From Eledone cirrhosa (Eukaryota), in the NCBI GenBank assembly GCA_964016885.1, contig OZ024742.1, positions 54,188,001-54,252,000 of the forward strand: DNA of 64,000 nt, read 5' to 3'. The notes under the pieces were generated by a model. It worked only from the letters and a program-made list of their open reading frames with translations. It had not been told where the DNA came from and did not search any database. The stretch's first letter is position 1, and each line of letters starts with the position of its first letter. This document shows positions 1-64,000 of the stretch, one piece after another. The translations under genes were made by a program, and so were the position numbers.

Positions 1-3000
1 TCTATCTCCAGGTCCTTATACTTGCTCAATTTTTCAAATGTTTTTATAGATATATTCTTGTCTATTGGAACAGACATATCAATTAGCAGGCATACCTTCT
101 TTTTAAAGTCCTTCAATATTATATCAGGTTTATTTGCATCTATTTTTCGGTCTGTTTGGATGCTAAAGTTCCACAAGATTGAGATGTGATCTTTTTCAAG
201 TATGGGAGGTGGTTGATGCTACCACCAATTCTTTTCGTGGGGCAGGTCAAAATGCTTACACATTATCCAATGTATGTATTGTGCAGCTCTGTCATGCCTG
301 TTTAGGTATTCGGTTGGAGCTATAGGACTGCACATTGAAATTATATGGTCAATGGTCTCTGGTTGTTTTTTGCACACACGGCATAATGGGCTGCATCCAT
401 TTTTTATTATGTTGGCTTGGTAATTTTTTGTTGGCAGACACTGATCTTGTGCTGATATAATCAGTCCTTCAGTCTCCGATTTCAGTCCAGAGGATGCCAA
501 CCACTGATGGGTTAAAGTTTTGTCAACATCAGGATTGTTAGCTCGTTCTGGGTATTTTCCATACAGAGGCTTTTCTTGCCATTTCTTAGCCAGTTTCTGT
601 AGCAGTTCTTTCTTTGCAGTTACTTTTACCTGCTTTGCTTTTTCTATGTTTTCCATTTCAGCAGTAAATGGGACATCTGAAATTTGTAGTCCATTACTGT
701 ATCTTTGTGTATCTTTTGTAATGGAATATGATCTTTTGATGCTTTCGTGTTTCAAAACGAGTTTGATCATCCAATCATGTGATTCCTTTAGATATGTAGA
801 TAATCCAATTGTTGCAGTTTTCAACGCAATGTATAACTGGACTAACCCACGTCCTCCTTCTTTCCTAGGGAGATATATTCTATCTATATCTGCCTTAGGG
901 TGATGCATTCTGTGCATGGTTAAGAATTTTCCAATTTTTGTATCGAGCCTACGGATCTCTGTGCTTCACCAGTTGATGACATTGTAACTGTAGGTTACTA
1001 CTAGTATGGCAAGCGTGTTTATGGCATCGATCCTATTCCTTGCATTCAATTCCGTTCTTAAGATTGCTCTTACTCTGCGGTAACATTCCTTCCTTATCCT
1101 TTCCCTCATTGTCGAGTGCTTGATTCCGTCTCCTTCACAAACACCTAGATATTTGTAAGTTTTTTCTTGATCAAGTTCTCTTATCACGTCCCCCCGATCA
1201 AGATTAATGTCTGAACTCTTCAGCAGCTTTCCTCTGGTGAACGTTGCTTTGGCGCATTTATCTAGTCCAAACTCCATTTTAATGTCATCACTGAACTGCT
1301 CCACAGTGGATAATAGCCCTTGCAATTGTTCATCATTTTTTGCAAATAGTTTCAGGTCATCCATGTAGAACAAGTGATTAATGGTTTTGTCATAGACTCT
1401 ATATCCATGTTTTGTTTCATTGAGCATTTTACTTAATGGTATAAGTGTGATGCAGAATAAAAGCGGTGATAAAGAGTCACCCTGAAAAATTCCACAATTA
1501 ATATTAACTTCTCCAGCTTCCAGTGATTTTGTTTCACTATTCAAATGGAGTGTCGTTTTCCATGTCTTCATACATAATGACAAAAACCTCCTGACAACGG
1601 GGGATATTTTGAAAATCTCTAAACATTTTTCAATCCAACTGTGTGGTAAACTATCGAATGCTTTTTTATAATGTATCCAAGCAATCGATAGATTGTTGTG
1701 TCTATTATGACAATCTTCCAGTATCATTTTGTTAACCAAAAGCTGATCCTTACAGCCATATGAGCCTCGTTTAAACCCTTTCTGCTCAATGGAAAATAGG
1801 TCATTTGTTATCAGGTGGTCATATGTGTATTCAGTTAGGACTGATGTTAACATTTTATACATTGTGGTCAAGTAAGTTATCGGTCTGTAATTTTTGGGAG
1901 TGTTTGTCTCATCATTCTTCGGAAGCAGGAATGTAATGCGGTTAACTAGCCATGATGGTATCTTTTCTGGCTCCTTAACTATTTCATTGTAAAGTTGGGG
2001 ATTTCCATTTGCTGGTTTTTCTTAGAGCCAAGCGCAACTGTTCAACTGTTATATTTTGCCATATTTGTTCCTCAAGGCGAGCTGTATCTTTCATTTGTCT
2101 GTCTATCCATGGGTCATGTATGTTATGAACTTTTTCTTCGGCCCAGATCTTTTCCCAGAATTCTTGCACTTCCTCCTTGGATGGTATTGATTTAGCAGTT
2201 ATTGTTGACTTACCAATTTTTCTGTAGAAGTTTCTTTGGTTGTTTTGGAACATATTATTGTCCTTATAGAATCTAGATCGTTTTTCAAAGCGCCTTATAC
2301 GAGCAGCTTTGGCCGACACTTTTTGCTTGATTATTTCTATCAGCATGTCTATGTCACTTGTTGATTTTATACTATACTTTCTTTTCAATTTTCTAAGTTT
2401 AGTTTGTTTAACATGTTCACCTACTTTATAGTTTGTTAAAATTTCTATGTCAGATCGGAGAAGGTTTATTTGGCGATTGACGTTCTCTTGCCAAGTAGAT
2501 TTCTTGTGGGAATTCCTTTGTTTTTTCATCTTCACTCCACATAAGTGAGTGGTGACTTTAGCCGATGCATAATAGAGATGATTTAAATCAGTAATGTTTA
2601 GTTTTTTTGTGATGATAATGTTTTTGAGAATTATGTTAGTCTTGTGTATTATTTTTTGGTTCTGTTTGGAGTTCTGGATCTTAGGGAGGGTGTCTCGTTG
2701 CCCCATGTCAGATTCTTTCATTTTCATCCATTCGATCATAATTTCATCCTTCAAGTTGGCAAGTTCATTCTCATTCATTTCTTTATCATTTACGATCTCA
2801 TTATTTTCATTTGGAGTTTCATCTTGAGCATGCACTCCCTCCACTTTTTCGATCCTTTCTTTAATTTGTTCTGTTGCCAGTGATTCCGCCCCAACCCTGG
2901 GATTCGAAGTGTTACAATTTACCTCGTTTTCACTGACACATGTTTCATTTTCCCTTCGCTCACTTTGTGCTAATAGCTTGATCTGATCAATTTCTATATC

Positions 3001-3401
3001 AGTTAGTAACTTTTTTTTTACAATATTTCTTCGTATATTGGCTAGTTTGTTACTGTCAATATAGCCTCTGTTTTCGCGATGTTTCTTTTTCCAGTTGATA
3101 TATGTCTGTTCTGTATTCGATGTATTTGATGGGTAGTACATGGCAGTGTAGAAAGCCTCAAGGACTTCTTTATTATCTTCCCTTGACCATTTTTCTCTCT
3201 TTTTCTTTGGATTTCTTGGTGGTGAGCATGGAGGGCCAACAGTAGGAGTATTCCAGTTATGGGAGACTCCAGCTGCGAAGTGATGGGAAGGTTTGAACCA
3301 TTAGCTGATTTTACGACCCCAGTCTGGTTCCTCTCTGAGGGACGCGGCCCTTGTTTACCCGGGTGACGGCCGATCCGGTATGAGATTTTATCATTAGACA
3401 T
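1..3401 (-). pseudogene. Disrupted RT + CCHC + restriction-like endonuclease ORF of the Dong/R4-like element
   Basis: ORF-track pieces 3042-3401, 1984-3141, 966-1871 and 219-917 are collinear segments of one protein. Confidence 0.88.
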
Positions 3402-3590
3402 TTACTTTATTTTGTCGCGTTTTATCCTTATCCGCCAAGGGGTAATCATTTCGTGTTACCACTTCTAGAACGAGTGTCAACCAAGACTAGAGGGGTCGTT
3501 CTCCCCTAGAGACACGGCTATTCCCCGCCGGCCGCCATCCCGGTATTTCTTGGTCACGGGGTTTTCTTTTTTGTTGTTTTTTTAAAATTG
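1..3590 (-). mobile_element. R4/Dong-like non-LTR retrotransposon (RLE type); 3' end lies outside the window
   Basis: One long ORF from ATG 3401, broken by frameshifts: RT motifs (YRPIT, GIFQGDSLSPLLF, FYMDDLK, YKYLG), GGRGL, CCHC finger CRVCKKQPETIDHIISMC, RHD, and RLE KPDIILKD..IDMSVP at ~70-130. Confidence 0.88.
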
Positions 3591-3599
3591 TTATTATCA

Positions 3600-3830
3600 T
3601 GAGTGGTTCCTTAATGTGTGCATTGCGTGGCTTAAGAATGAAATTTTAATAATGATAATTGTCTCCTCTCCAGACACAAGGCCAGCAATCACCCAGTGCA
3701 TTACAATAATATAATATACTTTTTGCTGAAGTTGCCTGTTATTGTTGTTGGCTATGTCGGTGGTGGTGCTGGGGCTTTTTATATTGTTGGTGAGGAAGGG
3801 GGGAGCCAGCAGTGCCATAGTTGTTGACGT
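3600..3830 (-). pseudogene. Possible decayed ORF1 fragment related to the neighbouring Tx1-like LINEs
   Basis: WVIAGLVSGEETIIIIKI resembles WLIDAVVAGIEANTKIIEV of ORF1; preceded by an Asn/Thr-rich tract. Confidence 0.3.
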
Positions 3831-4036
3831 TTGGGCGGTGGCCAGGTCACTAAGTCAATCTATTTATATCTTTTGCTAGCCTCTCCCTTGTCTAGTGATA
3901 CCGACACCATCCCCTTTCTTAAGTTAACAGGGGAATAGTGGTGGTAGCAATGAAGGAGTGGTGGCGGCGGTGATGGGGTAGTGGTAGTATATAGGAAGTT
4001 CCAATTAGTACTATCTTTTGTATTTCTCCTATACGC

Positions 4037-4037
<1 letters not shown>

Positions 4038-4073
<36 letters not shown>
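4038..4073. repeat. (ATT)n microsatellite, 5' flank of the LINE array; recurs at 9931-9963, 14079-14129, 19899-19916 and ~20107-20132
   Basis: Seen directly at every element boundary. Confidence 0.98.
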
Positions 4074-4287
4074 GAATGCCATGGTTGACGGAGGCTCGGC
4101 TCTGTAAGGTATTGTAAATTTTAACCGCTATAACAATTGTAAATTGTTTAAAACTTTAACCAAATTGTAGACAAAAACACCCTTGTCCTCGTGATCGGGG
4201 TCTTTCTGCCCGTTATTTGGTCCTTCGGGGTTAAATAACCGCTTATTGGGGTTTTGTGCCCAATATTTATTTTAAACAAAAAAAAAC

Positions 4288-6408
4288 ATGGCTACGAAAA
4301 AGAATTTTCACGAGTCACTCCCACTCATTCCATCTTCTTCTTCCTCAATCGTCACTACAGCAGAGAGAAGATTGTCTCTCTTCCTTCCTTCTCTAAATGT
4401 GTCTCTCTCCCTCCCTTCTCTTTCGCAAGCGACGCTAGTAAAGAAAAATCCCGTGCAAAGCATGAAATATTTCTCCGCGACGACGACAATGACGAAAAAG
4501 TTGTGCGGTAAATACGAAAACCCATTTCATTCGTCTGACGTCATGAAGAATAGCAGTAGCAGCCGTAATAACAGCAGCAGCAGCAACAGTGACAAGGAAA
4601 ACAACAGTAGCAGCCGCAACAGCATCAGCAGCAGCATAAACAACAACAGCATTAGCAGCAACAGCAACAACAACAGCAGCAGCAGCAGCAACAACAACAA
4701 CAACCACAGCAACAGCGGCGGCGGCAGTAGTCGTAGTACCTGCAGTAACAACAAAAGTAACAGCAGCTCTGACGACAACAACAACAACAGCAGCAAAGAA
4801 AAACCAATCTCGTTTGCAGGTATCACAAAGAACCTGGAAACCATCCTCATAACAAATGAGGAATTACAGAAAGCGAAGAAGATGGTGACGAAAACCAGAG
4901 ACCGAGCAATCTGCAAGGCAGCCGAAAAGTTTTTCGAAACCCAACAGCACTGTACGGTCACGTACCGTACAGTAAGCACAAAATCCCGCAGGGTTGAAAG
5001 AGCCACAGAGGCTCAAATACAAAAACCTTAGGGTCTGTGTGGCAGCGTAAAACGCATATCACCCGAGGCAAGAAATATGCCACCGTAGACGTGCTTTTTG
5101 CCACACCCAGGAGGCAAAGGCTCAATCCTTAGTGACCCTAAGGAGCGAGGAAATGGTCTTGGTGCCCTCCTACTGCGGGCAAAAATTGTGAGGGTCAAAC
5201 TGACCCACGTACCCCCCGGGATGGCCCCTTCTTGGCTGGCCGCGTCTGTGCTCGTCGGAATCGAGGACAAAACAACTGTACTACAAGTACAGAAAATAGT
5301 AAGAGAAGATTGGGTCGCCACCTCCATTGAGATGTTAATCCAAACCAACCAGGAGTGCATCGAAGCTATCCCGGATGTGATAGACTTCGATAACGGCACT
5401 CAACTGTCCATAAGTGTTGAGGGCAAACGCCCGAAATGCTTTCGCTGTGGATCGAAGACTCACCTCAGGGCCTTCTGCAACGAGAAGACCCTGAGAAAGG
5501 AGAAAACCCCCCTCCTTCCGAAACCGGCTCCACTGCTACCAGCAACAGGACAAGCGGCAACCAGGAACGATAGGCCCGTGGCAGCCATACTCACGCCACG
5601 GAAATCAAGAACAGCAGCAGCAGTGGAAGTATTAACAACAACAACAGTAATACCAACTGCAGCTCCAACAGAGACTCCACTGCAAACATCACCAACAACA
5701 ACAAGTGAAAGAGTGGAGCTGGTACCCCTCCCCGACCTCACAGAATCAGACATGGAGTGTGAGGTGGGAGAGGGATAGCAAAAGGTCGCAAGAAGGCACA
5801 AACGCAGAAGCAGCGCATCGTCGCCTTCGAAAAGGGAGGAAAGAAATGAAAAAAGGGTAAAGGGTACTGCAAAGAGACTCACAGCAGCAACACCACCAAC
5901 ACCATCACCACCCACACTAACACCACCATCACCACCGGCGACAACCCCACCACCAACAACAACACCACCACCACAAGCACCAACATCGCAAACACAACAA
6001 CAAAACACACACACCCAGCAACAACGACAAGAAAATAGCAGAACCACACCCCACCCCCAGAAAAACAAATGCACGGCAATAAATACACACAAGAAACTAA
6101 TGACTTACATAATTGAACACACAGACATTTCACAGCACGACTACATAATACCAGCACCAATCAAAACACCAACGAACATAAGACTGGTAAAAATAGCACA
6201 GAAACAATACACAAACATTAAAACGAAATTCCCCAACGCAGTTGGTGATTTCAGAGACCTAGGAGGGTCTCTCAACCGTAGAGTATATTCGGATATACTC
6301 ATAGAAGAGCCGATGACCAGCCGAAGGGACGAATTAACGGTCCCTTCACCAGACGATCAAGTGAAAAGGGATGGAGAAACCATCCTTCCTCTACGAAAAG
6401 TAGGGTAA
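4288..6408 (+). pseudogene. ORF1 (gag-like, CCHC knuckle CFRCGSKTHLRAFC), interrupted by stops/frameshift
   Basis: ORF pieces 4288-5031, 5098-5778, 6100-6408; N/S-rich and P/T-rich tracts. Confidence 0.85.
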
Positions 6409-6442
6409 GTGGTCTTTCCCATCTTTTCCACTCCATTTCAAC

Positions 6443-9400
6443 ATGACATCTCTCAGAATAGGCAGCTTAAATGCGCGTGGCTTGGGGTCCTCATGGAAGC
6501 AGGGCCACCTGCTCAACGACCTCAGGTCACTAAACATAGATGTAGTGGCCATCAGCGAGACTAGAATCTCCGAAGCACGGGCCTTCGCACCGATCTTCGG
6601 CGGCTACGATGTGTACGCATCTCCCAGCCGTCCTGGATCGGGGGGGAGGGGAGTTGCTGTGCTTTTTCGGAGAGGTTTGGATCTCGCCATACGGACCATC
6701 TTCCTGGACCCAGAGGGTAAGTTGGTGGTGCTGGACGTGACCAGCGGAGACGGGAAAGCTTTCAGGCTAGTGGCCGTCTATGCCCCGACAGGAGCAGGGC
6801 GGCCTGATTTCTTCCGGCGTCTGGAAACTTTTCTTGGAACGTGCCGCTCTTTAGTGTTAGTGGGCGACTGGAACGGGATCTTAGATGCACGCTGGGACTG
6901 TGTGGGATTAGCGGATAGGGGAGGAGGGTGCAAGAGCCTCACCAACCTGCTCAGGCGTTTTGAACTGTCTGACAGGTACCGATTGGATTTCCCGAATATG
7001 CCAATGTGGACTTGGACAAATCGCATAGGGTCATCCAGATCATATCTAGATAGAGTATTTTGTAGGGAAATAGATATGTCTAGCATAGGCTGTCCACAAT
7101 TCAAGATAGTCAGCTACACGTACCACAAATTCGTGATCTGTGTGCTTGACTTAGATAGGCTTCATTTACGAGGACCCGGCTACTGGAAGCTAAACGCGTC
7201 CTTACAGCGCGCAAGGCCTATAGAGACCGGATTAGCGAACTAGTTAAGCGGGCGTTGACGGGGTCATCGTCAACAACAAGTGGTGGTTTGCTCTGAAAAG
7301 AGCAATTAGAATAGAAACCATTAGGTTTAGTAAGGCTTTAGCAATAGAGAAAAATAGAGCAGAGGGAGAATTAGTTAGAAAATTAGACGAGGCGCTTAGC
7401 AAAGGCATCGCGACCGACGTGCTTGCGGCGAAATTGGCCCTTGACCATTTCTTCAATGTAAAGCACGAAGGCTGCGTTGTCAGAGTTAGGGTGCGTGCTC
7501 TTAGAGACGGAGGGACGAAAGCCGTTCAATGGGCCCGAGTGGCGGAGGCGCGTCGTGGTAACAAAGCCACGATCCGGTCTTTGGTGGACCACGACGGGCG
7601 CATGCTACTCGATCCCGGGCAAATGTGTGAAGCTTTTCAGCGATACTTCGCACAGCTGTTCGGGGGCAGCGGCGGGCCGGATCGAGAGATGGACTTTAGT
7701 GTATACCTCAACTGACTGCCGCGGCTCTCTGCCACTGAGGCGGAGTGTTGCGAAAAGCCTATAACAGCCGCTGAAGTACGGGAGGCAATGACTGGCTGCA
7801 CAAGGGGTAAATCGCCTGGTTTGGATGGTCTGCCCTATGAACTTTACGTACAGATGCCAGACTTGTTCGGAGGCCTCTTGGCGGACGTCTACTGCAACTG
7901 GCAACAGAACGGGAGAATTCCCAGCTCTGTGAGCCGAGGTGCTGTGGCGCTGCTGAGAAAGGATCCGAACAAGGGGGATAACATAGATAATTTCAGGCTC
8001 ATAACTCTGCTAAACACAGAGTTCAAGATTTTGGCCAAGGTGCTAGCAAAGAGTTTGGCGCTTGTCGTTGGTGGTCTGGTGGGAGAGGCGCAGACATGCA
8101 CTATTCCCGACAGATCCATCCACGACAACCTCCACCTCATGCGATACATCGTAGAGAGTGTAGCTTGGGAACCTGGCATGGGTGGGTCCTTGATCAATTT
8201 AGATTAGTCGAAAGCTTTCGATAGGGTCGACCATCGTTACCTAGCGGCAGTCCTGAGGGCGGCTGGCTTTTGACCCGTCTTTAGAGGCTGGATCGCTGCC
8301 ATGCACAGCGACATCTGCTCTGTGGTGAGAGTGAACGGTCACCTTTCGCAACCGTTCAACATCATGCGCTCGGTCCGTCAAGGATGTCCCCTCACGTCCC
8401 TATTGTACGTATTGACTCTCGAGCCATTACTGCACAGACTGGAGACGTTGAGGGGCGTGCCGCGCGAACTAGGATGCGGAAGATCCGTGTCAGCATATGC
8501 GGACGATGTCACCGTAGTGGAGTCGAACGCCAAACACATCGAGGCGTCGGCACTACACTACTGGAATACGAAGCGGTGACAGGAGCAATGATCAACCAGG
8601 AAAAGTCAGTGGGCCTGCAGCTCGGCACCTGGAGAAGCAGGTCCGTGCCGTCCAACAGCGTCGTCGGACGCTGGGGACGGACGGACCGGTTAAATTGCTA
8701 GGGGTCTGGTTCGGTCCGGACCTCCAGACGGACAAAAACTGGGACGAGGTGACGAGCAGGGTGGCTTCTCTCACCCAGAAATATGCGGAGAGGAAGCTAT
8801 CCCTGAAAGGCCAAGCGGAGGTGGCTAACGCGTAAATCGCGTCTGTTATCTGCTACCGCCTGACCGTCGTACTTCGTCTTAAGCCTCGCCTGTCTGCGCT
8901 GGACCGTTTGCTCTTTCGCTTTTTGTGGAACGGACGCGCTCCGATGGTCAGGCGGTCCATCTGTTGTCAACACCCGCTACGTGGAGGGCTGGGCATGCCG
9001 TGGCTGATGATGCGCAGGCACGCGCTCAGGCTAAGACATCTCCACCTCTTCCTCGACGGTGATCAGGTGTGGTCGCCGCTTACTAGACACGTATTTCCCC
9101 AGCTCGTTTCCTTGACGGAGCTGCAGTCCTGGGTCAAGCAAAGACCGAGAGGGAGCGCCTGGTGACTGGAATGTCTTCAGGCGCTCACAGCCCTCGACCA
9201 ATCGGGCAATGTGATCGGTCGAAACTCCACCTCGGCGTTCTATAGAGGATTAGTAGAGGGGAAGAGCGACGATGTACTTGGGGAAAATCTAGGCGTCGAC
9301 GAAAATCAACTAGCCAATCTCTTCGGAAGAACTTTCGGGCCGGGGCCTATGGACAACTTCCAGAAATCTCTGGCCTGGCATTGCTACCGAGGAGCCTTGC

Positions 9401-9864
9401 CAGTTCGGGATAAACTCTACAGGCATGGAGGTGCCGTCAACCGGGCATGTCCGAGATGCGCGCAGGGCGACGAAACCGTCCTACACGCACTCGTCCTGTG
9501 TCCGAGCATTGCTGACTTGTGGGTTTATGTCGAACACCTGCTGTCTCGTGTAGTATGGATCCGGCTATCAGCTGAGTCCCTCGTGAGGATTGCCTCGCCC
9601 TCTTCCTTTAGCCGGGAAGGGCAGGCAGTTTTTATCTGTCTGGTGGCCATGGCAAAAGAGATAGTATGGTGGACACGTTTGAAAGGACTGAAGACGAGCA
9701 CTTACCTCTTCGGTGATGCCCTGATTGACTTCTTCAAATTTCATTTGAAAAGGAAAATCAGAGTAGAGAGGGAAGTGCTCTCTTCCCAGCATTTTGTTGA
9801 AAGATGGGTGAGAGAAGCAAGAATGGCCCGAGTGAAAATATATACTCTGAGTATATATCTGTAA
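6443..9864 (+). pseudogene. ORF2: AP endonuclease + reverse transcriptase + C-terminal Cys finger, disrupted
   Basis: IGSLNARGL, AISET, VGDWN, SYLDR; KSPGLDG, VRQGCPL, AYADD; GGLGMP; CPRCAQGDETVLHALVLC. Confidence 0.95.
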
Positions 9865-9928
9865 ATTAAAGTTGGAAAACTGGGAGAGGGCACTTACTTT
9901 ATGTAAACCCTTGTGGTTAATAAAGAAA

Positions 9929-9963
<35 letters not shown>

Positions 9964-12900
9964 GGCGACCTTCGTAGGAAATCATATTATCGTGTGCTCC
10001 GCAAAGGTTTATTGTTTTCAGTTGGTTCAAATTGCCAGTTATGGAAAATGTTTGTTATTAAGTGTTTATAAGTTCACATATATTGCTTTTTGAAAAGGAC
10101 ACAAAAACATATTGGGGCCTTGAGCCCAAAACTTAAAATTTTTATTTATCAAACAAAATATTTCTTTGAAAAAAAACAACATAGACGACAAATTTACTGT
10201 TTTTAACATACCAACAGCACCACCAACACCATTGTAAGCCTTGCCACAGTTCCCAACACTGAAAATATAATTAATAGCAGTCCGAATTATTTAGAATTGC
10301 CGCTTAAAGACATGGATTTCCCGCCATTACCAAAAACTGCAGGCGTTAAAACCGCCACCCCCACCATCACAATGTCAAAAAGAACAGCGAACACTACTGA
10401 TACCACCATCATCACCACCACCACCACAGCGATAACAGAAACAAAAAAAAATTATTATCTCGTGATATCGAAATGGATTCACCCAGAATCGACTCTTCCA
10501 CGCCGAACACCACTGACACCACCTCCACCACAACTGAAACTAAAAATAACAATAACAACAACAGCAACAACAACAATGAGAATAACAACAACATAAATAC
10601 CACCGCAAAACAAAATGTGTCGTTTGCCAAAGCAGCCAAGAAAAGCGAAACAATCGAGGTAAGCCAGGATGAATTAAATGAAGCCAAGCGAATGGTAAAA
10701 AAAGATAGGTACAGGGTCAGCCTCACCAAAATAAAATGGAGCATCGTCGCCTATGCAAGGTGTCATATCGGACGATAAACAAAAAATCACGCCGAATGGA
10801 ACGGGCATCCGAGTCCCATATACAAAAAGCTTTGGGACATGTGTGGGCGAAAAAAACCCACATCAGACGTAGGCATAAGTATGGAACTGTGGACGTGTTC
10901 TTTGGAACACCACAGGAAGCCAGAGAGAACTCCATGGCCCCATTAAGAAGTGACAATTTCACAATTCGTCCAAAGCTATTGTGGTCATAGACTCGTGAAT
11001 ATCAGGGTGACCCACGTTCCACTGGACATCGAAATTCCCTGGCTAATAGATGCCGTCGTCGCCGGCATCGAGGCCAACACGAAAATAATCGAAGTAATAA
11101 AAGACAAGCAGGAGAACTGGTCTGGATCTGGGATGGAGCTCCTGATCCAAGCGGACCAACATTGAGGAAATTCCAGAGGTGATAGACCTCACTGACGGCA
11201 GCCACCTCACCGTAATCGTTGACTGTAGAAGGCTTAGGTGTGTCGTTTGTGGTGAAGGAACCCATCTAAAGGCTTTCTGCCCTCAGGCTAAAAGGTTGAG
11301 GCCACCTCACTTACCCACCCCAGTGACTCTACCATCAACACTACCAGCAGCAGAAATGGCAGCAACAACTGTACCAGCAACAACAGAAGCAACTGTAGCA
11401 GCAACAACCCCAGCAACAGTAGCAAAACCAACACCATCACCAACCATCGCGCCAGAATTAGCACCAGCGCCTCCACCATCCACGAAACCACAGCCCAAAC
11501 CAACGCCTGTGGAGGATTTTCCACTCCCCGACCTATAGCAACTGGAGACAGATTGTGACGACGAAGAGTGAGAAACTGTATCAGGAAAAAAGAAAGAAAA
11601 GAAAAAGAACCCAAAAAAGAAACAAATTCACTTCCTTCCCCCACCAAAAACAAAATACAGGGGGAAACAAATAAGCTAACAAACAAAAAGGTTAGCTATG
11701 CACCATCCCCACCAGCATCACCAACCCCATCACCACAAACACCAACACCATCACCATCATTAACCCCAACACCATCATCACCAACACCACAAAAGTCACC
11801 AAAAAGCGAAACAGAAACAAACCCACAACAAACGCAAAAACAGAACAACCAAAACGATACACACTACACCGCATTAAATTTGAACAACCAATTATTACAC
11901 TACATCCAACACAACAACATCATCACAGAAAAAGACTACACAACACCCCAAACATTCACACCCGCTCCACACATACAAATCACTTGCATCACACAGAAAA
12001 CGTCCACGACACTAAAACAAAAATTTCCCAAGGACATCGGAGACTTCCGACAAGCACTCTCCAGGAGGATTTATAAGGACATCTTTCCGGAGGAGGCCAG
12101 AAGCAGTGAAAAGGATGGAGAAACCATCCTTCCTCTACGAGAAGTAAGGTAAGTCGTCTTTCCCATCTTTTCCACTCCTTTTCAACATGACCTCACTCAA
12201 AATAGGCAGCATAAAGGCACGGGGCTTGGGGTCGTCATGGAAACAGGGCCACCTGCTCAACGACCTCAGGTCACTAAACATGCATGTGGTGGCCATCAGC
12301 GATACCAGAATCTCCTTCGCACCGATCTTCGGCGGCTACGGTGTGTAGGCATCTCCCAGCCGTCCTGGATCGGGGAGAGTTGCTGTGCTTTTTCGGAGAG
12401 GTTTGGATCTCGCCATACGGACCATCTTCCTGGACCCAGAGAGTAAGTTGGTGGTGCTGGACGTGACCAGCGGAGACGGGAAAGCTTTCAGGTTAGTGGC
12501 CGTCTTTGCCCCGACAAGAGCAGGGCGGCCTGATTTCTTCCGGCGTCTGGAGACCTTTCTTGGAATGTCCCGCTCTTAATGTTAGTGGGCGACTGGAACG
12601 GGATCTTAGATGCACGCTGGGAATGTGTGGAATTAGCGGATAGGGGAGGAGGGTGCAAGAGCCTCACCAACCTGCTCAGGCGTTTTGAAATGTCTGAAAG
12701 GTACCGATTGGATTTCCCGAATGTGCCAATGTGGACTTGGACAAATCGCATCGGGTCATCCAGATCATATCTAGATAGAGTATTTTGTAAGGAAATAGAT
12801 AGGTCTAGCATAGGCTGTCAACAATTCTAGACAGTCAGCTACACGGACAACAAGCCTCGCCTGACTGCGCTGGAGCATTTTCTCTTCCGCTTTTTGAGGA

Positions 12901-14077
12901 TGGGACGTGCTCCGATGGTCAGGCGGTCCATCTGCTGTCTACACCCGCTATGTGGGGGGCTGGGCATGCCGTGGCTGATGATGCGCAGACACGTGCTCAG
13001 GCTAAGACATCTCCACCTCTTCCTCGTTGGTGATCAGGTGTGGTCACCGTTTGCTAGACACGTCTTTCCCCAGCTTGTCTCCATTACGGAGCTGCAGTCC
13101 TGGGTCAAGCGAAGACCGAGAGGGACCGCTTGCAGACTGGAATGTCTTCAGGCGCTCACAGCCCTCGATCAATCGGGCAATGTGATCGGTGGAAACTCTA
13201 CCTTGGCGTTCTATAGAGGATTAGTGGAGGGGAAGAGCGACGACGTACTTGGAGAAACTCTAGGCGTCGACGAAAATCAACTAGCCAATATTTTCGGAAG
13301 TAATTTCGGGCCGGGGCCTATGGACAACTTCCAGAAATCCTTGGCCTGGCATTGCTACCGAGGAGCCTTGCCAGTTCGGGATAAACTCTACAGGCATGGA
13401 GGTGCCGTCAGCCGGGCATGTCCGAGATGCGCGCAGGGCGACGAAACCGTCCTGCACGCACTCGTCCAGTGTCCGAGCATTGCTGACTTGTGGGTTTATG
13501 TCGAACACCTGCTGTCGCGTGTAGGACGAATCCAGCTATCAGCTGACTCCATCGTGAGGATTGCCCCGCCCTCTTCCTTTAGCCGGGAAGGGCAGGCAAT
13601 TTTTCTCTGTCTGGTGGCCATGGCGAAAGAGATAGTATGCTGGACACGTTTGAAAGGCCTGAAGACGAGTACTTACCTCTTCGGTGATTTCTGATTAACT
13701 TTTTCAAATTTCATTTGAAAAGGAAAATCAGGGTAGAGAGGGAAGTGCTCTCTTCCCAGCATTTTGTTGAAAGATGGGTGAGAGAAGCAAGTATGGCCCT
13801 AGTGAATGGGCCTACTCTGAGTATATGTCTGTAAATTAAAGGTTGAAAAGTGGGAGAGGGCACTTGCCCTGGTGGTCAGGGTCACTGTGTCTTTTTATGG
13901 GCTTTCTCCACAAATATCCCTCGGAAGTCTCCCCACATTGGGGAATTTTTCATTGTTATTTTTTAATACATCCTTTGTTGTTTTTACACGCAGAAATGCC
14001 CATTTGTACCGTACTGTATTGTCCTGTACTGTCCTTAATGTCTACTTTATGTAAACCCTTGTGGCTAATAAAGAAAG

Positions 14078-14078
<1 letters not shown>
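9964..14078 (+). mobile_element. Tx1/L1-clade LINE copy B (ORF1 type B; RT domain deleted at ~12850)
   Basis: ORF1 ~10181-12152 (knuckle CVVCGEGTHLKAFC); ORF2 12187-13834 jumps from the end of APE directly to the post-RT region. Confidence 0.92.
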
Positions 14079-14129
<51 letters not shown>

Positions 14130-17100
14130 GGCGACCTACGTAGTAAATCGTATCATCGTGAGCTCCGCAAAGGTTTGTTGTTTTCAGTTGTTTAAAATTG
14201 CCATTTATTGAAAATTTTATTGTTAACTGTATATAAGTGCACATACATTGTTTTCCGAAAAGGACACTCAAAAAGATAGGGGCCTTGAGCCCTAAATTTA
14301 AACTTTTATAATTATCAAAGAAAAATTTATTTGAAAGAAATCATGGATGACTCACAGTCACACCTTCCTCACAAACTAACACCTCAAACCGACACCACCA
14401 TTGTAAATATTACTACGTTTGCCAACAGTAAAAATATAAGCAGTAGCAATATTTTAAATTTGTCTCAGGCAGACATTCATTTCCCGCCATTACCAATGAC
14501 TGAACTTGTTAAAGCCGCCACCTCCACCACCACCACAGCGACAACAGAAACAAAAGAAAAAATAAATTAACTCGTGATATCGAAATGAATTCAACCAAAA
14601 TGAACTCTTCGACACCGAACACCACTGACCCCACCACCACACAACTGAAACTAAAATTAACAATAACAAAAATAACGATAACAACAACAGCAACAATGAA
14701 ATTAAGAAAACCACCCTGAGTATTGCTAGAGTAGCAAAACAGTGCGAAGCATTTCAGGTAACTCAGGAGGAATTAGAAGCCAAAAAAATGGTAAAGAAAG
14801 ATGGGTAGAGTGTCAGCCTCACCCCCACCCCCATCCCACCTAATAAAATGGAGCATCGGCGCCTATGTACCGTGTCTTATCGAACAATTAACATAAAATC
14901 GCGCCTAGTGGAACGGGCATCCGAGTCGCAAATCCAAAAAGCTTTGGGACATGTGTGGGCAAAAAAAACCCACATCAGACGTGGGCAGAAATATGGAACC
15001 GTGGACGTGTTCTTTGAAACACCACAGGAGGCTAGAGAACACTCCATGGCCCCTTTAAGAAGTGACGACTTCACACTCGTCACAAGCTATTGTGGCCAGA
15101 GGCTTGTAAAGATCAGGGTGACCCACGTTCCACCGGCCATCGAAATTCCCTTGCTAATAGCTGCCGTCCTCGCCGGCATCGAAGCCAACACCAAGATAAT
15201 CGAAATAGCGAAAGAAAAGCAGGAGAACTGGTCCGGATCTGGGATGGAGCTCCTGATCCAAGCGGACCAAAAAAGCATTGAGGAGATCCCAGAGGTAATA
15301 GACCTATCTGACGGCAGCCACCTCACCGTAATCGTCGAGGGCAGAAGGTCTAGATGTGTCGTTTGTGGTGAAGGAACCCACCTAAGGGCTTTCTGCCCTC
15401 AGGCTAAAAGGTTCGGGCCAACTCTCTTACCTACCCCAGTGACTCAACCATCAACACCACCAGCAGCAGAGATGGCAGCAACAACTGTACCAGCAACAAC
15501 AGAAGCAACTGTAACAGCAATAACCCCAGCAACAGTAGCAATCCAACACCACCACCACCCAACGCGCCAGAACTAGCACCAGCGCCTACACCATCCACCA
15601 CGCCACAACCAAAACCAACGCCTGTGGAGGATTTTCAACTCCCCGGCCTATCACAACTGGAGACAGATTGTGACGACGAGGAGTGGGAAACGGTATCAGG
15701 AAAAAAGAAAAAAAGAAACCAAAAAAGAAAAACATTCTCTTCCCTCCCCCTCCAAAAACAAAATACAGAGGGAAACAAATAAACTATCAAACAAAAAAGT
15801 TAGGACAGATATGCCACCATCCACACCAGCATCACCAACCCCATCATCACAAACACCAATACCATCACCATCATCACAAACACCACCATCACCAACACCA
15901 CAAAAGTCACCAAAAAGCGAAACAGAAACAAACCGACAACAAACGCAAACAAAACAAAACAACCAAAACGATACACACTACACAGCATTAAATTTGAACA
16001 ACAACCAATTATTACACTACATCCAACACAACACCAGCATCACAGAAAAAGACTATACAACAACCCAACAAGTTCACCCCACCTCCACACATACAAATCA
16101 CTCGCATCACACAGAAGACGTACACGACACTAAAACAAATATTCCCCAAAGACATCGGAGAATTCCGACAAACACTCTCCAGGAGGATTTATAAGGACAT
16201 CCTGCTGAGGAGGCCACAAGCAGTGAAAAGGATGGACAAACCATCCTTCCTCTACGAGAAGTAAGGTAAGTGGTCTTTCCCCTCTTTTCCACTCCATTTC
16301 AACATGACCTCACTCAGAATAGGCAGCATAAATGCGCGTGGCTTGGGGTTATCATGGAAGCAGGGCCACCTGTTCAACGACCTCAGGTCACTAAACATAG
16401 ATGTAGTGGCCATCAGCGAGACAAGAATCTCCGAAGCACGGGCCTTTGCATCGATCTTCAGCGGCTACGATGTGTAGGCATCTCCCAGCCGTCCTGGATC
16501 GGGGGGAGGAGTTGCTGTGCTTTTTCGGAGAGGTTTGGATCTCGACATACGGGCCATCTTCCTGGACCCAGAAGGTAAGTTGGTGGTGCTAGACGTGACC
16601 AGCGGAGACGGGCAAGCTTTCAGGCTAGTGGCCGTCTATGCCCCGACAGGTGCAGGGCGGCCTGATTTCTTCCGGCGTCTGGAGACCTTTCTGTTAGTGG
16701 ACGACTGGAACGGGATCTTAAATGCACGCTGGGACTGTGTGGGATCAGCGGATAGGGGAGGAGGGCGCAAGAGCTTCGCCAACCTGCTCGGGCGTTTTGA
16801 ACTGTCTGACAGGTACCGATTGCATTTCCCGAATGTGCCAATGTGGACTTGGACAAATCGCATAGGGTCATCCAGATCATATCTAGATAGAGTATTTTGT
16901 AGGGAAATAGATAGGTCTAGCATAGGCTGTCCACAATTCAAAACAGTCAGCTACACGGATCACAAATTCGTGATCTGTGTGCTTGACTTAGATAGGCTTC
17001 ATAGACGAGGACCCGGCTACTGGAAGCTAAACGCGTCCTTACAGCGCGCAAGGCCTACAGAGACCGGATTAGCGAACTAGTTAAGCGGGCGTTGACGGGG

Positions 17101-19898
17101 GCCATCGTCAACAACAAGTGGTGGTTTGCTCTGAAAAGAGCAATTAGAATAGAGTCCAATAGGTTTAGTAAGGCTTTAGCAATAGAGAAAAATAGAGCAG
17201 AGGGAGAATTAGTTAGAAAATTAGACGAGGCGCTTAGCAAAGGCATCGCGACCGACGTGCTTGCGGCGAAATTGGCCCTTGACCATTTCTTCAATGTAAA
17301 GCACGAAGGCTGCGTTGTCAATGGGCCCGAGTGGCGGAGGCGCGTCATGGCAACAAAGCCACGATCCGATCATTGGTGGACCACAACGGGCGCATGCTAC
17401 TCGATCCCGGGCAAATGTGTGAAGCTTTTCAGCGATACTTCGCACAGCTGTTCGGGGGCAGCGGCGGGCCGGATCGAGGGATGGACTTTAGTGTCTACCT
17501 CGACGGACTGCCGAGGCTCTCGGCCACTGAGGCGGAGTGTTGCGAAAAGCCGATAACAGCAGCTGTAATACGGTAGGCAATGACTGGCTGCACAAGGGGT
17601 AAATCGCCTGGTTTGGATGGTCTGCCCTATGAACTTGACGTACAGATGCCAGACTTGTTCGGAGGTCTCTTGGCGGACGTCTACTGCAAATGGCAACAGA
17701 ACGGAAGAATTCCCAGCTCTGTGAGCCGAGGTGCTGTGGCGCTGCTGAGAAAGGATCCGAACAAGGGGGATAACATAGATAATTTCAGGCCCATAACCCT
17801 GCTAAACACAGAGTTCAAGATTTTGGCCAAGGTGCTAGCAAAGAGTTTGGCGCTTGTTGTTGGTGGTCTGGTGGGAGAGGCGCAGACGTGCGCCATTCCC
17901 CAGATCCATCCACAACAACCTCCACCTCATGCGATACATCGTAGTGAGGGTAGCTTGGGAACCTGGCATGGGTGGGTCCTTGATCAATTTAGATTAGTCG
18001 AAAGCTTTCGATAGGGTCGACCATCGTTACCTAGCGGCAGTCCTGAGGGCGGCTGGCTTTTGACCCATCTTCAGAGGCTGGATCGCTGCCATGCACAGCG
18101 ACATCTGCTCTGTGGTGAGAGTGAACGGTCACCTTTCGGAACCGTTCAACATCATGCGTTCGGTCCGTCAAGGATGTCCCCTCTCGTCCCTCTTGTACGT
18201 ATTGACTCTCGAGGCATTACTGCACAGACTGGAGACGTTGAGGGGCGTGCCACGCGAACTAGGATGCGGAAGATCTGTGTCAGCATATGCGGACGATGTC
18301 ACCGTAGTGGAGTCGAACGCCAAACACATCGAGGCGATCGGCACTACTCTACTGGAATACGAGGCGGTGACAGGAGCAATGATCAACCAGGAAAGGTCAG
18401 AGGGCCTGCAGTTCGGCACCTGGAGAGGCAGGTCCATGTCGTCCAACAGCGTCGTCGGGCGCTGGACGGACGGACCGGTTAAATTGCTCGGGGTCTGGTT
18501 CGGTCCGGACCATCAGACGAACAAAAACTGGGACGAGGTGACGATTAGTGTGGCTTCTCTCACCCAGAAATGGGCGGAGAGGAAGCTATCCCTGAAAGGC
18601 TGAGCTGAGGTGGTAATGCGTACATCGCGTCCGTCATCTACTACCGCCTAACCGTCGTACCTTGTCCTAAGCCCAGCCTGACTGCGCTGGGGCGTTTGCC
18701 CTTTCGCTTTTTGTGGAAGGCACGCGCTCCGATGGTCAGGCGGTCCATCAGCTGTCAACACCCACTGCGTGGAGCGCTGGGTATGCCGTGGCTGATGATG
18801 CGCAGACACACGATCAGGCTACGACATCTCCACCTCTTCATCGACGGTGATCAGGTGTGGTCGCCGTTTGCTCGACACGTCTTTCCCCAGCTCGTCTCCT
18901 TGACGGAGCTGAAGTCCTGGGTCAAGCGAAGACCGAGAGGGAGCGCTTGGAGATTGGAATGTCTTCAGGCGCTCACAGCGCTCGACCAATCGGGCAATGT
19001 GATCGGTGGAAACTCTACCTTGGCGTTCTATAGAGGATTAGTGGAGAGAAAGAGCGACGACGTACTTGGGGAAACTCTAGGCGTCGACGAAAATCAACTA
19101 CCCAATCTCTTCGGAAGTAATTTCGAGCCGGGGCCTATGGACAACTTCCAGAAATCCCTGGCCTGGCAGTGCTACCGAGGAGCTTTGCCAGTTGGGGATA
19201 AACTCTACAGGCATGTAGGTGCCGTCAGCCGGGCATGTCCGAGATGCGCGCAGGGTGACGAAACCGTCCTGCACGCACTCGTCCAGTGTCCGAGCATTGC
19301 TGACTTGTGGGTTTATGTCGAACACCTGCTGTCACGTGTAGGACGGATCCAGCTATCAGCTGAGTTCATCGTGAGGATTGCCCCGCCCTCTTCCTTTAGC
19401 CGGGAAGGGCAGGCAGTTTTTATCTGTCTGGTGGCCATGGCGAAAGAGATAGTATGGTGGACACGTTTGAAAGGGCTGAAGACAAGCACTTACCTCTTCA
19501 GTGATGCCCTGATTAACTTTTTCAAATTTCATTTGAAAAGGAAAATCAGGGTAGGGAGGGAAGTGCTCTCTTCCCAGCATTTTGTTGAAAGATGGGTGAG
19601 AGAAGCAAGTATGGTCCTAGTGAATGGGCCTACTCTGAGTATGTGTCTGTAAATTAAAGGTTGAAAAGTGGGAGAGGGCACTTGCCCTGGTAGTCAGGGT
19701 CACTGTGTCCTTTTAATGGGCTTTCTCCACAAATGTCCCTCGGAAATATCCCCCCTATTGGGGAATTTTTCATTGTTATTTTTATTACATCCTCTGTTTT
19801 TTTTTACACGCAGAAATGCCCATTTGTAACGTCCTGTATTGTCCTGTACTGTCCTTAATGTCTACTTTATGTAAACCCTTGTGGTTAATAAATAAAGC
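14130..19898 (+). mobile_element. Tx1/L1-clade LINE copy C (near full length, ORF1 type B)
   Basis: ORF1 14343-16269 and ORF2 16304-19652, both disrupted; same 5' start (GGCGACCT) as copy B; AATAAA + (ATT)n end. Confidence 0.92.
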
Positions 19899-19916
19899 AT
19901 TATTGTTATTATTATT

Positions 19917-20106
19917 AAAGGGCGGTAGATTGACAGTATCGGTAGAGGGTCGGACGCCATGCTTTGACGCATAGAGTTACGCCTCTTGCCATTCTGAGTT
20001 CAAATTCCGCCGACGTTATCTTTGCCTTTCATCCTTACGGGGTCGATAAAATAAAGTACCAGTTATACACTGGATAATTACTCGCCTTTTGCGAAAAGTA
20101 GAAACA
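19917..20106 (+). mobile_element. tRNA-derived SINE with conserved core GCCTTTCATCCTTACGGGGTCGATAAAATAAAGTACCAG
   Basis: B-box-like GAGTTCAAATTC; homologous copies on the minus strand at ~48113-48290 and ~52336-52445. Confidence 0.85.
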
Positions 20107-20450
20107 ATTATTATTATTATTATTATTATTATTGCTGCTGTTGTTGCTATTGTTGCTTAAATTCGTAACTAATTTGAATATGGACTGCTTGCTTTGTTTC
20201 TCTCTAAGATATTTTATTTCTTCTTGTCTCAGCTGTAAAGTGATACTACACATTTGGTTCAGATTTCCAAAAAAAAAAAAAAATAAATAAATAAAAAGAA
20301 AGTTATATTATAGTTTTCTACCATATAAATTCAGTTTTGTGAGGTGACCAGGTGAGTCAGACATATGATATCAATATGTTTATATAAATGTATCTACATA
20401 TCTGTATATATATATATATGCATATATGTAGTTTTATATATATATATATG

Positions 20451-20481
<31 letters not shown>

Positions 20482-20532
20482 GTATGTGTATATATATATA
20501 TGTATATATATATATGTATGTGTATATATATA

Positions 20533-20588
<56 letters not shown>

Positions 20589-21074
20589 GATACATACATA
20601 TATAAACATACAGATATATATGTGTGTGTATGTAATGTATATATAGTAATGTAAAAGCATATGATTTCGTCTATAGATTATATTGAAAGTGTGTGAAAGA
20701 GGGATGAGAGAGTGAGTGACAGAGAGAGAAAGTATGAATTACAAATTTACCTTGAAGTCAAGTTCATAATGTAACGATTGCTACTTTCGTTCAGATTTCT
20801 GGGAGATTAGCAAAACTATACATTTTCAAAAACTTTAGGACATACTTAATCCAAAAACCAATGTTGCCATGTTTTTCAAGGTGTCTGTGGTGGCCATCTT
20901 GGAATTTGAAAATGGTGACAACCGATAACCTTTTTCAACCGAATCTCAAATTCTAACCAACTGGGCTTCTAATTAGTGGCTAATTTAACATAATAACAAT
21001 AATAATAATGATAAAAATAATAATAATCAAATGCCATATAATTACTTCATTAGTGTTTATAATTTTTCAGACCA

Positions 21075-24000
21075 ATGAACAATATGGCCACAGCAACGTT
21101 ACCACGATTTGGTAGACAGCAACAAGAGACAATTGATTGGAAACCATGTATTTTGTGCCTACAAGATGCAGGCCAGTTTGTGTTACAACCAAAATTATAT
21201 TCATACCATAGTTTGTTAGCTGTAGTGATGGAGCGAGCATTACTGCATGATGGCGAATTTGTCAAAATTCAAAAGAGGCTAGAAGACTGCACAACAGAAA
21301 CTTTGCAAAGAAATAAGGCTTTTTGGCATCGCACGTGCTACTCCAACGCCACAAGTAAAGTCAAAATGCAATGTGCAAGAGGCCATCACCAACGGTCTTT
21401 GTCTAGTAGATCACATATCCGCAGAAAGCGAGGACGCCCTTCAAGCATTGACAGGAGTGAGCGATCAACCTCTGCCGCAATCTTAGGGCCGTTTACACGG
21501 TCAGCAACAAACCCACTGGAAAATGATTTGTGCTTTTTTTTGTCAAACGTTTGGTGACCAACAGCTGTTTGCAGTAAGAACTGCCAATGCGGGCCAAGCT
21601 CTAAAAAAGCTGTGGAAATCTCTCCTAATCCAGAACTAAAAACAAGAATGGCATCTTGCATCTTCGAAGGGGATGCTGACGCTGTTGATATCATTAAATA
21701 TCATAAACAGTGCTGGACAAGAAATGTGTTCCATGTTCTGAGAGATAAAGCTATTGCAAACAAAGCAAACAAAGAGAGTGGGTGTCAACAGCAAACAGCT
21801 AGTTTCCTTGAATTAGTGAACATTATCGACGTGCAAACTACAGATGGCGCATATCTTTGCATGGCAGACATCGAGAATACCTATTTGAACATGCTAGGTG
21901 GAGCAGAGGCTTTGCCAAATCACAGACCTGTCTATACCAGACAATGGCTGAAAGACAAAATATTAACAGAATTACCAGGTGTAAGGTCTGTTCTGCAAAG
22001 CAATAGGCGAAAGTCAGCTGTGTTGTATTACCCTGTGAGGTTAAAATGGTTCACTCTGCCATCACTTCTGATGAGACGGACAACATGAAGAATCTCTATA
22101 GGTCAGCACAGCTTGTTCGCCACAGCATTGAACATTTTACCAAAAGACAACCGCAACAACGTTCAATCCCAGTTTCCAGCAAAATAGAAGATGTGCCAGT
22201 GGAACTCTATACACTTATTCGCTGGATCATGGCAGGGCCTGCAAATGAACTGGAGACTGAAGTTCGAACACATGCTGTGGACAGAGCTGCCCTTACAATG
22301 AGTCAAAATCTGATGTTTGGATTCAAGTCTAAGAGAAAAGTCACATACGAGCCCAAAACTGAGCATGCTGGCTTTCGCTCGCAGCTTGTTAGAGAAAATC
22401 CCCAAGTTGTGGGATTGGCGCTGAGCATCCATCAAAAGACAATAAATAAGATGCTCGTTAATCTCCTCAACGCCCAATATTACTGTGTTACATACAGCCG
22501 TATGCTAATGATGGAAACAGCCGTTGTCAATGCTGTAGTGGAGAACACCAAACAGTTCCAAGGGCTGTATGTGCCACCATTCCTCAAGAAAGGCACTTTT
22601 GTCTTTTTCGCAGTAGACAATGCGGATTTCACTGAGGACACTCCAGATGGTAAAGGTACCACCCATGGAACTATCACTTCATCTTGAAGCCACTGAAAAG
22701 AACAATCTCAATCACAACAGGAGGGTTGCGGTGGTAGATGGAATGGTGCTTATTGAGAAGCTCACTAAAAAACCTGCTACCATGGTTACAGTGAGAGATC
22801 TAAGCCAAAGTTTTTATGAAAGACTGATGAATCTCACGCAGAACTTTGACGAAATAATTCTCGTGTTTGACACATATAAGACCGATTCCTTGAAGAATGC
22901 AACCAGGCAGAAGAGACGCCAAGGGAAGGATCTAGTCCAGTATCAAGTCAGAGATGAGACGAGCATCAAGCACATAACCATGAGCAGATTCCTATCACAT
23001 GAAAAGACGAAGGCTGATTTGACCAAGTACTTAGTAGAAAAGACTCTGTACTACAACAAATATTCCTCGAAGCTTGTCATCACTTCAGCATCTGACCAAA
23101 CCATGAGCAACAAATATTTGGAACCTTTCAGTGAAAACAACCACGAGGAAGCTGACACACTGATGATATGCCTTGCAGTATCTTCAACAAGGCGAAACCC
23201 AAGAGATATGCAATTAACTTTTTTCTCACCTGACAGAGATGTCCTGGTTCTGGTAATTGCCAACTATGATTTGTTACCTAGGCACACCTCCATCTCCATG
23301 GCATCAAGTGTTCTAAAAATCCAGCCATTCTGGGACGTTCTAGGTCCAACAAAGGCGAAGAATTTACATGCATTCCATGCCTCTCTGGCGCCGATAATAC
23401 GGGAAGGTTTGCTAGAGTAGGAAAGGCCACATGGTTCAAGATCTTCCTTGCAGCTGACGATAACACCATTGACAAAGCTGAAAAAGCTGTCTGATGACAC
23501 GGAAGTGACTGAAGAACTTATGTTATATATATATATATTTCTTTTTTTTTCTCTTTTTTTTTAACCACAAACATGTTTATTTAACTCTACTGGGATGAAA
23601 GAATGGTATTTAACTAATGTAATGGTACGCGATGGGGCCCATCCACAGCCCCGGCGGACATAATGGAGAAGGCGTTTCCCCGGAGGACGGCAAGGGAGAG
23701 GCGCTGAAAAAGCCACTCCAACTCGCGGGGATCACACCTACGGCTGGCCAGCTCAGCGCCTATGGTGGTGAGTAAGGAGGTAGCCCTGGGGCCGAGGACA
23801 CCAGAAGTTTCCACTGCCAGGGGAACGACCGCAAACATGTCGGAGAGCGACCGGTATTTGAGGAGTTTGTCCCCCTCAGCCCGACGTGCCGCAGAACCTG
23901 GGTCAGTCGCAGACTGCACCAGGTTGCGGCTTCAGAAAGTGTCGGTGCAGGTGGCATCCCAGACGAGGGGTTTGCCACCGCGGAATGGGAAGATGGCCAT

Positions 24001-25106
24001 GCTATCTGGCCTTTTGCCGTCCCCTCGATCCATCCCCACCGGCTCGAGCTGGGAAGGGAAGCCTGCAGCGTCCAAGCCATGCTTAATGACCTCGTTGAGG
24101 GCAGTATGGCGTGGAATGCGGCTGGCACTGTGGCGACAGGAAAGCGGGTGGAGGCCGAAAGAGTCCACGGTGGAACCGCAGCGACATTGGTGTGGCTGGC
24201 AGATCCAGAGGCCGAGCCTCAGGGAAACGCCGATTCGCAGGCTATGGTTGTCTAGCTGCGTGCCAGTGGAGAAGGAGGGCAGAGCATGGATCCAGGCACC
24301 ACTGTGGGATTTGGAGGCCGCACGAAAACAAGCAAGGTGGTGCTGGTCGAGCTGGCGCGTGAGCCTGTCTGAGGCCAGGCTGCACTGGATGGCATCCCAA
24401 GTGCGTTGGGGGGATTTGACGTCAACAGGGGGAGAAGGAGGAGGGACGTCTACTGGGCCAAGTCCCAGCCGGTCCCACGTCTCACAGGCGGCCTCACGTT
24501 CTCTGAACACAGAGGGTTCTGTTGTGTTTTGAAGAACCCTGCTGACGAGGACGCGACACGAGGTTACCGACGAAAGATACGCCAGCAAAGCTAGTGAGAT
24601 CGGGGATCGGAGGCCTAGGCCTAGGCCGCCATACCTGAAGAAATTCTGACCAGCTTGGAAAGTTTTGTGTGTCCTGCCTACAATCCAAAGGGAATCCAAA
24701 TCAAAAGCATTCCAGAGTTGCGATGGTACCTGTTCTGTAAATACATGTCAGAGAGTGACAAGTTACCACCTACAGTTGGTGCCCTCAAGCAGCACATCTT
24801 AAGGGTACATGTGCAAGCACGAGTTTGGGGCCAGGCAAGCACCCTCAAGCAAGTTCCGTTGGATCCAATGGAGATGATGGCCAACTAAAGCCAACCACTA
24901 CTGATGATCCTCCAGCACCTAAAACCATCATTGAGATTGTGAGATGCCAATGCAAGGGAGATTGTTCCTCATAAAGATGTTTCTGCAGGTCAAAGAATCT
25001 GCAGTGCACCGACCTTTGCCTGTGCACCACACAGTGTGAAAGTGACGCGGAAAGAGTTTATGAAAACCTTGACTCAGGTAATACTGATAGTGAGAGTGAT
25101 GACTGA
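21075..25106 (+). pseudogene. Academ-like transposase / XPG-like nuclease / Cys-rich finger ORF, frameshifted and split by the CRE insert
   Basis: ORF pieces 21075-21557, 21612-22088, 22046-22687, 22620-23420, 24655-24888; CQCKGDC..RCFCRSKNLQCTDLCLC at ~24945-25025. Confidence 0.75.
23517..24634 (-). mobile_element. 5'-truncated CRE-clade non-LTR retrotransposon
   Basis: GGLGL, SGAWIHALP, CRCG..HPLSC, RH, KRPD..WDAT..K..KY, PLAVETSG, RGNA; A-rich tail at ~23520-23565; TSD CTGAAGAA at 23509-23516 and 24635-24642. Confidence 0.88.
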
Positions 25107-26631
25107 TATCATGGTTATGACTGATTCCGTTCTAAAAGTGGCAATAACAAAGTGTGCACAAATTCGTATTCCTGCCTATTAAAGGTCATGACGGATTTTA
25201 TCGTGAAATGGACAAAAGCAAAGTGTCCACGAATTAATTGTTTTATGTATTAAAATAAAGTGTACGTCAGACAAATTTATATTTATTTGTTTTATTTATT
25301 AAAATAAAGTGTACGTCAGACAAATTTATTTTTATTATGTTTGACTCGTGCTTCGATATCCTGATTATGAGTGGATCTAGAGAAGAAATATCATATTTGC
25401 ATGTGGTGTTTGCAGTTTTGTCATTAAAATTGGTATTTTTATTTAAAAAAATCTTTCTTCATGTTAAACGTAAGTGATTGTAATCAATTTCTCTAGACTT
25501 CTGGCCCCTTAAAATGTAAGTTTAGCCACTGAAAGTAAAAGGCTATATGGCTTGGAAGTGGATATATTGTTAAATTTAGATTTCAAACTGTCGCCATTTT
25601 GAAGCCCTAAGACGGCCATGTTCGGAGCCCTAAAAAAATAGCAACATTGATTTTTGTGTTCAATACATCCTAACGTTTCCAAAAGTGTATAGTTTAGTAA
25701 ATCTAAAAAAAAATTTGAACGAAAATACACAAGGAACTGGATTAATATGTAACGCATTTCTTTCAGAAATACCCAATATAGTAGCCACTTTATATATTTA
25801 ATCAACTTGAATAAGAGAGAACTCTCCAATCAAGCTATACAACATCGACCTTCGATCCCGTAAATCATTGTTGAATTTTTTTAGTTTTTGAATGACGATC
25901 AATAAAATATAGTGTGATAATGGGAGAAATAGATTAGACAAATATTTCATACATAAAATTGCTTAAACTTCAAATATTACGACGACCACCAATGAAGTTA
26001 GCGGCTTTTTGTTTCGAAGTTTCAGAAATTACATTGCATTGGATTTATTTTACAGTCGACTCTTAGTGAATGGAACTGTTCGATTTCTTAGATCAATCAT
26101 TTTTATGACAACAGAATAGTCCAAAAATACGGGCATTAAAATCATACTTATTTCATTATTCTAATGCACATGCCTTATAAACTGATATTTCTAGTAGAGG
26201 AGATACGATTCCTATTGCATTAGCATCAATCGATATCTCTCTAGTTATATAGGCTTTATTGATTTTATAGAAATTCTCTAAAACATATATTTTTTTGGAA
26301 TTTCATACAACTTTTTACCGAATATGATTATGCATATTTTCCGAAAAGTTTGATATATCTAATGAAAGTTTTGGTAAATTATAATTTGTGGAATAAAGAG
26401 AATTTGATAGATTAACTTGATAAAAATATAGAACATACAATTTTAAAACAGTCGGGAAAATATGTTACCAGATGCAAATATACCTGATATTGGATTCTAT
26501 TTTTAAAATAGTTCTACTAAAATTTTCCTATTTATGGTGACATATGATAGAACACATAACGTAATGTGAGCTATTCAATATTAACTACAGGCCCGTGTAA
26601 AGATGAAAACATTTAGAAAGGTGAAGTTAAC

Positions 26632-26632
<1 letters not shown>

Positions 26633-26662
<30 letters not shown>

Positions 26663-26995
26663 CGACCACTTATTCCTTAGAGGGTGGTGGGGAAGAGTCC
26701 TCATACACTCCTTCCAGCGGGTTCTGCCACAGAAGCAACCACCTCCAACTAATATAGCTGCATCGCCAAGCGTGACTAGCGAAGCTCATGGATGTTATCT
26801 AACCATCTTTTTTGTGGGTGTTCCCCTGGGTCTCCTGCCAGTTGATTTAGCCCTTAAAATCTATCCAGCGATTGTTTCCTGGGACATTCTAAACCAGATG
26901 CCGATAGTATCGGAGCTGTGATCTTTTAATTCAGAGAAGTATCAGTTCTACGTGGAGTGACTCCCTGGTCTCCGAGCTACACACTCTATGGAGTA
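26633..26995 (-). mobile_element. RTE-like LINE 3' fragment with (GAA)n tail
   Basis: Minus-strand IKRSQLRYYRHLVRM..RRPRG.P.KRWLDNI, ending in a short trinucleotide tail. Confidence 0.75.
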
Positions 26996-27189
26996 ACGAA
27001 TACTATATGATATTTATTTCCTATTTGAATTACGGGTGTTAAATAAACTATCTACAATCATTGGCAAAATCTCTTTGTCTGTATATTGGCTATTGTCTTT
27101 TAGTTTTTTGTGGCATTTTTGCATAACGCATGGAATCACTTGACTTGCTAAATAACACGGTTTCTTTCCTTCTTGATATTATATATATA

Positions 27190-27269
<80 letters not shown>

Positions 27270-28923
27270 GCATTTTAAAGACAATTGCATATACTATAGA
27301 ATTTGTGATGGTAAAAATCTATAACTAACGTAAATCAATATCTCTCAAACAATACATTTCATATTGATTTTAGCGTTATTAGTAATAAAATATCATCTAT
27401 TACCAAATATATTCATGATTGATTTAAGAATATTTTGAATTTTCAAATGGATAGTTATGTATGATATATATTTATGAAATGCATCAGAAATGATGGATTT
27501 ATTTGCTAAAAAGGTCAAATTGAAATATAATAATGGGCATTATTTGCCATCGTGTAAATATTTATGATTCTCGGAATGATATTTAACGTATTGCCATGCT
27601 ATCAGCAGTGAAGCGAAAGCAAATTAAATATTACACTCTTGATATTCAACACATTTAAACAAGCATATTTCATTTGTAAAAACGCTGGCTTCTAATAAGA
27701 TAGTTAATCCAGTTACAAAATGTGTGAACTTAAAGAGAGGATATTCAAGACTTCAATGAGTTTGCACCTCTCCTTTTTGTGTCAGGGCCGATCTCGTCTG
27801 AGCGCGGACAGGAATCAAACTACAATAATATATAACATTGTCTCACATTGAAATTAAATTAAATTTGGTTCTACCGTATGTGAATAACTTACAAGCTATT
27901 TGTGAAAATATAACATAATCATTCAGCAAACTGGTCGAAACATCATTAAGAATGCTGCGCATTATTTATTTTATTAAGTTTTTATTACAAAAGAAAATAT
28001 TTATGCAATATATATTTGACTATACAAACCCAGTAATTTTTTAACATTGTCGATTTAGGAAAAGAAGAAATATCGACGTTTCTAGCGGTTCTCGTCTCCT
28101 AAATTAAATTGATGTTATTAATGAAGTAAGCTTAGTGGATCCAACTAGCGAATGATCTTGCACTGCAGATTATGTTCCTGAGATTAAATATACATCTACA
28201 TTCTACATGATATATGATTATGAATCTATTAATGTTTTAAAATGTTAGGTTCTATATATAGTTCGTATGCATGTGTTTTAATGAGTAATAATAGATAGAG
28301 TTAACATCTATTGCAGTAAAATACATAATACATTTATATAAAACATGACGGGAAGAAAGAATATTTGATTGATCCAATTGATTGATCCCAAATTACATGA
28401 CTTTTACCAACTTTATTGACAAGTGAATTGTCTGAACGTCTAGAAATAACTATCGAACTGCTCAAAATAACATACAAATTGAGACTTACCTTTTTAATGT
28501 GAAAAGGAATAAGGTTTCATTAATGTAGCGCAAAACGTAATGTACTATCTAGAATAATGATAGAAATATTATTATGCGGCGTTAACAGTAAACAATGCTC
28601 ACCTAGATTGCAATACTGAACTCATATGCAGTAGAATAGCATTAAAATACGGTGCTACAATATCTTACCACATAAGGTATACTAATTATTTTATATTTCA
28701 AGATGTGACTATTACGATGTAGTATTGGAGCAATTATAGATCCATGCAATTTGTTTAAACGTCAATTTATTTCAATGAATCTTTTTTTTCTACACTAATT
28801 AGGTAGCCTGATATCACCCCATTCTTAACTGCTCTATTGTCCAAGTAGTCAATGCAGTGATACAATAGAATGTCTATATTAATTGTAGTATACGGTGGCT
28901 TAAAGAACATGCGCCATTTGTAG

Positions 28924-28986
<63 letters not shown>

Positions 28987-29008
28987 GTATAAAGTCATAT
29001 ATACTTCA

Positions 29009-29046
<38 letters not shown>

Positions 29047-29114
29047 AACATATATCACATTACAAAGTATGAGGAAATAATATATAAAAATATACCTATA
29101 TATTTTCTTCAAAT

Positions 29115-29975
29115 AGGTGTGATTTTGATGGTGTCATCCTGGAGTTCTTTAACCAGCCACTGGGGAAAGGAGTTGCCCAGGATCAGTGGACGGTCAGTAT
29201 CATCGTCCCAGTGAAGATTTCCCCCCGACACCAATAACTACAACTGCATTTCACTCACGTCACTTGTGTCAAAGACCCTCAACAAAATAATTCTTACCAA
29301 AACGCAGCCCAAGATAAGGAGGAAGCTCAGGGACAACCAGAACGGCTTCAGATAGGGATGATCAACTATCAGTCACATCCTGATGCTGACGAGAGTTCTA
29401 CAGGGAGCCCGAGCTAAGAGCCTTCTTACTGCTATGGTTTTCATTGACTCTCGGAAGGCCTTTGATTCTGTGGACCGTGATTGCTCGATGAAGATCTTAC
29501 AGGCTTATGAAATCCCCAAGGAGACAGTGGACCTAATATCACTGCTCTACATCGGCTCTGGAGCGCAGATCAACATACCTGGTGGGATGACGGAGTTCTT
29601 TGTGATATTGGCTGGAAGACTCCAGGGCGATGCATCGACTCCCTACCGTTTTGTCATCGCAGCGGCTTATCGTATGTATATTTCATTGAGGAAACATTGT
29701 GACCCCAGCTCAGAGCAGAAGATTTAAGGCTAAAATCATATCAGATGCTGAATTTGTTGACGGTAGGGTTGTGTAGCGGACACATTGAGAGGGGGGGGCT
29801 ATGAGGGGGTGGCTGTGTCGATGGCTGTGGGGCTGGGAGAGAGTGCAAGTGAGATGAGGTATCTGGTGGAGAGCAACAAGGTGCCAGAGAAGATTATGAA
29901 TATGGGCGGAAAGCCGCTAGAGTAGGTTGAGGACATCCTGTAAGTGTGGGCAAAGGTTAGTAACACTGAGGATGA
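29115..29975 (+). mobile_element. Decayed RTE-like RT fragment
   Basis: QNGFR.G.ST, VFIDSRKAFDSV, G.LQGD..P.F motifs. Confidence 0.8.
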
Positions 29976-30693
29976 TGCATTCTCAAACGGCTCGACCAAA
30001 TCAAATCAAAGTTTACAAGGGAATATTATTAGACCCCGGAATTAACAACGTGTAATTTGGATTTTCATTTGGATTAAAACAATATAACAGTTTATCAAAA
30101 AATAATCTACTATAGTCACCTATAATAAAGGGACATTTTATAACACGACAACGACGACGACGTCACATCTTTTATATGAGTATATATGTATCTCTGAGTG
30201 TGTGTGTATTTGTACGTCTGTTACGTACGTTAGGCCTTAGTAAGATACATACACACATATTCACGTAAATATTTAATCACATACACAGAGAATTAAATAC
30301 ACACATCTACACATGTGTTAACTGACAAGCATATGTGTGTGAGTGTATGTGAGAGTGTAGGTATGTGTGTGAGTATACATACATTTCTGTGATGACTGAC
30401 ATAACAAACGCTGGGAGTGACACTGTTGGGGGTGACACGGTTGGAAACAGCAACAATTTATTCATTTGGACACCAACAAAAAATTTCACAATGAATATTG
30501 TTTAACCTGAGGTGCTTCGAGATGAACAGATTTTCATTTCTAATTTCTATTATCATCACAATTTTGATATCTAAAAAAATAAAATATAGATATTTTGAAA
30601 TAATTATGACAAAAACTTATATATACATATTTATTGTTTACTAATCTGAATAAAAACAGCAGTAACCCGGACAACGCTGTGTCATTCGGCTAA
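29976..30693 (+). mobile_element. Non-autonomous Helitron copy (5'-truncated), same family as 32945-34045
   Basis: Collinear with 32976-34045; ends in hairpin-like CCCGGACAACGCTGTG followed by CTAA. Confidence 0.75.
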
Positions 30694-32070
30694 TATATAT
30701 ATGACAATGTAATCAACAAAAAGAATGAATTATTTAGTTCTTGTCATCATAAAATGGGTAAGACTTTCAGTTCCCCCAAAATACGGACAAATAACACTTT
30801 GAATATATGTAAATTTATCTAATTGAAGTAAAAATTCTAGATATTTATATATAATAGCATAACCTCATTGAACGTTTTTTATCCTACAAATTGATTAGGA
30901 TAGTTCACTATTTAATTAGACATCAATTAACATATCTAGATTAGATATGTTGAGGAACTTAAAAAATCGTTGGTCGAGAGAGAAGATATTCCCTCTAAGT
31001 TAAAAAAAAATGTTTGCACTGTAAAAGAGTTATCTTACTTTTGTTTACATTGTCCGTAAATTATATTAGCTTGCAAAAAATATATATAAAATATAGATTA
31101 GTAAATAATAATTAATAGTTTTATAGTACATAGACTATCATTAAACTTAAACTATATATATTAGAATAATTAAGTATTAAAGTAAATATAAATATAACCC
31201 TTCATTAAGTGAAATAAAGTTTATGGAGAGTAAATATAACCGCATGTAGATTTAAACAAATATATGAAAATATAAAAAAATAATGAAGTTTCACCTAAAG
31301 TGGAATTTTGAATTAATTTAGATGATAAATGAACAAAATATATTATATATTGATGTGGAAATATGCATTTTTAATACATTTTAATACATATTTAATAGAT
31401 ATTTAATAAACATTAAAGATAAAATGTTTAATGTTGCATTATAATGCTAAATATAATTTATAACAATATCTTACCTTATAATAAAACACTGTCATAGTAT
31501 AGAATTAATTAAATTAAATTAAATTAATTTAAGCATATAAATTTGTAATGAACTTAAATATTCGATTGCCGTAGGAAATAATCTATGCCTAATAATCTAG
31601 ATATAATATAAACTTATAATTAATTAAAGCCTATTCCAATACAAGCGGCATTCATTGATAAATAATAAATATAATTTTTGAATTTTTTGTCTAGGATTTG
31701 AATACAACGATTTTTTTTATTCTCTCCTTTCTTTATCCTTTCCTTTTCCTTTTCTTCTTTTCTTTATTTCCCTTCTTTTCTCTCCGCATCTTCCCTTTCA
31801 ACTCCCCGTCTATATTTCTTAGTTGCTTCACGTCTTCTTCTTCTCTAAGTTTATCATATCATTTGTGGTATATAAATGTTGAGTGTTGGAGAAATAACTT
31901 ACTACCACTACAGGAATAGAAGATTCAAGACCTTAGGGATATGTCGTATAACCAGTCTCTTATATATATCTGATGAAAACGTACTGAAACACCATTGTAC
32001 CTTTGAAATATGTATAATAAAATATATACTTTGGGTTATGATAATATTTCTTATTTATTAATATTTTGAA

Positions 32071-32144
<74 letters not shown>

Positions 32145-32153
<9 letters not shown>

Positions 32154-32299
32154 ACATAGATATATACATACATTAATAACAATTTTATTTGTCTCCAATG
32201 CTTAGACATACATTTTATATATATATATATATATATAAAACTTATGTCTAAGCATTGGAGACAAATAACATTTTAATTAATGTATGTATATATCTATGT

Positions 32300-32310
<11 letters not shown>
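32145..32310. repeat. Inverted repeat (~65-bp arms) around a (TA)n spacer
   Basis: TTATTTGTCTCCAATGCTTAGACATA / TATGTCTAAGCATTGGAGACAAATAA. Confidence 0.9.
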
Positions 32311-32368
<58 letters not shown>

Positions 32369-32408
32369 CGTATATATATATATAGATAAATACATACAAA
32401 TATATATG

Positions 32409-32770
32409 TAATTACAACGTGCATATAAACCATTATTAAAATTTCAAGACATTTAATTACCGACAATTGTTTTTTGCCATACGTATTACTTGTATTGATA
32501 TTATATCAATCGTTTGTGAATTTAATTAAACACTGACGATTCCTGTGGTAACTAATAGCAAATTGTGAAATGAAATAACTTGTTGCTGGTGGTATATTCC
32601 TATGGGACGAAACAATTGCAGGTAATTAAATGTCTTGAACGTTTAATTTTGGTTTATAAGCACATTGTAATTATAAATTTGCTCTGCTTGATCTAATCAT
32701 ATTATTGAATTAAAATAGACCTACTAAATGAGCAAAAATTACTCTTATAAATATTATACTATTATTAATA
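32409..32770 (+). mobile_element. Penelope-type pseudo-LTR fold-back insert with hammerhead motif (32533-32623)
   Basis: Arms ~32409-32480 / ~32600-32673; CTGACGA...GAAACAATTG; the inverted arm preserves GTC. Confidence 0.7.
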
Positions 32771-32822
32771 CATACATACATACATAAATACACACATACA
32801 TACATACAAACACCACACACAT

Positions 32823-34045
<1,223 letters not shown>

Positions 34046-34054
34046 ATATATATA

Positions 34055-34630
34055 TATCAAATGAAACAACGGAGTTAAAGACTCGCGTTTATCTCTGTAA
34101 TTTAATGAAATCAAGGAATAATTACCGGATTCTTGATAATACAATATAGAGATGAGAAAACACGAAAGAAAATATTTTCAATTACAGGGGGTATTAGGAG
34201 TGAAAAACATAATAACTCCGAAAGGGATAGACGCGAGTCTTTAACTCAGTTGCTTCATTTGATATTTTAGCGCCAAACTAATTTCCTCGTTTGTTGCCAT
34301 TTCTAGCGGCTTTTTAATCCATTCATGCCACTAAGTACTGTTAGGCACGCGTATTTTCCTTCTCTCTTCACGTTAGTTTTCTAATGTCTATTTAGAAGTG
34401 TGGAACATATCTTCATTACACCTGCTGAAGACCCCTGGGTGGATATGATTCTTACACGGTTAATAGCGAAACATTCTCTATGAGCCTGTAAAGGTGGGTT
34501 TATGTAATATAATTCAACTCTTTAATTATAATGTATTTCCCATAGCTTTCGTAGTTTTTATGTGTTTCACACTAGTGGCCTTGTACCACCTGTAATTGAA
34601 AACATACTCTTGGTTGTTTTCGCCTCTCTA
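34055..34630 (+). mobile_element. Penelope-type pLTR fragments with hammerhead motif (34421-34494) and an inverted repeat (34055-34094 / 34226-34264)
   Basis: CTGAAGA..GAAAC..GTA; same family as 41416-41670. Confidence 0.65.
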
Positions 34631-35460
34631 CTTTGTATTATACACACACGCGCGTGCGCGCTTATATATATATATACATATAGTTCAAGGAAACAACATA
34701 ATAGAGGAACAAAAAGTCATATTATTTTCACGCTTCATATGGAAAAGCAGAAAGTTTATATACTTATACATATATACATATCCAGACACTCACACACACA
34801 AATATATATATATATATAGATATACATGGGCGAGGTATATATGCGTATATATGTGCATCCTGTGTGTGTATGTGTGCTTGCATACGCTTTTGTCTACACG
34901 TTTTTGCGTGTATATATATATATTTCTTATAGATATACGTTTCTTGTAGATAAATGTGTGTGTGTACGCGTGTACTTTGTTTGTCTTCTTTTCTTTATTT
35001 TTTTCTTTCTAAATTATTGTTTCTTTTTTATAGATATATCGAGAATGATACTTTCTTTTAATTATTACACTCCCTTACCTCATTTACTTCCGCATATAAG
35101 TGTACGTGCGTGTGGGTTGTTTATACGCGTGCCTTCATATTATAATGTATCTAATACCCTGTTTTTCTGTGTACCTGCCAAACAGACAATCACATCATGT
35201 CTGTCTATAGTTACAGATACACATACACTTGCCCTAACACATATATTTACGCACACTTTTTCACTATACGTACACATTTGTACATACACACATATGTACA
35301 TCTATGAGCATATATACATACATATACACACACCTAACTATATTTCTTGAAAGATTTTTATATATTTCATATGGCTATTGTAATTCCTTTGTCTATATTT
35401 ATATAATTTTTTTGCTTTTCTTGGTGAGACTTTCCAAGTATTTAGCCATGTTTTATATTG

Positions 35461-35530
35461 CCTCGTCTGACGAACGAATGAAGACGTTTCTTTTGTATTC
35501 GCCTCATTCGGGAAACCTCTGGTAATGAGG
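35461..35530 (+). ncRNA. Type I hammerhead ribozyme motif in a pLTR-like fragment ending at ~35637
   Basis: Stem I CCTCGT/ATGAGG, CTGACGA, stem II CGAATGA..TCATTCG, GAAAC-CTCTG-GTA. Confidence 0.8.
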
Positions 35531-35634
35531 TAATTATATTGTATTGATTTTTATACATTAAATTTTGCTCTGGTACTTACATAGAGCACTTTTCACTTCT
35601 ATGACCTTTTCTGTTTTCAACGGAAATTTCAATA

Positions 35635-35998
<364 letters not shown>

Positions 35999-36056
35999 GG
36001 TGTCTGTATATACACCTGTCACAGACACACACACACACACATATATATAAATATAT

Positions 36057-36109
<53 letters not shown>

Positions 36110-36392
36110 CACAACAACAACACCAGCTCTCTCTTTCTCTTCCATTTTCCTTCTCTGTCTCCTTCTCTCTCTCATTGTTTCTTTTTCAATCTACTCTCCC
36201 ACAACCTCTACTTCTTGGTCATTATCTTTCTCTTTCTCTATTTATAAAGGTACCCGGAAAAAGCCCGGATTTATTCCATTGTATTCCCATTTCAGAGTCA
36301 ACTTCCTTTCAAAGTATTTTCCCATTAAGCGCCATTATGCGTGGTATTAAATTACAGATAGCACACCATCGCAAAGTTTTAATTGTATTTGG

Positions 36393-36799
36393 ATACGAGA
36401 GTAATCCCAAAAGTAAGGTCTCCAAAGCGATGGGGAGCAGAGACACTGTTCGTACGGCTGTTGGCAACACTGTTGTGATTGGTGCTTCCTTCACTCCCAA
36501 ACAAGCATGCGTGCGCTTCCCTGGGATGATCAATCTTGGTTTGACAGCCGTTGAGAATGGAGCTCCCATTGAACGCTAACCCCCCCCCCCCCCCAGTGCG
36601 AATTTCGCGCGGTTATTATATAGAGGGCAATCCCAAAAGTAAGGTCTCCTTCCGAGGAAAACATGCGTAAAGATCGGCGGATCACTCTGGATTCTCTCTG
36701 CATTTTGGTTCCTGAGGTTTCCTGAAGCTCCATCCACAGGAATTTAACGGAAAAGTTGCAATATCGGAAGGAGACCTTACTTTAGGGATTGCCCTCGTA
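36393..36799 (+). mobile_element. Mariner remnant: 5' end plus a nested ~180-bp mini-element (36620-36799)
   Basis: TIR GAGGGCAATCCCAAAAGTAAGGTCTCC at ~36396, ~36622 and inverted at ~36770-36797, TA flanks; transposase pieces MELPLN..CEFRAVI and KDRRITLDSL..SIHRNLTEKLQYRK. Confidence 0.85.
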
Positions 36800-36812
36800 T
36801 ATATGAAAAATT

Positions 36813-36851
36813 CGGCGGCTGAGCTTCTGCGGTTTCAACAGCTAGATCCAT

Positions 36852-36920
<69 letters not shown>

Positions 36921-36990
36921 TATATATAGATATATATAGATATATATATCAGAATGGATCTAGCTGTTGAAACCGCAGAAACTAATCTGC
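36813..36990. repeat. Inverted repeat (~43-bp arms) around (TA)n, related to the 43451/63425 family
   Basis: TTCTGCGGTTTCAACAGCTAGATCCATTCTGA / TCAGAATGGATCTAGCTGTTGAAACCGCAGAA. Confidence 0.9.
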
Positions 36991-37604
36991 CAATATGCAT
37001 ATACGTTTGTCATGGCTATTTAAAATAAGCTTACCAACGCATCGTATGCTCTTAGGTAACACATGTTTTATCAATTTAACTCAAATCTAATTTCGTTCTT
37101 TGGTGATATAATTGTTAATTTATACTTTATAATGAAGTTTTCAATGCAATACGATGAGGGAATTGGTTTAGAATAATTGAAATTAATAAATTAAAATTTA
37201 GCATTTCGTCATAACTATGTGTTAGTCTTGTCAGTACTGTAATTGGAAACAATGTCCTTTTTTGTTTATAACAGGATAATCATATTTGGGGGTGGTAGCT
37301 AATCGCAAATGAGGAAGAGATAAATTCCTGGTTCGGATGTACTTTCTCCTTTACTGGGAGTTGTATTTTTGTCCTATTATAGCTTGATGCACGTGCAACT
37401 TCAATACGTGTCCTTATCAACAACATCCATGGAACGGATGGTTTCTTAAATGTGCAAAAATAAATACTATGTATAAAAATACATGAATTTCATCTTTGTT
37501 TCCATACTAAGGGCAAATATTTTCGTAATAGTAAATCACTCACAATTATTTATAGTTGAATATATAGTTTAAACACATTTTGAAGCTATATACATATATA
37601 TATT

Positions 37605-37687
<83 letters not shown>

Positions 37688-37692
<5 letters not shown>

Positions 37693-40600
37693 TTGTTATA
37701 ACTGATATAAAGCACTCAACAAGTATTTGGAGTAAACATACGATATTAACAAATGGAAACTATATTTATAAAACCATATTTATTTCATTATACATATTTC
37801 AAGGACACCAAGTTAAATTATGGTGTGCTTTCATCAGACAAAATATAATATAGATCAGTTTTATAAATAAATATTGACATACTCTTAAATCGGACCTTGG
37901 CAGATTTAGCAAAAATATTCTGGACAGAACAATATAGCAAGTTAAGAATTTATCTAATTTATCTTATTTAAAATTATGGAAGGGAACTAGTGAAGTTATC
38001 GATTGGTTTAAAGAAATTAAATATAACTACAATAATAAGTTTATTAAGTTGGATATTACTAACTATTACTCATCTATCACTCCTAATCTACTGAATAAGG
38101 CACTAACTTACGCATTTAAACATACATACATAACTAGCAATGAAATGCACATTATATTATCGGCACGGAAAACATTAATAGAATTTAATAACCAACTCTG
38201 GACTAGGGCAGATAGAAATAATAATTTCGACATAACTATGGGATCTTCCGATTCCGCTCAGGTAACGGATCTTGTGGGCCTATTTATAATTAATTCTCTA
38301 CATAGAAAAATATCTGAGATAACCGGAGGTTTAATCGTGACGACATGCTTTTACTTATAGAAAATAATAACTGTGAACTAAATAAAAAAAGAAAACAAAT
38401 CATACAATTTTTTAATTACCTTAATCTAAAAGTAGAAATAGAGAATAACCATAAAATAGTCAATTTTCTAGATGTAACACTAAATCTTAACACATGTCTT
38501 CATTATCCATTTCACAAACTAAATGAGAACTTAAATTACGTCAATTTTAACTGTAATCACCCCAGATCCGTTAAAAATACTATAGTGAACTCTGTAATAG
38601 AACGAATTTCGAGGTTTTCAGCTAATAAGAATATATTTGATGAAAAGCACATTATTACAACGAAGCGTTAGGTAGAGCTGGGTATAGAAATAAAATTAAA
38701 TACATCGATAATAATAATAATATAACAACTAACCATAATCGTAACAATTTTAACTATGGTAACAATTTTAACAACTATAATAGAAAACCTTACATTAATT
38801 CCGAAAGCCGAAAAAGAAATAGAACTAGGAACATATTATGGTTCGCTCCTCCTTTCTCATTAAATATTAAAACCCCTATTGCTAAATTATTTTTTAAAGC
38901 TCTTGACAAATGCTTCCCTAGAACACATAGATATTACTCAATTTTTAATAGACATACTATAAAATTAACTTATTCTTCCACGTAAAATTTAGCGCAAAAT
39001 ATTAATAGAATTAATAATAGAAATTTAAAACCTAACCAAAATACCAATAATAACCCAAGCAATATTCAATCTGATAAATGTAACTGTAGAAATAAATCTA
39101 ACTGTCCGTTAAATAACAATTGCTTAGCTAAAAATGTAGTATATAATTGTAATGTAAAAACTAATTTAAATTCATTTAATTATGTGGGATCTACTTCCAC
39201 AGAGTTTAAATCCCGCTTCAATAATCATAAACATTCTTTTACAGATCCAAACAAAAAATCTTCAACTTCTCTATCTAGCCTATTATGGGACCTAAAACTA
39301 AAGAACATTGAATATTCGTTGATTTGGAATATTATTTCAAAAGCCTTTTAACTCCCCTTCAGAAAATGGCGATCTTTGTATAGAGGAAATATTCTTTATA
39401 TTAAAGCCCCAAAATTCCCTGAACTTAAGGAATAATTTATTCAGTTGCTGCAGACATAGATTAAACTCAACGTTTAAATATAAATATAAATTTAAAATGT
39501 AGTATATAATTAATTAATTAATTTTATTAATATATGAAACCTGTCGATAAATCATTAGATTCCTTCATCTTTTTTGACTGATTATACACTCAAGTAAAAA
39601 TAACTTTTCTTCCTAAATATAAATAAATATAAATATAATAAACTATTCTAGAGAAATATATTGAGAGCTCTTGAAAGGAGAAAATATTTCCTATTTCTTA
39701 TTTTTTTATTTTTTTATTTTTTTATTGTTTTCTTATTGTTCTGATAGCTTCTCCTATTTTCGAATGTTTATCCTTTCAAAATTTTGAGTTAAATATACGT
39801 AAGATAAATTTCTATACTAAATCTATTAAACATACTATTATTTTGAAATTATAACTTAAAATATTCTATAATATTTTAAAATTGTATTGCTTTTAAAGTT
39901 ATATTGCTTATAATTATATTTCCAAATTGTAATATAATCCTTTTGTATTTTATGTACTCAATTATACTATGTACTGTATTGATATATACTTCTCTCTATA
40001 TGTGAGTATATATGTATATGTGTGTATTGACATTCATGTACATATGTTCTATGCGTTTTTATGAATGTATGTCTGCCTGTATGTATATGTATGCATGATG
40101 CGTATCTACCTATTGCCTGAGGGTACACACACATGTATATATATGTATATGTGAGAATTGTGTATATGCATGTGCGTGTATATCCATACAATTTGATTGC
40201 ACTTATGTATAGTGATTATCCCAATGTTTCCTCACAGATAGACATATAATTAACAGCCATAAATACATAACAGGTAATCTTATAAAACTTATATAAAAAT
40301 TTGTTTAATAACATAAAGTGTGTATAACATAAAATTTCCTTTAATATCTTAACAATTATAACATTTTAAAGATTCCTATATCTTAAATGAAATTAAAGAA
40401 TCCTTTATGCTTTGTGTGTATATATTATATACGTAGTTAGATATGTTATGTATTTTATAAGTGTGTATATATATTTATATGTATTTTTGCGTGTGTATAC
40501 GTGTTATATGATATGTAGTTCTCTAGCAATATATGGATTTCTTAATGTATAGATCCCAATTTTTAATATATTGATCTCAATTTTTAAATGATTAAATAAA

Positions 40601-41093
40601 CATCTCATCATATTTAAACAATGATTAATTTCTCATATTATATACGTATATTCCATTCATGATTATTAACATTTCTAATTTTATTTATTCATTTCATCTC
40701 AATTGTTAAGTTAACTCAACGAGATATGACTTAGAGTTTTCGTTCTCTCCCCTTCTCTCTGTCTCCCCTCTCTCTATATATCTTTCTCTCTCTGTTGTCT
40801 CTCTCTCTCTCTTTTTTCTCTCTCCTTCTTTTTCTCTCTCTGTAACCCAACGGCTTATTTTAAAAATAAAAAATATCCAATACTAATAATAATGTAAGTA
40901 AACAACTCCACTATCCGGGAGCTTCCAACAGTAATGGTTGCATTTTTTAAGGGTATGTCAATATTTATTTATAAAACTGATCTATATTATATTTTGTCTG
41001 ATGAAAGCACACCATAATTTAACTTGGTGTCCTTGAAATATGTATAATGAAATAAATATGGTTTTACAAATATAGTTTCCATTTGTTAATATC

Positions 41094-41097
<4 letters not shown>
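37688..41097 (+). mobile_element. Penelope-like element (RT + GIY-YIG) with inverted pLTR at the 5' end, flanked by (TA)n
   Basis: DITNYYSSI, FDITMGS.D.A, DD, VNFLDVTLNL, CNCRNKSNCPLNNNC, VVY..YVGSTSTEFKSRFNNH (coding ~37880-39480); 37738-37886 is the reverse complement of ~40948-41097; CTGATGA..GAAA at 40998-41038. Confidence 0.9.
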
Positions 41098-41157
<60 letters not shown>

Positions 41158-41446
41158 GATACGTATATATATAGATATAGATATATATATATTGATAAAT
41201 GGACAGATAGATATGAATACTAGACCACCCGTTCACTTTTAAATATTTAAAAAAATCATGTTCACTTAAAAAGAATATTTAAATACACAGATAGGTATAT
41301 AATGTAAAATGAAATGGGAAGGCCAATATATATGTGCGTGTATTTATGTGTATATATATATATAAGTGTATATGTGTGTGTACACATACATATGTATGTC
41401 AGTTAACTGATATTTATTTAGAAGTATGGGACATATCTTCTTTACA

Positions 41447-41520
41447 CCTGCTGAAGAATCCTGAGACGATATGATTCTTACACTGTTTATTGTGAAACAT
41501 TCTCTCTGAGTCTGTACAGG
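41447..41520 (+). ncRNA. Hammerhead ribozyme motif in pLTR fragment 41416-41670
   Basis: Stem I CCTG/CAGG, CTGAAGA, GAAAC..GTA. Confidence 0.7.
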
Positions 41521-41924
41521 TATTTTCATAGTTATAGAGTTGGGTTATGCATTTTAATTCATCTCTTTAATTATAATGTATTTCCCACACATTTCGTAGT
41601 TTTTATGTTTTCCCTCTAGTGGCCTTATACCACCTGTAATTGAAAACATACTCTTGGTTGTTTTATCCTCTCTCTCTCTCTCACACACACACTCATGCTT
41701 ACGCACGTGCTCAAGTATAGCTCTTTTTACAAAACGGTCTTTTTTCCATTTCAGGTAGACGCGCATCATCATCCACTTTTCTAAAAAACAAATCATACAC
41801 AAAACGCCAGCACCAACAGTTTTGCAAGAGATGTCAATATGAATAGACCTGTTATTTTTATCTAAAGGCATTTTTTCCAATTCAATCCCCTCCGTGCCCT
41901 CAATCTATTTTATTTCTCATTATT

Positions 41925-41960
41925 TCTTCTGATGAAGGAATAGCGTCCGAAACGTTAAGA
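41925..41960 (+). ncRNA. Minimal (dimer-dependent) hammerhead ribozyme
   Basis: TCTT-CTGATGA-aGGAatagcgTCC-GAAAC-GTT-AAGA; palindromic AACGTT in place of stem III. Confidence 0.85.
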
Positions 41961-42054
41961 CCCTCTTCCTGCTATATCAAGCGTTAACCTAATATATATC
42001 TTTCATATAGCGTACCGATTGTGTTGTTATTTCTGTTTACATTATATATATATT

Positions 42055-42432
<378 letters not shown>

Positions 42433-43165
42433 ATGTATGTATATACCTTCAAAATGTGTTTAAATCTTTTTTCGTCTGCGTTTGTTGAGCCAAGATATAC
42501 TTATAGATTGTTTTTGTAGAAATTGCGCTTCATATATTTTTGAAAATAGATTATATTCTGCATTGTATCACCCTCAAGTGCTGTATAAACCAGCTTATTT
42601 ATAACAACTAATTTCTTGTAGTGCTCACTTCATATATGTATATATATATATGTGAGTACCGTTACAAAGAGATTGTTAAATATTTCCCGGGGAAACTATA
42701 GTTCATTTAATTATGGATAACTTTATTTATTTTCCGTAGTCTCGTTTTACATTCATTCGTACATATATGCATGCATGCTTAAATATAACCACATACAAGC
42801 ACATGCTCTCTAACACACACTAACATGTATATCTATTCATACATACTTATAATTTTACTTATCAAATTTGATACTTAAAAACTTATATCCGTAAACAAAT
42901 ATATATCTATACATGTGTATATGTTATTTAAGTCAAAAATCATAAATATGTGTTGGAATTCATGTAATACAATGACATTCAAAATACAACAATAATTGTT
43001 CTGCAGACAATGTGGTGAAATAAATTATCCCCATTAGCTTGATTGTATCTCCAGAATAAAGCATGAATAACATTTTCCGTGATAGAAACCTAGTAAATAT
43101 AATTTTTCATCAACCGAATTGTTCGACGAGGTTTTACAACACCGACCGTCTAGTTTAATGTATAT

Positions 43166-43253
<88 letters not shown>

Positions 43254-43450
43254 AAAAGGGGAGAAGAATACTGCAGGTTGCACATGGATAAAATGTTATA
43301 AAATGAGTCCCTCATCAGTGATTTGCCAACGATCATAGATATTTCATTGCATTAAAAATCATATACCTCACGTTGGTACAATAATAACTAAATTAAGTTA
43401 TTAGGACAATTAAAACGCGTAAAGCGAGTGAGACAAGTAAACATATATAT

Positions 43451-43632
43451 ATAGGAACGAGTAGGACCCCGACGGCTGAGCTCAAGCCGTTTCGACGGCT
43501 AATTAGCCGTCGAAACGGCTTGAGCTCAGCCGTCGGGGTTCTACTCGTTCCTATTACCCACTCTACTACCCTAAGTATTGAGTACTTTGGTGCGTTATGG
43601 TCCACCTGGTTCCTTACCACATTTCCTTCGTT
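43451..43632 (+). mobile_element. Fold-back mini-insert: 104-bp palindrome (one mismatch) + ~78-bp tail
   Basis: Centre AA|TT at 43502/43503; contains the hammerhead 3' half GAAA-CGGCT-tgagctc-AGCCG-TC; family copy at 63425-63626. Confidence 0.85.
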
Positions 43633-43635
43633 ATA

Positions 43636-43978
<343 letters not shown>

Positions 43979-44183
43979 AAAGATGAGTATTGCCGTACAT
44001 GGGAGTCGAACCCACATCTTTGGTTATCCAGATGTGGATAACCAAAGATGTGGGTTCGACTCCCATGTACGAGAACACTCATCTTTTTCCATTTCTCCGA
44101 GGGTTATAAACCCCACTATCAGGCTAGAAATTTCTTTAGTCTAAAATACAGTGAAAGCTTATAATTTCTAATTTCTAATTTTT
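43979..44183 (+). mobile_element. Fold-back mini-insert carrying a tRNA T-arm/B-box (52-bp arms + ~95-bp tail)
   Basis: Arms 43979-44030 / 44035-44086; GTGGG-TTCGACT-CCCAT at 44050-44066; (TA)n on both sides. Confidence 0.75.
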
Positions 44184-44325
44184 ATATATATATATATATA
44201 TACGTGACGTATTCTATTCTATAGCGATTAGGTCTTCAAAATGTTTATTATAAACATACAGAATATTTTCGAATATTCTATGTCTATATTCACATATATA
44301 TCGCTATTTCAGAGCATTTATTCCA

Positions 44326-44367
<42 letters not shown>

Positions 44368-44737
44368 TTGAATAAACAAGAGAGATGAACACTAATATAA
44401 ACATACATGTATTCGTATCGTAAGGATCAAGTTTGCTAGGGTGAAAAAATACTAACTACAGCACTATGGTTTGTCAGACTTAATTTTAAGTATTAAATTA
44501 AGAAAAATAAAAGACCTATATTGGGTAACAACTAGACAGTTTAGGAAACTGTTTCGCAACATCTTCCTAAGTGAAGTCCACACTTTTCTCTGCTCCTCAG
44601 TAGTTGTTGAGAAATTAGTGATTCTTCCACTTCTAAAAATATTGGAAGACTGAATTATGTGCGATAAGAAATATCGTACGTGTCTTCGGAACACAGCTTG
44701 TCTCCAAATTCCATGCCGCTAAAAATAGTAATCTAAC

Positions 44738-44816
<79 letters not shown>

Positions 44817-45604
44817 GCATACACCTTTTAAATAATGCGTACATACATACACTTTATTCACACATGTGCATACACTGTTTGGATCTTTTTTTATAAATAA
44901 ACAGAATACACTGTATTATGAGGGATTTACTAATTATTACGACACATTCACATCTTTATTTGAAATATTTGCAGTCCTGAAGGAGATGAAATATATTAAA
45001 TGGAGCTATCCCCGATTAAGAAACACATTTATTTAATTAAAAGGAAAAGAAAACCCGGAATTTAACAATATAACAATGTTTTACTTTAAGGAAGGTAAGT
45101 TCAATTGGATAAACTTAAAATATAAAAAGAAAATGTTACGCAATGCTAAAGTATTTATTTGCTATAGATTTAATTTCAAATAAATTATTTTCTTAATGTA
45201 AGGTATATGATTCTATTTTATAGATATTTGGGACCCACAGTAGGATTCTTTAGGCGTCAGTTTCTTGTAATTTATCTATTTATGTAGAACATGTTTGCTC
45301 CCCGCTATTTTCTGAACTACCGGAATAGAAATGTTTCTACAGTGATTTAACACATCACTGCCATTAGCAAATTGTTTGTATCTTTACGAATGAAGGATCT
45401 AACTTGTTTTTATCAATATATTCTTAGCTGAAAGTATGCGCTAATATGTAATAGGTAAGTTATCTGACACATACATCTCTTTTTATTCTAAACTCCATTT
45501 CTATCTTTATGTGTCTCTCTGTCTCTGTCTCTGTCTCTTTCCCTCCCCTTCTCTCTCTTTTTTCTCTCTCTCTATCTATTTATTTATCTATCTATCTATG
45601 AATC

Positions 45605-45695
<91 letters not shown>

Positions 45696-45700
<5 letters not shown>

Positions 45701-47922
45701 AAGATGAATATAAAATGAAAGTGCTTTTATAAAGGAATTTATTAGGTATTGACATATGTTTCTGTAACAGACGGAATACCTATGTATCGCTGCTTGCGTA
45801 ATCATATAATGTTAGCAAGTATTCGATAGCAAATGTATAATCAGTTGTCACTTCTTCAGAGATTTTGGATAAATTGGAAAAAATCAGAAAAATTGAAGTA
45901 TTTATATTAGTTGTAAGAAAGGAAGATATGTGGACTCCACCGTGACGATGCGCTCCTATTAGTTAAGCATATGAATAACCAGAATTTAGAAAGGATGCGT
46001 AAAAATATTAGAAAGCTTTTTAAGGAACTAGGATTAAATATTACATTTGAATATAACCTCAAAGTGGTTAATTTCCTTGATGTCACTTTGAATCTCAATA
46101 CAGAAACGATTAAACCGTTCCATAAACTAAATGAGAACCATAAATATGTAAATACAGGTTCTAACCATCCACCCTCTATAATTAAATCCATCCCTAGAAT
46201 CTCCCGCCTGTCGTCCAACCAGCAAACCTTCAAAGAACATGCTGAATATTATGATGATGCACTTAGGAAGGCTGGGCACCTAGATAATGTAGAGTATATA
46301 GTCGACGATCACCAAAACACCCAAAATAAATCTCATAGAGGTAGAATCACCACCATTCATACACTACCGCAATAGACACATTAATAGTCGCACACCACCA
46401 AACAGAAGGCGATGTAAAGAGTATATGTGGTACAACCCGGTCTATAACAACTCTATTAAAACCAATCTATCCTCACATATCTTTCGATTAGTTAAACAAC
46501 ACTTTCAAACATCACATAAATATAATAAAATCTTAAAACACTATTCGACTTTTATATTCAACCGCCCCTAATATTGAACAACATATAAAAAAGCTTAACG
46601 CAAAACGGTTGTATAAACGCCTTCCAACACATAACAATACACGTAAAACATCGGCTATAACATCACAAAACAACAAACAACATCTCGTCCTGCCTAAGCA
46701 ACCACATCAACCCATCCATGCGAATACAACAACGCAAAATTATAACTGTAACTGTGTCCAACCAGGAATGTGTCCGTTGAACAATCAGTATCTTGAACGC
46801 AACATCATATACAAATGTACTATCGAATCGGGTAGCCAGAAGTGGTACTATGTGGGGTCTACAGCTACCTCCTTCAAATCTCGCCTTTATAGACATCGTT
46901 ACTCGATAAAACATGAAAACCAGCGTTATGTAAGTACACTCGCAGACAAGGCTTGGCAGCTGCGCGAAAATAACCAACGATTTAATCTAAAATGGGATAT
47001 AATAGCACTGCCCCTGCATATTTCCGAGGGCAGAAATTTTGTAAATTGTGTTATATGGAATTATTTTGTATTATGAAATCCAAAAATATTTTATTAAATA
47101 ACAGAATAGAGCGATCGTTATACTGTAACCATTGCTTGAAATCTATATTTTCATATTACAAACGCTACCAGGATTGAACCCCTGTCTCCATCTCCGTTTG
47201 ATTGTCAAAATACAAATTAACATTCTCTATTAGTCTTAATTCTATCAACTCTTCTATTCTTTACCATTTAATATAAACTGCTATAGATAAAATGAGATTT
47301 CTTAATTCAATTCCCTAATGCATATACCAGCAGGCTACCAGCATTGTTGTTATACCGTAGCAGTGAAAATCCCCCTCCTCCTTAATTGACACTTTATATC
47401 TATTAATACTACTACACCAAACGACCAGCCCTGTCCATTGTTCAATTGGTCAAGTATAGATTAAAATAGACACTCCCAAAAATTCTTATTTAGATAAAAT
47501 AAGCCAAATACTCATTGTATTCTCATTAGAAAGCTTCTATATACTTGTTTACCAGTAAATTGAATTGCCATTTGTCATATACTATCCCCTCTTTTCTTCC
47601 TTTCTTACAACTAATATAAATACTTCAATTTTTCTGATTTTTTCCAATTTATCCAATATCTCTGAAGAAGTGACAGCTGATTATACATTTGCTATCGAAT
47701 ACTTGCTAACATTATATGATTACGCAAGCAGCGATACATAGGTATTCCGTCTGTTACAGAAAAATATGTCAATACCTAATAAACTCCTTTATAACAGCAC
47801 TTTCATTTTATATTCAACTTTTCTACATTTTCTCCGGAATATAATTTATACTCGTTGAGCAAACCTACACGTACGCTGTTCATCTCTAACGTGACGATAT
47901 ATTATCACTACATTATTGATAA

Positions 47923-47926
<4 letters not shown>
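45696..47926 (+). mobile_element. 5'-truncated Penelope-like element with ~230-bp inverted pLTR and ~100-bp tail, flanked by (TA)n
   Basis: GLHRDD, VNFLDVTLNL, CNC..CPL, IIY..YVGSTATSFKSRLYRH; 45696-45926 is the inverse of ~47595-47825; CTGAAGA 47662 ... GAAA(C)ATATGTC. Confidence 0.9.
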
Positions 47927-47966
<40 letters not shown>

Positions 47967-48112
47967 TATTTATTTTATAAATATTCATTTATTTTATAAA
48001 TATTCATTTATTTTATTTATTTTACAAATATTTATTTATTTTTATTTATTCTATAAATATTTATCTATTTATTTTATGAGAAATGGGATGACAAATAAAT
48101 CCCCAGGTAATA

Positions 48113-48290
48113 ATTGTTTCTACTTTAGACACAAGGTCAGCAATTACCCAGTACATTACTGGTACTTTATTTTATCGACCCCGTAAGGATGAAAGGCCAA
48201 GTTAACCTGGGCGGGATTTGAACTCAGACTGTAAAGGGACGTAACTATGCTAGAAAGCATGGCGTCCAACCCTCTACCGATACTTCCAAG
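48113..48290 (-). mobile_element. tRNA-derived SINE (same family as 19917)
   Basis: CTGGTACTTTATTTTATCGACCCCGTAAGGATGAAAGGC core and inverse B-box. Confidence 0.85.
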
Positions 48291-48299
48291 GTAATAATA

Positions 48300-49740
48300 A
48301 CCCTAGGACGGCCACTACCAACTCCACTAGAACCCCTAGAAGGAATAGACCTAGAAATATCACCTGGCTTAACCCCCCATCCTCGTCTAATCTAGCCACT
48401 AATATCCCTAAACGCTTCTTCTCTATCCTATCTATACATTTCCTCCCGAACCATAGATATTACAAACTCTTTAATAAAAATAACACTAAAATCTCATTCT
48501 CCGAAACACCTAACCTAGCTAGCCACATCGCATTCAGTAACCATCATAAACCAAGACAGTATAACTCCCACACCGCTTTACCACCACCCCTATCGAATAC
48601 ACCACGCCACCACACCAATAATTACTCTAGTAGCACACCTCCCCCATCTAATCCTTCTAGCACTGACCAACCGCTTAGGTTAAAATACCCTACTCTCACT
48701 AACCGCAGAAGCAACTGCAACTGCCGTTACCCTAATGCATGCCCATTAAATGGACACTGCCTGACACCCAACATATTCTATAGGTGCACGGTTAAAACTG
48801 CTTCGAATACCAGCTCTTATATCGAGTCTACCTCTAACCCTTTTAAGGTACGCTATAACGCACACTCTTTTTCCTTCCGAGACCCTAGCAACAGATGTTC
48901 GACATCTCTAGCTAGGCTCATTAAAAACCTTAACTTAAGCAACATTGAACACTCACTAAAATGGGATATCGTAGCTAGAGCCCAACCCTTCAATGGACGA
49001 AGAAAATCTTGTGATCTCTGTATTACAGAAGCATTTTCCTTAACTCTATCACGACCTCTATCGATTAACGATAGAACGGAGGTAACTATTAGCTGTCAAC
49101 ATCGAAGGGCTAATTCCTTCGCCAATAGAATATTTGACCCAACATAGTCATCTAGCCCCATTTTCACTTGTAGCAAATAAGTTAAATAGCTATAACTAAC
49201 TTAGATAATTTTAAGTTACCTCCCCTACATTGTCTCTCAATTAAAAAAATTCAAAAATTAGCACTTAACTATAAACTACCCACAATTTCTAATCTCTTGA
49301 GGAGTTACTTCCCCTGAAACCACCCTCTAATTAGTAAGGTAAATATGTCATTTGGCGGCCATCTTGTTACCAATAGGCAGATCTCACACAATGCAGCCTC
49401 GACAGATGAATACTGCTTGATTATGGCTGACAACTGATACAACCAGGACACCATAGCGAAACACTACATTATGTAACATCCGCTCCTTATTTTAATTTAT
49501 ATTCCTTTGAAGTTCCGATGAGCCGCTCTGTTTTTAAATATGTTAATTATTTTCAACTGAACCAGATCAATAATGATATATAGTCATCTGATCCAGAAAT
49601 ATTATATGGAGTAGTGAAACAATTGTAAACGGACATTATTATTATTAATATTATTATTATTCTCTACATTCCTTACATCAAACTAAAATATGCTGACAAT
49701 CTTTTAATAATGTCTTCCTTATGAAATTTGTGGCCTTGTT
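48300..49740 (+). mobile_element. Decayed Penelope-like 3' fragment (GIY-YIG) with pLTR hammerhead motif at 49512-49630
   Basis: CNCRYPNACPLNGHC, IFY..YIESTSNPFKVRYNAH, CDLCITE; GTT-CCGATGA...GAAACAATTGTA-AAC. Confidence 0.8.
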
Positions 49741-49934
49741 TTGCTTAACCAATGAATATTTCCAGCTCTGTGCGCCTAACTTCTGCATGAACCCAGCCAC
49801 CTAGCTGCTTTCTACTGCATATTGCACATTGAGCACATGCCTTTACGCTTTGGCTTCTAACTAATTCACCAATCTCTCCTCTCATAACTCGTCTCCTATC
49901 TCCATCTCTCTCTTTAAGATTGGTTACTCTTGAA

Positions 49935-50025
<91 letters not shown>

Positions 50026-50074
50026 TATATATTTATTATATATATATATACAAATTAAAATGAAGAATTAAAAA

Positions 50075-50220
50075 TAGGACTATCCATCATCAGTGATCTA
50101 CTAGCCAGTATCGGTATTTCTTCGCATTAAAGACCACATACCCCAGGCTGGTGCGAACAATAACTAAAATAAGTTATTGGGATAAAAAGAAATGGCAGAG
50201 AGAGGCAGGTAAACAAACAT
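50075..50220. repeat. Unclassified dispersed repeat, also at ~43300-43445
   Basis: Shared TCATCAGTGAT..TATTTC..GCATTAAA..AATAACTAAA.TAAGTTATT. Confidence 0.65.
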
Positions 50221-50805
50221 GAATGGTGAGGCAACGTAAAGAGAGGAAAAAATGAGTAAATGAAGTCAATGAACTTGCGAATATTGACGGGAAGGCGAGA
50301 GACACATCCCAACCATGCGAAAGTAAGCGAGGAAAGAATTTCGCACGGTGTGGGACGATGGAAGAAGTGAAAGAGAGGGTGAGTAGCAGAGAGTGAGTGA
50401 GTGAAAGTGTGAGGAACAGGCTAGCCGAGAAAGGGTGACTAGCCGAGGGGTGAATGAAAGTAAGAGCGAGAAGGAGAGAGAAGGGGGAGAGAGAAAGAGG
50501 ATAACAGTAAGGGAAGAGAAAAAGACCGGTCACAACGAAGGGGAAAGCATATAGGAATAAAAATGGCGTGCTGTGTTGTTGCATTTTAATTTATATATCA
50601 CATTTACAACAACACAGCACGCTATTTTTCATATATATATATATATATATATATATCCGGAACCAGGATCGAAAGCTTTGGTCATTTTCTTCCTTAATGC
50701 AAGGTATTAATATGATAAACGTATAGCTTACTTTCACTATATTGTACGCGTGATAAATAAAACATTGCAACGCGTTCTTGATCAAGTGCTACACATAGTT
50801 GCTCA

Positions 50806-51654
50806 TCTATATATATAAAACTAGGTTGTCTGTCTGTCTGTCTGTCTACTAAAACGGTCGGCACACATCTCCTCCTAAACCGTACGTTCAAATTTCTGTG
50901 AAATTGCTACACTTATAGATGAAGGTCCGGCTGAGACATCGGTCAAACAATTTCAAATCGACCCACGCCAAGTGCAAAAATCGAATTTGTAATGTATTGA
51001 TTTTTTCAGTTCAAATGTATAAATAGAGATGAGAGACCAGTTATTTCCCTTTTATGCCGTCATTTGTTTATCTATTTACGTTACGAACAAACTACGCGTA
51101 CAAAAATACGCGAACAGTTTTCGACCCAGCAAAATTTTAACCTGCAAAATTCACGAGTTTTAAGGTTCAACATTAAGCTTCCATTTTGCTTCATTTCCAT
51201 TAAAAAGTCTTTTAAAACAATATTTCAGCGCATCAGCCTCGCTCTCACCCGAGGCAACGCTGCAAGTGTGCTGGCTTGCTTCAAAAATCATTAGAGAGGT
51301 TTCCCAGTACTCGCGACGCTGCTGTCTTTTGCTTTGGTGTTGGCTCCATTGTTCACCCCTTCCTTTACATTTTCTTTAATATTGTAGCATTGAAGGAATA
51401 TATCTTTCATTTTATCATCCTTTGTAGTCCCGAGGCATTTGTGTTTATATTTTCATTCTGAAGGAATTGCAAACGATTTGTAATGTTGTTTGTGCAACTA
51501 TGAATAAAATATTTTTACTTGAAAACAAGTCTATTTGAATACACTACTACCCTATAAAATCTATGAAACTACATACATGTTGCAACTCTCTCTATATATA
51601 TATATATATCACACACACACATATCAATATACATCTAAAGAGAGAAAGGGAGAT

Positions 51655-51713
<59 letters not shown>

Positions 51714-52983
51714 TAGGTCGTTATACAGAGAGTGATACAAGATAATCAGATAGAGAGACAGAGAGAGAGAGAGAATGGCGACGAACGCTGGTTCACACAC
51801 ACATACACACACAAACACATATATATATATATATATAAAGAGAGAGAGAGATCTGCGCGTTCTTTATTGTACTCCATTCTGTAGAGGAAGAGAGAGAGAG
51901 GGGGTATGAGTGAGAGAGAGAAAGAAAGAGAGAGAGAGAAGGTCCGAGAAAAAGGGAGAGAGGTTGAGAAAGAAAGAAAGTTTAAGCAAAGAATCGTTGC
52001 CTTCAACATTAACGGGATCTTCTTAAACTAAAAAATTCAATCCGTGAATGCAAAATTAAATATTTCGAGAAACGTTGCAACTGAAGGAAAACAGGAAGAC
52101 GATATTTTGGTTCGTAAAGACGTTCCCTGGCAATGAACAGAAAAAAAGTGAGGATAATACGTCGTTATGTGGACCTAGAAAAACAATTTCATGCAAAGAC
52201 AAGACCAAGTTTATGGTGTAAATGGAGTCGTTAGACTAATATTCTATTTAAAATAACCGAATGATTTCCAGCCCCGGAGTTTAAGAATGATGTAAATAAA
52301 ATTGTAAACGAAAATGACAGAGGTTATTAAAATAGTTGTTTCTATTTTTGGCACAAGGCCAGCAATTATCCAGTACATTACTGGTACTTTATTTTATCGA
52401 CCCGTAAGGATGAAAGGCAAAGTTAAACTCGACGGGATTTTAACTTTGCTTTAAAATAGTAAAAGTAAATAGTGAAGATTTAGGCCTGTACATACGTATG
52501 CGCCGACGGACATACATATACATACACAGAAACACACACACAGGCGCGCGCGCGCGCACGTGTGTGTGTAGACCTTATGCATTTCTACAGTATTTTCACC
52601 AAACTTAAGACATAGGTTACTTATGTACTCCGGATGGTCATGGGCACTTTCATTTTTCCAGATATTGATTATAGGGCCTCCCTTTAACCACTTCCCTGGA
52701 GTCGACTGAAGCACTGCAGCGCAATGCAACAACACGTCATAACTTCTGGCGTTCGCAACCGATTTTCACAAAACTTGACACATGGGCTACGTTTGTTCTA
52801 CAGATGAATGTGAACTCTCAGAATTGGTACATATTGAGTAGGGGAACCCTGGGGGCAGGAACCCCCTTTTGGGAAAAGCCGATGATTTTGTAAAAGTATA
52901 GTTTTCGAAGCAGAACTGAAGTATTGACATAAATGGTATACATAACTATTTAATACCCGAGCAACGCTGGGTACCTCTTCTAG
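50806..52983 (+). mobile_element. Non-autonomous Helitron with internal microsatellites and a SINE fragment (52336-52445)
   Basis: A|TC start, (GTCT)n, 3' hairpin TACCCGAGC-AAC-GCTGGGTA, then CTAG|T. Confidence 0.78.
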
Positions 52984-55900
52984 TCTTATATATATTTGTC
53001 GGAAGAAAAACATAACTCGTTTTCACTTTAGAAGACATAAATTAGTATTAAAATGAATTGCGATGATGGTTAGTAAATAAGTGAATGTTATGACTATGCA
53101 TTCAATGTTTGAGTGTTTGATTATAATATCCCTCTGATTCTGTGATTAATAAATCAACATTTTAACATGCAAGACGATGTTGTTTTACGAACCTACACTA
53201 GATGCATGGTCTGCTCTATTTTATAATATATATGATAATTCATTCTCAAAATAGCATAGGAAAAATGCTATTTAAAACATGTAATATTCTCACAGACACA
53301 AATATTATTTTAAGATACTAAATTCTGAAAGAAAATGCTAATTTAACAGTATCTGATTATTGTAATGTAGCTATTCTGAACGATTTCAGTACTGAAATAG
53401 TCTGTATTTGAAATTTCTCGACTCCTTGAATTCAGCGAAGATTTTTTTTCTTAATGTTTTCTGGAAAGCGATAAATACTTGGTTACTTTCAATTGCTGGT
53501 TTGAGGATAATTTCGTCTTAAAAGGAAGCCTCACGTTTAATCTTCTTTTCTGTATGTAGCCTTGACCAGGTGATGGTGTAATCTACCCAAGTCGAACGTT
53601 CATTGGGTTTCTCAAGACTGAAAGGTACCACCATCTCACTGGTGATCGCCTGTGGCTGTTAAATCACAGCTGAGCTTCTCAGCTTGGATCCATGCATATC
53701 ACCGCTTTTGTCGTTCTGTAACCAATAAAATACTTTTACTGCTGCATCTTTCATCCTGCAATGCGCCACATTCTTCTTTCTTCCTGCTAAACATTTCATT
53801 TGGTGGCAGAAATTTATGAAATCCAAGTAAATACCTCATTTTTCGTAATGCTAAAATGATGATAAAATTCATTGGACAAATATATAAAAATATGCAAATG
53901 ATCTACCGTCAAATATTGTCCTATGGTTAATGACTCAGAAACAATAATCTTGTAAACGGGTTTCTACCTCAAAAATAATTTTCTTATAGTTAAATCACAA
54001 TGCATTAGCTAAATAGTGTGAATCCCATTAAATATTCTTTCTGTCCAAAACCTCATGACTGTAATAATCAGGATGCATTCATTTTCATATCAACATTTAT
54101 AATTTCCTGTTTATTCTATCCTATGTGTCATTAAATATACTGACGATGTAGTTCAGGTAAATTGATCGATTCGATAATAGCGAGTCAATCAACCAATCAA
54201 TTTTAAAATCAATGTCTGCTTTTCTATCGGCTGCGTCATTTAATCAATATTGTCCAATGATTACTTCGATCTGGAATAACTTGTGAATCCATTGTGCGCA
54301 GAAGCTAATAGGAATCCCCTCGATAATCAATAGAATTATTAAGGAGGTTTGACAGATATATAAAAGTATAACGAATATGATTACACCTCAAAATATTCAG
54401 CAATAAGCAAGAATTAATACATCGGTGTATGTACCAAACAAATGAAACTGTGTGTGTTATTTATTTATTTTTATTTACCGTGAAAGGAATTGCTATAACC
54501 ATAAGATTTGTAAGATAATTAGTTATATATGTAGTGGATTGTATATATGAATGGTATATTTTATTGGTCACACGGGCTTAGTATCTGTGGACATTACAAA
54601 GAAGAAACAGCAACCAAAATACGAGAGGACTGATTTCCATCGAGGAAAAGGGGAAGGTAATTGATAACAATAAAAATATAATAATTAGGAAAATAATTTC
54701 TAACTTAAAATTAACGCTTGGCTATTTTAGGAGAAGGGGGAATATGTTTTTCCCTCGTTACTTTATCGACACTGTTTCTACGATACTTCAATGAAAGATA
54801 AAATTATCATCAGAATGATTCTAATTCATATATGCAGAAACAAAACAAATATGAAAGACAGTTTATACAACGCTCTAAAAATCCATACAACATACGGCTC
54901 TAATAATTATTGTGAACTGCATTGTTGTAATAGTATTTATAATTATGATAAAATCACTAGGGGCAGTATTTGAGAATATCATCTACTGGCTTACTGGGAT
55001 CAGTTTAAACATACACCTTGCAACACTATACATTTAACGGTGCTACACACAGTATACCAGGAATATCTGCTGCACACATAACTTTGAAAATACCATACAC
55101 AAAAACAAAACAAAACATTATAAGAAATAAATATCATGCAATTAACTAGAATTTGTAAACTTACAGAGCATTGGGATATTTCAAATTTGAAAATAAATAT
55201 AATCGCCACAATGAAGATAAATATAATAATAATTTAGCACTATAAATAAATGTTGAATACGTCGAATAATTAGAACTGCATAGAGAACAAAGTGGACAGA
55301 GAGGCTTGTTGGCGTTCGAATAAGATATGTATAGGTATCAACTATTATCATAGTTATTTCAATTGTGTGACGATATTTTCAAATATATTTAAACGGTATT
55401 TAAATTTAAGCTTATCAAATATTGAAAGTCGTATTTATTTAGTGGAGGTTGTGTGACAATATGAGCTTTCTTTAATCTCATTACGGCTGACACATTTCCA
55501 TTTGAAATATGATCTTTATATAATCCTATGCCAATTTCAACTCTGACATAGTCAATGGGTGCCGATATCTATTTACCTCAAATAACAGATACTGTCATTC
55601 GATTTATTTCTAGCACGTCAGGTTCGGACGCACTAAATAGGTCACTTTGCTCTGAGTAAAATACCATATCATCAGAAATATGTATAAATTGTACAATCAT
55701 TGATATATGACACCTGGATTCCAGGTATTTTCGTATATATATATATATATTGGCCAGAGATTTACATTCCCAAATGCCTTTAAAAGCGTAACTTTCCGAA
55801 TTTATTACAGTTATGAGATATGGTTTGTTATTTAAGTATCACTTCTGTTTTTAGCCTAAGAAAATATCTATATGCGTGTGTAATTAATACACGCATACAT

Positions 55901-56166
55901 TTATTTTTTTTAAATTAATTGAGTTCTTAACACGCTGGATTGATAATGTTTTTGAAAAAACTAATTAACCCACGTGTATATTATTTTCTTTTCTCGTGAT
56001 TCATGGTTGTCTCCCTTTCCCGCTTCGTGACGCTATGATACTTCCTCAATCAAAAGACTGCTGGAATTTCAAATTTGGCGGTCATTCGATGCGTGAAGGA
56101 ACAACTTAGCAGACACGATTTTTAACTGCGGTAAGAAATTTTTTCTTATATCAAAGTTTAATGGGC

Positions 56167-56291
56167 TTCCACTGAAGATTTATAAGTGCCGACCTAAATA
56201 TATTCTTACATGAATATATGTTAGGCTTCTACATAAACTGGAAACATTCTCCCAATTTGTAGAAAACTTATAATGAAACAATTGTTTGGAA
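56167..56291 (+). ncRNA. Hammerhead ribozyme motif with extended stem II
   Basis: TTCCA-CTGAAGA-TTTATAAGT...ACTTATAAT-GAAAC-AATT-GTT-TGGAA. Confidence 0.75.
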
Positions 56292-56799
56292 AGAGAGATA
56301 TATTTTAACTTTAATTATATCTCATATAATAATACAACTGACTTTCCACAAAATACATATAGTTAGCACCCCAAACACTTAAATTGGGTTTATACTAACG
56401 TATAACCTAATGTTTGTTGAGTGAGATGGTTACCAGTCGGAGTTTAGCTTAAGGCTATCTCTGTTATTGTATTAAATATATATATATATATATATATATT
56501 CAGTATATATATATTGTTATACTTGGGTGGGGGGGAGGTCATGTTGCCAATAAAAACACACGCACCTCTAAGCTTTCGCTTCAATTTATTTTAAATTCAC
56601 GGTTGGTTGGTTGGTTCGATAACCGGTAGGTTGTTTATATATTGTCAAAGCTCTTTTGTCACATACTATGACCTCCTCAGTTATTAGGGTTTTATTTTCT
56701 GTGTCACTCCTTTGTTCTGTCCTACACAATATCTGTTTCAACACACATTTTCAGATAAGAAATCTCGCAAAACAAATTAAAAAACGAATTATATATATG

Positions 56800-57386
<587 letters not shown>

Positions 57387-57515
57387 TATACATATGTATA
57401 TTGCTTACATCTGACAAGACAGTGATGGAATTAATTTCGGATTACATCTGATAAAATAGTGATGCCATGAATTTGGATAATAAGGTAAAATCTGCTTAAA
57501 TCTGTGTGTGTGTGT

Positions 57516-57585
<70 letters not shown>

Positions 57586-58256
57586 TTGTGCGTGCGTGCG
57601 TGCGTGTGTGTGTGTATGTGTGTGTGTGTGCAGTTTCATGCAGAAGAAAATTAAATATAAACAGTCGTAATATGTATTCAAGGAAGTAGATAGGTTTTCT
57701 GTATTGTCTAACAAATTCCATTTCTAATCAACTCTTAAGTTATTTTTGTTTAAATATATAAGCTGAGGTATAAGAAAATATACACCATACATCGATTTCT
57801 TGGTTTTGTGTTGAAATTAATTAAGTTTTATATGTTTTTACATAGAATATCTTAAACAAGAATACAATAGATTTGTGTTGGTTTACAAAGGATGAAAACA
57901 TTTAAAAAATACTTACACCAGTTAAGTCCATGGAAAAGATAATTGTATACTGTATTTTCTACAAATTTCGTGCACTAATAGTCTTTAAAATATTAATGTT
58001 TAAATAAAATGATTTGGTAAGATAAGACAGTATGTGATTCAAAATTGATATCAAGGGTCTGTGTTTTTTTCTAATATTAATACTTATTGTAGAATTTATC
58101 TTAATGTGATCAACAAGGAAGAAGAGAGGTATCGATTCTTTATACACTGTACTAAAATGGATAGATATAGAGTGATAATATATTGAATGAACGTATTGTT
58201 TTTATTTCAATAGCATTGAATTTGTGTCGATGTATATTCTAGTTTAGTTTATGTAT

Positions 58257-58289
<33 letters not shown>

Positions 58290-59118
58290 GAGAGAGAGAG
58301 CGGAAGGGAGACATAGATAGATAGATAGATTAGAATTACCAGTTTTAATCTAGTAAGATCATTCATTCAGCAGAGGAGTCGATACTTGGAAGAGTAGAGT
58401 AAATATATATATAAAGAACCCGTTACAAAAGTACAGAAAATATCATATAGTAACAGAAAAACCACCCTTCGGGTGGTTTTCTGTTAGCATCTGTAGTGTG
58501 CATGTTGATATTATACGTAAGTATATATGCATGTAGATATGATTCATCATATAACATCGTAATTGACAATATACACAGAAATTGAACGAATACTGTGTTA
58601 CACTGTCTTATGTAATCAGTAACGTAATCCATGATACATTAAAATTATTATATTATTATTATATTATATATAAACTGCATTAGGAGAAAATTAGTGACAG
58701 AAATATATGAATGTTTATTTAAGCGATCGCTAACCGGAAATTTTGAAAGTTACAAATTTCAAAGAAGTGAATTTTTAAATAAACTATAAAATATATTTAA
58801 TCAACAGCTACGAAATTTAGTAGATAAATTATGTAATATTCATTCATTATTTACTCAAAGTAATCCAACTTATTTTACTAATGGGATAAGAAATTACAAA
58901 CCGTACGCAGTCCAGCACTCCTTACTTTATTATAGTTTAGATATTATGTTCCTGAGATTGTGTTATTTTGCTGTTATTCTGAGTTCTTCGGTTTTCCTGA
59001 AACGCAGAATAACAATGAGCAACGAAGTATAATATCATTAATATAGAGTAGAATTATATTATATACATACACAGATGGATAAATACATACATACATGCAT
59101 ACACATCACACATATATG

Positions 59119-59775
59119 TATCATCATCATCATCTGGTGGCCTTAGCCGAAATGGACACAACAATTTATCTCCACGTGGGTCTGTCGTTCATTGTCGTTG
59201 CCAAGTCCTGGATTTCAATACCAGCATCGCTGGAGATTACATCGGGGTAAGAGAGCTTGCACTCCCTGTTATTAGTGACTGCTTGTGGTTTCCAAAGCAC
59301 TAATGGGAACACAGCCTCATAGGTGGTATGATGACAGTGGCCAGCAAATCTTACTCTCCTTTTACGTACAACAACAGGTATGCGTGGGAGGGCGGCATAT
59401 ATCTCTCTCAAAGGCAGATGTCTCATCAATCAAAACGGTTTTAGGCGTGGTAGATCTACACTTGCACAGATTTTGGCCTTGAGAAGAGTAGTGGAGGAAA
59501 TGAGAAACTCCAACAGACAAATGGCTCTAGTTTTTGTTGACTTTAGAAAATCTTTTGACAGCATAAACAGAGACATTCTGTTTGAAATACTACCCTTGTA
59601 TGGAAAGGAATACCAGCTAGACTTGTGGAAGTAATTAAGGCTCTGTATCTCAAGAGAAGTGCCACTATCATCACCCCTGATGGCCCAACAGAGTTCTTTG
59701 ACATCTCAGCAGGAATACTGCAAGGTGACATTCTTGACCCATTCCTTTTTATCATTGCACTAGACTACGCCTCGA
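59119..59775. mobile_element. RTE-like LINE with inverted 5' part
   Basis: 59119-59426 minus: RRVRFAGHC..(GAT)n tail; 59427-59775 plus: QNGFRRGRST, FVDFRKSFDS, GILQGD.L.PFLF. Confidence 0.8.
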
Positions 59776-60769
59776 GGTGACATACCTGCAGTCTAATGCC
59801 AGAATCCAGTTAAGTAAAGTATCTTGAAATACGGGACAGTTACTTTTTCTTTTACCATCGATATTTGTCCTGACGCGCTGTTTTCTTGTTCAGGAGCATA
59901 TATCACATATTACATTTTCAATAGCATTGCGACCATTTTCAAGGAGGCTTCGTAACGTTCTCTCTTAAATAAAGCGGTAGAGAGGTAATAAAGAATCTAC
60001 AGTAAAGTTGATTGCAAGAGAACTTAAGCACTAAGAAAATGACCTAAGCATTCCAAATATGTTATACAACACTAACAATACTACATCCACATCAGCACCC
60101 TTATTTAAAAAAATTACTCTATTAGTATTATGTCATAAAAACTTGATGGCATTTTCTTCTCCATTGTGCAGGGAAAAAACATAAAATTTTAAACATAATC
60201 AAATGTATGATAAATATGCATGGTTATTCATTATTCCATAGCCTAATTTAAAATAGTTATTTAAAATGAGTTTATGGACTAATTAATTTATGGACTAAAA
60301 TTGAATTAAATCGTTCATACTAACACAGGATCAAGTTTACGTAACTTTTGGACAGAAAGATAGACTATATTTAAAGCAGTATTTGATTTGAATTTATTTC
60401 GCCGACTCTTGTGATTAGGAGCGACAAAATTCCACCTGGTGCTACTTAAAGTGAATATATAATGAAACATAACATAATACCGCGAAGTATTTGGTTTAAC
60501 GCATAAAATTAAAATGATTTCTAAAGTAGGAACCGACTTTACTCGTCTGCTTATTTTATTGGCCGGGAGAGAAACGTTATGGTAATCACCGTGAGAGTTG
60601 AAACTAGATTTTAGTAGAACATAAATATAATCCCAAATCGATAGCAAATTAAAGAAAAAATATTGTAACAAAATAGGAACTTTTTTACCGACAACAAATT
60701 AGAATAGAATTTACAATTCCAGGGAGAGAAATAGTTTGCAGTATTTGTTTTTAAATCCATACGGGGTCA

Positions 60770-62180
60770 GTTGACGTTTACGTTATTTAGAGTTATACCA
60801 ATTAAATACCAAACGTTTCAAAATCTGAAGTGTTGTCATTATGAGGTTCTCTGACATTCTGCTAAGTTATGATATTTTGAAAGATTTTTACATGTAGATT
60901 TAGTCATGCCCACTATTAAACTGGCATTAAATATCATCCACACTATAGCGTTGAAAATATAATGAATGAAGACCCGATTTTAACTTGTGCAATTGGTTTT
61001 CCTTATACAGAAATAAGACCAGCAATGTTCTAAATGTGGATGCTAAAACATCTAGAACAAACCCACAGCAATCCAAGAGATAAAACCGTCAAATATTTTA
61101 ACACATAAGAAAAACATTCAGAAAGTCAATGTCAGCCTCAAACTCCTATATTCGATTTCAACCATTATTACATGGTCTCACAGGCATTGTATATTAGTAA
61201 GATGTCATGGTTGGGCACAAAGAATACACGTATATAGGCGCAACCTCAACAACCCTTAAGGAGCGATTGTACAACCACAAAAGCTCCTTTCCCCACAGAC
61301 CTAAGTGTTCCCAAACCAGACTGGCCGATTTAATCTGGGACCCCAAGGATAGAAACCTAAAATACCAGATCAAATAGTCCGTAAGGAGACGCGTGGCTCA
61401 ACATTCTAAGGGAGGAAGCCACTAGTGGTTGTGCCTGGTGGAATCGGTAGAGATCATTAAATTAAAACCAGCTATTAATTTGAAATCGGAAATCTACATA
61501 AACTGCAGACACACAAAAGAAAAAAAACACATTCCCCGCCATGGTATTCGGACATAAACTACGGACAGACCAAAACTTAACCACCTGAACACAGACAACA
61601 ATAGGCACGTACACTGCATCCTATTAACTACCACATTTATTATCATGTCTCATCAACTCATTACCAATGTTACATTCATTACCATTGTTATTCTTGTTAA
61701 AATATTATATTCTTGACCATGTCCCTCATTATTAAACATATCACCATGTATTCACGAGTCTTACCCACATAAACACGCACCGCACACACGAGACGACACC
61801 TAAACACAACAACACCATCCTATAAATTACCACAATTGGTATCATTACTTTCATTTGTTTCACCAATATTATCATCGTTATTATTACTATTACATTTATT
61901 TCCCATTACTATTAACATTTTCACACTTCTTTTACTAATCCAAAAATAGTTTTTGCCACCACATTTTTTACCACCATATATTCTTCTATGATATTTATCT
62001 AGACACACTGCTGTGTATATATATATATATATATATATGGGTACACTCTTGCAGACGGATATAGTTGTATGAAGGCCCGGGTCTATGAGCACGTATATAT
62101 CTGAATGTGTGCATATGCAGGGATACAGACATGTGTATGTGTATACACGTGGCTGTGTGTGTGTAGCTACGAATACTCTA

Positions 62181-62275
<95 letters not shown>

Positions 62276-62984
62276 CGGTGTATAAGTTAGTCCATATAGT
62301 TAGTGTAGCAGCTATTTCATTTATTCATTCATCTATTCATTTATATTCATTTCACACACTAGGCACAACCCTTAATTCTTTATTTTTTCTAGTACAAAAA
62401 AACCCTTTAAGGATATAAATAGTTTACACCTTAATCTAGGTTTAATTTACTTTTTTTCTTCTTTTTTTCTTTTGATTCTTTTCTTTTATTCCTCTTTGAA
62501 AAATCTCTGACCAATAGAACCCCCCCCCCCCCTTAGTACAGCACCGAACTCTTTCATTTCCCATCACGTATAGCCCATAACCACCTCCACACCCACACCC
62601 AGTACCATCGCCTCGCCACATATATGCCATAGTTTATAGGAAACAGCCAAAACACGACACACGCGCAACTCACACCAACCATCGCTCCCCACCACCTCTT
62701 CATCATAGTCCTTCCTCCTACCTGTCACACAACCCAAAACATTTCTTACAGCATAAAAAAAACAATCAAAACAAATTAAAACTTACCACCATAACTGAAT
62801 GTGAATCGTGATAGACCTTTATAGGCCCTACAGGTTCAATCTGTCATTATCACAGTAGAAGTCCGACGAGCCTTTGAATCCAGAGTTGGGCTAGATCGAT
62901 ACAGATCGAACCTTGAGCTGATCAATAGCGAAATGCGCGTCACTACTCAATAAACGTAATGAAGACATAATAAATCGTCATTTT

Positions 62985-62988
<4 letters not shown>
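60770..62988 (+). mobile_element. Decayed Penelope-like 3' part (GIY-YIG ~61180-61510) with terminal pLTR hammerhead at 62860-62944
   Basis: GIVY..YIGATSTTLKERLYNHKSSF; AGT-CCGACGA-GC...GC-GAAAT-GCGC-GTC-ACT. Linkage of ORF and pLTR is inferred. Confidence 0.7.
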
Positions 62989-63023
<35 letters not shown>

Positions 63024-63322
63024 CATACGTTCACGTGTATTTGTATGTGTATGTGAGTGTGTGTGTTCACTAATTCCAAAGTTTAAAAGAATCTGTTTAT
63101 TTGTTTTAATACCTTCCTTATTACGGTATATCGATAGTTTAATGGAAGTTGTTAAATCTACTTCACTGAAGGCTAAATACGATTGTCGAATGCTGTCTTG
63201 AAAGACATCTCGGAGGCAAGCCAATTATCTGTGCACATCTGCTTTTCATTATAGAGGCTAACGTTTCTCGTATTAAAGTGTAGATGCATTCAGTCTTTAT
63301 TTATCTTTTACAACAGACCTGA

Positions 63323-63712
<390 letters not shown>

Positions 63713-63887
63713 AGGTGTTTTATTGGTTGTGTCATACGGTCCAATAAACTTGTATTAGCAGTATTAAGTTCTCCACGCTTTTGTATATCTCCAATTCCAT
63801 TTATGGGAACAGCTAGATGATGTAAAACGGAGTATTTGTATCAAAATAAAGATCCGAAGGCATGGTATAAATTTCCAATCATTTTAA

Positions 63888-63961
63888 TCACGACACATGT
63901 TTCAATAAGTGATAGATCGATCGTGCGGCCATGATCGATTATCACTGATCCCGTCAGGTGA
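63888..63961 (-). ncRNA. Hammerhead ribozyme motif in a minus-strand pLTR (63710 to window end)
   Basis: Minus strand: TCAC-CTGACGG-(long stem II AGTGAT..ATCACT)-GAAAC-ATGT-GTC-GTGA; one core substitution. Confidence 0.72.
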
Positions 63962-64000
63962 AAATGAATTGTCTTAAAATCCTTGATATGAGGGAGAAAA

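Follow-up and report, generated by a model that had tools for sequence, protein, structure and literature searches.

The stretch of DNA that we analysed (the window) covers 64,000 nucleotides of a contig from Eledone cirrhosa and contains a small fold-back insert at 43979-44086. The insert has zero loop and consists of two 54-bp arms that are identical at 50 of 54 positions. The left, inverted arm (43979-44032, minus strand) is a 5'-truncated copy that holds tRNA positions 31-73 plus a trailer, and the right, forward arm (44033-44086, plus strand) pairs with it. The four arm mismatches lie at right-arm positions 44034, 44072, 44073 and 44076, and the majority letters of the family described below are nearer to the left arm than to the right. 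The outer end of the left arm corresponds to 44086 and thus falls within the equivalent of a T-run. As RNA, the insert folds at -86 kcal/mol (z -19), and none of 200 shuffles was equally stable. A one-sided tail of 96 nt follows on the right side only (44087-44182, plus strand; seen for this copy only). This copy, the only one of its family whose flanks were seen, has (TA)n on both sides: the left target (43938-43978) reads (TA)18 and then GTGT and is common to the adjoining hammerhead-bearing insert N2, and the right target (44183-44202) is (TA)10.

The tail contains a mini-hairpin (44101-44113, plus strand) with a 5-bp stem and a 3-nt loop, and among the 40 of 79 difference rows listed the differences within the family fall in the loop only (44106 and 44108), with none in the stem. 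Read from the sequence, the tail is free of ATG, and this copy has no poly(A), no LINE-type repeat tail (the TA target aside) and no TSD. Neither a scan for CTGA.GA...GAAA nor Rfam finds a hammerhead core in 43979-44183, as the sequence-only reading of this locus had held. There is no ORF with RT and GIY-YIG in this insert copy, and a sequence scan of the window finds no second copy. An origin of the fold-back as an assembly artefact is unlikely because the arms differ at four sites and because contigs of X2, one of the public sequencing runs discussed below, cover the centre. One X2 contig has its junction at the insert's own centre, where it joins 44032 to 44035 at a depth of 4.8, and a second contig crosses that centre with different letters; X2 is possibly the window's own source.

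Penelope-like elements and other repeats in the window

Three ORF remnants of Hydra-clade Penelope-like elements (PLEs) lie within 7 kb of the insert, and the ORFs of two of them, PLE1 and PLE2, are broken. PLE1 (37689-41097, plus strand) is a Hydra-type remnant with an inverted hammerhead pLTR (98.7% over 152 bp), a one-sided tail of about 50 nt and (TA)n at both ends. PLE2 (45698-47924, plus strand) is a Hydra-type RT/GIY-YIG remnant with an inverted pLTR (45698-45926, 97.4% to 47595-47823), a one-sided tail of about 101 nt and again (TA)n at both ends. The pLTR of PLE2 keeps a degenerate hammerhead core only. The third remnant lies at 48254-49937. A CxCX5C linker stands ahead of the GIY-YIG motif in all three; in the available part of PMC8557442 this linker is diagnostic of Hydra and the Hydra clade targets (TA)n, and the RT pieces of PLE1 and PLE2 resemble, by eye, the Hydra rows of the alignment given there. 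Pfam applied to six ORF pieces returned one weak GIY-YIG match (E 0.007), and Atlas gave GIY-YIG for one ORF piece and was uninformative for another. We regard PLE2 as a candidate for the partner type of the insert family. Naiad was considered as a partner and rejected, as the ends and two short motifs in the accessible text of PMC8557442 are without a match (line wraps in that text may hide some) and the window ORFs are of the Hydra type with a C-terminal EN.

Four smaller pLTR-type inserts (N1-N4), with arm lengths of 52-87 bp and tail lengths of 63-79 nt, sit between simple repeats. N1 (43451-43632, plus strand) holds only the 3' half of a hammerhead core and N2 (43748-43941, minus strand) has a core; both are pLTR-type fold-backs, with arms of 52 and 58 bp and tails of 77-78 nt. 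When the tRNA insert is included, the five tabulated inserts span arms of 52-87 bp and tails of 63-96 nt, with zero loop in four of the five. The likeness to neighbouring pLTR inserts that the sequence-only reading had noted, namely arms, a tail and (TA)n flanks, is thus borne out by the anatomy of N1-N4, PLE1 and PLE2. N1 (plus), N2 (minus) and the tRNA insert (plus) are three fold-back inserts of three families within one expanded (TA)n tract (43451-44202), which is a nested target hot spot with three inserts in 750 bp.

Several other repeats in the window can be compared with these inserts. N1 and N4 (63425-63626) form one family at 87%, in which the outer arm end is alike and the fold points differ, and in a distant relative at 36825-36980 (region 36813-36980) a central (TA)n separates two copies that face each other head to head. 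Fold-backs that lie between (TA)n tracts and are hammerhead-free by scan occur at two more places (32167-32286 and 56952-57052). Every one of the 12 local inverted pairs is located past 32 kb; the first 26 kb, which are rich in LINEs, contain none, and 7 of the 11 pairs besides the tRNA insert overlap pieces with a hammerhead core (by eye). A SINE with three copies in the window (19957-20091, 48126-48262 and 52352-52445) served as a control, and none of the three folds back; we take it to be of tRNA type, like the octopus OR2/Meta-Deu type. A 174-bp piece with 33-bp terminal inverted repeats (36623-36796) presumably resembles a mariner-type MITE. The ORF remnants at 219-3300 (minus), 4276-19652 (plus), 21063-23420 (plus) and 23932-24747 (minus) are, we assume, broken non-LTR retrotransposons and other transposon-like remnants, and they would include several Tx1/L1-like copies in tandem and one non-LTR element on the minus strand.

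A tRNA-like head in a multi-copy family

The 3' part of a tRNA-like head (44033-44074, plus strand) was placed by hand against the head found in the loose ends of other copies. All of its parts lie on the plus strand. In this copy the anticodon loop occupies 44035-44040, with 44035 as U33 and the triplet GGA at 44036-38. The 3' anticodon stem then leads to a variable loop of 4 nt (44046-49) and to a T-arm (44050-44066) of five pairs and a 7-nt loop, which contains the B box (44053-44063) and the A58 equivalent (44059). The 3' acceptor strand (44067-73) is followed by the discriminator A at 44074 and by a 9-nt trailer and T5 run (44075-44088), with the T5 at 44084-88 and then a C. The inverted arm begins inside this run. 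T5 followed by C may be a putative leaky Pol III terminator, and a T-run with a C context is said to favour read-through in mollusc SINEs in the portion of PMC4758252 at hand.

The canonical T-arm and the variable-loop-like segment before it, both noted in the sequence-only reading, were recovered in this way, and the T-arm lies above shuffle expectation. The window has two instances of a strict T-arm pattern, one in each arm, compared to an average of 0.12 over 60 shuffled windows, and when the 150-nt unit is shuffled 5,000 times the pattern appears in 5 cases. ARAGORN finds 0 tRNA genes in the window. The sole Rfam result for the insert is a T-arm match of 7.8 bits within the tRNA clan (tmRNA model, E 0.15), and for the window Rfam returns sub-threshold matches only, mostly to miRNA hairpins, among the 150 of 165 matches listed. 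Given the weak Rfam match, the tRNA origin rests on the other copies and not on this copy alone.

These other copies come from public sequencing runs. Seven of 13 runs, with four organism codes, contain words of the unit. Four of the 13 (X1, X2, X5 and X11) were compared with the unit at 80% likeness and gave 1,420 contigs in X2, 2,190 raw reads in X11 and, under two other organism codes, 7 contigs in X1 and 1 contig in X5, so that the matches span three organism codes and a single-copy sequence is ruled out. The commonest identity band is 90-95% in both X2 and X11. The listing of individual pieces covers 16 of 1,460. If the sampling of X11 were even and the genome about 2.8 Gb, the family would have about 2,800 copies; this is an order of magnitude only, as the RAD library is biased and the 2.8 Gb, which comes from a table in the accessible part of PMC13282606, possibly belongs to another species. 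A 21-mer of the unit has 0 matches in viral and metagenome contigs. Loci found by an 18-mer (29 + 11) were dropped as chance, since 0 of 40 extend and only 7-20 of 48 downstream letters are alike. The family may already be catalogued, for example among the octopus SINEs; Ohshima and Okada reportedly described OK, OR1 and OR2 from octopus in 1994.

What is visible of the unit comes to about 180 nt and a further 123 nt or more, and it is non-coding so far as seen. Contigs of X1, X2 and X5 run past 44181 with the same non-TA letters for up to 123 nt, and the full unit is therefore longer than this copy. A fall of the X11 depth after 44126-44132 was rejected as a biological boundary. The ends at 44132 and 44166 are AATT sites, the median loose lengths (53 and 93) are those of 150-nt reads anchored there (52 and 94), and the fall is a library effect at these sites.

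On the 5' side, where half of the tRNA is missing from this copy, the loose ends of other copies supply it. X11 reads run on 5' of 44035, 44036 and 44037 in 432, 164 and 121 cases among the 16 of 213 loose-end rows listed, and the 30 loose letters are nearly alike across the X11 head reads (agreement 0.86-0.94). In 40 X2 contigs and 2 X1 contigs the reverse complement of the head continues from the left arm at its inner end. About 39% of the anchored X11 reads (717, from the loose-end rows listed, of about 1,843) retain the head. At 44072, 44073 and 44076 the right arm of this copy departs from most reads.

We read the cloverleaf by hand, in tRNA numbering, from the loose ends in three runs and the majority letters of the family, and in these longer copies it closes with an A box and a B box, which gives the full tRNA head expected by the sequence-only reading. 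The acceptor stem has 7 of 7 pairs (four Watson-Crick, three G.U), the D-stem 4 of 4, the anticodon stem 4 of 5 and the T-stem 5 of 5. U8, A14, A15, G18, G19, A21, U33, U48 and the T-loop invariants are in place. The rough chance of such a cloverleaf is about 3e-8 when 100 registers are allowed for. The insert is thus multi-copy and tRNA-derived. A working eukaryotic tRNA has a purine at 37, a paired anticodon stem and an anticodon that fits its body, and a short variable loop is a misfit for the triplet GGA. The head has U at 37 (T at 44039), a G27.A43 mismatch and anticodon-loop letters that vary among copies, and by these rules it differs from a functional tRNA gene at position 37, in the anticodon stem and in the loop letters. 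The parent may have been a tRNA resembling those for Trp, Gln or Arg.

Other copies fold back as well and do so at variable points, in line with an expectation of the sequence-only reading. The geometry is inverted-then-forward in 11 of the 11 joints listed, and their positions are 44033, 44058-44065 and about 44068-44084. Five of the listed joints leave the left arm at the mirror positions 44064, 44061, 44058 and 44033 and skip to a forward copy, and six are strand switches between 44058 and 44084. Among them the forward copies mostly begin at about 44068-44074, and 1-4 letters fit both sides. These read-level joints come from one organism code and two studies, each with 4-11 reads or 1-2 contigs, and two junction types are common to X2 and X11. 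The deepest X2 joints (depth 286 and 151) are at 44058-44062; that these two reflect an RT stop at a methylated A58 is speculation. In 226 X11 reads and 39 X2 contigs the loose ends before 44077 blend inverted-arm letters (by eye; agreement 0.62 and 0.53). One joint (44029 plus 12 letters, to 44087) is without overlap and has the geometry of twin priming.

How the family may have been copied

Similarity between the insert tail and the 3' end of a PLE, which the sequence-only reading had proposed as a check, is at most weak. The 27 nt around the arm end match the arm end of PLE2 in 20 of 23 columns, with the register kept within 2-3 nt. This match is joint-best of 63,619 window positions (fraction 0.00017; 0.0004-0.0012 with wider windows), and its p value against shuffles is 0.005-0.014, or about 0.04-0.1 over eight anchors. 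The match was first spotted by eye and is T/C-rich, and the matching letters 44095, 44097 and 44098 are variable in the family. The other seven anchors were near background, except for the N3 tail, which matched out of register, and an unanchored version of the PLE2 comparison was null (p 0.57). A signal shared between the arm end of the insert and that of PLE2 is on this evidence suggestive only. In 24 unanchored comparisons of the insert tail with pLTR-type pieces none was significant after correction. The two best were N3 (p 0.03), which the majority letters of the family match less well than this copy does, and an AT-rich stretch at 31970 (p 0.05). When the insert tail was scanned against the whole window, no LINE 3' end was conspicuous.

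An 11-letter motif found in three neighbouring pLTR tails is absent from the insert tail. Its exact occurrences in the window number three, and all of them begin 21-28 nt inside the tail of a pLTR (43555-43632 in N1, 43748-43825 in N2 and 37689-37740 in PLE1); N4 and N3 have near versions of it. By eye it is also present in a Hydra 3' end published in PMC8557442, and the motif, which was defined after the tails had been viewed, could be a conserved Hydra tail signal. The continuation of the unit past 44181 shares a 10-mer with two window pLTRs (chance 899 of 20,000, 4.5%). These two (34390-34662 and 41420-41692) are hammerhead-bearing and related at 80%.

Our best explanation, to which we give a probability of about 0.65, is that PLE enzymes mobilise a non-autonomous element with a tRNA head, of which the insert is a dead copy truncated at the 5' end. 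Some form of PLE-type insertion is highly probable when this stand-alone element, a module inside a larger unit and the capture of a tRNA transcript in trans are taken together. The family was likely copied into (TA)n tracts by a Hydra-type PLE RT/GIY-YIG endonuclease, and judging from the head it is likely to be transcribed by Pol III. For the more specific reading, in which a Pol III tRNA-headed, SINE-like family parasitises the RT/endonuclease of a Hydra PLE and keeps a cloverleaf where PLEs keep a hammerhead, we see the odds as even. A point against the best explanation is that the T5 run directly behind the tRNA should, by its sequence, stop Pol III before the tail. The family is not filed as a strict SINE because LINE dependence is not shown, nor as a retrozyme because it is hammerhead-free.

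In PMC11167929 the two strands of AT-rich DNA are both nicked and extended by a purified PLE protein, which starts reverse transcription inside the RNA, with two start sites that bound the tail. In our model of the insert family the A and B boxes would drive transcription, and the RNAs would stop at the T5 run or read through it. A PLE protein would bind near the pyrimidine stretch and the mini-hairpin just behind the tRNA and nick both strands of the (TA)n target. The first nick would prime cDNA at about 44086, from an internal start or from the 3' end of a terminated RNA, and the second would prime cDNA from the tail; alternatively, the two 3' ends may stand for two RNA species, one terminated and one read-through. 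Both cDNAs would stall in the folded tRNA, be it at the acceptor edge, in the T-loop or, in this copy, in the anticodon loop, and would be joined head to head via microhomologies of 1-4 nt. The product would have the order (TA)n, inverted arm, forward arm, tail and (TA)n; the A box is gone from this copy.

Other explanations account for part of these data. The cloverleaf could belong inside a larger unit of PLE type, which would be the pLTR of an autonomous PLE or a retrozyme-like tandem unit of a few hundred bases. In such a unit the tRNA would take the place of the hammerhead and act as a promoter or mark where RNase P/Z cuts multimeric transcripts. Such a unit would suit the position of the tRNA just inside the arm end, like the hammerhead cores of N1-N4 and PLE1, the extension of at least 123 nt past 44181 with its 10-mer (899 of 20,000) common to two window pLTRs, and the full acceptor stem, which exceeds the needs of a promoter. 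However, the tail is without ATG, and neither the Naiad octopus ends nor the start and hammerhead region of Hydra-1_Obim, as given in the partial text of PMC8557442, have a match. In the joints listed the forward copies begin 1-6 nt inside the acceptor stem, upstream of the RNase Z cut, and stalling therefore appears to fit these starts better than cleavage. We find the larger unit unlikely. The proposal of a parasite of PLE RT made in the sequence-only reading is favoured in part by the copy number, the tRNA head and the PLE anatomy of the family, but the continuation past 44181 keeps the case for a larger PLE unit in consideration.

An ordinary LINE-dependent tRNA SINE is a poorer candidate still. 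The fold-backs would then be a minority accident of twin priming or of occasional PLE activity, and (TA)n would merely be a common target. The first 26 kb are full of LINE remnants, the joint at 44029 fits twin priming, and the roughly 39% of anchored X11 reads that keep the head imply many copies that are unfolded within it. This SINE explanation is opposed by the lack of a poly(A) or LINE-type repeat tail (the TA target aside), by the tail scan without a standout LINE 3' end, by the absence of fold-backs from the LINE remnants and from all three copies of the other SINE, and by the duplication of the whole arm. Twin priming on one RNA yields no full arm duplication. A further alternative holds that PLE enzymes acting in trans copied a true tRNA gene together with its trailer, terminator and flank, and that these retrocopies are not self-propagating; this seems to us the least probable of all. 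The trailer and T5 run are tRNA-gene-like, the inverted arm begins in the run, and PLEs are able to retrotranspose host RNAs in trans according to the available portion of PMC8557442. Yet U37, G27.A43, the variable loop letters and GGA with a short variable loop are unlike a working tRNA, and more than 200 nt shared downstream, together with the high abundance, are in keeping with the SINEBase criteria for a SINE (PMC3531059).

Relation to known elements

The insert family combines traits of systems that are otherwise described separately. SINEBase states in its accessible text that SINEs depend on LINE RT, and its tRNA-derived SINE2 group (PMC3531059) resembles the family in being short (<700 bp), non-coding and multi-copy with an A/B-box head and a downstream body. 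Unlike SINE2, the family has a PLE-type fold-back, a one-sided tail and a strong 5' truncation within the head, and a LINE partner or LINE-type tail was not seen in it. The Hydra and other EN+ PLE units, as far as the available parts of PMC8557442 and PMC11167929 describe them, share the adjacent inverted 5'-truncated copy, the one-sided tail, the (TA)n target and the lack of a visible TSD. The insert differs from them in having a tRNA cloverleaf for the hammerhead, no ORF seen and no copy of the tail motif of the three pLTRs. Its tail is 96 nt long, whereas the accessible part of PMC8557442 gives 30-40 nt for PLEs and the PLE tails in the window are 50-101 nt.

The nearest precedents by analogy appear to be the schistosome repeats with a Pol III promoter and a hammerhead, which come closest, followed by retrozymes and TRIMp3 elements. 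Sm-alpha and Sj-alpha likewise have a Pol III promoter on a short repeat and possible PLE-type RNA motifs, but they carry a hammerhead and are tandem, and fold-backs and a PLE partner are unstated in the available text of PMC6765202. Animal non-LTR retrozymes (PMC7229834; 10.64898/2026.07.22.740005) are also short, non-coding and proposed users of PLEs. They differ in their type I hammerheads, their tandem arrangement and their derivation from pLTRs, and the accessible portions of these two sources make no mention of a tRNA head. The TRIMp3 elements Helenus, Ajax and Cassandra (PMC10886601, in part) have a Pol III promoter derived from a small RNA and are non-autonomous and LINE-independent; they rely instead on the machinery of LTR retrotransposons (PBS, PPT and TSD) and reportedly do not keep the tRNA fold. 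A tRNA-headed, hammerhead-free parasite of PLEs was not found in the full-text literature covered, which leaves out most subscription papers, Repbase and Dfam. The family resembles a SINE in its head and a PLE in the way it inserts, with the partner PLE a candidate only.

If the preferred reading of a tRNA-headed element moved by PLE enzymes is true, these enzymes act on a small RNA in trans. Non-autonomous elements that are driven by Pol III have been described for LTR retrotransposons (PMC10886601), and the family would be the PLE counterpart of these TRIMp3 elements and of the LINE-dependent SINEs, perhaps as a recurring class in invertebrates. Its junctions would then map the start and stall points of PLE RT on a structured RNA, and the insert would offer a minimal natural template, open to assay in vitro, for the open question of how PLEs form their inverted copy and tail. 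Families of this type could also explain some unclassified short repeats; in a recent octopus annotation the insertions of recent activity include 893 SINE families that are unclassified (PMC13282606).
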